In this document: piece by piece, positions 1 through 64,000 of the stretch | How positions within the stretch are numbered: the first letter of the stretch is position 1 | How the letters are laid out: the number at the start of each line of letters is the position of its first letter | Assembly: GCA_964291265.2 (NCBI GenBank) | Contig: OZ219747.1 | Span: 1,472,001-1,536,000 of the forward strand | Direction: 5' to 3' | Source: Alphaproteobacteria bacterium | GTDB taxonomy: Bacteria > Pseudomonadota > Alphaproteobacteria > SP197 | Length of the DNA: 64,000 nt | Notes under the pieces: model-generated | Told to the model about the DNA's origin: nothing | Databases searched by the model: none | Seen by the model: the letters and a program-made list of their open reading frames with translations, nothing else | Translations under genes and position numbers: made by a program

Positions 1-164
1 CGATGGAGGAAGAAGTGCGCATCATCCTGCGCGAGGCTGTCGAGCTCAGGGAGTCCCCGAGGAATCTCGCAAGCGTCCTTCGCGCCCGCATGGCACCTCT
101 CGGCGGCGTGGATCTTGAACTGCCGCCGCGCGGGCCGATGCGCGAACCGCCCACCTTCGATTGA
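1..164 (+). CDS. FitA/StbC-like ribbon-helix-helix antitoxin, 3' part (5' end outside window)
   Basis: Frame from nt 3 reads MEEEVRIILREAV...LGGVDLELPPRGPMREPPTFD*, typical of plasmid-stability antitoxins; sits directly upstream of a PIN toxin. Confidence 0.75.
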   Translation, partial: MEEEVRIILREAVELRESPRNLASVLRARMAPLGGVDLELPPRGPMREPPTFD

Positions 165-174
165 GCGTGGCGCG

Positions 175-596
175 ATGACCATCCTGCTGAACACGAATGT
201 GGTATCCGAACTGTTGCGCCGGTCTCCCGATCCGATCGTCGAGGCCTGGGTGGGAGACCGCTCTGCAACGGGCCTGTATTTCTCGGCGGTCGGCGAAGCG
301 GAACTCTGGTACGGCGTTGCGATCCTCCCGGCCGGCCGGCGTCAGGCGGCGCTTGCCTCTGTCATCGAGACGATCCTGCGGGAAGATTTCGAGGGCCGCA
401 TCCTTTCGACAGTGCGGCAGTGCGGGACTATGCGGACATCGCGGCGTGTCGGCGTTCCACCGGATGTCCGATCGGCCCGGCGGACTGCCAGATCGCCGCC
501 ATCGCCCGCTCGCACGGCATGGCGGCGGCGACCCGCAATGTCCGGGACTTCGATGATACCGGCATCGATGTCGTCGACCCCTGGACGGCGGCATGA
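175..596 (+). pseudogene. VapC/FitB-like PIN-domain toxin, frameshifted
   Basis: MTILLNTNVVSELLR...EAELWYGV...FEGRIL, then a frame change near 405 to FDSAAVRDYADI...DCQIAAIARSHG..ATRNVRDFDDTGIDVVDPW*. The first catalytic Asp of LDTNV is Asn. Confidence 0.85.
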
Positions 597-1290
597 GCGG
601 CACGACGGAAGCCTTCGGCGCGCGTGAAGATCGACAGGCTGCTTGAGAACGCCGGTTGGATCCTGACGGACGGTTCGAGCATCCTGTTCGAACATGCGCT
701 GCCCGACGGCACGCAGGCCGACTACGTGCTCTGCGACCGGCAGGGTCGGCCCATGGCAGCGCTGGAGGCGAAGCGTGCGAGTATCGATCCCATTGCGGCG
801 CAGGACCATGGTCGGCACTATGCCGGACAACTCGGCCTGCCTTTCGTGTTCCTCTCGAACGGCGAGGAAGTACGGTACCTCGACCGCGAGACCGACGCCC
901 ACGCGCGCAAGGTTGCCGGGCCGCGTGGACCTGCTCCTCGGAAGCGGTGTCACCGACGCCCACGCGCGCAAGGTTGCCGGCCTCTCGACACAACTCCGCG
1001 CCAAGGGGCGCGCCCGACGCCTACGCGCGCAAGGTGGCCGGCTTCAATGCCCGGGACGACCTCGAACGGCGCATTGCGGAGCTCCGGAGTCGCCGCGACC
1101 TGTCGGCGGTCGCCGTCGACCACAGGATCGTCGACCGGCCCTGCCAGATCGGATGCCTCGAGGCCTTGTCCGCCGAAGTCTCGCGCGGGCGGCGCTCAGC
1201 TGCTGGTCGAGATGACGATGGGCACCGGCAAGGCGCGCACGGCGGCGGCCTTCATCAAGCGGCTGTTCGAGGCGGGCATCGTCATCCGTG
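593..1290 (+). pseudogene. hsdR: Type I restriction endonuclease subunit R (EcoEI/EcoAI-like), N-terminal remnant
   Basis: KIDRLLENAGW, ADYVL..EAKR nuclease motif, FLSNGEE, then LVEMTMGTGKARTA (degenerate helicase motif I). Several frameshifts, a 122-bp repeat-spacer insertion, and truncation near 1290. Confidence 0.85.
891..1041. repeat. CRISPR-like mini array: three 29-bp direct repeats separated by two unique 32-bp spacers
   Basis: ACCGACGCCCACGCGCGCAAGGTTGCCGG at 891-919 and 952-980 (identical) and 1013-1041 (3 mismatches). Spacers 920-951 and 981-1012; period 61 bp. Confidence 0.9.
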
Positions 1291-1569
1291 TGGGGATGTT
1301 GAAAGGTCCGATGACCTGGACGATGCCGCCGTCAGTCTGCTCTCTGGCGATCGCCGGATTGACTGGACAGGGAGTCGAGGAAGGAGTCATGCTTGGTGAA
1401 GGAGGCAGTTCCGCCTCCCTGTCGGCACGGTGGCCGATGTGGGCGAGGGGAAGTCTCTTCGAGGGGCGACGTTCCTGTCGAACCGGAAACGATGACGCTC
1501 GAACCGGCGGTCGGGGCGTCTGAGCGGTGTCACCCGCTGACCGCGTCGGGAAAGGAGATGAAGCAGGCG

Positions 1570-1938
1570 ATGACGATCTCCATCTGGCACAATCCGCGCT
1601 GCAGCAAGTCGCGGCGCGCGCTGGAGATCCTGAAGGATCTCGGCCTCGAACCCAGGGTCGTGGAGTACCTGAAGACACCGCCGCAGCCGGAGGAGCTGCG
1701 CGACGTGCTCCGTCGGCTCGCCATGGGACCACGCGACCTGATGCGGATCCGCGAGGCACCCTGGCGCGACCTCGGACTCGACGACGCGACTCTCTCGGAC
1801 GACGTCCTGATCCGGGCCATGCACGAGCATCCCGTGCTGATCGAGCGCCCTGTCGTGATGGCGGACGACAGGGCGGTTCTCGGACGGCCGCCGGAGAGAG
1901 TCCTCGACCTCGTGGGCGATCAGCGGCCGGCCCGGTGA
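1570..1938 (+). CDS. arsC: Arsenate reductase (glutaredoxin-dependent ArsC family)
   Basis: HNPRCSKSR active-site motif and LIERPVV...GRPPE C-terminus. Confidence 0.9.
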   Translation: MTISIWHNPRCSKSRRALEILKDLGLEPRVVEYLKTPPQPEELRDVLRRLAMGPRDLMRIREAPWRDLGLDDATLSDDVLIRAMHEHPVLIERPVVMADDRAVLGRPPERVLDLVGDQRPAR

Positions 1939-4286
1939 AGGGCCTGCCACACCCTCAACGGGGTTGCCGGCATGTCGAAGTGCGTGATTCCCCGGCTTGA
2001 AAGCGCGTCCAGGACAGCGTTGGTGACAGCCGCGGGCGCGGCGAACGTGCCAACCTCGCCCACCCCCTTGGCACCGAGGGAATTGACCGCCGCGCGGCAG
2101 GCGATGCGTTCGCTGACGAATGACGGGACGCTGTCTGCCCGCGGCATCGCGTAGTCCAGGAAACTGCCGGTCAGTAACTGGCCGCTGGCCGGGTCGTAGC
2201 GGATGGCCTCCATCAGCGCCTGGCCGGCCCCCTGGACGATACCACCGTGAATCTGTCCCTCGACGATCATGGGATTGATCTCGACGCCGACATCGTCCAC
2301 CGCGACATAGCGCTCGAGCGACACCGCACCCGTCGCCGGGTCGATCTCCACTTCGGCGACATGGGCGCCGAACGGCCAGGTGAATCCAGGGGGATCGTAG
2401 AATCCCGTCTCGTCGAGCCCGGGTTCCCGGTCATCCTCGCCGAAACCCGCTGCCAGGTAGGCGGCTCGGGCGATGTCGCCGAAGGCGAGGGAGCGGTCGG
2501 TTCCGACAACGGTGAAGCGACCGTCTTCCAGTTCGATGTCGTCAGCCGACACCTCGAGCATCCATGCGGCAATGGCCTGTGCCTTGGCCGTGACCCTGTC
2601 GCAGGCCAGGGCGATCGCCGGGCCGCAGACGACCGCCGAGCGCGAGGCGAATGTGCCCATGCCCCGCTGCACGCGGCGGGTGTCGCCGAAGACCACCTCG
2701 ATGTTCTCGAAGGGAAGACCGGTGCGCTCGACCACCAGCTGCGCGAAGGCCGTCTCGTGGCCCTGCCCATGGTTGTGGGACCCGACGTAGAGGGTCGCCG
2801 CCCCGGAAGGATGCACCTGGAGGCGCGCACTCTCCCAGTTGCCGACCAGGGCGCCTGACGCCAGGTTGTCGGCCGAGGAGCAGCCGCCGCAGGCGGCCGC
2901 GTGGAGCGCCATGCCGAATCCCCTCAGATCCCCCCGGCGTTTCGCCTCGTCACGACGTGCCTGGAATCCGGCCTGGTCGGCCGCCTCGAGGGCGTGCCGC
3001 AGGAGCCGCGGGGCATCGGCGTCCTGCAGTGTCATGCCGAGTGCCGTGGTGAAGGGCATATGCCGGGGCTCGATCAGGTTGCGGCGGCGCAGGTCCGCAG
3101 CATCGAGTCCGAGTGTGCGCGCCGCGTGATCGATGATGCGCTCGGTCATGTAGACGGCCTCCGAGCGCCCCGCTCCCCGGTAGGCGTCGATGGGCGCCGA
3201 ATGGGTCAGCATGGCACGCACCCTGACGTGGGTCGCCGCGAAGCGGTAGGGACCGGGAATGGAGTAGGTGCAGTAGATGGTCGGTACCGCGTGCGCATGC
3301 TGGCTGACGTAGGCCCCCATGTTGGCCGTGATCTCGATGTCGAGCGCGAGGAACCGGAAGTCCGCATCGAGGGCCATCCTGACCCTGGCGACATGATCGC
3401 GGGCTCCGGTGTCGGCCTGGAAGGCCTCGTTTCTCTCCGAGGTCCAGGCGATGTCGCGTTGCAACCGACGCGCTGCCCAGGCGAGCGCGATGTCCTCCGG
3501 ATAGGAATAGGACTTCATGCCGAATCCGCCGCCGACATCCTCGGCCACGACATCGACCCGTGTTTCCGGCATCGAGAGGGCGGCGGCGATAGCCCGCTGC
3601 AGCTCGTGGGGAAGCTGGTTCGAGACGTGACAGGTCAGCCGGTCGGTGCCTGCGTCGTAGCGAGCGATGGCAAGCCGCGGTTCCATGGGCATGGCCGCGA
3701 TGCGCTGGTTGACGAGGTCGAGGCCCACCCGGTGTGCGGCGCCGGCGAAGGCCCGTGCCACCGCCGAGGCGTCGCCATTGGTCCAGTCAAGACTGATGTT
3801 GGAGGGACAGGCGTCCCACACCGCCGGCGCCCCCGGTGCGGTGGCATCTTCGAGGGTGGCCGCTGCCGGCATGTCATCGTAGTCGATGGCGAGGTTCTCG
3901 GCACCGTCCCGGGCTGCAGTCTCGCTGGTGGCGATCACCATGGCACAGGGTTGGCCGACATAGCGGACCCGTCCGTCAGCCAGCGCATGCATGGCAGGAC
4001 GGAAGGAATCGCTGCCGTCGGAGTTGAGGAGATTCCAGGAAACCGACAGGGGAGCGACGCCGTCGGCCGCCATGTCGGCCGCCGTCAGCACGCCGACGAC
4101 ACCCGGCTGGGCCAGCGCATTGTCTCGATCGGTGATGGTCATTGCGGCATGGGCCAGGGGCGCCCGCACGAAGACGGCGGTGAGAACGTCCGTTGGCGGA
4201 CGATCACCGGTGTAGCGGCCCCGGCCGGTCAGAAACCGCCTGTCTTCCCTGCGCAGACAGGATGCGCCGATCGAATGGCGTGTCAT
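1920..4286 (-). CDS. Xanthine dehydrogenase/CoxL form II-like molybdopterin-binding large subunit
   Basis: RREDRRFLTGRGRY start, VGGGFGMK, AYRGAGR, HGQGHET, GQIHGG, KGVGE motifs; start placed at MTRHSIG. Confidence 0.92.
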   Translation of the reverse strand: MTRHSIGASCLRREDRRFLTGRGRYTGDRPPTDVLTAVFVRAPLAHAAMTITDRDNALAQPGVVGVLTAADMAADGVAPLSVSWNLLNSDGSDSFRPAMHALADGRVRYVGQPCAMVIATSETAARDGAENLAIDYDDMPAAATLEDATAPGAPAVWDACPSNISLDWTNGDASAVARAFAGAAHRVGLDLVNQRIAAMPMEPRLAIARYDAGTDRLTCHVSNQLPHELQRAIAAALSMPETRVDVVAEDVGGGFGMKSYSYPEDIALAWAARRLQRDIAWTSERNEAFQADTGARDHVARVRMALDADFRFLALDIEITANMGAYVSQHAHAVPTIYCTYSIPGPYRFAATHVRVRAMLTHSAPIDAYRGAGRSEAVYMTERIIDHAARTLGLDAADLRRRNLIEPRHMPFTTALGMTLQDADAPRLLRHALEAADQAGFQARRDEAKRRGDLRGFGMALHAAACGGCSSADNLASGALVGNWESARLQVHPSGAATLYVGSHNHGQGHETAFAQLVVERTGLPFENIEVVFGDTRRVQRGMGTFASRSAVVCGPAIALACDRVTAKAQAIAAWMLEVSADDIELEDGRFTVVGTDRSLAFGDIARAAYLAAGFGEDDREPGLDETGFYDPPGFTWPFGAHVAEVEIDPATGAVSLERYVAVDDVGVEINPMIVEGQIHGGIVQGAGQALMEAIRYDPASGQLLTGSFLDYAMPRADSVPSFVSERIACRAAVNSLGAKGVGEVGTFAAPAAVTNAVLDALSSRGITHFDMPATPLRVWQALHRAGR

Positions 4287-4368
4287 GGCCCATCCACATA
4301 GCGCGCCAGGGTGACAAAGAAAACCGAATCGACCTACCCTGGCGTTCAGGGAACAGGAAGCGGGATCC

Positions 4369-4599
4369 ATGACCGCACACGGTTTCATTCTTGGCGGCGG
4401 CACGGTTAAGGACGGCAGCGGACGCCGCGGCTTTCGCGCCGACGTCGTCATCGACGATGACCGGATTGCCGCAGTCGGGAGTCTTTCCGCCAGGACGGCT
4501 GACACCGACATCGATGCCTCCGGCCAGGTGGTGGCCCCCGGGTGCATCGACGACCACACCGGTGGCCGCATCGTTGGCCACGGGAAGAATGGAGGATGA
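4369..4599 (+). pseudogene. N-terminal remnant of an N-acyl-D-amino-acid deacylase/amidohydrolase
   Basis: ILGGGTVKDGSG...ADVVIDDDRIAAVG...IDASGQVVAPGCIDDHT; only 76 aa and the D-x-H-x-H motif is eroded. Confidence 0.75.
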
Positions 4600-4604
4600 C
4601 GACC

Positions 4605-6626
4605 ATGACGCGGGTTGTTTCACGATTTCCGAAACGGGTGGTGAAGCATGACACCGTGTGGATTCCCATGCCGGATGGCGCCAGGCTGGCTGCCACCATA
4701 TGGCTTCCGGAGGACGCCGAGGATCATCCGGTGCCCGCGATCCTGGAGTTCATTCCCTACAGGCGGCGTGATTTCACGGCCGCCGGAGACTCGCTCCACC
4801 ATCCCTGGCTGGCTGGTCACGGTTACGCGGCTGTGCGTTGCGATCTGCGGGGCAACGGCGATTCGGAAGGTCTCTTCGATGACGAGTACTCTCCGCAGGA
4901 GCTCGATGACGGATACCGTGTTCTCGCGTGGCTGGCGGACCAGCCCTGGTGCACCGGTGCTACGGGCATGATGGGAATCAGCTGGGGTGGCTTCAACTGC
5001 CTGCAGGTGGCGGCGCTGAGGCCGCCTTCGCTGAAGGCCGTCTACTCCGTCGCCTCGACCGATGATCGCTATGCCGACGACATCCATTTTATGGGCGGTT
5101 GTCTGCTCAACGACAACCTCAACTGGGGCGCGACCATGACGACCTTCGCCATGCGTCCGCCCGACCCCGCTGTCGTTGGTGCGGACTGGCGCCGCATCTG
5201 GCTCGAACGCCTCGACAATGCGCCGAACCTGGTGGCGAAGTGGCTGCGCCACCAGCGGCGGGATGAGCAGTGGAAGCACGGTTCCGTCATCGAGGACTAC
5301 GACGCCATCGAAGCCGCCGTCTACATGGTCGGCGGCTGGGCCGACGGCTACACCAACGCCATCTTTCGCGTGGCGGCCGGTCTGAGGGCACCGTTCCGGG
5401 GTCTCGTCGGTCCGTGGACCCACGCCTATCCCTGGAAGGCCAGGCCAGGTCCGGAGATCGACGGCCTGAAGGACCTTGTCCGCTGGTGGGACCACTGGCT
5501 CAAGGGTATCGACACCGGCATGATGGGTGAACCGCGCCTGCGTTGCTGGATGCAGGAAACGGTGGCGCCGCAGACTTCCTACGACCATCGTCCGGGCCGT
5601 TGGGTGGCGGCCGACGCCTGGCCGGACCCCGCCATCACCGGCAAGACCTTCCATTTCGCCCGAAACAACCTGGCGGGCCGTCCGGGCCGCCCCGGAACGC
5701 TTGTGTGCGCCTCGGAGGTCCTCGCCGGCATCACGCATGGCGACTGGTGCCCCTACGGCTTCGATGCCGAAATGCCATCCGACCAACGCGAGGAGGATGG
5801 CCGCAGCCTTGCCATCGATACTCCCGTCCTCGGGCGGCGCATGGAGATACTCGGAGCGCCCCTTGTCGATCTGGAACTGTCGTGCAACGCGCCGCAGGCG
5901 CAGCTCTATGTGCGTCTCAACGATGTGGCGCCGAACGGGGCCTCGACGCGTGTGACCTACGGGGTTCTCAACCTCTCGCACCGCAACGGCCACGAGGCGC
6001 CCGAGCCGCTGGAACCAGGCGTCGCGACAAGGGTCCGCGTCCAGCTCAACGACTGCGGCCATGTCTTTCCCCCGGGTCATCGCCTCCGCCTTTCCATCCA
6101 GACGGGTTCGTGGCCGCTGGTGTGGCCGTCGCCGGAGCCGGCGGCGATCACGATCGCCACCGGAGCCAGCACACTCACGCTTCCGGTGAGGCCGAGGCGC
6201 GCGTCCGACAGCAAGCTGCCTTCCCTGGGCCGTGGCGCGACCGCGCGCCAGATTGCGGTGACGACGATGAAGCCCTACCACCGGTCCCGCACCATGGCCC
6301 GCGACTACGTGACCGGCGAGACCCGGATCGACATGGTCAAGGATCGCGGCCATGTCCGGATCGACGAGACCGGCACCGAGTACTCCGGTGGCGGTCACGA
6401 GACCTATGTCATCAGGGACGGCGACCCGCTGTCAGCGCGGGCCCGGGTCGACTACGTCATCACGCTGGCGCGGGGAGCGGACTGGAAGACCCGGCTCGAT
6501 ACCCGTTTCGTCCTCACCGCCACGCGGGAGGCCTTTCTTCTTTCGACTCATGCAGAAGCCCATGACGGCGATGAGCGCATCTGGTCGAGGAGCTGGGAGG
6601 ACGCCATCCCGCGTGTGTGTGTATGA
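4605..6626 (+). CDS. CocE/NonD family hydrolase (X-Pro dipeptidyl-peptidase-like)
   Basis: IPMPDGARLAA, DLRGNGDSEG, GISWGG nucleophile motif, GPWTH and a PepX C-terminal domain; GGAGG RBS at 4591. Confidence 0.92.
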   Translation: MTRVVSRFPKRVVKHDTVWIPMPDGARLAATIWLPEDAEDHPVPAILEFIPYRRRDFTAAGDSLHHPWLAGHGYAAVRCDLRGNGDSEGLFDDEYSPQELDDGYRVLAWLADQPWCTGATGMMGISWGGFNCLQVAALRPPSLKAVYSVASTDDRYADDIHFMGGCLLNDNLNWGATMTTFAMRPPDPAVVGADWRRIWLERLDNAPNLVAKWLRHQRRDEQWKHGSVIEDYDAIEAAVYMVGGWADGYTNAIFRVAAGLRAPFRGLVGPWTHAYPWKARPGPEIDGLKDLVRWWDHWLKGIDTGMMGEPRLRCWMQETVAPQTSYDHRPGRWVAADAWPDPAITGKTFHFARNNLAGRPGRPGTLVCASEVLAGITHGDWCPYGFDAEMPSDQREEDGRSLAIDTPVLGRRMEILGAPLVDLELSCNAPQAQLYVRLNDVAPNGASTRVTYGVLNLSHRNGHEAPEPLEPGVATRVRVQLNDCGHVFPPGHRLRLSIQTGSWPLVWPSPEPAAITIATGASTLTLPVRPRRASDSKLPSLGRGATARQIAVTTMKPYHRSRTMARDYVTGETRIDMVKDRGHVRIDETGTEYSGGGHETYVIRDGDPLSARARVDYVITLARGADWKTRLDTRFVLTATREAFLLSTHAEAHDGDERIWSRSWEDAIPRVCV

Positions 6627-6696
6627 ACTTGACCTGCCCCCGTCGTTGGGGGAATGATCCTTGAAGAATCAGGCGGGGAAGCCCGAGGGAGGATCC

Positions 6697-8280
6697 ATGA
6701 CGTTACCAACCATGACACGCCGCGCCATGCTTCAGGCGACAGCCGGTTCCGCTGCCGCGGCTACTTTCGTTGACGGACTGCTCGATCCAGGTAGCGCTTG
6801 GGCCCAGTCGGGCAGACCACTCAGGCTGCGCTCCAACCGGACCATCCTGTCGACGGACCCCGGCTACATGATCGGTGGCTTCGAGATGGTCCTGCAGTAT
6901 GCCTGCCTTGCCCGTCTGGCCAAGTACACCAACAGCGGTGACACGTGGGACTGGGAGCCGAGCGAGTTCGTCGAATCCCTGGAACAGCCCGATGCGCAGA
7001 CGATCAGCTTCGAGTTGAAGAAGGGAATCATGTGGTACGACGGGAACAGTCACGAGGCGATCGGCGAACTCGATGCCGAGGACGTCAAGTACTCGCTGGA
7101 GCGCATGAAGGTGTCCGAGTGGAAGGACAAGGCGGTGGCTCTCGACCACGTCGAGGTCACCGGCAGCCATTCGGGAATCCTCCATCTCAACCAGCCCTTC
7201 GCGCCCATCTGGCTGACGTGGCTGTGCGACGGGACCGGCGCCATTCTTTCGAAGAAGGCTGTCGAAGCGGCCGGCGGCAAGTACGACGGCATGTTCAGCT
7301 TCTATTGCGGCTACTACCGAGTCTCGGAGTGGTTGCAGAAGCAGAGCTTCACGCTTGAGCCGAACCCGAAGTGGCCCGGCACGCCTCCGGCCATCACCGA
7401 TGTGAAGTTCGTCATCATCGATGACGAGAAGACCGCCGAGATTGCCTTTGAAGCGGGCGAGATCGACATCACCCACGTCGCTGTCGATGCCATCCCGCGT
7501 CTCATGGAATCGCCGCCCGAAGACGGCATCTTGAAGGCCTTCTCGGGCACGCAGTGGTACTGGATGGGGCTCAACACCGAGCACCCGAACCTCCAGGACA
7601 TCCGGGTGCGTCGCGCCATCCAGCACGCGGTCGACGTCGACACCATCCTGGAGGGCGCGTGGGCCAATGCGGGAACCCGGGCCTACGGTGTCGTGCCCCC
7701 GGGCCTCATTGGCCACCGCACCGAGGGCAAGTTCGCCAAGCCCGATCTCGATGCAGCCCGTGCGCTTGTCGCCGAGGCCGGCGCCGAGGGGACCAGGCTC
7801 ACCCTCAAGACCATCAACCTGCAGGACCGCATGGCAGCGGCCACCATCATTCAGGCCAATCTCGCGGATATCGGTCTCGAGGTCGATGTCATTCCGATGG
7901 ATGCCGGGCCCTTCTGGAACCTGGGTCTCGAGGTCGAAGGCGACGAGTGGAAGGATCTCGAACTGTGGATCATGGCCTACCTTGATGCTCCCGATCCCAG
8001 CCAGATGACCCAGTGGTACATCTCGGATCAGGTCGGCGTGTGGAACTGGGAGCGCTGGAGAGACGAGGAGTTCGACCAGCTGTTCCAGGACGGTCTCTCC
8101 GAAACGGACCCGGCGAAGCGCCATGACATGTACGTCCGCATGCAGGAGATCATGGAGGACACGGGCGGTTATGTGTGGCTCATGTTCCCACCCAACGGCG
8201 TCATGTACCGCAAGGGGCTGGAACCCGTCATCACACCCAACGGATACATCTGGCAGACCCAGCACTTCAGCTGGACCTGA
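6697..8280 (+). CDS. ABC transporter substrate-binding protein, family 5 (DppA/OppA-like), Tat signal
   Basis: TRRAMLQ twin-arginine signal; DVKYSLER, DIRVRRAIQHAVD, DPAKR motifs; GGAGG RBS. Confidence 0.9.
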   Translation: MTLPTMTRRAMLQATAGSAAAATFVDGLLDPGSAWAQSGRPLRLRSNRTILSTDPGYMIGGFEMVLQYACLARLAKYTNSGDTWDWEPSEFVESLEQPDAQTISFELKKGIMWYDGNSHEAIGELDAEDVKYSLERMKVSEWKDKAVALDHVEVTGSHSGILHLNQPFAPIWLTWLCDGTGAILSKKAVEAAGGKYDGMFSFYCGYYRVSEWLQKQSFTLEPNPKWPGTPPAITDVKFVIIDDEKTAEIAFEAGEIDITHVAVDAIPRLMESPPEDGILKAFSGTQWYWMGLNTEHPNLQDIRVRRAIQHAVDVDTILEGAWANAGTRAYGVVPPGLIGHRTEGKFAKPDLDAARALVAEAGAEGTRLTLKTINLQDRMAAATIIQANLADIGLEVDVIPMDAGPFWNLGLEVEGDEWKDLELWIMAYLDAPDPSQMTQWYISDQVGVWNWERWRDEEFDQLFQDGLSETDPAKRHDMYVRMQEIMEDTGGYVWLMFPPNGVMYRKGLEPVITPNGYIWQTQHFSWT

Positions 8281-8286
8281 ACCTCT

Positions 8287-8319
8287 GCGCCCTGGCGGCC
8301 GTCCAGGCCGGCAGGGCGC
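8287..8319 (+). terminator. GC-rich hairpin after the SBP gene
   Basis: GCGCCCTG...CAGGGCGC inverted repeat just after the stop codon; weak U tract. Confidence 0.4.
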
Positions 8320-8448
8320 CGCTCTTCCTCGCTGCGCCCTCGGCCTGAGCACGCGGCGCGAATCGCACCCGGCGGTTGAGCGGACAGGTCAGGCCGGAAA
8401 ATTCGATCTCGACGTTCGAATTTTCCTCCTCCGTGCGACCGTTCTTCC

Positions 8449-8730
8449 ATGCGCTACCTTCCTCGTCCCCGAGAACTGGAGAGCGTCAGGGCCGGTTTGC
8501 GGCGCGCGCCCGTCACGGCGCTTCCGGGACCCCGCCAGTGCGACAGGACCACGCTGGCGCGGGACCTCGAGGCCGAGCACTGCTTCGACCTTGAGGAGCC
8601 GGGGAGTCTGGTTCGGCTGGACGAACCGCAGACAGCCCTGGAGGGATTGACCGGCACGGTCGTGATCGACGAGGTGCAGCGCCGGCCGGATGTCTTTCCC
8701 CTGCTCCGTATTCCGGCCTTCAGCGTCTGA
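8449..8730 (+). pseudogene. AAA_14/DUF4143-type ATPase, N-terminal remnant
   Basis: GPRQCDRTT (Walker A GPRQxGKT eroded), VIDEVQRRPDVF Walker B; truncated at 93 aa. Confidence 0.8.
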
Positions 8731-8964
8731 AGCACTCTTCAATCGCAAGTATTCGATCGAGGGGTGACTATGATGAGGATGACGGCGGGCAACCACGCAC
8801 ATATCCCGTGTCTCGCCCGCATTCGCTCTGCGTGACCGAACGCTTACCATTGAGGCGCTTGCGTTTCACGGCCGGCCTGACAAGCACCACCGAAATCCAT
8901 CGCAGACACCGGCGAAAACCGACTGTCAGCCAGAATCGGGACAGCTATCGGCGCCGCTCGACGG

Positions 8965-9386
8965 TCACGCGGCCGCTTCCACGGTAATGACGAGGCGCTT
9001 TCCGAACCGCGCCAGGGCTTCCTCCAGCCGGCCGATCTTGGTGGCGTGGCGGGGGTCGAGCATGCGGCGAACCTCGCTTTCCTGAACGCCCAGGGTCACG
9101 GCGAAGGCTCTGTTTGTCAGGCTCTCTTCGCGAAGGGCTTCGTAGAGCGCCGCCTTGGCAGCGAGCACCGCACCGGCCGGCCCTTCGCCGGGCTCGGCGG
9201 CGGGATGTCATCGCGCCGCGCGATGCGGCCCGCGAGCGCCTCCTCCAAGCAGTCCGCGGCTTCTGCGACCGCCTCGGCGACCGTATCGCCGTCGGTGAAC
9301 GCCTCGTCGAAGTCCGGGAAGGTCACCGAATACCCGCCTTCGCGATCCTCGTGGAGGTCGACGGGATAGCTGTATCGGGCTGCCAT
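8965..9386 (-). pseudogene. hicB: HicB-family antitoxin, frameshifted
   Basis: YPVDLHEDREGGYSVTFPDFDEAFTDGDTVAEA N-domain; the HTH half (LAAKAALY...EVRRMLDPRHATKIGRLEEAL) lies in another frame after ~9172. Confidence 0.85.
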
Positions 9387-9394
9387 GACGAGAA

Positions 9395-9610
9395 CTCCCC
9401 AAAGGTCGTTCGGGTCGATGCCGAGCTGCTTGCACATGCCGCGCAGCGTGCCGGTCTTGAGCGACTTCCTGCGGTCCTTCACCACGGTATGCCGGTCGCC
9501 GCAATACAGGGTCCCGTGACTGCCCTTGCTCCTTGTCCTGTCGAATCGGACCGCGATACCGCTTGTGCGCGCCAGCCTTCTCACCCGCGGCACCTTCGCA
9601 CAAAAATGCG
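9395..9610 (-). pseudogene. hicA: HicA-family toxin, degenerate
   Basis: RSKGSHGTLY...LKTGTLRGMCKQLGI motif; the start is eroded and there is no stop before hicB (reads through in frame). Confidence 0.75.
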
Positions 9611-9766
9611 CGAATGGACAATGCCTGTCCCCCGACATGCCCGTGCGGGCCGGTGACGCTCGTCGCGGGAATCGTCCGGTTTGGTGACGGTACCTGGAGC
9701 GGCAGTGTCACGATCCATCGGCGGACGGCCATCGCTCGCCGGATCACTGACGACCCAACAGACATC

Positions 9767-9805
9767 TTGACTCTCGAAACATCATGTGTTTCGTATTGCA
9801 TGATG
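9767..9805 (+). promoter_or_regulatory. Putative promoter/operator of the GntR-FadR gene
   Basis: TTGACT at 9767; overlapping inverted repeats CGAAACA-N5-TGTTTCG (9775-9793) and CATCATG-N12-CATGATG (9780-9805) in an AT-richer patch covering the start codon. Confidence 0.5.
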
Positions 9806-10657
9806 AATGAGCACCTGTTCTACGACCTCAAGGACAAACCCGCGCTGACCCGGAGCCTGGCCACGCAGATCGTGCAGGAGCTCGGGCGGCGCATCGTTTC
9901 CGGCGTCTACGGACAAGGCGACCTGCTCGAGGACGAGGGGACGCTGGCCGTGCGCTATCAGGTCAGCCGCACGGTCATCCGCGACGCCGTGAAAATTCTC
10001 GTGGGCAAGGGCTTGCTCGAGGTGCGACGCGGCATTGGCACGCGAGTCCGCTCCCGCTCCGCCTGGGCGTTGCTGGATGACGACGTGCTGGCATGGCACC
10101 AGTCGGCCCCGGCCGACCGTGCGTTTTTGCGCCAGTTGATGGACCTTCGCCTCGTGATCGAGCCCAAGGCGGCGCGCTGGGCGGCCGAGCGCGCCGACGC
10201 GGAGGGCCACGCGCTCATCCGCGAGGCTCAAGACCGCATGGAGCAGGAGAAAGGCTCGATCGAGGGGTTCGTCGTCGCCGACGCGCTGTTCCACCGCGCG
10301 GTGCTGCGTGCCGCCGGCAACGAATTCCTGCTGGCGATGGAAAGCGCGGTCTTCTCGGCGCTGCTGATCTCGATCCGGATCACCAACCCGGACCCGCGCG
10401 AGAACGAGGAGTCGATCCCGTTTCACCGTGCGGTGGCAGACGCAATCCTCGCCGGGGACGCAGCCGGGGCCGAGGCCCGCATGGAGCGGCTTCTCGGCGA
10501 TGCCCGCCACCGGCTCGGCGAGGACGACGCGCAGGACACCAAGAGCATGGACGCATCGCCATCCGCCAGCCCGGCGGATGAAGAACTCTCCCAACCCGGA
10601 ACCGTTGCCAATCGATCCGGGGCGGAGTGGGGGCCGCCACGCGGCGGCTCGTCGTGA
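9800..10657 (+). CDS. GntR/FadR family transcriptional regulator
   Basis: YQVSRTVIRDAVKILVGKGLLEVRRGIGTRV wHTH; FCD domain with DALFH. Confidence 0.92.
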   Translation: MMNEHLFYDLKDKPALTRSLATQIVQELGRRIVSGVYGQGDLLEDEGTLAVRYQVSRTVIRDAVKILVGKGLLEVRRGIGTRVRSRSAWALLDDDVLAWHQSAPADRAFLRQLMDLRLVIEPKAARWAAERADAEGHALIREAQDRMEQEKGSIEGFVVADALFHRAVLRAAGNEFLLAMESAVFSALLISIRITNPDPRENEESIPFHRAVADAILAGDAAGAEARMERLLGDARHRLGEDDAQDTKSMDASPSASPADEELSQPGTVANRSGAEWGPPRGGSS

Positions 10658-10744
10658 AAACGTGACTCTGCAGCAACGGAAAGAAGAGACCGTGCTGCCG
10701 GGCACGCATCGCCCTGATGGGCTGCACAAGAGGAGAATGGAGCA

Positions 10745-11821
10745 ATGCTGAAGAAAGTGACTCGCCCGTTCGCGGGCCTCGCGGCGGGTGTCGCCACCAT
10801 GGCGCTCGCCGCCGGACTGGCGCCATCGGCTTCGGCCGAAGACTGGGTGGCGCTGTTGTTGCCCGAGAACGTGAACCCGCGCTGGGAAAGTCAGGACGCC
10901 CGCTTCTTCATCGAATCGATGGCCGAGATCGCGCCCGACGTCAAGGTGGAGGTCTTCAACGCCAACAACGACACCGCGGCGCAGCAGCGCCAGGCCGAGC
11001 AGGCGCTCACGCGGGGCGCGAAGGTTCTGGTTGTCATCCCCATCGACGGCGAGAGCTCGGCGGTAATCGCCGACAGTGCCGCCGAGGCGGGCGTGCCGAC
11101 CATCGCCTACGACCGCATGATCAATTCCGAGAACACCTCGTTCTGGGTGCAGGCTGATCTCGAGGGCATGGGCTACGACCAGGCCATGCACGTGATCGAG
11201 AACACCAAGGACGGCGACACGCTGGTCATGCTCAAGGGCTCGCCGACCGACCCCAACGCGGCCGTGATCTTCAACGGCCAGATGCGCGCTCTGCAACCGC
11301 TCTACGATTCCGGCGCCCGTATCATGGGCTACGAGAACTGGACTCAAGGGTGGGATCCGGCCATCGCGCGGCGCTCCATGGATCAGGCGCTGACCCAGCT
11401 CGACAACAACGTGCAAGGCGTCGTCTCGTCCAATGACGGCAACGCCTCTGCCGCCATCGCCTCGCTGGCGGAGCAGGGCATGGCGGGGACGATCCCGGTC
11501 TCCGGCCTTGACTGCACGGTGCAGGCGCTGCAACTGATCCTGCTGGGCGAGCAGACGCAGTCCGGCTGGCGTCCGCTGGCGGACATGGCGCACGCCACCG
11601 CCGAGGTGACGGCGCGGCTGATCAACGGCGAGGATTTCAAGGATCTGGCCCCCAACACGGTGAAGAACGGGGTCGGCGCGGACGTGAACTTCGTCGCGGT
11701 CGCGTCCTATTCCGCAGTCGGCGAGGAAGGCGTCGCCTACGTGATCGAGAACGACACCTCGATCACCAAGGAGATGGTCTGCCAGGGGCCGGCGGCCGAA
11801 ACCGCGTTCTGTTCCGGCTAA
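10745..11821 (+). CDS. Sugar ABC transporter substrate-binding protein (XylF/ChvE-like)
   Basis: Signal peptide, PRWESQD, IAYDRMI, KGSPTDPNA, SNDGNA. Confidence 0.9.
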   Translation: MLKKVTRPFAGLAAGVATMALAAGLAPSASAEDWVALLLPENVNPRWESQDARFFIESMAEIAPDVKVEVFNANNDTAAQQRQAEQALTRGAKVLVVIPIDGESSAVIADSAAEAGVPTIAYDRMINSENTSFWVQADLEGMGYDQAMHVIENTKDGDTLVMLKGSPTDPNAAVIFNGQMRALQPLYDSGARIMGYENWTQGWDPAIARRSMDQALTQLDNNVQGVVSSNDGNASAAIASLAEQGMAGTIPVSGLDCTVQALQLILLGEQTQSGWRPLADMAHATAEVTARLINGEDFKDLAPNTVKNGVGADVNFVAVASYSAVGEEGVAYVIENDTSITKEMVCQGPAAETAFCSG

Positions 11822-11828
11822 GGGTGCG

Positions 11829-12647
11829 ATGCCTTCGGGCAGCAACGAAGAGGCGGGGTGTTTCGACGCTCCGCCTCACCTGCTCGCAACCGGCGTGAGC
11901 AAGCGCTTCGGCGGCGTCGAGGCCCTGCGCGACGTCACCTTCGGTGTGCGCCGCGGCGAAGTGATGGCGCTGGTGGGCGACAACGGCGCCGGCAAGTCCA
12001 CGTTGATGAAGATCATCGCAGGCGCGCTCAGGGCCGACGCCGGCAGTTTCGCCATAGACGCGGAGCCGGTGCACATCGCGAGTCCGCACGATGCCTCCGA
12101 TCTCGGCATCCGTATCGTCTACCAGGACCTGGCCCTCTGCGAGAACCTCGATGTCGCGGCGAACCTCGCCCTCGGCGCCGAGCCGGTCAAACGGGGCTGG
12201 AGGTTCCTGCCGCGCTTCCTGCGCCCGCTCGACGATCTGGCGATGGAGGAGACGGCGCGGGATGCCATCGACCGGCTGCGGGTTCGCACGCTGCATTCCG
12301 TCCGCGCACGGGTCGGCAATCTCTCCGGCGGGCAGCGCCAGGCCATTGCCATCGCCCGCGCCGTGGGTGCGGACAGCACGGTTGTCCTGCTGGACGAGCC
12401 GACTGCGGCGCTCGGAATCGCTCAGACACGGCAGGTGCTCGATGTGGTCAAGCGCCTGCGCGATACCGACCATGCGGTGGTCTACATCTCGCACAATCTT
12501 CGCGACGTGTTCGAGGTTTCGGACCGGATCACGGTGCTGCGCCAGGGGAGCAACGTCGCGGTTTACGAGACGGCGCACGTCACTCCCGACGTGATCGTCG
12601 CCGCGGTGACGCGCGGTCTCGAGGAGGCGCCTGCCCATGCCGCCTGA
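11829..12647 (+). CDS. Sugar ABC transporter ATP-binding protein
   Basis: GDNGAGKST, LSGGQRQ, LLDEPT. Confidence 0.95.
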   Translation: MPSGSNEEAGCFDAPPHLLATGVSKRFGGVEALRDVTFGVRRGEVMALVGDNGAGKSTLMKIIAGALRADAGSFAIDAEPVHIASPHDASDLGIRIVYQDLALCENLDVAANLALGAEPVKRGWRFLPRFLRPLDDLAMEETARDAIDRLRVRTLHSVRARVGNLSGGQRQAIAIARAVGADSTVVLLDEPTAALGIAQTRQVLDVVKRLRDTDHAVVYISHNLRDVFEVSDRITVLRQGSNVAVYETAHVTPDVIVAAVTRGLEEAPAHAA

Positions 12648-13851
12648 GGGCCGGCCGTCCTTCGCCGGCATCCTCGGTTCCCTCGCGCTCCGCTTCCGGC
12701 TCATGCGCGAGACCCGCTTCGGCTCATTCGGTCCGGTGCTTCTGGCGCTGGCGGTGATCTGGCTCTGGTTCGGCATTGCCGAGCCAGCCTTTCTCAGCCC
12801 ACGCAACATCTACTTCCTGTTCATGCAGTCCGCCGTGGTGGGAACGCTGGCGGTCGGGCTGACGGTGGTGCTGCTGCTGGGCGAGATCGATCTCTCCGCC
12901 GCCGCCATGGCCGGTGTCTGCGCGGCCCTGCTGGCGGTGCTGCTGCTCGACGGAACGCCTGCCCCATTGGCCATTCTCGCCGCCATTGCGCTTGGCGTGA
13001 CCATGGGCCTCGCACAGGGCGTGATGGTCGTCTTCGTCGGCATCCCCTCGTTCGTCGTGACGCTCGCCGGGTTGCTCGGATTCCAGGGATTGATGCTGAA
13101 GATTCTCGGCATCCAGGGCGCCATCAACATGCGCGACCCCGCTGTGCGCGCGCTGACCACCGTCACCCTCCCGCCTGCCTGGGGCTGGGGGCTCGGCATC
13201 GCTTGCGCGATCGCCTTCGCGGCGTTCGCGCTTCACGACCAGACTCGCCGCCACGCCCGCGGTCTCGAGACCGACAGCGTCGCCGCGCTGTGCGGCCGCA
13301 TCGCCTTTATCGCGATCCTCGTGCTGGCTGCGGTCGGCACCCTCAACAACTACCGCGGCGTGCCGTTGCTGATCGTGGTGCTGCTGGCGCTGACGGCGGT
13401 CCTCGGATGGATCACGATGTCCACGCCGTTCGGGCGTTCGCTGTTCGCCGTCGGCGGCAATCCCGAGACCGCGCGGCGCGCGGGCATGAGCGTGCGTACA
13501 GTCCGCGTCGCCGCCTTCGGCATCGTCGGCCTGATGGCGGCGGTCGGCGGCGTCGTCGGCGCATCGCGCTACGCCTCGGTCTCGTTCAATGCGTTCGCAG
13601 GCGGCCCCCTCTTGCTGGAGGCTATCGGGGCGGCGGTGATCGGCGGCACCTCGCTGTTCGGCGGGCGCGGCTCGGTGTGGAACGCGATCCTCGGCGCGCT
13701 GGTGATCGGCTCGCTTGGCAACGGACTCGATCTTTCGGGCGCGTCCGCCGCCGACAAGCTGATGTTCTCGGGCACGATTCTGTTGATGGCGGCGGCCATG
13801 GACGCGGTCTCCCGCCGGGGAGATAACTTCTCTCGTGGCGGGGGTGCATGA
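12637..13851 (+). CDS. Sugar ABC transporter permease (XylH-like)
   Basis: GEIDLS, IPSFVVTL, AVGGNPETARRAG, IGGTSLFGGRG; hydrophobic. Confidence 0.93.
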   Translation: MPPEGRPSFAGILGSLALRFRLMRETRFGSFGPVLLALAVIWLWFGIAEPAFLSPRNIYFLFMQSAVVGTLAVGLTVVLLLGEIDLSAAAMAGVCAALLAVLLLDGTPAPLAILAAIALGVTMGLAQGVMVVFVGIPSFVVTLAGLLGFQGLMLKILGIQGAINMRDPAVRALTTVTLPPAWGWGLGIACAIAFAAFALHDQTRRHARGLETDSVAALCGRIAFIAILVLAAVGTLNNYRGVPLLIVVLLALTAVLGWITMSTPFGRSLFAVGGNPETARRAGMSVRTVRVAAFGIVGLMAAVGGVVGASRYASVSFNAFAGGPLLLEAIGAAVIGGTSLFGGRGSVWNAILGALVIGSLGNGLDLSGASAADKLMFSGTILLMAAAMDAVSRRGDNFSRGGGA

Positions 13852-14324
13852 CGGACAGATGCTCCTGGAGCGAGGCCGAAGGCCGACTGCTGAGCGCCCT
13901 GCTCGACGTGATCGTCCCCACAAGCGCCGACGGGCGGGTGCCAGCGGCAGGCGCGCTCGGTGTCACCGCGTTCCTGGCCGAAAGGGCGGCGGACGATACG
14001 GCGCTCGTGACTCGTTTCCGCGAGGCACTCGCGTACGCCGCCCGGCTGGCCGAAGCCCGCGACGCGGACTTCCAGGCGCTGGATGCCGCGGAGCGCGTCG
14101 CGGTCGTCGCGGCGCTGGAGCGTGAGGCACCCGAGGCCTTCGCCGCTCTGCTGCGGTACACCTACATGGGCTACTACAGCCGCGCCGACGTGCGTCCGCA
14201 CTTCGGCCTCTCCCCCAGGCCGACGCAGCCCGACGGCTACACGGTACCCGACGACGACGCGCACGAAATGGCAGCCCTGCTCGCGCCCGTGCGTGCGCGC
14301 GGCTGCTGCTACCGCCCCTCCTGA
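13848..14324 (+). CDS. Gluconate 2-dehydrogenase subunit 3-like protein
   Basis: LDVIVP..DGRVPAAGALGV, GYYS motif; directly upstream of a GMC flavoprotein. Confidence 0.75.
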   Translation: MTDRCSWSEAEGRLLSALLDVIVPTSADGRVPAAGALGVTAFLAERAADDTALVTRFREALAYAARLAEARDADFQALDAAERVAVVAALEREAPEAFAALLRYTYMGYYSRADVRPHFGLSPRPTQPDGYTVPDDDAHEMAALLAPVRARGCCYRPS

Positions 14325-14342
14325 GCGCAGGATGAGTCCGGC

Positions 14343-15956
14343 ATGAGCGACGATCCCGTCGATGTTCTGATCGTGGGCGCCGGTGCGTCGGGCGCGGCAT
14401 TTGCCTGGTCGCTGCTGGGCTCGCGCCTGCGCATCCTCTGCCTGGAGCAGGGGCCACACATCACCGACGCCGCGTTTCCCAGCCGCAATCCCGACTACGA
14501 GCTCAGCCGCTTCGCCGAGTTCAGCTGCGATCCCAACGTGCGACGGCTGCCGCAGGACTACCCCATCAACGCGGCGAACTCGCCGATCACGCCCGTCAAT
14601 TTCTGCGCCGTTGGCGGTTCCACGATCAACTTTCTCGCCCACTGGCCGCGCATGCACCCGTCGGACTTCCGTGTGCGGTCGCTCGATGGAGTGGCTGACG
14701 ACTGGCCGATCAACTACTCCACGCTCGAACCCTACTACGCGCAGAACGACCGCAACATGGGCGCCTCGGGCCTGGCCGGGAACCCGGCCTACCCGCCCTA
14801 CGAGCCGCCGCACCCCCCCATTCCCATCGGCACGCTGGGACGCACCCTCGCGCGGGGCTTCAACGCGCTGGGCTGGCACTGGTGGCCGTCGGACGTGGCG
14901 ATCCTCAGCCGCGACTACGACGGCCGCGCGAAATGCGTCAACGCCGGCACCTGCGACCTTGGCTGCGCGACTGGCGCCAAGGCCAGCGTGAACCTCACCT
15001 ACTGGCCGGTTCTGCTCCGCGCAGGCGTGGAACTCAGGCCCAACTGCCGGGTGCGGGAGATCACTCTCGACGAGAACGACATGGCGAGCGGCGTTCTCTA
15101 CCACGACGAGGAGGGGCGCCTGCAGCGCCAGCGGGCGGAGCTCGTGGTCCTCGCCTGCAACGGCGTCGGCACGCCCCGGCTGATGCTGAACTCCAGGTCC
15201 AGCCGGTTCCCCGACGGCATCGCCAACAGCAGCGGCCTCGTGGGCAGGAACCTGATGTTCCACCCCCTCACCGCCGTCAGCGGTGTATTCGACGAGCCGA
15301 TGGAGGGCTTCAAGGGCCCGATGGCGTGCAGCATCCTGAGCCAGGAGTTCTACGAGACCGATCCGTCGCGGGATTTCGTGCGGGGCTACGGGTTGCATGC
15401 CAGCCGCTGGACCACGCCCATGACGTGGGCCCTCGGCGGCTTCGATGACAAGACGCCCATCCCTTGGGGCGCGGAACACCGGCGGCTGATGGACGAGGTC
15501 TATCCCCGTTCGGCCGGGCTCACCGTCGTCACCGAGGATCTTCCGCGCGAGAGCAACACGGTGACGCTCGACCCGGCGCTCACCGACAGCGACGGCATCC
15601 CGGCGCCGAAGATCACCTATGCGGTGGACGACAACACCAGAAAGATGATCGCCCACGGCGAAGCGCGGGCCGAGGAAGCGCTGCTCGCCGCCGGCGCAAG
15701 CAAGGTGACGGGCGCAGGCGGCAACGTCTGGTGGCGGGCCGGCTGGCACCAGATGGGGACCGCGCGCATGGGGAACGACCCCGAGCGTTCCGTGGTCAAC
15801 CGCTGGGGACGCTGCCACGATATCCGCAACCTCTTCATCGTGGACGGCAGCATCTTCGTCACGTCGGCCGCGGTGAACCCCACCTCGACCATCCAGGCGC
15901 TGGCTCTCTACATCGGCGACAGCATCCTGAAGAACATCGGCAACCTCTTCGATTAG
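14343..15956 (+). CDS. GMC family oxidoreductase
   Basis: VGAGASG FAD motif, VGGST, GVGTPRL, HQMGTARMG, VNPTST. Confidence 0.95.
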   Translation: MSDDPVDVLIVGAGASGAAFAWSLLGSRLRILCLEQGPHITDAAFPSRNPDYELSRFAEFSCDPNVRRLPQDYPINAANSPITPVNFCAVGGSTINFLAHWPRMHPSDFRVRSLDGVADDWPINYSTLEPYYAQNDRNMGASGLAGNPAYPPYEPPHPPIPIGTLGRTLARGFNALGWHWWPSDVAILSRDYDGRAKCVNAGTCDLGCATGAKASVNLTYWPVLLRAGVELRPNCRVREITLDENDMASGVLYHDEEGRLQRQRAELVVLACNGVGTPRLMLNSRSSRFPDGIANSSGLVGRNLMFHPLTAVSGVFDEPMEGFKGPMACSILSQEFYETDPSRDFVRGYGLHASRWTTPMTWALGGFDDKTPIPWGAEHRRLMDEVYPRSAGLTVVTEDLPRESNTVTLDPALTDSDGIPAPKITYAVDDNTRKMIAHGEARAEEALLAAGASKVTGAGGNVWWRAGWHQMGTARMGNDPERSVVNRWGRCHDIRNLFIVDGSIFVTSAAVNPTSTIQALALYIGDSILKNIGNLFD

Positions 15957-15966
15957 TGGACGCGAC

Positions 15967-17193
15967 ATGACCCGGCAACTGAAACCAGCGGCGATCGAAT
16001 CCGGCCTCGATGCAGCCGCGTATCCCCGGATGAGGATCACGAGGATCGCCAGCCACGTCCTGCAGTACGACATGCCCGAGGAGCTGGGCTACTCCCAGCA
16101 GTTCTACGGCAGGCGCACGGCGCACATCGTCGAGGTCGAGACCGATGCCGGCATCACCGGCTGGGGCGAGTGCTTCGGACCGGGAACGGTCGCGCTCGCC
16201 AACAGGACCATCGTCGAGCAGGTCATCCAGCCGATGGTGCTCGGCGCGAATCCTGTGGATCGCGACGTGATCTGGCACCGGGTCTACAACCTGCTGCGTG
16301 ATCACGGCCAGAAGGGGATGCCGCTGCAGGCACTCTCCGGCGTCGACATCGCGCTCTGGGACATCGTCGGCAAGGTGGCGGGACTGCCGCTCCACATGCT
16401 GATCGGCGGCGCGCACCGCGAGACCGTGCCCGTCTACGGCTACGGCATGATGCTCAGGCGCGAGGATACGGCATCGCTCGCCGCACGCTTCGCCGACGAG
16501 GCCGCCGCGATCAAGGCGCAGGGCTACGTCGCCGCCAAGATGAAGGTAGGGCTCGGTCCGAAGCAGGACGTGGCGCTGGCCGAAGCCGTGCGCCGTGGCG
16601 TTGGCGACGGATTCGACTTCATGGTGGATGCCAACCACTGCTACACCACCGCCGATGCCTTCTACATGGGGCATGCGCTGGAGGAGCTGGGCGCCTACTG
16701 GTTCGAGGAGCCGGTGGCGCCGGAGGACACCGCCGGGTACGCGGCCCTGCGCGACGGTCTCAAGGTCAACATCGCCGGCGGCGAGGCCGAGTACAGCCGG
16801 TGGGGCTGGCGTGTGCTGCTGGAGTGCCGCGGGCTCGACATCGCTCAGCCCGAGGTCTGTGCGCTCGGCGGCGTCAGCGAGTACCTGCGCGTGCTGGCGC
16901 TCTGCCAAGCGCACTTCACGCCGGTGGTGAACCATGTCTGGGGCTCGGCCGTCGCCGTCGCCGCCAACCTTCACCTGCTGGCGGCGATGCCGCCGCTGCC
17001 CGGGGGCCTCTACCCGCGCGAGCCGATGCTGGAGTTCGACACGACCGAAAACAGGTTCCGCGACCAGCTTCTGACCACGCCGCTGGATGTCCAGGGGCAG
17101 GTGGCGCGAACCGAGGGCCGCGCCGCCATACCCGACGGCCCCGGCCTCGGAGTCGAGCCGGACCGGGATTTCCTGCGGCACCACGCGGTGTGA
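15967..17193 (+). CDS. Mandelate racemase/muconate lactonizing enzyme family (D-galactarolactone cycloisomerase-like)
   Basis: GWGEC, GVDIALWD, KMK, VDAN, FEEP, GE metal ligands, HVW; alternative start at 16030. Confidence 0.88.
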   Translation: MTRQLKPAAIESGLDAAAYPRMRITRIASHVLQYDMPEELGYSQQFYGRRTAHIVEVETDAGITGWGECFGPGTVALANRTIVEQVIQPMVLGANPVDRDVIWHRVYNLLRDHGQKGMPLQALSGVDIALWDIVGKVAGLPLHMLIGGAHRETVPVYGYGMMLRREDTASLAARFADEAAAIKAQGYVAAKMKVGLGPKQDVALAEAVRRGVGDGFDFMVDANHCYTTADAFYMGHALEELGAYWFEEPVAPEDTAGYAALRDGLKVNIAGGEAEYSRWGWRVLLECRGLDIAQPEVCALGGVSEYLRVLALCQAHFTPVVNHVWGSAVAVAANLHLLAAMPPLPGGLYPREPMLEFDTTENRFRDQLLTTPLDVQGQVARTEGRAAIPDGPGLGVEPDRDFLRHHAV

Positions 17194-17433
17194 CGGCCTG
17201 CCGGCGCCCTCGGCAGGGTGGTCTTGCCGCAGCCTCACGGCCGCGAGGATGCACTTGAACTCACCCTCCACGATCTCGAGCCCGCCCTGTCGAGGGCGTG
17301 CAAGGGACCGGAAACCGTGTCATGGAACGTGGTGGCCTCGCGCACGACCATGCTTGTCGGGAGGCTCCGCCTTGTTTGGTTCCCACGACGTTCCCCTTGT
17401 CAGCCGGAACGGCACGGGCCGCTCGCCGCCGTC

Positions 17434-18939
17434 TCAGGATTCAACCGGTCGGATCGGATTGCGCCCGGTGAGCAGGCGTCCGTTTCCGCCGCCGGTGGCC
17501 TGCCCGCCCGCGGACGCCAGCCTGCCGTTGACGAGGACCGCGACAATTCCTTCGGCCGGACGCCGGGGCTCCTTCCAGGTCGCCCGGTCGATGATCGTTT
17601 CCTGATCGAAGAGTACGAGGTCGGCTGCGTGTCCCGGTTTCAGCCGACCCCGGTCGACCAGCCCGAAGACGTCCGCCGCGCGGCCGGTCATCTTGTGGAT
17701 CGCCGTCTCCACCCCGAACAGCCCGATGTCGCGGGCGTAGTGACCGATGACACGCGGAAAGGTCCCCCAGAGCCTCGGGTGGGGGTGGTCATCATGAGGC
17801 AGACCGTCAGACCCGATGATCGAAAGCTCGAAGGCCAGGACGCGGCGCACATCGTCCTCGTCCATCTGGAAGTAGATGGCTCCGGCGGGGTCGAGGCGGC
17901 GTGCTGCGTCCTCCAGACTGACGTCCCATTCCTCGGCAATCGACGAGAGATCGCGTCCCGACAAGTCGGGGAAGGGCTGCGACCAGGTCATCATGATCCT
18001 GTAATCGCCGGTGACGAGGTCCGCGCGCAGGTTGGTGGAGCCTGCCGTGTAGGGATAGACGTCGCAGTGGACCGGCTGGCTGGCCGCCGCCGCCGTCATG
18101 CATGGCAAAGTCTCGCGGGTGCGGCCCCAGTTCGCCGGACCAGCGCACTTGTGGTGCGAGATCACGAGCGGCAGTCCCGCGGCGGCCGCGGTGGCGGCGG
18201 ACTCCCGTATGCTCTCGAGGACGCCGTCGGCTTCGTCTCGCATGTGCGTGGCGTAGGTGCCTCCCTGCGCCGCGCTGGCGACGGCCGCCACTTCCGAGGC
18301 ATCGGCTGCCTGATTCGTCGGATAGAAGAGCCCGCTGGAAAATCCGCTTGCTCCTTCGTCCATTGCCTGGGCCAGAAGACGGTGCATGGCGTCGATTTCG
18401 TCGGCATCCGCCCGGCGCGTGATGTCATCCATGACGGCAAGCCGCAGGGCGGAATGGCCGATCAGGGCGACCACGTTGACGCAGGGGCGCGCCGAACGGA
18501 GCGCCTCGGCATAGACCGCCATGGTCGGGAAGGCGAAGACGTCACGCCCGCCAAGAAGATTCATCGGAGGCGGCGGCGCGGCGGCGAAGGTCACGGGCAC
18601 AAGCGAGATGCCGCAGTTGCCGATGACGACGGTTGTCACCCCCTGGCTTGTCTTGGCCTCCATCGAGGGGCTGTCGATGAGGATGCGGTCATCGTGGGTA
18701 TGGGCATCGATGAACCCCGGCGCGAGGGCGAGGCCAGCCGCGTCGATCACGTCATCGCCCGTGCGGCAGGAGAACCCTGCGGTCCGTGCGACGCCATGGA
18801 TTCCGGAATCGTCGAAGGCCACCTCTCCATGGAAGCCCGGTCGTCCGGTCCCGTCGTAGATCCACGCATTGGCGATGACGGTCTCCCGACCGCCCCTCGC
18901 GTCGAGGCGTTCAGCGATGTGCGTCGTGACCGGTGACAC
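17434..18939 (-). CDS. N-acyl-D-amino-acid deacylase (D-aminoacylase)
   Basis: PGFIDAHTHDD, GVTTVVIGNCG, HMRDE, SHHK, GSDG, HPRLWGTFPR; start uncertain. Confidence 0.92.
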   Translation of the reverse strand: MSPVTTHIAERLDARGGRETVIANAWIYDGTGRPGFHGEVAFDDSGIHGVARTAGFSCRTGDDVIDAAGLALAPGFIDAHTHDDRILIDSPSMEAKTSQGVTTVVIGNCGISLVPVTFAAAPPPPMNLLGGRDVFAFPTMAVYAEALRSARPCVNVVALIGHSALRLAVMDDITRRADADEIDAMHRLLAQAMDEGASGFSSGLFYPTNQAADASEVAAVASAAQGGTYATHMRDEADGVLESIRESAATAAAAGLPLVISHHKCAGPANWGRTRETLPCMTAAAASQPVHCDVYPYTAGSTNLRADLVTGDYRIMMTWSQPFPDLSGRDLSSIAEEWDVSLEDAARRLDPAGAIYFQMDEDDVRRVLAFELSIIGSDGLPHDDHPHPRLWGTFPRVIGHYARDIGLFGVETAIHKMTGRAADVFGLVDRGRLKPGHAADLVLFDQETIIDRATWKEPRRPAEGIVAVLVNGRLASAGGQATGGGNGRLLTGRNPIRPVES

Positions 18940-19425
18940 GCGATGCCTCTCCCAGGAAACCGGCTCACCTTGACAGGCGGTGATATCGCTGTCCACGCCG
19001 GTGATCCCCGCAACGGCGTCCTCTTGCGGCCCGCGATGCCGGCCATCCTCCCCGTCCAGGGTGAACGGCTTCGTCGAGCGGGCCGCATGAGCCGGGAGGA
19101 AATGGACAGGACGCCGACCTTGTCGGCAACCGAAACTCAGTCCGGAAGCGCGGTGCCGCCCGCCCGCATCGTGAAGCCAATGAAGAGGCGCGAGGCGATT
19201 CTGCACCGTGATCGAACCGCTGAAGTCAAGTCCGCGTGCACCCGTCGCAACGATTTTGCAAGACCATAGTCGGCCCGCGCCAGCATCATCTCCGGCCCGG
19301 GATGCCGCGGTTCTTCGCGAAGACGCGGTCCCGCACCGCGCCGGCCATGCTTGGATGCCCGATATCTCCAGCATGGCGGATGCTGCGAGGTCGTCGCCCT
19401 TGCCGCAACCCCTGCCGCCGCAGCA

Positions 19426-19830
19426 TCAGCCGACGAAAACGAAGTCGAAGTCATCGATGGTCAGGGTGCCGACCAGCGTGATGGCGTCTCCTGCTTCGCC
19501 GTAGCCGATGACGGAATCGTGGCCGTCCTGGCGGATCTTCAGCGACTCGAAAGCGGCTTCGTCCGAGGTGTCGTCCGGAAGGTCGAGATGAAGCTGGATG
19601 ATATCCCCCGAATTGCTCTTCCAGTAGCCGAAACCCACGCCCCTGTCCTGTCCGTCGCCCTCGTGGAACACGAAGGTATGTTCCCCCTGTAGCTTACCAT
19701 GTAGTCGTTGCCCTGGCCGCCGTGGAGTTCGTTGTGTCCGAAGGTAGCTGTCAGGTTATCGTCGCCGGCCCCGCCGTGGAGTTCGTCTCCCCGGCTGCCG
19801 TACAGCGTATCGTCGCCGTCGCCGCCGACA
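19426..19830 (-). pseudogene. C-terminal remnant of an RTX/hemolysin-type Ca-binding protein
   Basis: GGDGDDTLYG, GGAGDDNL, GGQGNDYM nonapeptides, then (after a frameshift near 19681) TFVF..GDGQD...LTIDDFDF, a T1SS-like tail. Confidence 0.7.
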
Positions 19831-19985
19831 CCGGTCGAAACCCGTGTGGATCCGGCCCGTGCAGGGACACTCTTGCGGGCTCATGGCTGGCGTCATGTCG
19901 GCGTGACGGCGGGCCGTCGCGGCGCGGCCGAAATGCCGAAGGCGATCCGGCCCCTGGTTGACAACTGGCGCAGGAAGCCGGGTGT
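19830..19985 (+). pseudogene. DUF4338 (DruA-like) fragment
   Basis: VETRVDPARAGTLLRAHGWRHVGVTAGRR resembles the ETFVDP..GTCYRAAGW..VG.T.GR motif also seen at 45140-45250. Confidence 0.45.
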
Positions 19986-20143
19986 GGCCCTGCTGGGTGC
20001 GGGCCCCGCCAAGACCGACCTTCTCCTGGTCGACACCGCTTTTCCGGACATCGGAATCGCGCTGTCGGAGGACCGTGCCCACTGGCGCAGGCACGCGCCG
20101 CCGTCGAACCCGGGCGAGGCGTTCCGGCCGGTGGCGCATGCCG

Positions 20144-21124
20144 TCAGGGGATGAGGACGGTGGACCCGGTCGTGCGCCGCTCCTCCATGAGTTCGTGGGC
20201 CCTTGCGATGTCGGCGAGATCGAAGGTCTGGCCGATGGTGACCTTCACCTTTCCGCTTCCCACCATGTCGAAGACGCGTCGGGCGCTGGCTTCGAGTTCG
20301 AGGCGCGTTGCCGTGTAGTCGTCGAACCTCGGCCGGGTCACGAAAATCGATCCCCTGGCCGCAAGCAGCAACACGCGGAAGGGTTCCGGCTCGCCCGAGG
20401 ACTGACCGAACGAGACAAGGGTGCCGCGCCGGGCGAGGCACGCGAGACTGGATTCGAAGGTCGTGCGGCCAATCGAATCGAACACCACCGGAACGCCCTC
20501 GCCGCCGGTCTCGATCTTCACCACGTCCTCGAGCGTGTCCTGGCCCCATACGACAGGGAGGTGACAGCCGTTCATGCGCGCGAGACGCGCCTTGGCGTCG
20601 GAGGAGACCGTCCCGATCACCCGGGCGCCGAGCGCTCTCGCCCACTGGCAGGCGATGAGGCCGACACCGCCTGCTGCCGCATGGAAGACGACTGTCTGGC
20701 CGCGGCGCACGGGAACGCAGCGCTCCAGCAGATACTCGACCGTCATGGCCTTGGTCATCACGGCGGCGGCAACCGTCTCGTCCATGTCCGCCGGCAGCCG
20801 CACCACGCGAGACGCATCGGCGTTCATCGCCTCGGCACAGTTCCCCGGACCGGAAAGAACGGCGACACGGTCCCCCGTGGCGAGGTGCCCGACACCGGCG
20901 CCGAGCGCCTCCACCACGCCCGCCGACTCCGAGCCGGACATGAAGGGAAGGTCGACGGGACAGAGACCCCTTCGTTCGTGGATGTCGTAGAAATTGAGCG
21001 CGATCGCGGTGTTGCGCACCCGCACCTCGCCGACGCCGGGAGGTCGAAGGACGGTGTCGACGAGTTCCAGGAACCGAGGACCGCCATAGCGCGTGAGACG
21101 CACGGCCCTCGTGGTGGCGCTCAC
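20144..21124 (-). CDS. qor: NADPH:quinone oxidoreductase (MDR/Qor family), copy 2
   Basis: HAAAGGVG, VFDSIG, FGQSSG, RRTTGSTVL. Confidence 0.88.
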   Translation of the reverse strand: MSATTRAVRLTRYGGPRFLELVDTVLRPPGVGEVRVRNTAIALNFYDIHERRGLCPVDLPFMSGSESAGVVEALGAGVGHLATGDRVAVLSGPGNCAEAMNADASRVVRLPADMDETVAAAVMTKAMTVEYLLERCVPVRRGQTVVFHAAAGGVGLIACQWARALGARVIGTVSSDAKARLARMNGCHLPVVWGQDTLEDVVKIETGGEGVPVVFDSIGRTTFESSLACLARRGTLVSFGQSSGEPEPFRVLLLAARGSIFVTRPRFDDYTATRLELEASARRVFDMVGSGKVKVTIGQTFDLADIARAHELMEERRTTGSTVLIP

Positions 21125-22092
21125 GGGAGGAGAACCGTCGAGCCCGTCGTCCGCCGGCCCTCGAGATCGCGGTGGGCGCGCTCGACATCGTCGAGAGGAT
21201 ACCTCTGGTTGACCTCGATGCGCACCCTGCCCGAGTCGACCATGGAGAAGAGGCGCCCTGCCGAAAGGTCGAGGTCCTCGCGGCTGGCAATGTAGTGGGC
21301 GAGGCCGGGCCGCGTGTAGTAGAGCGATCCGCCGGCGGCAAGGCGCGCCGGACTGAAGCTCTCGACCGGGCCCGATGACTGACCGAAGGAGACCAGTGTG
21401 CCGCGTGGCGCCAGGACCGCAAGGGACGCATCGAAGGTGTCCCGGCCGATGGAGTCATAAACCACCGGAACACCCTTGCCGCCGGTGATGTCCATCACCT
21501 TCTCGGCAATGTCCTCGCTCGAGGTCACGATCGGATAGTGGCATCCGTGGGCGGATGCGAGAGCGGCCTTTTCCCCGGTCGACACGGTTCCGATCACCCG
21601 GGCGCCCAGCGCTCTCGCCCACTGGCAGGCGATGAGACCGACCCCTCCCGCAGCGGCGTGAAAGAGAATGGTCTGCCCTTCCTGGACGGGGAATGTCCGC
21701 ATGAGCAGGTACTCCACCGTCATGCCCTTCAGCATCATGGCGGCGGCGGTCTCGTCCGATACGCCGTCGGGGATCCTGACCAGGCGGTCTGCCGGCATGA
21801 TGCGCTCCTCGGCGTAGGCGCCGACGGTCATCGGGTAGGCGACCCGGTCACCGACGCCAGGATTCGCGACGCCGGGACCGAGCGCCGTGACGATGCCCGC
21901 GGCCTCCATGCCCAGGGTGGCGGGCAAGGCGAGGGGATAGAGGCCGGAACGCTGATAGGTGTCGATGAAATTGAGGCCGATCGCGGTCTGGCGGACCAGG
22001 ACTTCGCCCGCTCCCGGTCGGCCCGTGTCGACCGTCTCGAGGGTCAGGACCTCGGGGCCACCGGTCCTGTGGATGCGTACGGCACGTGTCAT
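21121..22092 (-). CDS. qor: NADPH:quinone oxidoreductase (MDR/Qor family), copy 1
   Basis: GLNFIDTYQRSGLY, LKGMT, HAAAGGVG, RRTTGS. Confidence 0.93.
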   Translation of the reverse strand: MTRAVRIHRTGGPEVLTLETVDTGRPGAGEVLVRQTAIGLNFIDTYQRSGLYPLALPATLGMEAAGIVTALGPGVANPGVGDRVAYPMTVGAYAEERIMPADRLVRIPDGVSDETAAAMMLKGMTVEYLLMRTFPVQEGQTILFHAAAGGVGLIACQWARALGARVIGTVSTGEKAALASAHGCHYPIVTSSEDIAEKVMDITGGKGVPVVYDSIGRDTFDASLAVLAPRGTLVSFGQSSGPVESFSPARLAAGGSLYYTRPGLAHYIASREDLDLSAGRLFSMVDSGRVRIEVNQRYPLDDVERAHRDLEGRRTTGSTVLLP

Positions 22093-22137
22093 GAGTCTCT
22101 CCTTCAATCTCCGGACGGAGTCCGGAAGGTGGTGGCG

Positions 22138-23130
22138 TCAGTGGACGGAATCGCGGACCAGCGGGCAGGTGGAACAGTGGATGCCGCCACCGTTGAGATA
22201 GACCTTGTCGTAGTCGATCTCGATGATCTCGATGTTCATCGAGGCGAGAGTGTCGGCTGTCCGGTTGGAGATGCCGCGTGGCATGACGACACGGCCGGGC
22301 CGGACCGCAAGGCAGTTGATGATGGCGTGGTTGTCCCGGGCCGTGATCTCGACGGTGCGGATGCCGAGCTCCTTCAGCTTCTCGAGAAAGGCAAAGGGAA
22401 GCATGTCGGGATCGATGATGGCGACGTCGACGTCGATCATCGTCATGGCGCCGTCGATGTGGATGGAATAGCCGGTGAGATCGACGCGCAGCAGTTCGGC
22501 ACCCTGCCAGGCCAGCACTTCCTCGAGCTGGCGCGCACCCTCCTCGTTGACGCAGATGGACCGGCCGATGACAGCCGTGCGGTGATTGAGCCAGGCGAAA
22601 CTGCCGCCTTCCACCATGCCCGTGCCGTGGATGGTGCGCAGGACCGGCATGCCGAGACCGGCGATCGTCTTCGTGACGTGAGTCTCCTCGCCGCGGCGAA
22701 TCGAGCGCGCCAGGCGGCAGATCACGCTGCCTCCCTTGATGGCGACCGACGAATCGCGGGTGTAGATGGATTTCAGCCCATCGGGTTCGATGCTGTCCAG
22801 AAAGACCACCTCGACACCCTCGTTCTGCAATGTGCGGACCAGACCGTCGTGCTGCGCGCGGAACTCGTCCCAGTCAGGAACCGTGTCGCTCTGGAAGTAC
22901 CAGCCCCGGTCGAGGTCTCCGAACGAACCGATCTCCTCGATCCGCCGGGTGCGGTCGACGATTTCCATCTCGGGCCCGGGACGGTGCATGAGGCAGACGC
23001 GCAGGGTGCCGACATCGTTGTCGCATCCCCACTGCCGGCCCCACACGGATGTCTGCCCGGCTTCGCTCTCGAAGGCAGGCTCCGGGTGGGAGCCGAAGAG
23101 CTTGATGGTCTGTCCGTAGATGCTCGTCAT
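22138..23130 (-). CDS. Amidinotransferase / dimethylarginine dimethylaminohydrolase / arginine deiminase family protein
   Basis: IYTRD, RRGE, VEGG, HID, GGGIHCST pentein motifs; start at MTSIYG. Confidence 0.88.
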   Translation of the reverse strand: MTSIYGQTIKLFGSHPEPAFESEAGQTSVWGRQWGCDNDVGTLRVCLMHRPGPEMEIVDRTRRIEEIGSFGDLDRGWYFQSDTVPDWDEFRAQHDGLVRTLQNEGVEVVFLDSIEPDGLKSIYTRDSSVAIKGGSVICRLARSIRRGEETHVTKTIAGLGMPVLRTIHGTGMVEGGSFAWLNHRTAVIGRSICVNEEGARQLEEVLAWQGAELLRVDLTGYSIHIDGAMTMIDVDVAIIDPDMLPFAFLEKLKELGIRTVEITARDNHAIINCLAVRPGRVVMPRGISNRTADTLASMNIEIIEIDYDKVYLNGGGIHCSTCPLVRDSVH

Positions 23131-23325
23131 GGTTCTGGTCCGGTTCTCGTGGAGTACGCGGTCTTTCTCGCCCGCCGGCCGGTTCCGGGTCAAGCCTCGC
23201 AGGCGAAGGGCCTCGCGTGGGACAGGACCGCACTCCTCGAGGTGTCGTGACAATTGATGAGTTGCCGAGACGCCCCCTTCTCTGGAATGATCCCCTCGAT
23301 CAGCAGACGGGGGAGAAGGTCTGAC

Positions 23326-24192
23326 ATGCGGTACGAAGCACCGCGAACACTCGCTGACGCTACGGGAATGCTGGCATCGAGCCAGGGTGCGGCGCGTGTC
23401 CTGGCCGGCGGCACCGATCTTCTCGTTGCCCTGCGTTCCGGTCTTGTTGAGCCGGAGCTCGTTGTTGACATCAAGCGTATCCCGGGGATGGAGGACATCG
23501 TTGCCGAAGACGGCGGCTGGCGTGTCGGCGCTGCGGTCCCGGGAGCGGTCCTGTCGCGCCATGACGGCGTGCGCCGTGCCTGGCCTGGCGTTGTCGAGGC
23601 CGTGGAGCTGATCGGTTCGACGCAAATTCAGGGGCGCGCCACCATGGTCGGCAATCTCTGCAACGCCTCGCCGGCGGCCGACAGCGTGCCGGCGATGATG
23701 ACGGCCGGCGCCCTGGTGCGCATTGCCGGACCGGACGGGCGGGAGCGCGATGTTCCGGTCGGCGATGTGGCGACAGGTCCCGGAGTTACCTCGCTCGTTC
23801 CGGGGGAGGTGGTGGCGTCGGTCTTCCTGCCGGCGGTCCCGGCGCGGACTGCCGACGCCTATCTCAGGCTCATTCCGCGAACCGAGATGGACATTGCCGT
23901 GGTCGGCGCTGCGGTCAGCCTGACGCTGGATGACGGTGGTGTCTGCACCGCCGCGAAAGTGGTGCTCGGCGCCGTCGGGCCCCGGGCCCTGGCGGTGGAG
24001 GATGGCGCTGCGGCCATCATCGGCACGACTCTCGATGACGAAGCCCTGGTCGCCCTCGAGGCGGCGGCCTCGGCGGCGGCGCGGCCGATCGACGACAAGC
24101 GCGGTACTGCGCCCTACCGCAGGAAAGTGGCAGGAGTGCTCGCCCGCCGGGCGGCGTACATTGCCGGAACGCGAGCCGGAGAAGGATCATGA
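23326..24192 (+). CDS. Xanthine dehydrogenase family FAD-binding (medium, CoxM-like) subunit
   Basis: LAGGTDL, ATMVGNLCNASPAAD, PIDDKRGT. Confidence 0.93.
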   Translation: MRYEAPRTLADATGMLASSQGAARVLAGGTDLLVALRSGLVEPELVVDIKRIPGMEDIVAEDGGWRVGAAVPGAVLSRHDGVRRAWPGVVEAVELIGSTQIQGRATMVGNLCNASPAADSVPAMMTAGALVRIAGPDGRERDVPVGDVATGPGVTSLVPGEVVASVFLPAVPARTADAYLRLIPRTEMDIAVVGAAVSLTLDDGGVCTAAKVVLGAVGPRALAVEDGAAAIIGTTLDDEALVALEAAASAAARPIDDKRGTAPYRRKVAGVLARRAAYIAGTRAGEGS

Positions 24193-24665
24193 GTCTTCAG
24201 CATGTCACGACAAGGGTGAACGGCGATGCGGCGGAGTTCCTGTGCGATGCCACGGAGACCCTGCTCGATGCCCTGCGCGATCGCCTCGGCCTCACCGGAT
24301 CGAAGGAGGGGTGCGCATCGGGTGACTGCGGCGCCTGTTCGGTGATGCTTGACGGCCGCCTGGTGTGTGCCTGCCTGGTGCTGGCGGCGGAAACGGACGG
24401 CCGCGAGGTCGAGACCATCGAAGGCATGGCCGGAACCGGGAAACTCCATCCCCTGCAGACGAAGTTTCTCGAACTCGGGGCGCTGCAGTGCGGCGTCTGC
24501 ACTCCGGGGTTCCTCGTTGCCGCGAAGGCCCTTCTGGAGGAAAATCCCGATCCCGACGAGACCGAGGTGCGCTACTGGCTCGCCGGCAACCTGTGCCGCT
24601 GCACCGGCTACGACAAGATCATTCGCGCGGTGCTGGAAACCGCTGCAGACCTGAGGGGACAGTGA
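24189..24665 (+). CDS. Xanthine dehydrogenase family 2Fe-2S (small, CoxS-like) subunit
   Basis: GCASGDCGAC, QCGVCTPG, NLCRCTGY. Confidence 0.95.
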   Translation: MSLQHVTTRVNGDAAEFLCDATETLLDALRDRLGLTGSKEGCASGDCGACSVMLDGRLVCACLVLAAETDGREVETIEGMAGTGKLHPLQTKFLELGALQCGVCTPGFLVAAKALLEENPDPDETEVRYWLAGNLCRCTGYDKIIRAVLETAADLRGQ

Positions 24666-24668
24666 TCC

Positions 24669-26945
24669 ATGGAGCTCGAATTCACCACCCGAACGACATT
24701 CGACAAGGTCGGAACCCGTCCCGTCCGCCCCGACGGCACCGACAAGGTCACGGGCCGGGCGCTCTATGGCGCCGATCTCGTCAGCGCCGGCATGCTTGTC
24801 GGCAAGGTGCTGCGCAGCCCCCATGCCCACGCCCGCATCCTGGCCATCGACACCTCCAGGGCCCGGGCCCTGTCAGGCGTCAAGGCGGTCGTCACCCGCG
24901 ACGACTTTCCGGACCTCGGCCCGGGCGGAACGGTGAAGGGAGAGGTCGAAGAGAACGTCTGGGACGTGGCCCGCAACGTCATGGCCCGGGAGAAGGCGCT
25001 CTACGAGGGCCATGCGGTCGCCGCCGTGGCGGCGACATCGACGGCGGTAGCCCGACAGGCGCTCAAGCACATCGATGTCACCTGGCAGGTGCTTCCCCAT
25101 GTCACGGACATCGACGAGGCCATGAAGCCGGGCGCGCCCCTGGTACACGAGGACATGATCACGGCCGGCATGGATCCGGCACCGGAAGAGCCGTCCAACA
25201 TCGCCGAGTACACCAGGATCGAAATGGGCGACACCGAAGCCGGATTCGCCGCTGCCGATGTCATTGTCGAGCAGACATTCAGGACCGAGGCTGCGCATCA
25301 GGGCTATATCGAGCCCCATGCCTGCGTGGCTTCGGCTTCCGAGGACGGCGTCGCCGAGTTGTGGTGCTGCACCCAGGGTCACTTCTCCGTCCGCGACATG
25401 TGCGCCAGCATCCTGGGCATGGACCTTGCGGACCTGCGTGTGACATCCTCGGAGATCGGCGGCGGGTTCGGCGGGAAGACGACCGTCTTTCTCGAGCCCG
25501 TGGCCCTTCTCCTGTCACGCAAGTCCGGCCGGCCGGTCAAGATGACGATGAGCCGCGACGAGGTCTTCCGGGCTTCCGGTCCCACGTCTTCGACGAGCAT
25601 CACGGCAAGGATCGGCGCCACCCGGGATGGCCGGATCACGGTCTGCGACGCCTCCTTCAGGTACCAGGGAGGCGCATTCCCCGGGTCCCCGGTGAGCTAC
25701 GGAGCCGTGTGCGGCATGGCTCCCTATGACTGCCCGAACGTGACTCTGCAGTGTTATGACGTGGTGGTGAACCGTCCCAAGGCCGCCGCCTATCGAGCGC
25801 CAGGCGCGCCGATGGCTTCGTTCGCCATCGAATCCCTTATCGACGACATCGCGCTCAAGCTCGACATCGATCCTGTCGAGCTGCGTCTGAGGAACGCCGT
25901 GAAGCAGGGTTCGAGTTCCGTCTATGGCCCGACGTTCGGCCCCATCGGGTTCGTGGAATGCCTCGAGGCGGCGCGGAATCATCCTTCTCTCGAGATCCCT
26001 CCCGGAGCCCATCAGGCGAGGGGCATCGCCGCCGGTTTCTGGCCGAACTACGGTGGCCAGACCAGCGTCACGGTCAACGTCAACAACGACGGCACCGTTC
26101 TGGTGTCGCTGGGCACGCCCGACATCGGCGGCAGCCGCGCCAGCATGTGCCTGATGGCCGCCGAGGAACTCCGGATTCCCTACGAGAGGGTGAAGGCGAT
26201 CATCGCCGATACCAGCGCGCTCGGGCACAACGACACCACCGGAGGCAGCCGGGTCACACATTCGGCCGGTCTCGCCACCATCGAGGCGTCGCGCAAGGTC
26301 ATCGACACCATGAAGGAGCGCGCCGCGGCGCTCTGGGACATCGAGGTCGACGCCGTGGTCTGGGACCAGGGGTGCGTGCGTCCCTCGGGCGCCAATGCCG
26401 GCGACCACGAACCGCTCACCTTCGAAGCGATTGCCGCCATGGCGCCTTCCACCGGCGGGCCGATCGCCGGCCATGCGGAAATCAATGCGGAGGGCGCCGG
26501 GGCGAGCTTTGCCGTGCATGTCTGCGATCTCGAGGTGGATCCGGAAACCGGGCGGGTCACCATCCTGCGCTACCTCGCGGTCCAGGATGCAGGAAAGGCC
26601 ATCCATCCCGACTATGTCGAAGGCCAGTACCAGGGTGGAGTCGCCCAGGGCATCGGCTGGGCTCTCAACGAGGAGTACATCTACGGCAGCGACGGGGTCC
26701 TGCAGAACCCGGGCTTTCTGGATTACCGCATTCCCGTCGCCTCCGACCTGCCGATGATCGACACCGTCATCGTCGAGGTGCCCAATCCCGGCCACCCCTA
26801 CGGCGTGCGCGGTGTCGGTGAAACACCGATCGTGCCGCCCCTTGCGGCGGTGGCCAATGCCGTGTCGCGCGCCGTTGACCGGCGCATGACCGAGACCCCG
26901 ATGTCGCCTCCGCGCATTGTCGCGGCCATCGACGGGTCGCCATGA
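24669..26945 (+). CDS. Xanthine dehydrogenase family molybdopterin-binding (large) subunit
   Basis: DKVTGRALY, GGGFGGK, AYRAPG, GQYQGG, RGVGE. Confidence 0.95.
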   Translation: MELEFTTRTTFDKVGTRPVRPDGTDKVTGRALYGADLVSAGMLVGKVLRSPHAHARILAIDTSRARALSGVKAVVTRDDFPDLGPGGTVKGEVEENVWDVARNVMAREKALYEGHAVAAVAATSTAVARQALKHIDVTWQVLPHVTDIDEAMKPGAPLVHEDMITAGMDPAPEEPSNIAEYTRIEMGDTEAGFAAADVIVEQTFRTEAAHQGYIEPHACVASASEDGVAELWCCTQGHFSVRDMCASILGMDLADLRVTSSEIGGGFGGKTTVFLEPVALLLSRKSGRPVKMTMSRDEVFRASGPTSSTSITARIGATRDGRITVCDASFRYQGGAFPGSPVSYGAVCGMAPYDCPNVTLQCYDVVVNRPKAAAYRAPGAPMASFAIESLIDDIALKLDIDPVELRLRNAVKQGSSSVYGPTFGPIGFVECLEAARNHPSLEIPPGAHQARGIAAGFWPNYGGQTSVTVNVNNDGTVLVSLGTPDIGGSRASMCLMAAEELRIPYERVKAIIADTSALGHNDTTGGSRVTHSAGLATIEASRKVIDTMKERAAALWDIEVDAVVWDQGCVRPSGANAGDHEPLTFEAIAAMAPSTGGPIAGHAEINAEGAGASFAVHVCDLEVDPETGRVTILRYLAVQDAGKAIHPDYVEGQYQGGVAQGIGWALNEEYIYGSDGVLQNPGFLDYRIPVASDLPMIDTVIVEVPNPGHPYGVRGVGETPIVPPLAAVANAVSRAVDRRMTETPMSPPRIVAAIDGSP

Positions 26946-27187
26946 TCGACGTCCGGCTCGGCGCGACGCTGCGTTCCAGGGCGGGTGGACGGCAGTCGTT
27001 TCCGGTCGAGGCCGGCACGGTCGGGCAGGTGCTCGAGCGTCTCCAGGGCGCCTATCCCGAGCTCTCCCCCGTGCTCGATCGGGGTGTGGCGATTGCCATC
27101 GACGGCCGCATCTACCGCGATTCGCTGCTGCAGCGCGTGCCGGACGGCGCGGAGGTCTATCTCATGCCGCGCGTTGCCGGTGGGTAG
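26942..27187 (+). CDS. MoaD/ThiS family sulfur-carrier protein
   Basis: 81 aa, ubiquitin-like size, C-terminal PRVAGG. Confidence 0.88.
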   Translation: MIDVRLGATLRSRAGGRQSFPVEAGTVGQVLERLQGAYPELSPVLDRGVAIAIDGRIYRDSLLQRVPDGAEVYLMPRVAGG

Positions 27188-27189
27188 TC

Positions 27190-28017
27190 ATGGCGGTCCT
27201 TGATCCTGTCACGCCAGGAGGAGAGGACTCGGCGCAGGCGTTCCGCAGGGACGGCGTGGTCTGTCTGCGCGGAGTGTTCGCCGAGTGGGTCGACATGCTC
27301 CGTCTGGGGATCGAGAGGAACCTCGACGAACCCGGAGAGGACGCGAAGCTCTACCGCGACAAGGACGGCAGGCTGTTCATGAGTGATTACTGCAACTGGC
27401 AGAGAATTCCGGAATACGAGACCTTCGCCCGGCAGGGCCCGGGCGCCCGGATCGCGGCCGAACTCATGGGCTCCGCAACGGCTCGATTGTTCCACGAGCA
27501 CGTGCTCGTCAAGGAGGCCGGCGCCGATCTCGGGACGCCGTGGCACCACGATCAGCCCTACTATTGCGTCGACGGCCGGCAGAATGTCTCCATGTGGGTG
27601 CCGGTGGATCCGGTGGCGCGCGACACCAGCCCGGAGTTCATTGCCGGTTCGCACAACTGGCAGCGTACCTTCACGCCCGAGCGGTTCGACGGCCAGCCGC
27701 TCTACGGAGACGACGACCACGAGTCGCTGCCAGACATCAACGCCGACCGTTCGGCCTTCGATGTTCGCGGCTTCGACCTCGATCCGGGCGATGCCGTCTG
27801 CTTCCACTTCCTGACGGTCCATGGCGCACCGGCCAACCGTTCCCTCGTGACGCCGAGGCGGGCCATCTCCATGAGATGGATCGGCGACGATGCACGCTTT
27901 GCGGCGCGGCCCGGTCCGACATCCCCGCCCTTCCGGGGCGTCACCCTCGAGCCGGGCGCCGACATGATCGCGCCCGAGTTTCCTCTCTGCTGGTCCCGGG
28001 CGTCGTGCCTCACCTGA
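27190..28017 (+). CDS. PhyH-family Fe(II)/2-oxoglutarate dioxygenase
   Basis: FRRDGVVCLRG, TPWHHDQPY (HxD), VHGA, RRAIS. Confidence 0.92.
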   Translation: MAVLDPVTPGGEDSAQAFRRDGVVCLRGVFAEWVDMLRLGIERNLDEPGEDAKLYRDKDGRLFMSDYCNWQRIPEYETFARQGPGARIAAELMGSATARLFHEHVLVKEAGADLGTPWHHDQPYYCVDGRQNVSMWVPVDPVARDTSPEFIAGSHNWQRTFTPERFDGQPLYGDDDHESLPDINADRSAFDVRGFDLDPGDAVCFHFLTVHGAPANRSLVTPRRAISMRWIGDDARFAARPGPTSPPFRGVTLEPGADMIAPEFPLCWSRASCLT

Positions 28018-29015
28018 CCACGGGCACGAGCCGGAGCCGACTCTTCACCCCCGGTGCAGGTGACACCGCCGCGGCCGTCGGCAACGCCGGGGTCGATGCG
28101 GTGGCGACGGTGACCCTGATTCTCTGGATCGAAGAGGTATGCGGCGACATCCTGCACCCGGCGCTCAAGGCGGGCGAGGCATCCGTCGGCGCCCGGGTCG
28201 CCGTCGATCACTCGGGTCCCGCCTGGACGGCAAGGCCCGTCGCCGTCGAGGCCAGGATCACGGCGGTCGCCGGACGCAGGGTCGCCTTTGCCGTGGCCGC
28301 ACGCCAGGACGACCGCGAGGTGATGACGGGGGAGCACGTCAGGGTCGTCGTCTCCCTGGCGCGGTTCCTCGAGGACGGCTCCCGCGCCGCGCCGCAAGCA
28401 GCGCCTGCCGCAGGCGAACGGGTCTCCTTCTGGTTCGACGTCATCTCGCCCTGGTCCTACCTCGCCTCGCTCGCCATCGGCCGGCTGGCGCGGCGCCGGG
28501 GAGTCGGCGTCGACTGGCGGCCGCTCCATCTCGCCAGTCTCATGGAGACGGTCGATGGCATGAGACCCATGGAACAGAGTCCGCAGCGCCGCGCCTGGTA
28601 TCTCCAGGACATCGAGGATCGCATGGCCGAAGCGGGACTGCCTTACCATCCGCATGCCGGGCAGCCGATGAGGCCGTCGCGGGCGCTGCGCTGCATGGCC
28701 CACGCCGCGGACATGAACCTTGCCGAACCCTTCGTGGAACAGGTGATGCGCGGTTACTGGGCCGAAGGTGCGGACATCACCGATCCGGACTTCCTCCAGG
28801 AGGTGGCAGAGAGGGTGGGGCTCGGTCCCCGATCCATGGCCGACATTGCCGCCGACCCCCACTACAAGGCGGTCATTGCCGCCAACACCCGCGAGGCCGT
28901 CGCGGCCGGCCTTTTCGGCGTTCCGGCCTTCATCTTCCGCGACAAGCTCTACTTCGGCAGCGATCGCATGGACATGCTTGACGCGGCCCTGGCGTCTCCG
29001 GCGCAGCCGCCATGA
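28005..29015 (+). CDS. Fusion of FlK-like hotdog thioesterase and 2-hydroxychromene-2-carboxylate isomerase (DsbA/kappa-GST) domain
   Basis: N-half AVGN..V.AVAT..LILWIEE...SVG..V.VDH...GEHVR; C-half FWFDVISPWSYL...GLFGVPAF...YFGSDR; GTG start inferred. Confidence 0.82.
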   Translation: MPHLTTGTSRSRLFTPGAGDTAAAVGNAGVDAVATVTLILWIEEVCGDILHPALKAGEASVGARVAVDHSGPAWTARPVAVEARITAVAGRRVAFAVAARQDDREVMTGEHVRVVVSLARFLEDGSRAAPQAAPAAGERVSFWFDVISPWSYLASLAIGRLARRRGVGVDWRPLHLASLMETVDGMRPMEQSPQRRAWYLQDIEDRMAEAGLPYHPHAGQPMRPSRALRCMAHAADMNLAEPFVEQVMRGYWAEGADITDPDFLQEVAERVGLGPRSMADIAADPHYKAVIAANTREAVAAGLFGVPAFIFRDKLYFGSDRMDMLDAALASPAQPP

Positions 29016-29549
29016 TGGAGCGCCTTGCTGGCCAGGGGTATCGTCAGGTCCGCTGCGAACGAGCATCCGCTTGACGTCACGGCAGCCGCAGTCCGCGCAC
29101 TCGATCATTGAAGTGCAAGCGTTCGTTCACGCAGTGACAGGGGCATGAAGGAACTGAGCGAATTCTGGCGAGCTGGGACGGTTCGTCGTTGTCACCGTCA
29201 TCGTCAACCTCTGACCGAACGCTTGCCGAGTGCCTGCTTGACGATATGCTGACCGGCCGGAGATGACGGGACGATCGATGCGCTGTGCGGATTGGCCCGG
29301 CGTCAACACGGACCCGGCCATCCTCGATCGTCCGGTCCCCGGTGCTCTCGGGCGCGACACGTCTTGAAACCGGCCTGCGGCATGGGTTACTGATGACCTC
29401 GGGTCGGTTGCGGGCGCGGCGGCCCGGGTTTCGCGACGGACGGGAGGGCAAGGTCATGACGCGGACGCCAGGCGATATCGGGATGCATGACCTGCGGCTC
29501 TTCGGGCGGAGCGTGAGCGCCTCGCGCACGTGCGAACCCGAACTCGTTA

Positions 29550-29568
29550 CCCCCCCCCCCCCCCCCCC
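29550..29568. repeat. C19 homopolymer
   Basis: Direct reading of the sequence. Confidence 0.9.
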
Positions 29569-29689
29569 TCAAGAGTCAGGGCGCGGGGCTCTCCCTCGGC
29601 CTCGAGGGCGCGCACCGGCCGGGTCCGGTCACCGAAGACAGCCTCATGCTGCGCGGCGCCCTCAACTGGTAGGAGAGGCGCGTTGAGGT

Positions 29690-30051
29690 CCTAGCACGGC
29701 GCCCGTGACCTGCCCGACGCGTTCCGCGGCGGCTTCGATATCGCGGTCGGCAAGACGGGCGTAGCGCAGGGTCATCCGCACATTGGAATGGCCGAGCAGG
29801 CGGGAGGCCATCGGTACGGCACGCCGTTCATGACGGCATGGCTGGTCATGGTATGGTTCACATCCGTGATCGCGGCTTCGCGTCTGACGCGATGCCAGAG
29901 CGGCAGGTCGGGGTCGCGCGGCAAGGGGAACACGAATGGACTATCCGTGCGCGATGCTGATCGAGAATGGTCGTCTTGATCTTGTTGCCGAGCGGGACCG
30001 TCCTCGGTCCCGTCTTGGAGTCGCGCAGGAACTGTTTGCCGTCGCGGAAGC
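29690..30051 (-). pseudogene. Tyrosine recombinase/phage integrase, C-terminal remnant
   Basis: LRDSKTGPRTVPL, LWHRVRREAAITDV, SHAVMNGVP, LLGHSNVRMTLRYARLADRDIEAAAERVG in shifting frames; the HDLRH motif is deleted. Confidence 0.8.
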
Positions 30052-30077
30052 TGTTGATGGCTGCATAGAACGGCGGG
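30052..30077. mobile_element. Solo terminal repeat of the IS21-type element at 48514-53839
   Basis: TGTTGATGGCTGCATAGAACGGCGGG is the exact reverse complement of 53814-53839. Confidence 0.85.
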
Positions 30078-30407
30078 CGGATGACAGCGACCTGCTGCAT
30101 CGGGCTCTGCGCGTTCCTGCATGACGACCCTGGCCCAGAGACGTGCGTTGAATCGCGGGCCCAAGCATGTCCTGTGGGCGATCGACCGCATCAGACGCCT
30201 TGTCGTGACCGATTGCCGCCGGCTGCCGTCGACCGGGTGCCTCGGCGCAGCGCACCGAAGGGGGTCGTGTTCCGGTGAGTCTCGGGCCTTTGCGGCTGCT
30301 GCGCAGTGTCGAATCAAGCCGGCAGGTTGACCTGTCGATGGTCATGGGAAGCGCTTGTGGCCGGCTGCCTCGCGCATGGTCAGCTCCGGCTCAGGGCGCC
30401 ATTCCGT

Positions 30408-31271
30408 TCACGAACCCCTCCCGCGGCGTGCGAGGATGATTCCGGCAAGGGCGATCAGCGTCATGCCGGTTGCCACCATGAAGGTGGGAACGTCGCCGAA
30501 GACGAGGTAGCCCAGAACGACCGCCACCAGGAGGGACGAGTACTCGAAGGGAACGACGAAGCTCGTTTCTCCCTTGCGGTAGGCGAAGATGATGAGGAAG
30601 TGGGCCGAACCGGCGAGCAGACCGGCGAGGACGATGAGCCAGAGGTTGAGTCCCTCGGCCATCTGCCAGGAGCCGGGAACGAGCAGGACCGGAACGAGCC
30701 CCGTCAGGGCAAAGGCGACCGTGGTGTAGAAGGCGGTCACCGGCGCCGGCTCTGTTGCTCCCAGGCGTCGCGCCAGCAGCACCGTGACGGCCACCGAGAC
30801 CGCGGCGGCCACACCCCACAGCGCCGCCGGCCGGAAGGCCTCGCTCCCGGGTTGCACGATGACGAGCGCCCCGGCGAAACCGACCGAGACCGCCGCCCAG
30901 CGAAGCGTCGAGACCCTTTCTCCCAGGAAGATGCCGCTCAGCACTGCCACGATGAAGGGTGACGAATAGGTGACGGCCGCGGCGTCGGCGATGGGAAGCT
31001 GCAGGATGGCTCTGAGGTAGAAGGTATAGGCCAGCGCCATCGCCATTCCGCGACAGGCCTGCCCCCACGGGCGGCGTGTCCTCAGATGACGCCATGTGCG
31101 GCTGAGGGAAAGCGCGACGAAGACCGGCAGGAACGCGATGCAGCTTCTCAGCAGGATGAAGCTGAAGGGATCGATGTCCTGCATCACCGTCTTGGCGAGG
31201 ACATCGCAGACGGTGAGCAGGCAGACACCGGCGACCACCGAGGCAATGGCAAGTCCGGGCTGATCGTTCAT
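30408..31271 (-). CDS. DMT/EamA family transporter
   Basis: About 10 TM segments; FLGERVSTLRW, IVQPG, VPFEY. Confidence 0.92.
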   Translation of the reverse strand: MNDQPGLAIASVVAGVCLLTVCDVLAKTVMQDIDPFSFILLRSCIAFLPVFVALSLSRTWRHLRTRRPWGQACRGMAMALAYTFYLRAILQLPIADAAAVTYSSPFIVAVLSGIFLGERVSTLRWAAVSVGFAGALVIVQPGSEAFRPAALWGVAAAVSVAVTVLLARRLGATEPAPVTAFYTTVAFALTGLVPVLLVPGSWQMAEGLNLWLIVLAGLLAGSAHFLIIFAYRKGETSFVVPFEYSSLLVAVVLGYLVFGDVPTFMVATGMTLIALAGIILARRGRGS

Positions 31272-31368
31272 GGCAAACCGCGGTGCCGCTGGGGAGCAGG
31301 CGGTTTACCCCGCCTTGACTTTGCGGACAATTGCGGGTGTTGTGCCGCACCGGAGTCGAGGGAGCAGC

Positions 31369-32739
31369 GTGGACAAGACAGTTTCTCGGTTCCAGACGAC
31401 CGGTCTGGACGACCTGAAATCGTTCCTGATCGAGTCCGGAGTGAGGTTCCTGCTCCCTTCCTATGTCGACATGCACGGCGTGTCGAAGTCGAAGATGGTG
31501 CCCATGAGCCATTTCAACCGGGCCATGACGGGCTCGGAACTGTGTACTGGCGCGGCGGTGGACGGCGTGCCCCAGGACATCAGCGACGAAGAGGTCGCGG
31601 CCCACCCGGACCCTGCCTCGTGCACGATCCAGCCGTGGATGCCCGATGTCGCCTGGTTCGCCAGCAACCTGTGGTGCGAGGGAAGGCCTTTCGAGCCGTG
31701 CAGCCGGAACATTCTCGGCCGTGTCCTCGAGGAGGCCCGGTCCCTCGGCCTCGGCATGAATCTCGGCGTCGAGACGGAATTCTTCGTGTTCCGCGACGAT
31801 GGCTCGCTCTGCCGGCCCATGAGCCCGCGGCACGATCTCGACAAGCCCGCCTATGACACCTCGCGGCTGCTGGACAACATCGGCTGGATGGGCGAGCTCG
31901 TCGATGCCATGAATGCCCTGGGCTGGGATGTCTACAGCTTCGATCACGAAGACGGCATCGGTCAGTTCGAGATCGACTTTTCCTATGCCGACGCCATGAC
32001 CATGGCCGACCGCGTCGTCTTCTTCCGCCGCATGGCTGGCGAATTCGCCAGGCGCCATGGCGGCTTTGCCTCGTTCATGCCCAAGCCCTTCGGCGACTAC
32101 GCCGGAAGCGGTGCGCATTTCAACATGTCGCTCTACGACAGGGTGACCGGCGCCAACCTGTTCGTGGCGGACGACGATCCCAGGGGCTGCGGCCTCTCGG
32201 CGCCAGGCTATCACTTCGTTGCCGGACTGCTGCGCCACCTGCCCGCCATGTCGGCGGTGGTGGCGCCGACCGTCAACAGCTACAAGCGCCTCATCCTCAA
32301 GGGCAGCAATTCGGGGTTCACCTGGGCGCCCGTCTTCTGTTCGTACGGCAACAACAACAGGACCAACACCATCCGCATTCCCGGTGGCGGAGGACGCGTC
32401 GAATTGCGCCTCGCCGACTCCTCGGGCAACCCCTATCTCGGTGCCGCCATGGTCCTGGCGGCCGGCCTGGAGGGCATTCGCGAGGAACTCGATCCCGGTG
32501 AACCGCACCGCGAGAATCTCTACGTCACGAGTAAGGACGAGCGCCGGAAGGCCGGCGTCGGCACCCTGCCGCGCACGCTGGGCGAGGCTCTCGATGCCTT
32601 CGCTGCAAGCGACCTGGCGAAGGCAACGTTCGGCGACGTCATGTTCGGGGCCTGGCTCGCCTACAAGCGTGACGAGTGGCTGGCCTATCTCAACCATGTC
32701 AGCGACTGGGAGCGTGACCGTTACCTGCGCTTCTTCTGA
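31369..32739 (+). CDS. glnT: Type III glutamate-ammonia ligase / gamma-glutamylamide synthetase family
   Basis: YVDMHGVSKSKMVP, GVETEFF, DHEDGIGQFE, FMPKPF, GSGAHFNMS, NNRTN, ELR. Confidence 0.85.
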   Translation: MDKTVSRFQTTGLDDLKSFLIESGVRFLLPSYVDMHGVSKSKMVPMSHFNRAMTGSELCTGAAVDGVPQDISDEEVAAHPDPASCTIQPWMPDVAWFASNLWCEGRPFEPCSRNILGRVLEEARSLGLGMNLGVETEFFVFRDDGSLCRPMSPRHDLDKPAYDTSRLLDNIGWMGELVDAMNALGWDVYSFDHEDGIGQFEIDFSYADAMTMADRVVFFRRMAGEFARRHGGFASFMPKPFGDYAGSGAHFNMSLYDRVTGANLFVADDDPRGCGLSAPGYHFVAGLLRHLPAMSAVVAPTVNSYKRLILKGSNSGFTWAPVFCSYGNNNRTNTIRIPGGGGRVELRLADSSGNPYLGAAMVLAAGLEGIREELDPGEPHRENLYVTSKDERRKAGVGTLPRTLGEALDAFAASDLAKATFGDVMFGAWLAYKRDEWLAYLNHVSDWERDRYLRFF

Positions 32740-32820
32740 TATCCGCGGCCCGGCGGCCGGCTGATCCGAGGAGGGGCCGGAAAGGGAACATCCAACCCTG
32801 GTCAAGGAGAGTTCACACAC

Positions 32821-34122
32821 ATGACTCCTGAAGAATTGCAAGCGGCGGTCGAATGGTCGACCGCAGTCAGCGCCGAGGCGTACTACTGGTGGTCGATCGG
32901 TCTCATGATCGCCATTCACGCCGGGTTCCTGATGTATGAAATGGGCGCCTCGCGGGTCAAGAACACGCTGGCGTCGGGCTGCAAGAACATCCTCGCCTTT
33001 GCCTTCATCATTCCGACGATGTTCTTTTTTGGCTGGTGGGTCTATCTCGCCTTCCCGCACGGAATCATCCCCGACCTCGAGTACGGCCTGACCGCGGAGC
33101 CCTGGAATGAATTCATGGGTCCCAACCTCGCCGACAACATCACCGGAGTGGTCTGGGGCGCCTTCGTGCTGTTCTCGGCCACCACGGCCTCGATCATGTC
33201 GGGCTCGGTCATCGAGCGCATCCGCATGGGAGCCTTCATCATCCTTGCCGTGGTGCTGGGTTCCTTCGCCTGGCTGATTGCCGCCGCGTGGGGATGGCAT
33301 CCGGAAGGCTGGCTCGTCACCGAGTTCGGCTATCATGATGTCGGAGCCTCCGGCGTGGTGCACATCATTTCCGGCTTCTTCGCGCTCGGCGTCCTGATCA
33401 ACCTCGGGCCGCGCATCGGCAAGTTCGGTCCGGGGGGCCAGATCAACAATCTCCAGGGCCACAGTGTACCGATGACGATCGCTGGCCTGATGATCATCAT
33501 CATCGGCTTTGTCGGTTTCCTGGGCGCCTGCCTGCTCTACAACGGCACGTCGCAATGGGCGAACATCTACGGCGGTCCGATGACGCTGTCGTCGTTCGGA
33601 TTCAACATGCTGATGAGCTTTGCCGGCGGAATCATCGGGGCCTACGCGGTCACCCGTGATCCCTTCTGGATGATGTCGGGGGCGCTCGGCGGCATCTTCG
33701 CTGCCGCTGCCGGTCTCGATCTCTACTATCCACCCCTGGCCTTTGCGCTGGGCTTTGCCGGCGGCGTCCTGATTCCCTATGGTCAGCGCTTCCTGGAGAA
33801 ACTGGGGATCGACGATGCGGTCGGCGCCGTGTCGGTGCATGGCTTCTGCGGAATCCTCGGTGTCCTGGCCTGCGGCATCTTCCTCGACGGCTATCCGGCT
33901 GTCTCGGAGTCCATACCGGGCATCACCTTCTGGGGCCAGCTTGTCGGTTGCGTGGTCATGGTGCTCATCGGCTTCGTGCCCGGCTACGTGGTGTCGCTGA
34001 TTCTCAGGATGCTGGGCATCCTGCGCGCAAGCGACGACATCCAGCAGGTCGGCATGGATCTCGAGATCCCGTCTCCTGCCTATCCCGAGCAGATCACCTC
34101 ACACCTTCACTGGCGCGGCTGA
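32821..34122 (+). CDS. amt: Ammonium transporter (Amt family)
   Basis: HAGFLMYEMG, SIMSGSVIER, SGVVH, LGPRIGKF, DDAVGAVSVHG; AAGGAG RBS. Confidence 0.93.
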   Translation: MTPEELQAAVEWSTAVSAEAYYWWSIGLMIAIHAGFLMYEMGASRVKNTLASGCKNILAFAFIIPTMFFFGWWVYLAFPHGIIPDLEYGLTAEPWNEFMGPNLADNITGVVWGAFVLFSATTASIMSGSVIERIRMGAFIILAVVLGSFAWLIAAAWGWHPEGWLVTEFGYHDVGASGVVHIISGFFALGVLINLGPRIGKFGPGGQINNLQGHSVPMTIAGLMIIIIGFVGFLGACLLYNGTSQWANIYGGPMTLSSFGFNMLMSFAGGIIGAYAVTRDPFWMMSGALGGIFAAAAGLDLYYPPLAFALGFAGGVLIPYGQRFLEKLGIDDAVGAVSVHGFCGILGVLACGIFLDGYPAVSESIPGITFWGQLVGCVVMVLIGFVPGYVVSLILRMLGILRASDDIQQVGMDLEIPSPAYPEQITSHLHWRG

Positions 34123-34160
34123 GCCGCGTTCAGGGCAGACAACCTGAAAGGAGTACAACC

Positions 34161-34349
34161 ATGTTCGGAGGAAGTCCGATAGAGTCCTGGGAAGGAGCCA
34201 CCGCGGTCTACAGTTATGCCGGATCCGGCGGCGCCCATCTCTTCCTGTGGATCGCCGTCCTCCTGTGTGTCGGCACGATCGTCGTGTCGATCATCGCGGA
34301 GAACCGGGCAGAGGCGGAAGCCACGCGTCTGCTCAAGGAACGCAAGTAG
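34161..34349 (+). CDS. Small single-TM membrane protein (62 aa) downstream of amt
   Basis: Strong AAAGGAG RBS; MFGGSPIESWEGATAVYSYAG then one hydrophobic helix. Confidence 0.8.
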   Translation: MFGGSPIESWEGATAVYSYAGSGGAHLFLWIAVLLCVGTIVVSIIAENRAEAEATRLLKERK

Positions 34350-34362
34350 CGTCCCGCTGGAC

Positions 34363-34392
34363 ACAGGCAGCCGGTCGTGGCCGGCTGCCTGT
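34363..34392. terminator. Hairpin between convergent genes (probable bidirectional terminator)
   Basis: Perfect 12-bp stem ACAGGCAGCCGG / CCGGCTGCCTGT with a 6-nt loop. Confidence 0.65.
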
Positions 34393-34398
34393 CCTGTC

Positions 34399-36438
34399 CT
34401 ACATGACGCCCACGAGGCGCACGGCGTCGTAGACCGCGGCGTGAATGTTGCGGCTCTCGACGGCATCGCCGAGGCGGAAGAGTCGGAAGGCGCCCTCCGG
34501 GTTCCTGCAGACCTCCTGGGGCCGTCGCCGGATCAGCGCCCCGTAGTCCACCTCTCCGCGATTGACCGACAGGTCGCGCAAGTCGAAATAGAGATCATCG
34601 GCGGGAAGGGTGCCGTGCTCGACCACCACCTGATCGACCAGGCGTTCGCCGATGTCGCTCCCGGTGAATTCACTGAACAGCGTCGCCCGCAGGCGGTTGC
34701 CCCGGCGCTCCAGCCTCGAGACCCTGGTGTTGATGGTGATCGTGACTCCATGCTCCTGGAAGAACTCGGCGTAGGGCGCATGGGTGAGCGCCCCCAGTTC
34801 GGGAGCGAAGGTGCGTTCCGGGGAGACAACCTCCACCCTTGATCCGGCGTCGGCCGCCAGCCAGGCGGCCTGCATGCCCGGCTGATGACCGTTGTCGTCG
34901 AAGACCAGGACCTCTGCCGCCGGAGCGACGGTTCCGGCGAGCAGGTCCCAGGAACTGACGGCAAGGCCGGAGCCCTCGTCGAGGATCTCCTTGTTGGGGA
35001 CACCGCCGGTACAGATGAGCACCACGTCGGGACCGAGGGCAAGCACGTCGTCCGCATCCGCCAGGATGTTGCAGCGCACGTCGACGCCGAGCCGCGCCAG
35101 GCGGGCAAGACGCCAGTCGACGATGCCGATCAGATCCTTGCGGTTGGGCGTGCGTGCCGCCAGGAGAATCTGGCCGCCAGGTCGGTTCGCCGCCTCCAGG
35201 ACGACCACGTCGTGGCCGCGTTCTGCGGCGACGCGGGCGGCTTCGAGGCCGGCCGGCCCGGCGCCCACCACGACGATGCGCCTCCCCGGCCCCGAACGCG
35301 GTTCCACCAACTGCGGCAGCGAGGTCTCGCGGCCGGTCGAGGGATTGTGGACACAGAGCGCGCCGGTTCCCGCATAGACGCTTTCGAGGCAGTAGGTGGC
35401 ACCGACACAGGGCCGGATGTCGTCCTCGCGTCCCTCGATGATGCGGTTGACGATATGGGGGTCGGCGATGTGGGCCCTGGTCATGCCCACCATGTCGAGC
35501 TGACCGGCAGCGATGGCATGGCGCGCCGTGGCGATGTCGGCGATCTTGTTGGCGTGGAACACCGGGAACCGGGTCTCGCTGCGGATGTCGCCGGCAAAGG
35601 CGAGATGGGGCGAGGCCGTCATGCCGGCGACCGGGATGATGTCGGTCAGCGCCCGGTCGTGGTCGATATGGCCCTTGATGACGTTCAGGAAATCGACCTT
35701 GCCCGTGGCGATGAACCGCCGGGCGATCTCCAGGCCCGTGGCACGCTCGTAGCCCTTGCGCCAGTTCTCGTCCAGGGACATGCGGATGCCGACGATGAAG
35801 TCGGGGCCGACGGCGCCGCGCACCTCGTCGAGCACCGCCATGGCGAAGCGCAGCCGGTTGTCGAGACTGCTGCCCCACCGATCGCGGCGCAGGTTCGTGG
35901 CGGGAGACCAGAACTGGTCCATCAGGTGGCCGTAGGCCTCGAACTCGATTCCGTCGAGTCCCGCCTCGGCCATGCGTGCGGCGGCCAGCCCGTAGTCCCG
36001 GATGACCCTCTCGATGTCCCAGTCCTCCATTTCCTTGGGAAAGGCGCGATGGGCCGGTTCGCGCACCATGGAGGGCGCGAGGACGGGGAGCCAGTGTTCC
36101 TTGTTCCAGTTGGTCCGCCGTCCGAGATGGGTGAGCTGGATCATCACCGCCGCGCCGTGGTCGTGGCAGGCGTCGGCAAGCCGGCGCAGTCCCGTCACCA
36201 CCTCGTCCTTCCACGCCTGGACGTTCATGAAGGCCTGGGCGGAGTCCCTCGAGACCACGGTGGAGCCGGCGATTATGGTGAGCGCGATACCACCCCTGGC
36301 CTTCTCCTCGTGGTAGCGCACGTAGCGCTCTCCCACGAGACCGTCCTCGGTGTAGCCCGGTTCATGCGCCGTCGACATGATCCGGTTCTTCAACTCGAGA
36401 CTCTTGAGTCGGTAGGGCTGCAGCAGGGGGTCACTCAT
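34399..36438 (-). CDS. NADH:flavin oxidoreductase, N-methylproline demethylase (StcD/HpbA)-like
   Basis: SDPLLQPY..K.LELKNRIMSTAHEP, YGHLMDQFWSP, RPCVGATYC, HNPSTGRE, GAGPAGLEAA, SRNIHAA. Confidence 0.88.
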   Translation of the reverse strand: MSDPLLQPYRLKSLELKNRIMSTAHEPGYTEDGLVGERYVRYHEEKARGGIALTIIAGSTVVSRDSAQAFMNVQAWKDEVVTGLRRLADACHDHGAAVMIQLTHLGRRTNWNKEHWLPVLAPSMVREPAHRAFPKEMEDWDIERVIRDYGLAAARMAEAGLDGIEFEAYGHLMDQFWSPATNLRRDRWGSSLDNRLRFAMAVLDEVRGAVGPDFIVGIRMSLDENWRKGYERATGLEIARRFIATGKVDFLNVIKGHIDHDRALTDIIPVAGMTASPHLAFAGDIRSETRFPVFHANKIADIATARHAIAAGQLDMVGMTRAHIADPHIVNRIIEGREDDIRPCVGATYCLESVYAGTGALCVHNPSTGRETSLPQLVEPRSGPGRRIVVVGAGPAGLEAARVAAERGHDVVVLEAANRPGGQILLAARTPNRKDLIGIVDWRLARLARLGVDVRCNILADADDVLALGPDVVLICTGGVPNKEILDEGSGLAVSSWDLLAGTVAPAAEVLVFDDNGHQPGMQAAWLAADAGSRVEVVSPERTFAPELGALTHAPYAEFFQEHGVTITINTRVSRLERRGNRLRATLFSEFTGSDIGERLVDQVVVEHGTLPADDLYFDLRDLSVNRGEVDYGALIRRRPQEVCRNPEGAFRLFRLGDAVESRNIHAAVYDAVRLVGVM

Positions 36439-37329
36439 GGGCCAGGATCCACGGAACCCGCCATGCATAGCACACCTGGCGAGGGGTTGAGCGCCCGGAA
36501 ACGTCGTGTTTTCCTTTTCACGGTACCGGGGTAAGCGCCATCCTCAAACCGAGCACGGGCAACGTTCATGACCGCGGCGTGTCGGCGGTTTGCCGTACGC
36601 ATCGTTTCTGCGTCAACGACGATGGTCCCCGTCGCAGGCCTGCCGACTGTTGATCAATGGTACGCGTGGAATTGTCTTGTCGTGTCTCGGGGTTCAGCGT
36701 CACAGCCTTCCCCCTGGTTACGTCGAAAGTTCGTCGTGATTTTCCGGGCAGAGCACTGTTTCGTGACGGGAGGGGGGTGACACTGCAGAGCGCTCTGGCC
36801 ACGCAGGGCAGCCCCTTCGGGCGGTGACCGTGGATGGGATGATCTCTGCGAAGGGCCGCTTCGCGGCCATGGGTGGCTGTGAAAGGGTCCTGTGCTGAGT
36901 GATCGACGAGAGTTGATCTGAGCGAGGCTTCATGTTTCCGGGTCTCCCGACGGTTCGGGAGGACAACCAACCAGGGAGCTTTCAATCGGACACGGTCAAG
37001 AGGCCGGGCCCGCTTCAGCATGGACCCGGCTCGTCGTCCATGCCGTTCACCTGCCCTGCGCACGGATGGTCCCGCTCAGGTGGACCGCGGCCATGGTCCA
37101 GGCGCTGACCGCGCGAATGCCCTGCCAGACCACGCTTCCGGGCTTCGTCCCGCGCCTGCATCAGGCGTTGGAACCATGGCAGGCCAACGCAATCGATAAG
37201 GTCTTCGCCATACCCGTGCTGCACGTCAAGGCAACCTCGCTGCGGGTAGCAAGGAAGGAACCACCTGATCCACGTCTGCTCCGACAGGCCCCGCACGGGC
37301 AGGTCAGACCGGACAGGTGATTCTCCAGG

Positions 37330-37737
37330 CGCCAGGACAGGCGCATCGCACGATGCTGCATGTTCGAGGAGATCCTGGAGCTTGACCGACAGGGAGATGC
37401 CCGGGATCCCAAACAAGGGAAAAGGGCCGTTCCAGGATCGCTCGCCAAGCCCGATGCCCACAACCCCCCTCGAATACCCCGCCGCCCGGAGACGGAACGC
37501 TCTGCGCCTCGCAAGGCATGCCGGAATTCCGTTCTCCGACAGTCGCGCCGAGAGCGCGACTCCTGGGTGGTCAAGGTCAGGCAGAAGGCCTCCGGCTTTT
37601 TGCGAATCGCCGTCTTCGCACACGCCTGGTGCCGCATGTCCAGCTATATGCGAACCATGGCGGCGCTCGCATACAACCCGCTCGTCGCCATCGCCCTTCA
37701 AGGCAAGGCCGTCGACTGTCTCGATCAACACGTCTGA
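37330..37737 (+). pseudogene. IS66-family transposase C-terminal remnant
   Basis: IPFSDSRAE (PFTNNRAE-like), VKVRQKASG, AHAWCRMSSYMRTMAALAYNPLVAIALQG; multiple frameshifts. Confidence 0.7.
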
Positions 37738-37961
37738 TATCGGGGCAAGCGTAAGCGTTCAGACCAAGGGTGACGATGATGGACATGACCGTGGCAACCA
37801 CGCTCCGTCCCGGGCCTCGCCCGTATTCGCTCAGTTCCATCATGCCCTGTCACTGCGTGACCGAACGCTTACGGGCAAGTGGTTACCGGCCGGGGATGGT
37901 TAGGTGGAAGGATCCGGAATGGGTCGCTTCATGGTGTCTGTCAGGTGTTCGCGGGCACCGC

Positions 37962-39527
37962 TCATGCGGTCTCGGCGCGGATGTCGAGGAGGTTGCGCGC
38001 CTCGCGCCCGCAGGCCACGCCGACGAGGTGGACCGGGCCGCCGTGGTCGCGGTAGGTCTCGGCATAGCCCCGCTCGCGCATCTGCGCCAGCGCCGCATCC
38101 AGCGCCGCAGCGCCGTCCCCCTCGCCCTCGGCCATCTTGAACTCCAGCACGAAGACCTGACCGCCGAGGCGCACCACCATGTCCGCACGGCCGCGGTGCG
38201 AGGCCTCCTCCACGCTCAAATTCACCCCGACCGAACGCAGGCATATGTAGAGAAGGCTCGCATACCAGGCCTCGTAGCGCGCCAGGTCGCCCTTCGCATG
38301 CCACTGGTAGGGAATGCCCGCAAGCCAGGCGCGGAGCTTCTCGCCGAAGCCGGCGAAGTCGTTCGCCTCAAGCAGGGCGCAGAACTCGCGGCCCCGCTCC
38401 AGCGACTCGACGCCCTTCCTGCTCAGCCAGGCAAGCAGTCCGCGGTTCAGGCTGATCCGGACCTCGAGGTTGGGATAGTCCAGCCGGTAGAGAGCGTCGA
38501 ACTCGTCCCGCTCCTCCCCCGCGATGGTCAGGTAGCCGGTCTGGAAGAGCAGGGCCTCGATGGCGATGTCGCCGACATCGAACTTCGAGACCAGGGACGT
38601 GCCCGCCAGCCGTCCCTCCAGTTCCATCGGACTCACCGACTTCTCCATCAGCATACGGAACAGGAAGTCCGGCGACCCGGTCTCGAACCAGTAGGGACGG
38701 AACTCGCGGCTCCGCAGGAACAGCAACACATCGTAGGGATTGTAGACCCGCTCCCCGCCCCGCCAGTGGTAGCCGTTGTACCAGGTGCGAATCTCCTCGC
38801 GGTCCAGTCCGACAAGCTCAGGCCCGAACACACGGTCGAGATCCTCCTCGCGGTAGCCGCAGATCGTGGCGAAGCGCGGATCGAGACTGATGTCCTCGAG
38901 GTTGTTGAGCCCCGAGAACAGGCTGACCTTGGAGAACATGCTGACACCGGTGACGAAGACGAAGCGGACATGTTCGGCGCTGTCCTTGACGATGCCGTAG
39001 AAGCCGCGCAGGTAGTCCCGGTTGGCCGTCGCAAGACCGGGATCGTGGAGCACGTCGAGGATCGGCTTGTCGTACTCGTCCACCAGCACCACCACCTGCC
39101 GGCCGGTGGCGCAACGCAGGTGATAGAGGACATTCTGCAAACGCTCCGGACCCGTGTTGGCGACCGGCACCTCGTCGAGGCCGGCGCCATGTTCGATGAT
39201 CGCCAGCTGGTTGAGAATGTTGCGCTCGATGTCCCCGGGTTCGTTGTACTTGCCGCCGAAGCTCAGCCGCACCACAGGATGCGGCGCCGACCAGTCCCAG
39301 TGGGGATGGATGTCCAGGCCCCGGAACAGGGGTTCGTGGCAGGCAAAGAGCGACCGCAGGGTGTCGAGCAACAGGCTCTTGCCGAAGCGGCGCGGGCGGG
39401 ACAGGAAGTAGTGGCGCCCCTCGTCCACCAGACGCCGGACGAGCGAGGTCTTGTCGACGTAGTAGAAGTCCTCGCTGCGGATCGTCGGAAAGTCCTGGAT
39501 CCCGATCGGAAGACGGCGACGGCTCAT
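37962..39527 (-). CDS. AAA-ATPase-like + C-terminal PD-(D/E)XK nuclease protein, copy 1 (521 aa)
   Basis: LPIGIQDF, YYVDKT, RPRRFGKS, LVDEYDKP, YWFETG, GRADM..LEFK..ALAQM...Y; AAGGGAG RBS. Confidence 0.92.
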   Translation of the reverse strand: MSRRRLPIGIQDFPTIRSEDFYYVDKTSLVRRLVDEGRHYFLSRPRRFGKSLLLDTLRSLFACHEPLFRGLDIHPHWDWSAPHPVVRLSFGGKYNEPGDIERNILNQLAIIEHGAGLDEVPVANTGPERLQNVLYHLRCATGRQVVVLVDEYDKPILDVLHDPGLATANRDYLRGFYGIVKDSAEHVRFVFVTGVSMFSKVSLFSGLNNLEDISLDPRFATICGYREEDLDRVFGPELVGLDREEIRTWYNGYHWRGGERVYNPYDVLLFLRSREFRPYWFETGSPDFLFRMLMEKSVSPMELEGRLAGTSLVSKFDVGDIAIEALLFQTGYLTIAGEERDEFDALYRLDYPNLEVRISLNRGLLAWLSRKGVESLERGREFCALLEANDFAGFGEKLRAWLAGIPYQWHAKGDLARYEAWYASLLYICLRSVGVNLSVEEASHRGRADMVVRLGGQVFVLEFKMAEGEGDGAAALDAALAQMRERGYAETYRDHGGPVHLVGVACGREARNLLDIRAETA

Positions 39528-39898
39528 CGGTCTCTCCCTTCGCGGCGCCGGAACCTGCGGCTGAGGCGGGAAGTGCCGGACCTCCCGTGTCGCGGCTCCG
39601 AATGTCCCGGAACGGTCATGTCTGAACACAACGGTCACGCTATCCGCCCGCCTGTCCATGAGCAAGGGAGAGGTACGACCAGGGCGAACATGAAGGGCAA
39701 CCCGCAGCCGTTGAAGCACCGTTCAGCTTGGCAACCCGGAGGCTCATGCTGCGAAGCGGCGCCGAGCATCGAAAGGCGCCTTGCAGCGTGAGCCGTTCGG
39801 CCCTGTCCTCCGAGAATGCCGTATCGGCCGGGAATGGTTCGGTGGAAGGATACGGAATGGGTCGCTTCGTGGTGCGGACAGGCGTTCGCGGGCGCCGC

Positions 39899-41464
39899 TC
39901 ATGCGGTCTCGGCGCGGATGTCGAGGAGGTTCCGCGCCTCGCGCCCGCAGGCCACGCCGACGAGGTGGACCGGGCCGCCGTGGTCGCGGTAGGTCTCGGC
40001 ATAGCCCCGCTCGCGCATCTGCGCCAGCGCCGCATCCAGCGCCGCAGCGCCGTCCCCCTCGCCCTCGGCCATCTTGAACTCCAGCACGAAGACCTGACCG
40101 CCGAGGCGCACCACCATGTCCGCACGACCACGGTGCGAGGCCTCCTCCACGCTCAAATTCACCCCGACCGAACGCAGGCACATGTAGAGAAGGCTCGCAT
40201 ACCAGGCCTCGTAGCGCGCCAGGTCGCCCTTCGCGTGCCACTGGTAGGGAATGCCCGCAAGCCAGGCGCGGAGCTTCTCGCCGAAGCCGGCGAAGTCGTT
40301 CGCCTCCAGCAGGGCGCAGAACTCGCGGCCCCGCTCCAGCGGCTCGACCCCCTGCCTGCCCAGCCAGGCAAGCAGTTCGTCGTTGAGGCTGAGCCGGACC
40401 TCGAGGTTGGGATAGTCCAGCCGGTAGAGGGTCCTGTGGCCCTGCTTCTCCTCCCCCGCGATGGTCAGGTAGCCGGTCTGGAAGAGCAGGGCCTCGATGG
40501 CGATGTCGTCGACATCGAACTTCGAGACCAGGGACGTGCCCGCCAGCCGTCCCTCCAGTTCCATCGGGCTCACCGACTTCTCCATCAGCATGCGGAACAG
40601 GAAGTCAGGAGATCCGGTCTCGAACCAGTAGGGACGAAACTCACGGCTCCGCAGGAACAGCAACACATCGTAGGGATTGTAGACCCGCACCCCGCCCCGC
40701 CAGTGGTAGCCGTTGTACCAGGTGCGGATCTCCTCGCGGTCCAGCCCGACCATCTCAGGGCCGAACACACGGTCGAGATCCTCCTCGCGGTAGCCGCAGA
40801 TCGTGGCAAAGCGCGGATCGAGGCTGATGTCCTCGAGGTTGTTGAGACCCGAGAACAGGCTGACTTTCGAGAACATGCTGACACCGGTGACGAAGACGAA
40901 ACGGACGTGTTCAGCGCTGTCCTTGACGATGCCGTAGAAGCCGCGCAGGTAGTCCCGGTTGGCCCTCGCAAGCTCGGGATCGTGGAGCACGTCAAGGATC
41001 GGCTTGTCGTACTCGTCCACCAGCACCACGACCTGCCGGCCGGTGGCGCCGTGCAGACGGTCAAGAAGATTCCGCAGACGCCTCGGACCGGTATCGGAGG
41101 TCCGAGCAGGCGGAAGATCATACCCGCGTTCCACGCTCTCCAGTTGCTCGATGATGTCCCCTTCGATCTCGCCCGGCTCGTTGTACTTCCCGCCGAAGCT
41201 CAGCCGCACCACCGGATGAGGTGCCGACCAGTCCCAGTGGGGGTGGATGTCGAGTCCCCGGAACAGGGGTTCGTGGCAGGCAAACAGCGACCGCAGGGTG
41301 TCGAGCAGCAGGCTCTTGCCGAAACGGCGCGGGCGGGACAGGAAGTAATGGTCACCCTGCTGGACCAAGTCTCGGATGAGAGGGGTCTTGTCGACATAGT
41401 AGCTGCCGGTCTCCCGGAGGCGCCGGAAGTCCTGGATCCCGATCGGAAGACGGCGGCGGATCAT
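39899..41464 (-). CDS. AAA-ATPase-like + C-terminal PD-(D/E)XK nuclease protein, copy 2 (521 aa)
   Basis: Same motifs; tandem paralog offset by 1937 bp. Confidence 0.92.
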   Translation of the reverse strand: MIRRRLPIGIQDFRRLRETGSYYVDKTPLIRDLVQQGDHYFLSRPRRFGKSLLLDTLRSLFACHEPLFRGLDIHPHWDWSAPHPVVRLSFGGKYNEPGEIEGDIIEQLESVERGYDLPPARTSDTGPRRLRNLLDRLHGATGRQVVVLVDEYDKPILDVLHDPELARANRDYLRGFYGIVKDSAEHVRFVFVTGVSMFSKVSLFSGLNNLEDISLDPRFATICGYREEDLDRVFGPEMVGLDREEIRTWYNGYHWRGGVRVYNPYDVLLFLRSREFRPYWFETGSPDFLFRMLMEKSVSPMELEGRLAGTSLVSKFDVDDIAIEALLFQTGYLTIAGEEKQGHRTLYRLDYPNLEVRLSLNDELLAWLGRQGVEPLERGREFCALLEANDFAGFGEKLRAWLAGIPYQWHAKGDLARYEAWYASLLYMCLRSVGVNLSVEEASHRGRADMVVRLGGQVFVLEFKMAEGEGDGAAALDAALAQMRERGYAETYRDHGGPVHLVGVACGREARNLLDIRAETA

Positions 41465-41708
41465 TGGTCTCTCCCTTCGTGACGCTGGAACCGGACGCTA
41501 CTGATGCGGACCTGTCCATGAGCAAGGGACGAAGGATATGGCCGCGACAAGGAGTGCCTGTAACCCGAACTTCCGTCAGATTTTCGAGGTTTTGGCTGCC
41601 CCGTTCGAGGGACATTACGACGAATGCACCGCCCACCCTTGCGGCGCATGGCCTCATCATGGCTGCCCGGGCAGAGCATCGCTGTCGAGCGTCGTTCCGC
41701 ATGAAATT

Positions 41709-41724
41709 CAGACATCCTGACCTC
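41709..41724. mobile_element. Orphan terminal repeat related to the IS at 42324-44770
   Basis: CAGACATCCTGACCTC, one mismatch to CAGACGTCCTGACCTC. Confidence 0.65.
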
Positions 41725-42323
41725 GTCCGCCGGAAGGTGAGACGACTTTGGAGTGTTGTGCCATCACCGGGGAGATCTCCCTCGCCTCTCCCGTGGCCGC
41801 TGCGGTGCGTTGAAGGTTGCCTCGCCCCTGGCCTTCAGGAGCTTACGCCGTACGGTAGACAGTGGACCGCGAGACATTGAAGGCCCTGACCGGATCGACA
41901 CAACTCAACGCCGACGATCGTGAAGAACCTGGCGATGCGCAGGGCCTGGGTCCGAGCGTCATGGCAGTCAAAGGGCGCGAGATCGGAGAAGCGCCATGCC
42001 TGATCATCGATGACGGCCCATGAGAAGGAAGCTGGGATGGCTGTGGCATCGACTCCCTATAGTGGCAGGAAGGATATCACGACTTGGCACACTTGTCGTC
42101 AAATGTCGAGCGGAAACCGCGCCCAAACCAAGGCCTTCCCATGCTGGAATTCGCTTGATTTCACTTGACGTCAGGCGTTCGTATGTTGCACGCGCGCGGA
42201 CATTTCCCGCTGGCCATCCCGCTTGGGATGTGCGACGGTCCGGTCATGTTGTCGATTCGCAAGCGCATGGAAGCTGTCCCGATCCATCAGGAAGCTCCTG
42301 AGGGTTTTTCCCTGTCTGAGGTT

Positions 42324-44770
42324 CAGACGTCCTGACCTCAGTGAGTTGACTTGATCAGTCCGGCCCTTTTTTTTCCAACACAATGAACGCTTTTCCCAGT
42401 TTTTTTGCTTGACAACATAGCCGTGGGGTGATCCAATATAACATGACGCCTATATTGGAGCAGTCCAGGCCATGAACACGCTCGCAATGCACCCTCCCGA
42501 AGCCGTCCAGATCGGAACCTCGTGCTTCTCCCTTGCCGACCTCGACGGACAGACCGTCTACTTCTCGAACATGGAGCCCTTCGACTGCCACGACGAGGGC
42601 GACCGGCCGGCCATGCTGCTGCGGATCGCCAGGTTCGCCAGGCACGGCGTTCCTCAAGGAGACCTGCAGGCGGCCTTCGACGTGAGCCGCGCGACCGTGC
42701 AGCGGGCGGTGAGGAAGCTCCGGGACGAGGGTGAAGCGAGCTTCTACGAGCCGCGCAAGGGCCGTGGTCTCAGCGTGATCACAGGCGAGACGGCGGCCGC
42801 GGCGAACCGTCTCCTGGCCGAGGGCATGAACGCCGCGGCACTGGCCCGGGAACTGGGGATCGCGAGATCGACGGCGTACTACAACCTCAGCAACGGCTTC
42901 ATCGGCGGCGGAGAGCGGCCGCAGGCGGCGCAAGTCGACGAGGCCACGCGATGCCCGGACGATCTTCTCGGCCGCGGCGAACGGGACCGTCGCGACAGGG
43001 TCGCGCCGATGGGGCGCGGCGCGCGCGACAGCGCCGGGCGCGTCGCGGCCTCGACGGGAGCCATGAGCGAAGCGCCGCCGCGCTTCGACGAGCCACTCTC
43101 GGCGGTCGCCGGCGGCGGCGTCCTGGCGGCGCTGCCGGCGCTGCTGAAGGAGGGTCTCCTGGAGCACGCGGACAGGTTCCTGTCGCTGCCGAAAGGGTAC
43201 TACGGGCTGACGAGCGTGCTTCTCATGCTCGCCTTCCTGTTCATGGCCCGGATCCGCAACCCCGAGGCGCTGCGCCACGAGGCGCCCGGGGAACGGGGTG
43301 CGGTCCTGGGGCTCGACCGCTGCCCGGAGGTCAAGACGCTGCGGCGCAAGATCAGGGCGCTGGCGAGCGACCCGCAGCGGGTCCGGGACTGGCAGGACGC
43401 GCTGGCGAAGGACTGGATCGCGGAGGCGCCGGATGTCTGCGCGACACTGTCGGTGGACGGGCACGTGAAGGTATATTCGGGCCGCAAGGGTCGCCTGCCG
43501 AAGCACTTCGTGTCACGTCAGAAGCTCTGTCTGCCGGCCTCGACAGGCTATTGGGTCAACGCGCTCGGCGGCCGGCCGCTCCTGTGCCTGCACAAGGACC
43601 TCGATCCGACCATGACGCACGCGCTGGAGCACGACATCCTGCCCGCGCTGGAGCGGCTCGGCCTGCCGGGGCCGGAGGCGCCGGACCTCGCCAGGGGAGA
43701 GGCGGTCGCGCCGGGGCTGACGCTGGTGTTCGACCGCGAGGGCTGGAGCCCGGCGCTGTTCGCCCGCCTCGCTCGGCGCGGGGTGGCGGTGATCACCTGG
43801 CACAAGGGGTTCCGGAGCGGTCCCTGGCCACAGGGAGAGTTCCGCACGGTCCGGGTGCCGCTCCACTCACCAGGTGGCGTCCGCACCGCCGAGGTGCGGC
43901 TCGCACAGAGACGGATCACGCTGTCCGGCGGGCCGCAGGTGCGCCAGATCCGGCGTCTTCTGGACAGCGGCCGGCAGGTGCCGCTGATCACCACGGACAT
44001 GCACACGCCCATGGAGCGGGTCGCCGGCGCGCTGTTCTCGCGCTGGTCCCAGGAGAACTTCTTCAAGTACATGCGCCAGGAGTTCGGCCTCGACGCGCTG
44101 GCCGTGCACGGCCTTGTCGAGCAGGACCCCGAAGCGCGCGTCGTCCATCCGCACTGGCGCCGCTGCGACCGCCGCATCCGCCAGCTGCGCCAGAAGCTCG
44201 GCACACTGCGCAACCGCGTCGCCGACCTGCTCAAGGGCGCCTCGTCCGACACCGCCATCACGGCCGCCGCGACGCTGCAGGACAAGATCGTGACGCTCGA
44301 CGCCGAGCACGAGGCGCTCAAGGTCCGGCGTTCAGAAATCCCGAAACATGTCACCGTGGCCGAGCTCGACGAGAACGACAGGCTCGACGCCCTGCCCTCC
44401 AGCGAGAGGCTGCTGCTCGACATCGTTCGCATGATCGCCTACCGCGCCGAAACCCGGATGATGGCCGCCGTCGCCCAGGCCCAGGGCGCAAAGCAGCGTC
44501 CGCGACGCCCCCTCGCCGAACTGTTCCAGTCGGACGCCGACATCATCCCCGATCAGGAAAACCGCGTCCTGCGGGTGCGCTTCCTCGGCACCGCCAGCAA
44601 CGCGCGCGACGCCGACATCGCCGGACTGCTCGACGAACTCAACCAGACGCGCACGACCTTCCCAGGAACCGACCTGCGCATGATCTACGAAATGCCAGAC
44701 AACCCAGCCAAACTCGGCCCAGAAGCATCAAACTGATTGGACAAATTCATAGCCGAGGTCAGGACGTCTG
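42324..44770 (+). mobile_element. Intact-looking 2447-bp insertion sequence (long-transposase, unclassified/IS4-superfamily-like)
   Basis: Perfect 16-bp terminal IRs CAGACGTCCTGACCTC (42324-42339 / 44755-44770); 5-bp TSD AGGTT at 42319-42323 and 44771-44775. Confidence 0.92.
42472..44736 (+). CDS. Putative DDE transposase, 754 aa, with N-terminal tandem HTHs
   Basis: FDVSRATVQR and LARELGIARST HTHs; SVDGH, VFDREG and RWSQENFFK as candidate D, D, E; fills the IR-bounded element. Confidence 0.88.
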   Translation: MNTLAMHPPEAVQIGTSCFSLADLDGQTVYFSNMEPFDCHDEGDRPAMLLRIARFARHGVPQGDLQAAFDVSRATVQRAVRKLRDEGEASFYEPRKGRGLSVITGETAAAANRLLAEGMNAAALARELGIARSTAYYNLSNGFIGGGERPQAAQVDEATRCPDDLLGRGERDRRDRVAPMGRGARDSAGRVAASTGAMSEAPPRFDEPLSAVAGGGVLAALPALLKEGLLEHADRFLSLPKGYYGLTSVLLMLAFLFMARIRNPEALRHEAPGERGAVLGLDRCPEVKTLRRKIRALASDPQRVRDWQDALAKDWIAEAPDVCATLSVDGHVKVYSGRKGRLPKHFVSRQKLCLPASTGYWVNALGGRPLLCLHKDLDPTMTHALEHDILPALERLGLPGPEAPDLARGEAVAPGLTLVFDREGWSPALFARLARRGVAVITWHKGFRSGPWPQGEFRTVRVPLHSPGGVRTAEVRLAQRRITLSGGPQVRQIRRLLDSGRQVPLITTDMHTPMERVAGALFSRWSQENFFKYMRQEFGLDALAVHGLVEQDPEARVVHPHWRRCDRRIRQLRQKLGTLRNRVADLLKGASSDTAITAAATLQDKIVTLDAEHEALKVRRSEIPKHVTVAELDENDRLDALPSSERLLLDIVRMIAYRAETRMMAAVAQAQGAKQRPRRPLAELFQSDADIIPDQENRVLRVRFLGTASNARDADIAGLLDELNQTRTTFPGTDLRMIYEMPDNPAKLGPEASN

Positions 44771-47186
44771 AGGTTGAGGTTCGCCTGGCGAGGCCGGAGG
44801 AGCGTCCGCTCCTGGACGCGCTGATGAACGAGTACCACGATCTCGGCTTCCGTCGCCTGGCGGGTCGCGGTCTGCGCTACCTTGCGACCTTCAGGGGCCA
44901 TTGGCTGGGTCTGGCGGCGTGGCAGAACGGCGCCTTCAAGTGCGCTCCCCGCGACCAGTGGACCGGCTGGAAGCCTTAAGCAGCAGTTCCAGCGGCTCGG
45001 GGTGGTGGCCAACAACACGCGGTTCTTGCTCCTCTCCAAGCCCGGGGTGTTTGCGAACCTTGCTTCTGAGTTTCCTTGCGTGCATGACGCGCCGGCTCTG
45101 TGACGACTGGCTGAAGGTGCACGGCCACGGGGTGCTGCTGGCGGAGACGTTGAAGCGATCCGGAGATCTTTGCCGGCACGATGTTGAAGGCTGCGGGCTG
45201 GACGTGTCTGGGTGAGACCAAGGGGTTTGCCCGCTCCAACGGGCGTTACACCGATCCTCACGGCAAGCCCAAGGATATCTACGTTACGGCACTGAGGCGC
45301 GATGCCCGGGCGCTGCTGTCGAGCCCACTGCCGCTTCCCCCCGACGTGGTGCCGCCCTCATGCCCCGAACTGGCGCCCCGGGACCCCAAGGTGCTGCGCT
45401 CGCTCTACGCTTAAGCGCGGCCATTCCCGACTTCCGCCGGGCGCAGGGAAGGAAGCATACCGCGGCATCGGTGCTCACCGTGCACGTGCTCGCCGAGTTC
45501 GCCAACATGAAGGGCTGTGTCGCCGCCGCGCAGTTCGCGCGGTCCCTGTCCCAGGAGGAGTTGGAGGCCATCGGCGCGTGGCTTAACCCGAAGACGGGGC
45601 TTCGCGAGCCCGTCTCCAAGTCCACCATCCACCGGGCCATCCACCGGGTTATCCAGTCGATCGACCCCGAGGCTCTGGAGGATGTGCTCGCCCGCTGGTC
45701 CCGGCCTCGGCTTCACCTCGCCCGTGCACTCGCCGCCGACGGCAAGCGCATCCGCGGCGCCAACCGCAACGGCGATGGCCGTCTGAGAGACCGTGGCCCT
45801 TGTCGACCATGAGACCGGCGCGCCCTTTTCCCTCCTGAACTTCAACGACGAAGGCGGCGAACTGGCGGCCATGCACGATCTCCTGGAGCGCAGCGACATC
45901 GGCGGCAAGGTGATCACCCTCGACGCGCTGCACACGACACGCCATACCGCGAAGCTGATCACACAACGCGCGGATTACGTCTTCGTCGTCAAGGGCAACG
46001 CCCCGGAGACCTTCGCCATCCTCGACAGCATCAATTGGCAAAAGGACGCCACCGGCCACTTCACGGAGCCGTTCGACAAGGCGCACGGTCGACTGGAACA
46101 GCGTTCAATCAGCGTCCTCGTCCCGCCCGCACGGTCTGATCAACTATCCGGGCGTCCGTCAGGTCGCCCGCATCACCCGCTATCGGGAGCCGTGGAAGAA
46201 AGGCCCCGGCGATGCCGGGAAGCAAGAAGAGAAGGGTTACACGGAAACCGATTACATCATCACCTCTCTCGATACGGGGGCCACATCGCCGGAAGAGTTG
46301 CTGCGACTGAACCGCCGCCACTGGGCCGTGGAAAATCTGAACCATCGACAAAGGGATTGCGTCTTCGGCGAAGACGCCTGCCTGACCCGCACCGACAACG
46401 GCCCGGCGAACCGGGCCAGCCTCAACAACATCGCGCTCGCGGTGATCTTCGCCAACCGCCGCGAGGCCGAAAGCCTCGCCGAAACCCGGCGCCGCCTACA
46501 ACTGGACCGTCGCGAGGCCATCAACGCCCTGACCCGGCCCTGAGGCGCCTTGAGCGTCCGGGGATCCCGGAACGCTGCCAGAACATCAAGAACCAGGCAT
46601 CCGGGCCGAAAACGCTGCCGGTGTCGCCATGCGGGCGGCACTGAAGCCACGGAATCCGTCCAGGACATCCCGATTCGGCCTCGATTCGTCGGCCTCGCGA
46701 AAGATCAGATGGCCGATTCGGGCGCGATTCATCGGCTTCCCGAAAAATCAGCCGTAGCGTAGGAAAGTCCTGGCGCCCAAACTCAAGCCGGAACCATGGG
46801 AAAACAGTGCCGATTCGCTTTCGGCGGCGCATGCGCATTGTGCATGTCGACCTGCATTGATGTGACGGCTTTCCTCTCGACTGCAGTGTCATGCTGGATG
46901 GCGTTTCCAACAGACTCGCTCGAAACGGATACCTCGAGGGTGCCTGTCCCGGCGGGTGGAAACGGTCATATCTCGTGGAGTTTCGAGATCGCTTCGTCAC
47001 GCACCGGCGCATGACCGGCATCCCCGTGAGGCTCACCCCGGCACCAGGCGACAGCAACCGCTGCACCAACGGGCAGAACAGCAGCTGGCTCGATGCCGCG
47101 CGTTGCGCGCAAAGCCTCGGGCCCGCTCTTGCCGTGGTTTCCTTCTTCGCTCAGACTTTTGCTCCTTGTCTGGAAAGGGGCGCGTT

Positions 47187-47963
47187 ATGGGAGGACGGCT
47201 GGACGGGAAAACGGCGCTCGTTACCGGGGGTGGACGCGGTATTGGAGCCGGTATCGCAAGGGTTTTCGCAAGCGAGGGCGCACGAGTCATGATCGCGACG
47301 CGCACCGTCCGTCGCGGAGAGGCGGTCGCCCGCCAGATCTCGAGGGCTGGCGGCGATGCTGAAGCGATGGCGATCGATGTCGCCGATGCGGGGCAGGTCA
47401 GGACGATGATCGACGATGCCCGAAAGCGCCTCGGCGCGATCGACATCGTCGCCCACAACGCAGGCGTTTTCCCGTCATCGACGATCGCGAAGATGAAGGA
47501 GGCCGAGTGGGATCACGTGCTCGATACGAACCTCAAGAGCCTCTTTCTGATTGCCAAGGCCGTTCTCCCCCACATGGTTCAGCGCCGCTACGGACGGATC
47601 GTCGTGACGTCATCGATCTCGGGTCCGCGCGTCGCCATGCCAGGCTGGAGTCACTACTGCGCCTCGAAGGCCGGTGTGAACGGCTTCATCAAGGCTGCCG
47701 CCCTGGAAGTTGCGAGGGAAGGCGTCACGATCAACGCCGTCGAGCCTGGAAACATCCTGATCCGCCGCCCCGGCTCGCGCGAGGCGCGTGAGCATGAAGC
47801 CGCAATGGTGCCCGCCATTCCCATGGGTGAACTCGGCATGCCGGAAGACATCGCCTATGCGGCGCTCTACCTGGCCAGCGATGAAGCACGTTACGTGACC
47901 GGCCAGACCATCATCGTCGACGGAGGCCAGGTTCTCCCCGAGAGCCAGTCCGGCGTGCCATAG
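47187..47963 (+). CDS. SDR family oxidoreductase (3-oxoacyl-ACP reductase-like)
   Basis: TGGGRGIG, NAG, SS, YCASK, TGQTIIVDGG. Confidence 0.93.
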   Translation: MGGRLDGKTALVTGGGRGIGAGIARVFASEGARVMIATRTVRRGEAVARQISRAGGDAEAMAIDVADAGQVRTMIDDARKRLGAIDIVAHNAGVFPSSTIAKMKEAEWDHVLDTNLKSLFLIAKAVLPHMVQRRYGRIVVTSSISGPRVAMPGWSHYCASKAGVNGFIKAAALEVAREGVTINAVEPGNILIRRPGSREAREHEAAMVPAIPMGELGMPEDIAYAALYLASDEARYVTGQTIIVDGGQVLPESQSGVP

Positions 47964-48119
47964 CCCGGCATTCGTCGTCGGTGGTTCTCGCCATGGAACG
48001 GTTCCAGGGGAGAGAACGTGCACCAGAGGCTGAGGGTTGAGACTCAGCGCGTGGCTTCCCAAGGAGATCGACTTCCGACTTGATACCGATCCTGCCATTG
48101 GGGGGGGGGGTCGGTATGA

Positions 48120-48513
48120 GGGCAGCGATTCCCTTGAGGGAGGATTTCGATGCCGCGCCGCTGTGTGGCTCGGCGCAATGAAGCCGGGATGGCGCGCGGA
48201 ACCGTCGACTTCTTGCGCTTGCGGTGACATGTGACGGTCATCGTCGTTCGTATGCGGCGCGCCTTGCCGGGGTGGGGCTTACGGATCATCCGGGACCGGG
48301 TTCTTCGCTTCAACGCGGAAGGCCCGGAGGGATTGAAGGATCGCAAGGCCTCAGGCCCGCCGCGCAAGTTGAATGCGAAGCAGCGTACGGCGCTGGCGGC
48401 GGTTGCGGGGAGCTGTCCGAACCCGGCGACCCACGGCGTGGTGCGTTGGCGGCGTTCAAAGAAACGTCCCGGAACGGCTGAGGTCGAGGCCCGCGTGCGG
48501 CAACAGAACAAGA
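48120..48513 (+). pseudogene. IS630-family transposase remnant, 5' part
   Basis: IIRDRVLRFNAEGPEGLKDRKASG...HGVVRWR and EARVRQQNK; continues after the inserted element. Confidence 0.8.
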
Positions 48514-48659
48514 TGTCGGCGGCGATTTAGAACGGCGGGATATTGGCGGAGAACCGCTCTTTTGGGCGCTGATCGTGTGAGTGGGTGACCACGACAGGAG
48601 AACGTGCGGCATTGGACGAAGGTCCGCCCGGTCTTTGTTTTCTGCCTATTGTTGGATCC

Positions 48660-48990
48660 CATTGGTCTTGCATTGACGTTGACGATGTCGTTCCGGTCGG
48701 CGTTTTCTGGCGTTCGGCGTTTGTGGAACGTGATGTGGGAGGGGAGCTTCAGGCTTTTGCGCGTGGTTTCGTTCTGGCGTTCTCCGTCCTCGTCGTGGTT
48801 CGTCGGGCGGGACGATCTCGAGGCTGGAGAGCTGACGGTTTCTGTTGCGCTGGGCGAAGAGGCTGCGTGCGTTGCGGTTGCGGCGGCGCAGGGTGCGGCA
48901 GGCGTCGAGTGTTTTCGGGCGGATGCTGCGACCTGTGAGCCAGTCCGGCGGCGGATCGGGCGTTGCTGCGGCTCAGCGGCTGCGGCAGTC
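48660..48990 (-). pseudogene. Internally deleted second copy of the Toprim gene
   Basis: Segments resemble 49795-49935 and 50200-50385 (e.g. TTGACGATGTCGTTCCGGTCGGCGTTTTC, GAGCCAGTCCGG). Confidence 0.65.
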
Positions 48991-49610
48991 TCGTGATGTG
49001 GTGTCGTTTGGACGGCCCGGGGGTTTCCCGGGGAGGCTGAGAGGCGCGTCGGGGTGAGACGTTCTCATTCCTGGATGGTAACGCGTGACCGCGTTCAAGG
49101 GTCTTGCGAGATTACGTGTCCCTTCCGTAGCCGCGTGGCGGTTCGATGTCCTCGAGAGCCTCGATGTCGGCATCGGCGACGATCTGCAGGCGTTCTCCGT
49201 AAGGCGTGTCACGGAGGGTTTCGGGGATGCTGTCGAGGCGGTCACGCCATTCGTCCTGCAGGGTGCGGCAGGCGTTGAGTGTTTTCGGGCGGATGCTGCG
49301 ACCTGTAAGCCAGTCCGGCCAGCGGCTGCGGCAGTCTCGTGATGCGGTGTCGTTTGGACGGCCCGGGAGTTTCCCGGGGAGGCTGAGCGGCGCGTCGGGG
49401 TGAGACGTTCTCATTCCTGGATGGTAACGCGTGACCGCGTTCAAGGGTCTTGCGGGATCACGTATCCCTTCCGTAGCCGCGTGGCGGTTCGATGTCCTCG
49501 AGGGCCTCGATGTCGGCATCGGCGACGATCTGCAGGCGTTCTCCGTAAGGCGTGTCACGGAGGGTTTCGGGGATGCTGTCGAGGCGGTCACGCCATTCGT
49601 CCTGCAGGGC
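48974..49610. repeat. ~346-bp tandem duplication inside the transposon
   Basis: 48974-49262 is nearly identical to 49320-49608; both contain the 3' end of the small ORF (…EPPRGYGRDT). Confidence 0.9.
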
Positions 49611-49748
49611 GCGCAGTTCGGCCACGGCGTCGTTCCAGCGTTGCGGTCGCGAGCGCCGGTCACGATGCTTTGGGGTGTGGACGGGAGGGATGCCGGCCTT
49701 GCGCCGTTCCCGGTATCGCCGCTGCTTTTCGGCGGGCGTGAGGGGCAT
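49458..49748 (-). CDS. Small conserved hypothetical protein (96 aa), transposon cargo
   Basis: AGGAG RBS; MPLTPAEKQRRYRER...RSRPQRWNDAVAEL...IEPPRGYGRD. Confidence 0.75.
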   Translation of the reverse strand: MPLTPAEKQRRYRERRKAGIPPVHTPKHRDRRSRPQRWNDAVAELRALQDEWRDRLDSIPETLRDTPYGERLQIVADADIEALEDIEPPRGYGRDT

Positions 49749-49774
49749 GAGTGGTCTCCTTGTGACGGACGTGG

Positions 49775-50668
49775 TCATGATCTCGCTTGTGGTTCTTTGG
49801 TCCTGGCGTTGACGACGTCGTTCCAGTCGGCGTTTTCCGGCGGTCTGCGTCTGTGGAACGAGACGTGGGAGGGGAGCTTCATCTTTTTGCGCAGGGTTTC
49901 GGCCTGTCGCTCTCCGGCCTCGTCGTGGTCCTGGGCGAGGACGATGGTCCTGACGTTGGGCAGGCTGCTTGCGGCGAGGCTGATCTGTTCGTGCTGTCTT
50001 CGCGAGGGTGCCCCGGCGGTGGAGAGGAAGGCGTGGCTGGGGGGACATTGGTCGATCTGGGCCAGGCTGAGGGCGTCGACGGCGCTTTCGGTGATGACGA
50101 GGGCCTCGAGGTCCGCGGCGGTTCCGGCGCGGACGGCGAACAGGCTTCGGGTTCCACCGGTGGCGAAGCGTTTCGGTCCGTCGGGGGGACCGATCTCGAA
50201 GCCGGTGAGCTTTCGCTTCCTGTTGCGATGGGCGAAGAGGACGCGTCCGTTGTGGTCGCGGCGGACCAGGGGGCGGCAGGTGTCGAGGGTCTCCGGGAGG
50301 ATGCCGCGCCCGGTGAGCCAGTCCGGGGCCGCATCGGGCGTTGCCGCGGCCCAGAGGCTGCGGAAGTCGCGTGGCGCGGTGTCGGGTGCTGTGAAGCGGG
50401 TGCAGATGTCGGCGAAGGCCAGTCCGCGGTTGAGCATGAAGTCGATGACGGTTCCGTTGTCTTCATCGTTCTGGGTGTTGAAGTAGACCCAGTGTCCGTT
50501 GTTGAGGCACTTCGTGACGAGCTTCGGCAGGCCGGGTGCGCACAGGACGGGGTTGGCGCGTGTCGAGGCCTGTTCGTCGCGGACGTATCCCCAGTCGGCG
50601 GCGATGCGTTCGAACGGCATGCGCTTGACGGCGTCGAAGTCGACGCGGCGGGGTTTATCGGGTTTCAC
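49775..50668 (-). CDS. DUF3991/Toprim domain primase-like protein
   Basis: DNGTVIDF, WLTGRGI, TGFE, ITESAVDALS, STAG, LAQDHDEAG (Toprim E and DxD); GTG start overlaps the istB end. Confidence 0.8.
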   Translation of the reverse strand: MKPDKPRRVDFDAVKRMPFERIAADWGYVRDEQASTRANPVLCAPGLPKLVTKCLNNGHWVYFNTQNDEDNGTVIDFMLNRGLAFADICTRFTAPDTAPRDFRSLWAAATPDAAPDWLTGRGILPETLDTCRPLVRRDHNGRVLFAHRNRKRKLTGFEIGPPDGPKRFATGGTRSLFAVRAGTAADLEALVITESAVDALSLAQIDQCPPSHAFLSTAGAPSRRQHEQISLAASSLPNVRTIVLAQDHDEAGERQAETLRKKMKLPSHVSFHRRRPPENADWNDVVNARTKEPQARS

Positions 50669-51356
50669 GCCTGAGCCGCCAGGAGTCGCTGTCGATGGAG
50701 ATGAGGGTTGCGTCGTGCATGAGCCGGTCGACGGTGCCGGCGATGCCGGAGGCGCTGGGGAAGACGCGGTCCCACTGGGCGAAGGCGAGGCTTGTCGTGA
50801 CCATGGTCGAGCGGCGCTGATAGCGCCGCGAGACGATGGCGTAGAGGATGTCGGCATGGTGGCTTTCGAGGGTCACGTAGCCGATTTCGTCGAGGACGAG
50901 CAGGCGGGGCCTGGCGAGGATCGCGAGGCGGCGGCGCAGCTCGCTGCGCGAGACGGTCTCGGCGAGTGCCTCGAGCAGTTCCGGCGCCTTCTCGAAGCGG
51001 ACGGTGTGGCCGTGCAGCAGGGCCTGGTGCGCCACGTTGGCGGCGATCATGGTCTTTCCGGTGCCCTGCCCGCCGACGAGCACGGCGTTGTCCGCACGGT
51101 CGACGAAGCCGAGGCCGAGGAGCGCTTCGACATGAGCCCGGCTGATGTCGCGCGGCCATGTCCAGTCGAAGTCCGCCAGGGGCTTGAAGGCGGGCAGCCG
51201 CGCCGCGGCGCGGCGGCGCTCGTGGCTGCGGGCCCTGCGGGCCTGTTCCTCGCCGCTGACCACCTCCTCGATCCATGCGGTCCCGGCGACCTCGTCCCAG
51301 CGTTCGACGAGCCCGTGGAGGCCGAGCGCCCGGGCACGCTCCCTGAGCTCGCTCAT
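50655..51356 (-). CDS. istB: IS21 helper ATPase IstB
   Basis: FKPLADFDW, GGQGTGKT, LVLDEIGY, RRY, VDRLMH, DSWR. Confidence 0.92.
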   Translation of the reverse strand: MSELRERARALGLHGLVERWDEVAGTAWIEEVVSGEEQARRARSHERRRAAARLPAFKPLADFDWTWPRDISRAHVEALLGLGFVDRADNAVLVGGQGTGKTMIAANVAHQALLHGHTVRFEKAPELLEALAETVSRSELRRRLAILARPRLLVLDEIGYVTLESHHADILYAIVSRRYQRRSTMVTTSLAFAQWDRVFPSASGIAGTVDRLMHDATLISIDSDSWRLRRETR

Positions 51357-52846
51357 GTCTTGTTCCTGGCGCTGGCTTCGGGCCTGTCGTAGGCGTCGAG
51401 AGCGGTCCCCCGCGGCGTCGTGCCACGGCCGCCGCGGCCGTCGTCGGCGATGCTGAGGGGCGGCAGGCCCTGCTCCCGGCGGCGCTCTTCGATGATGACG
51501 CGCACGGTTTCGGGGTGGCACGAGCCGCGCTCCAGCGCCGTGGCGACAGCCCGGTCGAGAGCGTCGGCGCCGTGCGCGTTGAGAAGCGTCTCCAGCATCC
51601 GGGCGCAGGAGGCCACGTTGCGCCCGTTGGTCCCGGCGCGCGCCAGCATCTCCTCGGCCCGCGGCACGGTGCGCAGGACCCGGTCGCGGACGCTCATGGA
51701 GCGGGCCCGCCGCTTGCCCGCGGCGATCGCCCTGGCATGCTCCGGATCGGTGACGGCCTGCTTCCTGTCGTAGGAGCGTCGGTGGCGCGCGACCTCGTCG
51801 GCGCCGTCGAGGATGCGGACCTCGTCGCGGTCGGCGACCAGCGTCAGCAGGGCCTTGGAGAAGCTACCCGGAACGCTGTAGTCGTTGGTGTCGAAGCGGG
51901 CGTGGCAGGTCTTGTCGATGCGCACCGGGCGGACCTCGTGATGCGGGAAGGGGTCGACGGGAAGGACGATCAGGTGCTCCCTCTCCCGGGCGAAGGCGTC
52001 CCGCACCAGGAGACTGTCGTCGTCCGGCCAGGGCCGCTCCGCGGCGGCGCCGAAGCACCACTCCCGAACCGCGGCGTTGAGCTCGCCGAGCGGGACCGTG
52101 ATGTCGCGCCCGGCGAAGAACCCGGTGCGCGCGAAGCGCACACGGCGTTCCACGCGGCCCTTCTCCTGCGGGCTCCTGGGCCAGGCGGCGCTCGGTTCGA
52201 AGGCATAGTGGGCCGCGAGGCCGAGCAGCATCGGATGATAGGTGACCGCCTTGCCGCGGCGCGTCACCACGGCACTCTTCAGGTTGTCGTACAGAAGCCT
52301 CCGCGGCACACCCCCGAATGCCGCGAAAGCCTCGACATGGCCTTGCAGGAAGCTGGCCATCCGCGCGTCGTGGAACAGGCTCAGGACAGTCTGGCGCGAG
52401 TAGCTGAGGGTGACGAGAAGCCCCATGAGCCTGCGCTCCGCCCGGCCAATGCGGACCTTCCCGAACTCGGCCCAGTCAACCTGCGCCTGCTCGCCCGGAA
52501 GGAAGCTCAGCCGCAGCGACGGCTCGGGCCTCTTCACCGGCCTCAGCCCGAGGCGGCGCAGGTCGTGACGGAAGTGATCCTCGCCGCCGCGGTAGCCCAG
52601 GGCCACGACCTGTCGCCAGAGCGTGCTGGCCGGAAGGTCCGGCGACGCCTCAAGACGCTCCCCGAGGAAGGCAACGAAGGGGTCGATGAGCTTGGCCCGC
52701 GGCCGCCGCTCCTGCCCCGACGCCTTGAGCGCCCGCGTCACCGTGCCGTGGTGCACGCCGAGATGCCGGGCAATCGTCCCCACAGCCCAGCCCTCGGCCC
52801 GCGACAGCCGCACGATCGTCGCCCGCGTGTCCTCGTCGATCGCCAT
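51353..52846 (-). CDS. istA: IS21 transposase IstA
   Basis: IARHLGVHHGTV HTH, PGEQAQVDW, LSYSR, FGGVP..LLYDN, KGRVER, FDTNDYSVP. Confidence 0.95.
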   Translation of the reverse strand: MAIDEDTRATIVRLSRAEGWAVGTIARHLGVHHGTVTRALKASGQERRPRAKLIDPFVAFLGERLEASPDLPASTLWRQVVALGYRGGEDHFRHDLRRLGLRPVKRPEPSLRLSFLPGEQAQVDWAEFGKVRIGRAERRLMGLLVTLSYSRQTVLSLFHDARMASFLQGHVEAFAAFGGVPRRLLYDNLKSAVVTRRGKAVTYHPMLLGLAAHYAFEPSAAWPRSPQEKGRVERRVRFARTGFFAGRDITVPLGELNAAVREWCFGAAAERPWPDDDSLLVRDAFAREREHLIVLPVDPFPHHEVRPVRIDKTCHARFDTNDYSVPGSFSKALLTLVADRDEVRILDGADEVARHRRSYDRKQAVTDPEHARAIAAGKRRARSMSVRDRVLRTVPRAEEMLARAGTNGRNVASCARMLETLLNAHGADALDRAVATALERGSCHPETVRVIIEERRREQGLPPLSIADDGRGGRGTTPRGTALDAYDRPEASARNKT

Positions 52847-52878
52847 GAACTCCCTCCCTTTGGTTCCTCAACGCCGCA

Positions 52879-53355
52879 TCACAGGTCCCTCAGCACCACA
52901 TGCGTCACGACCCGTCCGCACCGGGCGCACCGAAGCGGCGATTCGCGTCGCTCTCGCGCCTTCACAACCGCAGGTAGGGAGGTCGGCAGCAGTCGGGAAG
53001 GGTGGTCCGTAACGATTTCTTCGGAACCGGCGTCTCCAGACACCGCCGGAACGTCGCCAAGCAGCACCACAGCAGACGTCTGCGTGCCCATGATCTCGGC
53101 AAGCATCGCCGCCCTGGCCTTCAACGCACGCGCCTCCTCCGCCTTGCGGAGCCGGTAACGCCGCTGGCGGTGACGGCCCGTCTCACGGCCCCTCAGCGTG
53201 CTCTGGTAGCGACGACGCGACGCGCGGCGCCGCTCGATCCGGGACCGCTCCCTGCACTCATCGGAGCAATACACATGCCCCCGGTCACACGACCGGCAGA
53301 GAACAACCTGCCGCTGACACCGCTTGCAGTTGAACAGTCGTCCCGTCGTGCACAC
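52879..53355 (-). CDS. Cys-rich basic putative zinc-finger protein upstream of istA
   Basis: CKRC, CRSCDRGHVYCSDEC, Arg-rich helix, C-terminal CARCGR; start uncertain (ORF open to 53409). Confidence 0.75.
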   Translation of the reverse strand: MCTTGRLFNCKRCQRQVVLCRSCDRGHVYCSDECRERSRIERRRASRRRYQSTLRGRETGRHRQRRYRLRKAEEARALKARAAMLAEIMGTQTSAVVLLGDVPAVSGDAGSEEIVTDHPSRLLPTSLPAVVKARERRESPLRCARCGRVVTHVVLRDL

Positions 53356-53680
53356 GATCCGTCTCGAGAGCGGGGGTGGACCCGGACGCAAAATGGCTCG
53401 ACAATACACGGGAGTTCGGTCCCCCGTGACCGGCTCGTCCGGGTGCTGCGCCGGGGGGCGTCATCACAACTCTGCCCGGCATCGCATCGCTCTTTCTTTC
53501 GATGCCGATCTAGCATCCACCCGGGGCGGCGGCAAAAACGCCGCCCCGGGACCGGACAACACGACCCAGACCACAGGGAAAACAGACGATCCCGCGAGTG
53601 CCTCGGAACCGAAACCCTCCCGGCAACCGTCACCAAGACCGAAGCAGAGGCCGACGGAACAATCCGAACCGGACCAAAAC

Positions 53681-53772
53681 GACAATAGGAAAACGGGCGG
53701 CGCTCGGGGAGACAATCAGCCGAACACTGAACCCACGACAACAGGACGTGACAATAGGACCTGACAACAGGG
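53681..53772. repeat. GACAAYAGG direct repeats near the transposon end
   Basis: Copies at 53681, 53737, 53750 and 53763 (last three with 13-bp period). Confidence 0.8.
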
Positions 53773-53839
53773 AAGAAACACGACCCTGACAAAGCGCGGC
53801 AAATCGCCGAAATCCCGCCGTTCTATGCAGCCATCAACA

Positions 53840-54040
53840 CAAGATCACCCGGCGCTGGGCAAAACGCGGCATCCGATCGTCAACCCCCAAGGACCGGGGG
53901 ACAGGCTCCGCCTGAGTCTTCGGCGCCATCTGCCCGAACCGTGGCAAGGTCGCCGGCCTCGTCATGCTCGACGCCAACACGGAGGCGCTGAACGCCCATG
54001 CCGCCGAGATCGGCTGCGCCGTCGAACCCGGCGCCCCATG
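53840..54040 (+). pseudogene. IS630-family transposase remnant, 3' part
   Basis: ITRRWAKRG, VFGAICP, GLVMLDANTEALNAH..EI..AVEPGA. Confidence 0.8.
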
Positions 54041-54049
54041 CCACCACGC

Positions 54050-54450
54050 AGGGTGTCGTCGCCATCACCACCTGTTGAGCGTATCCAGACCCTTGCCACC
54101 CCGCAGCACCTTCCACGCCGGCGGACCCGCCGCTCAAGGCATCGTCGCCGTCGTCGTCCGGAGTGTCGCCGTCATCGTTGCCGTCCGGCGGCGCACCCTG
54201 TGCAGGAGCGTCCTCGTCGCCGCCCTCCGGCGGGGCAGCCTCGACGGGAAGGAACCGGCAGTCGTCCGCGCCAAGGGAGGCTGCCGGGCGCGCCGGCGAC
54301 CTCGATGATGTCTTCGGCCTCGAAACCGTTGATGTGGTCAGCCCCGTCGCCGCCATAGAGCGTGTCGTCGCCCCGAGGCCGTCCTTCAGCATGTCGTCGC
54401 CGTCGCCACCCGCCAGTGCGTCAGCACCGCCGGCCCACTCGATAGACATT
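54050..54450 (-). pseudogene. RTX/hemolysin-type Ca-binding repeat protein remnant
   Basis: GGADALAGGDGDDML, DDTLYGGDGADHING, DDGDDALSGG in shifting frames. Confidence 0.6.
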
Positions 54451-55090
54451 GCAACACCTGATCCTGTCACGGACGTAGACCTTAACTCCCGCCGGTCAAG
54501 CAGGTCGAAAAATGTGCCCTCATGGCGCCTGTTCGGCCGCGGGAGATGGTGATCCAGGTCCGGTCGGTCTCGTGTTCCGGCGCGTTTGGTCGGTGCTGCC
54601 GGCAGTCGGCTTGGAGTTCAGCCCGTGTCGCGGCAAGGCACGGCGCCGGGCGCCTGTGACGTTCTGCTCCGGGAATCCCTGAATCACCACCTGATACGAG
54701 CGGCAACAGACAAGAACCGATAAGCCTCTCTCGGCGGAGATGACCCCTTGCGGCACGGACCTCGGCTCAGGGCTCCGGCTACCGAGGGAGGCTCTGCTAT
54801 CGGTCCCAGTCAATGACCGGTCGACATCACCCTGCAATCAGAATGAATGGGTGAGCGCACTGCAAGCCTGCCTCGGTTCGAAGGAGGTCGCAGGGACCCC
54901 GGCGTCGCTGAGGTCCATCATGCGAAGGCAGCGTGGCGCGTTCCGGGGGCGTGCCAACGGCGCCCTGCTGGTTTCGAGTGCTGCGTGCCGATTCCACGTG
55001 GCCGGTGGTGGTGCAGACCGGCGCTGTCACCGGAGTGTCACAAACCGACCTTAAGGTCGCGGGGTTGTTCCTTCAATCTGGATTGGGGCG

Positions 55091-56103
55091 GTGGCGCGCA
55101 TAGCGGTCAACGGTCTTGGGCGTATCGGCAAGCTCTTCCTGCGGGCGCTCGACGCCGCCGGATGCCTGGATCAGGTCGTGCTGGCGAATGATCGTGCAGG
55201 CGATGCCGCCTCTCACGCGCATCTCCTCGAATTCGACACCGTGCATGGGCGCTGGGATGTCCGGATCGACCACCGGGAAGGCGCCGTCGTGGTCAACAGC
55301 CATGACATCGCGGTCGCCGGGACCGGGCGCATCGAGGAGTTGCCGCTGGCGGAGCACGGCATCGACCTCGTCGTGGATTGCACGGGCTGCTTCAGGACGA
55401 TGCGGGCCCTCAGGCCCTATCTTGATGCCGGTGTCGCCAAGGTCGTGGTGTCCGCGCCCGTCAAGGATGAGCGGCGCTCAACATCGTCTTCGGAGTGAAC
55501 CACCTGCTCTACGATCCCGATCGGTACGATGTGGTGACGGCGGCGAGTTGCACCACCAACTGCCTGGCGCCTGTTGTCAGGGTGCTGCATGAGGAAATCG
55601 GCATTCGGCACGGCTCGATCACGACGATCCACAACGTCACCAACAGCCAGACCCTCGTCGACCGGCCGTACCATGACCTGCGCCGGGCGCGCTCCGCACT
55701 CATCGCGCTTGTTCCGACAACGACGGGCTCGGCAACCGCCATCGGTTTCATCTATCCCGAGCTTGCGGGGCGGCTGAACGGTCATGCGGTACGGGTGCCG
55801 CTGCTGAACGCTTCCTTGACGGACTGCGTGTTCGAATTGGCGCGGGATAGCAACGCGGAGGAGATCAACACGCTTTTCGCCAGGTGGGCCGCCGGGCCGC
55901 TCGAGGGAATTCTCGGTTACGAAGCGCGACCGCTGGTCTCGACGGATTTCCTGGACGATCCGCGTTCGGCCGTGATCGACGGTCCGGCGACCATGGTCGT
56001 GAACGGTACGCAGGCCAAGATCTATGCCTGGTACGACAGTGAATGGGGCTACAGTTGCCGCCTGGCAGACGTCGTGGGTCTCGTGTCGGACAGCCTGGAG
56101 TGA
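55091..56103 (+). pseudogene. ArsJ-associated glyceraldehyde-3-phosphate dehydrogenase, one frameshift near 55470
   Basis: NGLGRIG, LLEFDTVHGRW, then [37 protein letters not shown]; adjacent to arsJ. Confidence 0.88.
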
Positions 56104-57402
56104 CCGTGGAACCGTCGGCGAGGCGCGGTGCCGTCGCCGCCTACATCGCCGTCACTGCAGCCTACTGGTCCTTCATGCTGACCGACGGCGCGCTCCGCAT
56201 GCTGGTTCTGCTGCACTTCCACACTCTCGGTTTTTCTCCCGTCCAACTCGCCTATCTTTTCCTGCTTTATGAGTTCATGGGCATTGTGACGAACCTGTCG
56301 GCGGGTTGGGTCGCAGCCCGTTTCGGGCTCACCTCCACGCTCCATGCCGGGCTCGCCCTCCAGGTCGTTGCCCTGGCGGCGCTGACGCAGCTCGACCCGG
56401 CCTGGGCGACGGCGCTTTCGGTCGCCTTCGTGATGGCGGCACAGGGCCTCTCCGGCATCGCCAAGGACCTCTCCAAGATGAGCGCCAAGAGCGCCGTCAG
56501 GATTCTCGCCCCGGCGACCGAGCAGGGTGCGCTGTTCCGCTGGACGGCGACGCTGACGGGCTCGAAGAACGCGGTGAAGGGCCTGGGCTTCCTCCTGGGC
56601 GCTGCCTTGTTGGCCCTGGCGGGCTTCGAGGCGTCGCTGGTCGGCATGGCGGCGGTCCTGGCGGTCATCCTCGCAGCCGTCATGGTCTGCATGCCGGCAG
56701 GCCTGCCGGGCGGCGACCGGAAGGCGACGTTCGGCGAGGTGTTCTCCAGGAGTCCGCTGGTGAACCGCTTGTCTGCGGGCTCGCCTGTTCCTCTTCGGTG
56801 CGCGCGATGTGTGGCTCGTCGTGGCGCTGCCCGTCTACTTCCACACCGTGCTGTCGGACGGAACGCTTGAATCGGACCGCGCCGCATTCTTCCTCGTCGG
56901 CAGCTTCATGGCGCTCTGGATCATTGGCTACGGGGTCATGCAGGTGCTGGCGCCGAAACTGTTGCGCGCGCGGGGGAGGAGCGCGGGCGACGTCATTCGA
57001 CTGGCGCGGTTCTGGGTCGGCGTGCTGACCCTGATTCCGGCCCTGCTGGCGGTGGCGGTCGCGGCCATGGAGGGGAGGGCGTTGACGGCTCTCCTGGTCG
57101 CGGCTCTGCTCGCCTTCGGCGCCGTGTTCGCCCTCAATTCCTCGCTCCACTCCTATCTGATCCTGGTGCTCGGCCGCACCGAACGCGTGACCATGGATGT
57201 CGGCTTCTACTACATGTCCAACGCCGCCGGACGCCTTGTCGGCACGCTGCTCTCCGGGCTCGGCTTCCAGGTCGGCGGCCTCGTCGCGAGCCTCGCGGTG
57301 GCGGCGGGCATGGCGGCGACGAGCCGGCTGTTTGCCGGCATGCTCGCCCGTCGCGCCTGCAGCGAGGAGGAACTGGGACATGAAACCGATGCACGGGAGT
57401 GA
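56100..57402 (+). pseudogene. arsJ: Organoarsenical efflux MFS transporter ArsJ, one frameshift near 56778
   Basis: YWSFMLTDGALRMLVLLHFH, KDLSKMSAKSAV, LTGSKNAVKG; second frame FGARDVWLVVALPVY, NSSLHSYLI, VGFYYMSNAAGRLVGT. Confidence 0.9.
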
Positions 57403-57584
57403 GTCGCTGACATCTGGACTTGCGCTCCGGACATATTTCGGCGGAGCATACCTTCCGGCACCTGACGCGTGTGTGAGGCGTGTATCGATGGAGGGCGTTA
57501 CGGAGATCAGGCCGGTGCGACGTTTCCCTGACCTCTGTTTCGTTCCCGATCGCACATCCCGGCGGCGCTCCCCCGGTCGTCGGC

Positions 57585-57860
57585 ACGCCGTTTGATGTGC
57601 ACCCTGCGCGGCTTGGCGTGGACATCGGGAGCATCACGGCAGGATTCGTGTTCGACAGTATTCTTGCCGGCGGCCTTGTCGCACGATATACGTCTGCCAC
57701 CATGACGCTGGCCGGGCGGGGCGTCGCTTGCCTCGGCCTGCTCCCCGAATCGTCGGTCTTGGCGTCAGGGTTCCTGCATGAGCTGATCTTGTTCGGTGCT
57801 TGCGTTTGCGTCGGCAACGGCATCATCATGCCGAGCAGGAGTTCCGGCGCCATGTCGGCA
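57585..57860 (+). pseudogene. Bcr/CflA-like MFS transporter internal fragment
   Basis: IGSITAGFVF..LAG...LAGRGVACLGL...LFGACVCVGNG.IMPS..GAMS. Confidence 0.55.
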
Positions 57861-58029
57861 CCACCCACCGGTTCGAGCGAGACCGGGCCGGGGGCCTCCA
57901 GCAGGCTTGGCTGATCTGGTGTCGGGAGCCCGAGTTATGAGCGACCGGCAAGCGCCGGCAGCGCCTTCGCCGCCGACACACACGGACATACCGCAAGCGT
58001 TTTCGCAGTTTCTGACGGGAGACCGGACG

Positions 58030-59358
58030 ATGCCGGATACACGAACGATCAGGGTTCTGCCGGTCAACGACACGACCAACGGATGGAGCCGCATTCTCGG
58101 GCCACGGACACCGCGTTCTCCGCTTGCCGGGGATGTGGTGGCCGATTGGGTGGTCGTGGGAGCGGGTTGGGCCGGGCTGGCGGCGGCGCGGCGCCTCGCC
58201 GAAAACAGGCCGGATGACAGCGTCATCCTTCTCGATGCCGGCGAAGCGGGGGAGAATGCATCGGGACGCAACAGCGGCTTTGCCATCGACCTTCCTCACA
58301 ACGTCGGCGATTCGCTGGCTGAACTCGAGGGCAGCCAGCGCTTCATGGCCCTGGCGCGCGCTGCCATCGATCACCTCGACGGAGCGGTCCGGGACCACGG
58401 CATCGCCTGCGACTGGAGCCGGCGCGGCAAGTACCATACCGCCCGTTCGGAACGCGGAAGAAGGGAGATTCTCGAGCCCTTCGCCCGGGAACTCGAGGCC
58501 CTCGGCGAGCCCTTCCGCTGGCTGGACCGGGATGAGCTTGCGGGCGAGGTCGGGACATCGGCGTTCCACGCGGCGGTCTACACGCCAGGCTGTGTCCTCT
58601 TCAATCCCGCGGCGCTGACCCGTGGTCTGGCCGACCACCTTCCCGAGGGAGTCCGCCTCTGCGAGAACACGCCTGTCATATCGATGACCTTGCGAAACGG
58701 GGTGGAGCTCGCCACCCCGGGAGGCACCGTCCGCGCGGCGCGCATGATTCTCGCCACCAACGGCTTTGCCGGCGAGTTCGGGTTCTTCCGGCGCCGCCTC
58801 GTGCCGATCGCTGCCCATGCCAGCCTGACGCGCGTCCTGAACGAGGCGGAGCGCCTGGCGCTCGGAGGCAAGGACGACTGGGGAATCACGCCGGCCAACG
58901 CCATTGCCGGCATCACCATGCGGTTCACCAGGGATCATCGGATCCTGATCCGCCAGGGCTTCCGCTACGCACCCGAATTCCGCGTCACGAGAGCCGAACA
59001 GATGGCGGCGCGGCGCGCTCACGAGGCGCGTTTCCGGTCCCGGTTCCCCATGCTCGGCGACGTGACGATGGAGCATACCTGGACCGGGTTCATATGCCTG
59101 TCACGCAACGGTGCGCCGGGCTTCGGTCAGGTCGCCGGCCATGTCTGGGCTGCCGTTTGCCAGAACGCGGTCGGTGTCACCAAGGGTACCATCAGCGGGT
59201 TGCTCGCCGCCGACATGGCCAGTGGGCGCGACAACGGCCTCATCGCCGACATGGAGAGTCTCGGGAGTCCCCGGGTGCTTCCTCCCGCCTTGCTCACGCG
59301 TCTTGGCGTCAGGCTGCGCCTGGCCAGGGAAATCTGGTTCAACCGGCACGAGAAATAG
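58030..59358 (+). CDS. FAD-dependent oxidoreductase (DAO/PuuB-like family)
   Basis: VVGAGWAGL, ASGRNSGF, LATNGF, WTG, GVTKGT. Confidence 0.9.
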   Translation: MPDTRTIRVLPVNDTTNGWSRILGPRTPRSPLAGDVVADWVVVGAGWAGLAAARRLAENRPDDSVILLDAGEAGENASGRNSGFAIDLPHNVGDSLAELEGSQRFMALARAAIDHLDGAVRDHGIACDWSRRGKYHTARSERGRREILEPFARELEALGEPFRWLDRDELAGEVGTSAFHAAVYTPGCVLFNPAALTRGLADHLPEGVRLCENTPVISMTLRNGVELATPGGTVRAARMILATNGFAGEFGFFRRRLVPIAAHASLTRVLNEAERLALGGKDDWGITPANAIAGITMRFTRDHRILIRQGFRYAPEFRVTRAEQMAARRAHEARFRSRFPMLGDVTMEHTWTGFICLSRNGAPGFGQVAGHVWAAVCQNAVGVTKGTISGLLAADMASGRDNGLIADMESLGSPRVLPPALLTRLGVRLRLAREIWFNRHEK

Positions 59359-59371
59359 TGGCGCCGGGCCC

Positions 59372-60466
59372 TCATTCGATGCTCTCGAGGAGCATCCCGA
59401 CGCCTGCGTACTCGCTCGTCGACGGCTCGAAGAGATCCCGCAGGCGCGTCCACCGTTCGCGGGCGTCGTCGGCATCACCGCCCAGAGCCGCCGCAAGGCC
59501 GGTGATGTAGAGGGCATGGGGGTTGTCGGGCCGGGTCTCGAGCACCCGCTCCATGTCGGCCAGCACGACGGCGGACACACCGGTCGAGCGGTCGACGGGG
59601 GCGGCGACGGCGGCCGCGAAGCCGTCCGTGAGATCGGTGTCGCCGGGCGCCAGTTCGAGCGCCCGCTCGTAGGCCTGGCGCGCCTTCGGCCAGTCTTCCA
59701 GAACGGTGTAGGAGTGAGCGAGGCGCTTCCATCCCTCGAGGTCGTCCGGCTCATCCTCGAGTCGCCGGGCGAGGCCTTCGACCATGCCCGTGATCATCGC
59801 TAGGGTATCGTCGTCGGAATCGCCTGTCGTCTCCCCGGCATCCGCGATATGACGGCGCAGTTCGCCGATCCATGGCGCATCCACGGGTGAATCGGCGAGA
59901 AGATCGCGCCAGACGTCCAGTGCGCCTGCCGTGTCGCCGGCCTGCGCCAGGGCAACGCCGCCATAGAAGCGCGCGATCGGCTGGCTGGCGTCGATGCCCA
60001 GGGACTGCGCGAACAGGAGCCGTGCTGCGGGGGTCACCAGTCCGTCGTTGGCGAGCACGATGAACTCACCCTGCCGCGCGAGGTGTTCGTCGTTCCCGGG
60101 ATCGAGGGCGGCCGCCTCGGCCATGGCGAGTGCCGCTTCGTCGTAGCGCCGGGAAAGGCCCCGGGCATTGGCGATCCAGATCCAGGCATCGATATCCGTC
60201 GGCTCCTCCACCAGGCGGCTCCTGGCGCGCTCCAGGAGACCGGCAAGTTCGGGGTCGGTGGTGGCGACGGTGCGTTCGGCAAGGGGCCGGTCGGCGAGAT
60301 GCGGCGACCCGATCGCGGTATAGATGGCCATCGCTCCGGCGATGACGGCAAAGGAGGCCGCGACGATCAGGCTGCGGCGACGCAAGCCGTCGCCTTGCGA
60401 GAGGAGGGGCAGTGCCAGCAGGACAAGGGCCACCGCGATGATGTTGGCGAGCGCCAGGTGGATCAT
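59372..60466 (-). CDS. ccmI: Cytochrome c biogenesis TPR protein CcmI/CycH
   Basis: N-terminal TMs, YTAIGSP, TPR repeats, MITGMVEGLARRL; downstream of ccmH. Confidence 0.85.
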   Translation of the reverse strand: MIHLALANIIAVALVLLALPLLSQGDGLRRRSLIVAASFAVIAGAMAIYTAIGSPHLADRPLAERTVATTDPELAGLLERARSRLVEEPTDIDAWIWIANARGLSRRYDEAALAMAEAAALDPGNDEHLARQGEFIVLANDGLVTPAARLLFAQSLGIDASQPIARFYGGVALAQAGDTAGALDVWRDLLADSPVDAPWIGELRRHIADAGETTGDSDDDTLAMITGMVEGLARRLEDEPDDLEGWKRLAHSYTVLEDWPKARQAYERALELAPGDTDLTDGFAAAVAAPVDRSTGVSAVVLADMERVLETRPDNPHALYITGLAAALGGDADDARERWTRLRDLFEPSTSEYAGVGMLLESIE

Positions 60467-60921
60467 GGCCGATCCTCGGCGTGCCGGTTGCGGCGCAGAG
60501 CGAAGAAGACCACCAGGGCGCCGCCCGCGAGTGCCACCAGCGGTGCTCCCCAGAGCAACGCCGTGTCACCGCGCAGGGGTGGCTTGAGAAGGACGTAGTC
60601 ACCGTAACGCTCGACGATCCAGGCCACGGCCGCCTCGTCGCTGTCCCCCACCTCGATGCGCTGGCGCAGGAGTACTCTCAGGTCACGCGCCAGGGGCGCA
60701 TCGGAATCCTCGATCGACTGGTTCTGGCAGACCAGGCAGCGCAGTTCGCGCCCCAGATCACGGGCGCGCGCCTCCCTGGCCGGATCGGCGAGAATCTCGT
60801 CGGGCTCCACGGCATGGAGAGGATCCGGCGCGGTGAGGATGAGCAGAGCGGTAAGGGGAAGGGTGCGCAGCATGGCCCGCCAGGCGTTTCGAGGCACCCG
60901 GCGTCGGTGGCGGCCGATCAT
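60463..60921 (-). CDS. ccmH: Cytochrome c biogenesis protein CcmH/CycL
   Basis: AVEPDEIL, LRCLVCQNQSIEDSDA, RYGDYVLLKP; alternative start 60873. Confidence 0.92.
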   Translation of the reverse strand: MIGRHRRRVPRNAWRAMLRTLPLTALLILTAPDPLHAVEPDEILADPAREARARDLGRELRCLVCQNQSIEDSDAPLARDLRVLLRQRIEVGDSDEAAVAWIVERYGDYVLLKPPLRGDTALLWGAPLVALAGGALVVFFALRRNRHAEDRP

Positions 60922-62855
60922 GGCGGCATCCCTCTCCGGCGGACAAGTCCGATGGCGCCTCCTGCCGCCATCAGCAGGGCGCCGCCCCAGATCCACGGGA
61001 CCAGGGGGTTGTGGTAGAGGCGCACGACATGGGCGCCGTCGCCGACGGCATCGCCGATGACGACGTAGAGATCGGCGAAGAGAGTGGTGTGAATGGCGGC
61101 TTCCGTCGTCTGCGTCGCCTGGACGAGATAGGCGCGGCGTTCCGGTTCGAGGCGGGTGATGTAGCGGCCGCCTGCCGTCACGAGGAATGTGCCGCGCTCG
61201 GCATCGTAGTTGGGTCCCGCAACCATCTCCACTCCTTCGAAGACGAGCGTGTATCCGGCGATGTCCTGGCGATCGCCCGCCGCCATGGTGCGGATGATCT
61301 CCGTCTGCCAGGCCGACGACGCCGTCACGCCGGCGACAAGCACAGCCAGACCGAGGTGGGCGAGGCTCATCGCATGGGACGCCGCCGGCAGTGTTCGGGC
61401 CCGTTGCCAGCTTTGTCGCAGAGGACTTCGCAAGACCCTGATTCGCTCCCCGTACTCGAGGACCACCGACCCGGCGATCCAGACCGAGAGTGCGATACCG
61501 AAGGCCGGGAGAGGCGATGTCTGCAGTGTCCGCCACCACACGACGCCCAGGGTCGCCACCGAGACCAGCGCCAGCAGCTTGAGGCGCCCCAGCACTCCGG
61601 CGAGATCGGCCCGTTTCCAAGGCGCCATCATGCCGAGGGCCACGAGGAGCAGGAGCGGAACCATGAGCGGGACGAAGACGATCTCGTAGTAGGGCGGCCC
61701 GACGGATACGGTGGCGCCGCCCAGGACATCGAGGAGCAGGGGATAGAGGGTTCCCGTCAGCACCGTGAAGCAGCCGGCGGCGAGGAAGAGATTGTTGAGG
61801 ACCAGCGCTCCCTCGCGGCTCACCGGAGCGAAGAGGCCGCCCGGCCGCAGCGACGGCGCCCGCATCGCATAGAGCGCCAGGGCGCCGCCGATGGCTGCCG
61901 TCAGGATGGCGAGAATGAAGACGCCGCGCGCCGGATCGACCGCGAAGGCATGGACGGAGGTGAGGACGCCGGAGCGCACCAGGAACGTGCCGAGCAGGCT
62001 GAGCGAGAATGCGAGGATCGCCAGCAGGATGGTCCAACTCTTCAGAGCCTCCCGTTTGTCGGTCACGATCGTGGAATGAAGAAGGGCGGTGGCCGCCAGC
62101 CACGGCATGAAGGAGGCGTTCTCCACGGGATCCCAGAACCACCATCCGCCCCATCCGAGTTCGTAGTAGGCCCACCAGCTGCCCAGAGCGATCCCCGTGG
62201 TGAGGAAAGTCCATGACGCGAGCGTGAAGGGGCGCACCCACCTGGCCCAGCGCCGGTCGACCCGGCCCTCGATGAGGGCCGCCACGGCAAAGGCGAAGGT
62301 CACCGACAGACCGACATAGCCGAGATAGAGAAACGGCGGGTGGAAGGCGAGGCCGGGGTCCTGGAGGATGGGGTTGAGATCGCGGCCGTCGGCGGGCGGC
62401 GGGTCGAGGCGTTCGAAGGGATTGGAGGTGAAAAGGGAAAACGCGAGGAAGCCGGCCGCGATGAGCCCGAGGACGCCGAGAACCCTTGCCTTCGTCTCCA
62501 GTGGCAGGCGTTCGCCGCGAAGGGCGACCGCGAGGCCGAAGAGGGCGAGGATCAGGACCCAGAGGACGAGGGAGCCCTCGTGATTGCCCCACACGCCGGT
62601 CACCTTGTAGAGCATCGGCTTCAGGGAATGGGAGTTCTCGAAGACGTTGCGCAGCGAGAAGTCCGAGTGGATGTAGGCCAGGGTGAGGGCGGTGAAGGCG
62701 ATCATCGTCATGGCTGCCTGGGCGAGCGCGGCGCCGCCTGCCAGTTTCATCCACGCTTCGTGGCCGCGGGCCGCGCCGGCAATCGGCAGCGTGCCCTGAA
62801 GCAGGGCAAGGACGAAGGCCACGATCAGTGCAAAATGACCGGTTTCGGCAATCAA
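60918..62855 (-). CDS. ccmF: Heme lyase CcmF
   Basis: WGNHEGS, HPPFLYLGY, WAYYELGWGGWWFWDPVEN, SVHAF. Confidence 0.97.
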   Translation of the reverse strand: MIAETGHFALIVAFVLALLQGTLPIAGAARGHEAWMKLAGGAALAQAAMTMIAFTALTLAYIHSDFSLRNVFENSHSLKPMLYKVTGVWGNHEGSLVLWVLILALFGLAVALRGERLPLETKARVLGVLGLIAAGFLAFSLFTSNPFERLDPPPADGRDLNPILQDPGLAFHPPFLYLGYVGLSVTFAFAVAALIEGRVDRRWARWVRPFTLASWTFLTTGIALGSWWAYYELGWGGWWFWDPVENASFMPWLAATALLHSTIVTDKREALKSWTILLAILAFSLSLLGTFLVRSGVLTSVHAFAVDPARGVFILAILTAAIGGALALYAMRAPSLRPGGLFAPVSREGALVLNNLFLAAGCFTVLTGTLYPLLLDVLGGATVSVGPPYYEIVFVPLMVPLLLLVALGMMAPWKRADLAGVLGRLKLLALVSVATLGVVWWRTLQTSPLPAFGIALSVWIAGSVVLEYGERIRVLRSPLRQSWQRARTLPAASHAMSLAHLGLAVLVAGVTASSAWQTEIIRTMAAGDRQDIAGYTLVFEGVEMVAGPNYDAERGTFLVTAGGRYITRLEPERRAYLVQATQTTEAAIHTTLFADLYVVIGDAVGDGAHVVRLYHNPLVPWIWGGALLMAAGGAIGLVRRRGMPP

Positions 62856-62871
62856 GGCGCCACGTTGCCTG

Positions 62872-63396
62872 TCAACGCAGTTTCTTCAGGTAGAGATAGT
62901 AGGCGCCATCGCCTCCGTGCTGCGGTCTGGCCGGGGCGAGGGCGACGATGCGGCGGCGCATGGAGGGCTCGTTGAGCCATTCGGGTACCAGACGGCGGAG
63001 AACACCGGTGCGTTCCTCGAGGGGCCCCCTTTGTCCCTTGCCGGTGATCAGGAGAACAACCCGGTAGTTGCGTTCCTGGGAGTGGGCAAGAAAGGCCTGA
63101 AGTTCGGCATGGGCCTCGCGCTGGGTGAATCCGTGGAGATCGAGGCGATTCTCGATGGCAAGCTGGCCGCGCTTGAACCGATCCGCCTGCCGGCGGTCGA
63201 GCCCGTCGACGACACCGGGAGCAAGCGGCCTCGCAACCGTCTTGCGGGGTGTGCTCCCTGTCGGTTGCCGGTGGCGGGCGGTGACGGCCGGCCGGGGCGG
63301 CTCTGCTGGCGGATCGGCGACCGGCGACCGGTTCCTGAGCGGTGTCACCGAACGTGTCACCCGGAGCCACAGGGTGGTGTCATCATCGCACTTCAT
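62872..63396 (-). CDS. Smr/MutS2 domain protein
   Basis: LDLHGFT, LLITGKG, GVLRRLVPEWL, HGGDGAYY. Confidence 0.92.
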   Translation of the reverse strand: MKCDDDTTLWLRVTRSVTPLRNRSPVADPPAEPPRPAVTARHRQPTGSTPRKTVARPLAPGVVDGLDRRQADRFKRGQLAIENRLDLHGFTQREAHAELQAFLAHSQERNYRVVLLITGKGQRGPLEERTGVLRRLVPEWLNEPSMRRRIVALAPARPQHGGDGAYYLYLKKLR

Positions 63397-64000
63397 GCCA
63401 GCCTCCTGGCGAGATGGCGCCGGAACTCCCACAGGGTCACCTCCCTGGGGCACAAGGATCCCGGTCCGTGGTGATCACTCCTGAGGTTGCGGGCGATCGA
63501 CTCGACGTTTCGCCTGACTTCGGGATTCACGACATTGAATGTTCTCTTCATGTCGTCCCGGAAGGCGGCATATCCGGCGTCATCCGCCGGGACCACGGAT
63601 CGTGCCGTGGTCCCGTCCCACGGCGCCCCGGCGTGATCGACATCCTCGGGTTGCCATGACATCCAGTATCCGCGCTGCAGGTTGGTGGAGGCCACGTCAC
63701 CCGGGTAGATGTGCATGAGGGGAAAGCGTCGGTGGGCCTGGTCGCTGGCATCCGGCCGGGTGAGGTCCATCCAGTGGGTGATCCGGTCCGCTTCTCCCGG
63801 TTCACAGTGCACGCCCGGGGTCGGGGGGCAGGGCTGCAGGGTCTCCCGGTGACTGGAGAAGAGGTGATAGCTCTCCGTGATGTTCTCTGCAGGAGTCGTC
63901 CAGTTGCAGGCCCTGACCTCGTTGGCGCGCAACACCATGGCCTGGTCTGCCGGGTACCATGGGGTGATCCGTGACGACAGCAGTGTCACGTTGGCATCGA
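63393..64000 (-). CDS. Rieske ring-hydroxylating oxygenase alpha-subunit C-terminal (catalytic) domain, partial
   Basis: CNW...ENITESYHLFSSH (E..YH....H motif) and a C-terminal helix ..LRS...G.L...E..LWEF; 5' end outside window. Confidence 0.7.
   Translation of the reverse strand, partial: DANVTLLSSRITPWYPADQAMVLRANEVRACNWTTPAENITESYHLFSSHRETLQPCPPTPGVHCEPGEADRITHWMDLTRPDASDQAHRRFPLMHIYPGDVASTNLQRGYWMSWQPEDVDHAGAPWDGTTARSVVPADDAGYAAFRDDMKRTFNVVNPEVRRNVESIARNLRSDHHGPGSLCPREVTLWEFRRHLARRLA

Follow-up and report, generated by a model that had tools for sequence, protein, structure and literature searches.

The decayed hsdR gene of an alphaproteobacterial genome (G000; two contigs, completeness 100, contamination 2.6) holds a two-spacer, CRISPR-like array that we read, with a probability of roughly 0.87, as the fossil of off-target integrations by a type I-E Cas1-Cas2 complex, two of them at this one site, the enzyme having apparently been lost from the genome since. 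In type I-E adaptation, the integrase attaches a 33-nt prespacer to both strands of its target at points separated by 28 bp, and repair of the resulting gaps duplicates the target. At a site outside a CRISPR locus, each such integration would add 61 bp and turn the target into a repeat-spacer-repeat unit. The hsdR site would probably have been picked because a CG-rich run at its centre bears a loose likeness to the hairpin core of a genuine repeat, at least one prespacer would have been taken from the cell's own chromosome, and frameshifting inserts of this kind would persist in dispensable DNA only.

Ectopic spacer integration with type I-E geometry and duplication of hsdR had been put forward in a first-pass annotation of the window (the whole stretch of 64,000 nucleotides that was analysed), and the core of this proposal is supported by five lines of evidence laid out below: orthologous sites are empty, one spacer stems from a distant gene of the genome itself, G000 carries two more scars of 28 + 33 bp, type I-E arrays of congeners follow the same 28 + 33 ruler, and like scars occur in one congener.

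Structure of the array and state of its host gene

The array lies on the forward strand within an hsdR pseudogene fragment (593..1292) that spans roughly the first 200 codons of a type I restriction subunit (Pfam HSDR_N, E 2.5e-5, slightly below the cut-off) and has homologues in congeners and in one other family of the class. Three repeats at a period of 61 were confirmed where they had first been placed; the unit, however, is better described as a 28-bp duplication plus a 33-bp insert, present two times, than as the 29-bp repeat and 32-bp spacer originally proposed. Its boundaries are set by two constraints, namely how far the duplication reaches and how far an insert matches its source. Base 952 is assigned to spacer 1 because the match to the source gene runs on through it, and the base preceding 953 and 1014 is not the same for repeats 2 and 3; together, these two observations yield the 28 + 33 unit. 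Accordingly, repeat 1 (892..919) copies 28 bp of hsdR coding DNA present once in orthologues (the target duplication) and is followed by spacer 1 (920..952, 33 bp), a fragment of gltD, by repeat 2 (953..980), which is identical to repeat 1 as first noted, by spacer 2 (981..1013, 33 bp), and by repeat 3 (1014..1041), which is 26/28 identical to the other two. The three mismatches initially counted for repeat 3 thus reduce to 2/28, as the one at the edge (1013) belongs to spacer 2, whose final base it is. The idea that the two acquisitions were successive draws solely on these two positions: with repeats 1 and 2 identical and repeat 3 differing, the pattern suggests that spacer 2 integrated first, and a later mutation in repeat 3 would fit it too.

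Alignment to the orthologues in the congeners G005, G022, and G037 revealed three further lesions in hsdR, that is, +1 frameshifts near 616 (upstream of the array) and near 1195 as well as a truncation near 1292, beyond which the hsdR of relatives extends. Because the gene has these three other lesions, we give the array no credit for its inactivation; the initial suggestion that the array helped to inactivate a restriction gene is not demonstrable and appears unsupported by the sequence.

The chance that the array is a decayed tandem triplication of a 61-bp hsdR piece, a possibility raised as a caveat (tandem duplication) from the start, is vanishingly small. In-register comparisons of the spacers with their flanks and with one another give 7-14 matches in 33 positions, and although 14/33 is reached in two of the five comparisons, the best match of the spacers within 600 nt of flank (18/33) lies at the null level (mean 18.1). 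The repeats are 26-28/28 identical yet the spacers are unrelated, and spacer 1 consists of gltD DNA, which refutes a triplication. The array also differs from a period-59 match, which has the pattern of a genuine tandem duplication with a filler that copies the downstream flank.

Further features were observed in the vicinity and elsewhere in the genome. A toxin-antitoxin-like gene pair (window 1-596), presumably vapBC by its resemblance, adjoins hsdR directly upstream and is 4 nt shorter than in relatives near 404; the one frame tested gave no Pfam match. A second decayed hsdR start is located at C2:1768712, and tracts of 8-bp tandem repeats with a common unit are found at C2:1468368-1468534 (about 4 kb upstream of the window) and 3260749-3260835.

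Empty sites and support for the assembly

In G005, G022, and G037, the hsdR orthologues have exactly 122 bp fewer at the array site, and the repeat is present as a single copy, as had been anticipated for intact orthologues when the array was first described (then for a 29-mer). The same holds for all three G000 loci at which scars were found (see below), with the target present once in unmodified homologues. Contigs of three public sequencing runs (X1-X3, one study) carry the empty hsdR site as well: one contig skips the 122 bases, and others pass from the sequence upstream of the site directly to that downstream of it with a single repeat in between. Spacer 2 and the repeat-spacer junctions are covered by no contig of these runs, and the array is without independent read support; the contig cover has a gap over 957-1010, which argues neither way.

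An assembly or consensus artefact would explain why no independent contig spans the array and why related contigs give the empty site only. Nevertheless, we consider it highly improbable: the bases by which spacer 1 departs from the gltD of G000 agree with congeners, a pattern not expected from a chimera of own reads, and the 28 + 33 geometry recurs at two other G000 loci and in a second genome.

Origin of the inserts

The search for spacer origins that had been recommended succeeded for spacer 1 and gave no source for spacer 2. Spacer 1 is 30/33 identical to a stretch of G000's own gltD (C2:1418852-1418884), the gene for the small subunit of glutamate synthase (TIGR01318, above the cut-off), 54 kb off. 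At a level of at least 30/33, about 4e-6 matches are expected by chance. Among the 23 genomes of the genus, G000 provides the best match, and the Gly-Ser-coding bases of the spacer are common to G000 alone and occur in none of the 22 congeners. Of the three positions at which spacer and present gltD disagree, two show the spacer in agreement with all ten closest congeners, and it is the present gltD that deviates there. Spacer 1 therefore looks like a fragment captured from the lineage's own past gltD rather than copied from the present gene, and its capture would date to the time after the G000 lineage had split from the sampled congeners. An attempt to assign unequal ages to the events was dropped, as the contrast of 0/28 with 3/33 is not significant (Fisher p 0.24).

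For spacer 2, the best other match in G000 is 24/33. No exact match was found in JGI metagenomes, no exact 26-mer match in IMG/VR, none in 32 genomes of the family at up to 3 mismatches, and none in phages, and the comparison with plasmids returned a single 30-nt match at chance level (E 0.7). Likewise, no source was found in G000 or in further searches for insert C at one of the sister scars described in the next section. Altogether, two of the four G000 inserts (spacer 1 and insert B) were traced to distant genes of the same genome and are thus unrelated to their flanks and derived from other DNA, with spacer 2 and insert C untraced.

Sister scars in G000

The entire genome (4.83 Mb) was scanned for isolated duplications of at least 24/28 identity at periods of 45-80, with 23 other periods not divisible by 3 serving as control (multiples of 3 carry protein repeats). 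Period 61 yielded four events at three loci versus two events in total over the 23 control periods (Poisson P about 1e-4 for three loci), so that the scan for other 61-bp-period insertions, as originally advised, uncovered two more 28 + 33 scars, both in transposon DNA and each with a single spacer. Site B (C2:2520300-2520388) has identical repeats (28/28) in the remnant of an IS4-family transposase (below the cut-off), and its insert is 33/33 identical to a creatininase-family gene 156 kb away (C2:2676663-2676695); the empty site is preserved in a G000 paralogue that aligns with an exact 61-nt gap. Site C (C2:3757023-3757111; repeats 27/28) lies in the remnant of an IS3-family transposase, with the empty site in G010, G003, and G007. 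Because both site C copies are 5 nt shorter than the corresponding site in these three congeners, the gene was probably frameshifted before the insertion took place. All four insertion events, that is, the two at hsdR and those at sites B and C, jointly fit 28 + 33.

All three loci are situated in decayed or mobile DNA, which may reflect a survivor bias in that frameshifting inserts would survive in such DNA only. That two of the four events fell on one ordinary-looking site may mean that the site is a hot spot or that integration favoured the first scar. A further-reaching but tentative reading, to which we assign a chance of about one in three, is that the second step created a nascent array: the first scar, although devoid of leader, IHF site, and hairpin, would have become a favoured target, and the scars would date a vanished immune system, possibly one with a PAM offset by two bases. 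If true, a cas-free genome would still record the time of type I-E adaptation through the earlier gltD allele kept in spacer 1.

The scan also returned one period-47 match, and two period-61 matches of 21/28 were noted at C1:6433 and C2:6644. Candidates for the hsdR site with different spacers elsewhere (seven matches in two scans) were rejected, as all of them turned out to be Pro-Thr-like low-complexity repeats with a period of 60 or 62.

Type I-E systems and scars in congeners

The type I-E locus that had been called for in the same genome does not exist in G000: no Cas1, Cas2e, or Cas7e was found in the genome, a tblastn search with eight type I-E proteins detected no cas remnant (best E 0.023), and there is no CRISPR array. 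For this reason, the enzyme is inferred. Pfam detected Cas1 in 9 of the 22 congeners (G005 being missed by Pfam), and type I-E Cas1 scored above the cut-off in two of the 22, G005 and G009, both of which have full operons. Their arrays combine a 28-nt repeat with a 33-nt spacer in 93/95 units of G009 and in 15/15 regular units of G005 (which additionally has three longer gaps), while repeats at a period of about 66 nt were seen in the four other Cas1 regions examined. The lengths of duplication and insert in all four G000 events thus equal the repeat and spacer lengths of these congener arrays. Stray repeats were observed next to an array on contig C3 of G005 (L036:5953-6047 and 7668-7809), comprising two leader-side copies with 75- and 80-nt gaps and, at a distance of 608 nt, a degenerate pair.

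In G009, of which 1.6 of ~3.8 Mb were scanned, three decayed period-61 scars of at least 22/28 identity contrast with five events over 23 control periods (P about 0.0015). They are located at L101:19777, L102:13445, and L127:11325, corresponding to about 156.8, 170.4, and 668.3 kb on contig C1 of G009; two of them lie within 90 kb of the cas locus, and none was found in the 817-1617 kb stretch. One insert matches G009's own chromosome at 31/33, one scar has an empty site in G015, and no relative was found for the remaining one. Further matches of the G009 scan occurred at periods 55, 62, and 64. No scar was detected in 0.4 of 4.8 Mb of G005, a low-power sample of a genome that has type I-E, or in 0.4 of 4.1 Mb of G011.

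These findings bear on a mechanism that would require no CRISPR enzyme at all, namely break repair with captured filler DNA after a staggered break or a template switch. It would sit well with a genome without cas genes, with self-derived inserts, and with the lack of a canonical PAM (see the next section). What it leaves unexplained is the 28 + 33 geometry in 4/4 G000 events and the period of 61 in the three G009 scars, both of which coincide with the ruler of the congener arrays; moreover, the periods neighbouring 61 are nearly empty. We regard break repair as quite unlikely and favour Cas1-Cas2 integration.

As to how a type I-E system may come and go in this genus, the cas operon of G005 rides in the variable cargo slot of an integrative element whose family is multi-copy, has two tandem tyrosine recombinases, and is represented in G000 by several copies with different cargo (C2:3665356-3680042 and others). 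The element represents a possible route for the gain and loss of cas genes but no proof of one. The specific scenario that G000 lost cas from the slot used in G005 was discarded: the flanks are collinear, but the element is multi-copy, and the G000 slot contains no cas remnant.

Protospacer motifs and choice of target

Repeats that end as those of the congeners do are listed with AAC/AAn PAMs in the supplement of PMC8482600, and C is the first base of 90/95 G009 spacers when these are read in the inferred crRNA sense. The AAG-like PAM for which the flanks were to be inspected was not seen at its usual place: whichever orientation is assumed, the canonical position of the two traceable G000 sources holds neither AAC nor AAG. 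In both of them, AAG does occur at -4 to -2, displaced outwards by two bases. The one traceable source of a G009 scar has neither a canonical PAM nor the shifted AAG, so that AAG at -4 to -2 was abandoned as a rule. A PAM at the canonical position is thereby absent in 3/3 traceable sources. Of the congener array spacers, from which the PAM of that system might have been read, 0/110 mapped to the DNA searched. In E. coli, slips of 1-2 nt from AAG are described as a minor class (PMC4027179).

The shifted motif is the starting point of another explanation, according to which a different integrase with the same ruler, be it a type I-E variant or a Cas1 relative on a plasmid, phage, or integrative element, recognized a PAM two bases further from the spacer. 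Both traceable G000 sources carry the motif instead of the AAC that would be expected for congener-type repeats, and the G005 cas operon occupies the cargo slot of an element family of which G000 likewise has several copies. In addition, G020 harbours a four-repeat type I-E-like array with a period of 61 (contig C2, L064:1508-1718) without a match to Cas7e or type I-E Cas1. On the other hand, the motif was noticed post hoc in two sources, slips of 1-2 nt form a described minor class in E. coli, the shifted AAG is missing from the G009 scar, and no PAM of this form appears among the terms searched in the table of PMC8482600. Overall, a different integrase seems unlikely, albeit less so than the other alternatives, and a type I-E Cas1-Cas2 remains our preferred reading.

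The resemblance of the target to type I-E repeats, described as loose from the outset, is confined to a central run of alternating C and G and is not specific to the register. The hsdR target agrees with the congener repeat at 11/28 positions overall (p about 0.2) and at 10/16 in the core (p about 0.01), and for the six targets together, similarity to the congener repeat's hairpin core exceeds the background (p about 8e-5 when combined). The summed score, however, is 54 at shift 0 and 54, 57, and 52 at shifts of -2, +2, and -4, and since a frame slid by 2 or 4 scores equally, the signal is that of the central CG run.

By the IHF consensus, no IHF-like site lies within 60 bp of the three G000 sites (best 3-4 mismatches, background level); congener leaders match this consensus with 2 mismatches and array flanks with 3-4. 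Neither strand of the hsdR repeat folds into a stable hairpin (z +1.65 and +0.87), as compared to z values of -4.5 and -2.8 for congener repeats. A Cas6e hairpin repeat, a leader with an IHF site, and cas genes in the genome, which characterize a functional type I-E array, are thus all absent. Judged from these features, the hsdR array should be inert as immunity and would not qualify as a working immune locus.

Comparison with known systems

Off-target integration has been reported for E. coli Cas1-Cas2 (10.1101/148544, PMC11788318) and, in vitro, for Cas1-Cas2 of P. furiosus (PMC6698737). According to 10.1101/148544, natural evidence was only circumstantial and concerned two other species, and it is called unclear whether such integration occurs in wild bacteria and seeds new arrays. 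We found no survey of natural scars in the literature searched; subscription papers and later work may hold one. The mechanism itself is known, and the hsdR array is a natural case of this laboratory phenomenon, a clean one in view of its empty sites, self-derived spacers, and two-spacer array. The locus supplies a pair for testing, consisting of Cas1-Cas2 from a congener and of defined targets that carry no, one, or two spacers, and it demonstrates that scanning at a fixed period can bring to light a CRISPR system since lost, along with its subtype, even if the genome has no cas genes.

With the canonical type I-E arrays of G009 and G005, the hsdR array has in common the 28-nt repeat, the 33-nt spacer, and the period of 61; it differs from them in that its repeat is coding DNA of 11/28 identity and in that it is without stable hairpin, leader, and cas operon. 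Integration by the P. furiosus enzyme is similar insofar as non-CRISPR sites that share some features of the repeat are used at the spacing of the repeat, but the system is a different one, with a 30-bp ruler, and was studied in vitro on plasmid DNA (PMC6698737).

The closest counterpart is provided by the neo-CRISPR loci of the E. coli type I-E system (Nivala, Shipman and Church 2018, Nat Microbiol 3:310, as presented in 10.1101/148544, PMC7054753, PMC11788318, PMC9456107, and PMC6698737). In contrast to these, the G000 array is natural and fixed in a wild genome instead of resulting from overexpression, it has two spacers at one site and no cas genes left, and it has no nearby IHF-like site, whereas PMC9456107 cites Nivala for IHF sites raising the number of such events. 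In the accounts given by these sources, the E. coli loci have in common with the hsdR array a spacer-sized insert accompanied by a repeat-sized duplication of a non-CRISPR site, the type I-E ruler with 33-nt inserts (PMC4027179), targets that are loosely repeat-like, and spacers derived from the host itself.

Follow-up and report, generated by a model that had tools for sequence, protein, structure and literature searches.

A recently active IS21-type transposon carries a DUF3991/Toprim primase-like gene fixed behind istB in one IstA clade of uncultured Alphaproteobacteria

We found that a 5,326 bp element, at positions 48514-53839 of the analysed window (a stretch of 64,000 nucleotides from an alphaproteobacterial genome), is a recently active, multi-copy IS21-type transposon, in which a DUF3991/Toprim primase-like gene lies behind the transposition genes istA and istB. 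Sequence comparisons indicate that this gene is under purifying selection similar to that on istA, and it was likely captured from a conjugative plasmid. Its product could prime the second strand of the IS21 copy-out intermediate, a putative activity to which we give a little less than an even chance.

The limits of the element are clearly recognizable. On the gene strand it opens with TGT, in the left terminal inverted repeat (53791-53839, minus strand), and finishes in ACA, in the right one (48514-48562, minus strand). The inverted arms (48528-48562 and 53791-53825) span 35 nt with 77% identity, and the terminal inverted repeats finish in CA, as in the IS21 family. The element is flanked by a CAAGA target-site duplication (left copy at 48509-48513, right copy at 53840-53844) and is inserted in an IS630-type transposase relic, the 5' part of which lies at 48231-48508 on the plus strand and which resumes after 53844. 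The left flank matches the HTH profile NF033545 (IS630-type, E 2e-4); the right flank, translated separately, continues an IS630-like frame with what we take to be an IS630 motif.

The source genome contains 30 full-length copies of the element (98.1-100% identity), corresponding to 3.3% of the genome. All of them stop at exactly the same end bases, so the ends are real and not the product of chance; the last 60 bp at the right end match by 98.3-100% across the copies. Target duplications were present in 26 of the 30 copies (5 bp in 21, 6 bp in four and 7 bp in one) and absent from the other four. An assembly artefact was ruled out on the basis of the distinct target duplications and of matching contigs in three runs. 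Furthermore, a contig from another sample (run X2) carries the empty site, with a single CAAGA and no element. The exact ends shared by the copies and the HTH match in the flank thus confirm the TGT...ACA ends, the duplication and the relic target described in the first-pass annotation.

The element includes five ORFs, all on the minus strand: a Cys-rich ORF, istA, istB, DUF3991/Toprim and a 96-aa ORF. The istA gene (51353-52846) codes for a 497-aa DDE transposase (NF033546, 222 bits, cut-off 160) with the catalytic residues D124, D187 and E233 conserved. Directly downstream, with a 4 bp overlap, istB (50655-51356) codes for a 233-aa AAA+ helper ATPase (PF01695, 171 bits, cut-off 24.1; NF038214, 191 bits, slightly below the cut-off of 200). 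The Toprim gene (49775-50668, 297 aa) overlaps the end of istB by 14 bp, provided that its GTG start is correct. The co-oriented gene string and both overlaps noted at first pass were reproduced, the second one under this start.

The element shares with the IS21 family (IS21, IS5376; PMC10122671, PMC11208146) the IstA DDE transposase, the IstB AAA+ ATPase, inverted repeats finishing in CA, and mostly 5-bp target duplications with no clear target sequence. Each end of an IS21 family member typically has two repeated binding sites (L1/L2 and R1/R2). It differs from the family in its size (5.3 kb), in the upstream Cys-rich gene and in the fixed primase-like gene co-diverging with istAB. Since it holds five ORFs between its ends (four in its relatives), and not the two of canonical IS21, we filed it as an IS21-derived transposon. 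Profile searches on the five ORFs identified neither a relaxase gene nor a match to a DNA polymerase family, and the element matched no Rfam family and showed neither a sigma-70 site nor an excess of terminators. The element resembles self-synthesizing transposons (casposons, polintons) and pipolins in being mobile with its own DNA-synthesis enzyme; however, those encode a DNA polymerase, whereas the present one brings no more than a primase-like gene alongside its IS21 transposase.

IS21 serves as a structural model of ATPase-driven transposition. In the literature, IstA nicks one strand at the element ends and IstB captures the target; IstA and IstB are enough for in vitro integration (PMC10122671), and the replication step is only proposed, as copy-out/paste-in with the freed flank 3'-OH priming one new strand (PMC11208146). 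Such flank-primed synthesis would displace the bridged strand, and conversion of that strand into a double-stranded circle would require a primer made de novo. This primer may be supplied by the Toprim protein, making the step faster or less reliant on the host primosome. The plasmid kin of the protein are fused to or located beside relaxases, which make single-stranded DNA. In IS911, the formation of circles probably depends on host DnaG. A precedent for a primase at the copy-out step is IEE, a primase-type enzyme proposed to act in the copy-out replication of circle-forming IS (10.1101/2023.06.07.543989). IEE, however, belongs to the AEP PrimPol-helicases, its gene lies outside the IS and its action leads to IS loss, whereas the Toprim protein is encoded by the element. 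An element-borne primase-like protein makes the IS21 copy-out step directly testable. Should the gene indeed prime the intermediate, then part of the replication of some insertion sequences would be their own work, and bursts like the 30 copies found here would become easier to understand; the uncharacterised DUF3991/Toprim family would also gain its first function outside plasmids.

We then considered whether the protein has the features of a primase. Toprim_2 (PF13155) matched with 50.2 bits (cut-off 22.1), and DUF3991 (PF13154) with 20.7 bits, below the cut-off of 24.5 that close relatives exceed (26-29 bits). The gene product models as a T7/DnaG-type primase core, that is, an RNA-polymerase domain with Toprim fold. 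The predicted model (pLDDT 92) matched the T7 gp4 primase with Z 15.6 and an rmsd of 3.2 Å over 176 residues, and E. coli DnaG with Z 12.9; the profile match to T7 gp4 had an E of 1e-9. The predicted likeness to T7 gp4 and to the DnaG RNA-polymerase domain covers the catalytic core fold over residues 100-292 and the aligned acids, and E194, D198, D247, D249, D281 and D284 are all present. With PF13155 above its cut-off, a predicted primase-core fold and intact acids, HMM searches and modelling agree with the Toprim assignment made at first pass.

Unlike T7 gp4 and DnaG, the Toprim protein lacks both conserved Cys/His zinc ligands and a domain that is, or binds, a helicase; its basic residues are altered, a T7 lysine being aligned with a family-wide Glu (E158). 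Among 47 sequences, no conserved Cys was found in residues 1-95, and clade members have zero to three scattered N-terminal Cys; because of these missing zinc ligands, we call the protein primase-like and not DnaG. The N-terminal domain may resemble a zinc-less DnaG zinc-binding fold, a likeness drawn from long Foldseek alignments; the single-sequence model of residues 5-95 (pLDDT 46) was too poor for a structure search.

The missing ligands and the Glu in place of a T7 lysine would also suit a non-catalytic accessory, for which catalysis is dispensable. Such a protein would bind or protect DNA that is single-stranded or forked, in the donor or the strand-transfer complex, or else bring in replication proteins of the host. 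D198 is replaced by N in five of 14 clade members, and Twinkle, which lost priming, is among the top structural matches of the predicted model. We consider this explanation unlikely: E194, D247, D249 and D281 are invariant across all 47 aligned relatives, five acidic positions are kept in 14/14 clade members, and the first five in 16/16 further element-borne copies; no version with a dead active site turned up among these loci.

Of 54 loci from close relatives, 50 have Toprim immediately behind istB, and the remaining four are fragments. Searches starting from IstA found it at 16/16 places in five genomes, nine of these places lying in three genomes absent from the Toprim search results, and every intact clade member that they returned had the gene. 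In one genome (G432) it was present at 27 of 28 IstA places, the last one being split by another insertion, and in nine other assemblies where the ends could be drawn it lay inside them. The main carriers form one monophyletic IstA clade (11 of 97 rows, SH-aLRT 100; 13 rows after additions), which covers several alphaproteobacterial groups; the carriers are without exception uncultured genomes, and related ones do not count as independent cases. Compared to the six nearest elements, dN/dS ranged from 0.33 to 0.43 in Toprim and from 0.29 to 0.38 in istA, and the Toprim and istA distances correlated with r 0.86. Synteny and congruent divergence thus bear out the earlier proposal that the gene is not random cargo, coherently with its position within the ends, its selection, the kept acids and the relaxase-linked plasmid relatives. 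At two loci (L083 and L084), the same Toprim clade occurs on IstA/IstB from outside the main clade, so the gene can be swapped.

Could the gene nonetheless be a fixed passenger? It would then have entered the place behind istB a single time and have persisted either through hitchhiking or because it serves the host cell (in repair, replication restart or defence) in a way unrelated to transposition. The slot behind istB is occupied by other small genes in relatives, and 3' modules are shuffled in these genomes, as seen from the Toprim copies in the tail of the element, the 96-aa gene beside unrelated recombinases and a truncated Toprim adjoining Mu-type genes at locus L034. Furthermore, it is the same host groups that turn up each time, and a gene pool common to them could account for the recurrence. 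Against this stand the selection comparable to that on istA, the integrity of Toprim in 29 of the 30 copies (for a host benefit, one would do), the lack of intact clade members without it in the IstA-first searches and the recurrent link with ATPase-using transposons described below. We hold this explanation to be rather improbable.

Outside the clade the situation is different. Among IstA relatives at 40-49% identity, Toprim was present at 0/51 judgeable loci, and at 0/5 plasmid IstA loci; these 40-49% relatives have a ~70-aa gene in the Toprim slot and mostly keep the zinc-finger gene. IS21 transposition as such must therefore be able to proceed without Toprim, and in the priming reading the gene would enhance the process without being indispensable to it. 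The first-pass annotation had reasoned that closest istAB relatives lacking Toprim would speak against its idea; they do lack it at 40-49% identity, but not within the close clade. The nearest IstA outside the clade (42-47%) belong to a four-gene IS21 subgroup of cultured Proteobacteria (for example loci L112-L116: Cys-rich ORF, istA, istB and a 61-73-aa ORF), which shares the upstream Cys-rich gene but has a small ORF behind istB where the element has the 297-aa Toprim gene. A class-wide sample of 400 genomes contained no clade-level IstA, its single match (unpublished, G270) being of the small-ORF type, and a phylum-wide sample of 400 genomes gave distant Toprim matches in seven, none beside istB or ExeA. 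Among the papers listed by our searches of the openly accessible literature, none describes an IS21 element equipped with a gene for a Toprim protein or a primase.

A second Toprim subfamily is separated from the first by plasmid-borne relatives. At 16/16 sampled places it adjoins a DDE transposase, the AAA+ ATPase of such a transposase, or both, and six of these places also have an AAA_25 RepA-like helicase gene. It is found on Mu-like/ExeA transposons and on another IS21 lineage, where the Toprim gene is convergent and not operonic. This distribution suggests that transposons using an ATPase have captured such genes more than once. It is possible, although the chances are against it, that these transposons, in two IS21 lineages and in several Mu-like/ExeA ones, have time and again domesticated a primase of conjugative origin, in some cases together with a RepA-like helicase, and use it as a primosome of their own when transposition reaches its replication step; they would form a self-priming class, of which the element would be the primase-only form.

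The plasmid DUF3991/Toprim relatives (25-38% identity) occur free or fused to MOBP/MOBQ/MOBV relaxases, with fusions in no fewer than 18 of the 41 long ones; others adjoin type IV secretion genes. They share with the element's protein the domain set and the acidic motifs. No biochemical study of the family was found in the literature searched; a rhizobial DUF3991 gene goes up together with the tra genes (PMC13055273 Table 1). These associations, together with the spread of the clade over several alphaproteobacterial groups, would fit a helper of horizontal transfer, with the primase making the element double-stranded after single-strand entry to a new cell, by conjugation in a carrier replicon or by transformation. 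In contrast to the plasmid proteins, however, the element's version stands alone in a transposon, with relaxase and secretion genes absent from its five ORFs, and the spread observed has largely taken place inside single genomes (30 copies in this one, 28 IstA places in G432), which makes a transfer role improbable.

In run X1, the element core contigs were ~120x deeper than the flanks, versus 36-37 assembled copies; contig depth is uncalibrated, is not a copy number and may include other organisms, so this excess is a lead only. The assembly has no abutted element ends, and none of the three joints that the contigs of three runs gave is an end-to-start junction, although assembled sequence and contigs cannot show absence. 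That excised circles replicate several extrachromosomal rounds primed by their own primase, as the X1 depth and the plasmid-primosome-like helicase and primase of the Mu-like sister elements might suggest, is very improbable, given that the element has no helicase or initiator gene, that core depth in run X2 was only ~20-60x the flanks and that the listed contigs include no junction.

Lastly, we examined the accessory regions. The Cys-rich ORF (52879-53409, minus strand, start uncertain) codes for a basic protein with six conserved Cys followed by an Arg-rich helix, with no Pfam or NCBIfam match. The same zinc-finger gene was present at 72 of 82 loci of a wide IS21 subgroup without Toprim; it was thus ruled out as the missing zinc domain of the primase, and, since Toprim-less IstA relatives mostly keep it, it is not tied to the primase, and the Toprim partnership suggested earlier was abandoned. 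The left 0.9 kb of the element is variable or decayed. The 96-aa ORF (49458-49748, minus strand), with no Pfam family, is a variable passenger: it is broken in three of the 30 copies, was found in just one other clade element, and has homologues also beside IS110 and serine-recombinase genes. The non-coding tail (48563-49457, minus strand), overlooked at first pass, consists of decayed duplicates, including Toprim pieces at 48674-48816 and 48797-49006 (81-83% identity) and a 97% copy of the 3' end of the 96-aa gene, and shows 52 indel columns across the 30 copies.

The IS21-type element lies at window 48514-53839 (5,326 bp), has TGT as its first and ACA as its last bases, and is bordered at either end by CAAGA within an IS630-type relic, its insertion target. 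Complementarity between its two inverted arms (48528-48562; 53791-53825) is 77%. The minus strand holds five ORFs: a Cys-rich ORF, istA (NF033546 match above cut-off), istB (PF01695; 4-bp overlap), a DUF3991/Toprim gene of 297 aa (Toprim_2 above cut-off, DUF3991 just below) and a 96-aa ORF. The left 0.9 kb is a tail in which both the Toprim gene and the 96-aa ORF are duplicated in decayed form. The element works like IS21, yet it differs from the canonical members, which have two genes. ORFs homologous to the 96-aa one adjoin IS110-like transposase and large serine-recombinase genes in the same genome (contig C2:2592786-2593076, 2595024-2595314 and 2535263-2535553) and at locus L031:15214-15498; this ORF is a recurrent passenger.

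Then, we evaluated the linkage of Toprim to istB, which the first-pass annotation had taken as a sign that the protein belongs to the mobility machinery. The pair was indeed present in 18 other assemblies (finds of the IstA-first search included), two of them with partial relics. The Toprim scan of genome contigs found 192 relatives, of which 80, corresponding to 76 loci, were kept. Of 54 close loci, 50 had istB, complete or as a 3' part, directly upstream of Toprim, and the remaining four were fragments. No istA or istB match was found at the 22 distant loci (25-37% identity); the ORFs of 16 of these were mapped, and several had relaxase-like fusions and plasmid- or ICE-like genes. In nine other assemblies Toprim lay inside TGT...ACA ends, in elements of 4.0-4.6 kb; its distance to the right end, measured in seven, was 156-683 bp.

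The linkage was also examined starting from IstA. Among 33 genomes of the order, IstA of the Toprim-carrying clade occurred in G012, G021 and G028, where Toprim accompanied it every time (one G021 copy has a truncated Toprim); G025 has a truncated IstA piece that lacks istB. In genome G432, istB-Toprim directly followed IstA at 27 of 28 places; at the other, another insertion splits the locus and Toprim is still downstream. In 101 genomes around G433, Toprim was present at 16/16 IstA places, nine of them in genomes absent from the Toprim-scan returns (G437, G438 and G441). A more distant set comprised the best 80 metagenome relatives of IstA (40-49%) and two genome loci, and showed the opposite: the Cys-rich gene was found at 72/82 and a small-ORF match at 32, while Toprim was missing from all 51 loci that had space for it behind istB. 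When the set was scanned again with a profile, a single weak match came up, on the opposite strand. Five plasmid loci, also without Toprim, were consistent with this set. As the Cys-rich gene is common and Toprim missing in these relatives, the reconstructed ancestral order is Cys-rich ORF, istA, istB and small ORF, with Toprim in the fourth slot on one branch. Loci L112-L196 form a widespread IS21 subgroup in which istA is preceded by an unannotated ORF with six Cys and istB is followed by an ORF of 55-85 aa, neither matching a Pfam family.

The predicted model of the Toprim protein, built from 47 sequences (pLDDT 92), resembles DnaG, T7 gp4 and Twinkle: residues 100-292 align with T7 primase over 176 residues (Z 15.6, rmsd 3.2 Å), and topoisomerases match the Toprim core alone (about 90 residues). 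T7 gp4 likewise came first when solved structures were searched with a profile (E 1e-9). E194, D247, D249 and D281 are invariant across the 47 relatives; at D198, five of 14 clade members have N. Differently from a textbook primase, the protein lacks conserved zinc ligands, and it has a conserved Glu where T7 primase has a lysine, a residue important in T7. Set beside the invariant acids, a non-catalytic role is unlikely.

According to PMC10122671, IstA and IstB suffice to integrate pre-cleaved ends; for IS21, PMC11208146 proposes copy-out/paste-in, and in copy-out, as the insertion sequence excision enhancer preprint has it (10.1101/2023.06.07.543989), the freed 3'-OH primes synthesis of the circular copy. 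The displaced strand would still need a new primer, and a conjugative-system primase, acting on single strands, would fit that need. We tentatively regard priming of the displaced strand of the IS21 copy-out intermediate as the predicted role of the Toprim protein, a serious possibility that falls a little short of an even chance.

The history of the Toprim gene was compared with that of its neighbours. In the IstA tree (without L078, L083, L084 and L085, which have no piece of 300 aa), one branch split 11 Toprim carriers from 86 others (SH-aLRT 100, quick search); after the addition of G437, G438 and a partial L084, 13 carriers stayed grouped (support 100), with L084 outside. L083 and L084 also fell outside the main clade in the IstB tree (FastTree), and their Toprim is sister to that of the clade, so the backbone, as these trees read, was swapped at least once. 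The distance matrices of istA and Toprim correlated at r 0.86 (0/5000 permutations as high). Nei-Gojobori dN/dS over 13 pairs was 0.21-0.55 (Toprim), 0.26-0.58 (istA) and 0.12-0.60 (istB); for the Cys-rich gene, in the 11 pairs that have it, the range was 0.19-0.70; the pairs are non-independent and the ratios inflated by GC bias, and the comparison among genes alone counts. Next to these values, we consider the passenger reading quite unlikely.

The Toprim family counts 1,027 representatives at E 1e-30, with a relaxase domain in at least 18 of 41 long members scanned. Plasmid examples are MobV fusions, positions behind MobC or secretion-gene neighbours, and in one table of PMC13055273 a DUF3991 gene rises together with tra genes. 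This plasmid company would favour a role in establishing the element in a newly entered cell, a reading that we nevertheless consider distinctly improbable.

Related genes recur on other transposons. DUF3991 matches occurred at 63 places in 8/61 genomes. All 16 places chosen for inspection, from six of those eight, adjoin transposase/ATPase genes (one without a transposase match, one without an ATPase match); a helicase gene is also beside six, and E194, D198, D247, D249 and D281 are kept at 16/16. In four of ten other regions of the order no transposase match was found. A second transposon of the window's own genome (C2:47062-52221, L251; 5.16 kb, plus six more places) has a Cys-rich ORF and encodes a 505-aa DDE transposase (rve), an ExeA-like ATPase, an AAA_25 RepA-like helicase and a second DUF3991/Toprim (33% identity to the first). 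It has four whole copies, one interrupted by the IS21 element, seven Toprim matches and 5-bp duplications; for cultured relatives (47-51%) of its transposase, a small ORF was seen and no Toprim was annotated. This transposon pairs a helicase with a primase-like gene, and has relatives in G431, G498, G496 and G026. Multi-copy 4.0-4.2-kb elements with related genes (Cys-rich ORF, DDE transposase, ExeA-like ATPase, Toprim; TGT...ACA-type ends) were found in G024 (15 matches; L031-L033), G430, G495 and G498, and at L365-L370 and L373-L374. A second IS21 lineage (L310-L316, L288 and L378, in G431, G430, G026 and G914; multi-copy, 3.4-3.5 kb), whose IstA has 31% identity to that of the window, carries DUF3991/Toprim inside its ends, convergent to istB (in G431, 3.4 kb and five copies). 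In a FastTree phylogeny (with long branches flagged), each of the two Toprim subfamilies formed its own clade and plasmid-borne rows came between the two, suggesting that the gene was captured at least twice.

The own genome (4.83 Mb, two contigs) holds 30 full-length copies (98.1-100% identity), besides partial ones; they are mosaics of variants held in common, and 26 have a 5-7-bp target duplication. Reading frames were broken in no copy for the Cys-rich gene, istA and istB, in one for Toprim and in three for the 96-aa ORF. In sequencing run X2, a 294-bp contig corresponding to window 48367-53991 joins both flanks without the element, so either the insertion is polymorphic or an empty sister of this site exists. 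We give hardly any credit to the element being a mini-replicon. Copies were inside other repeats in 16/30 cases against 40/150 random sites (Fisher p 0.008). Four of the 30 sit within other copies of the same element (C2:301618, 4059791, 4066882 and 4238189), and target immunity therefore looks weak.

In the literature searched, we found no description of an IS21 with a Toprim or primase gene; a named entry may exist in supplements or curated IS databases. Further multi-copy elements are clustered at window 38000-46700 (31-mers give 3-12 copies), among them a Transposase_29 gene (754 aa; 42472-44736) and, at 44737-46644, an ISAs1-type element that is broken and has a DruA-like leader. Window 46956-47963 and 55091-59358 hold what we take, from motifs, to be ordinary neighbours: a short-chain dehydrogenase, a frameshifted GAPDH-like gene with an MFS transporter, and an FAD oxidoreductase.
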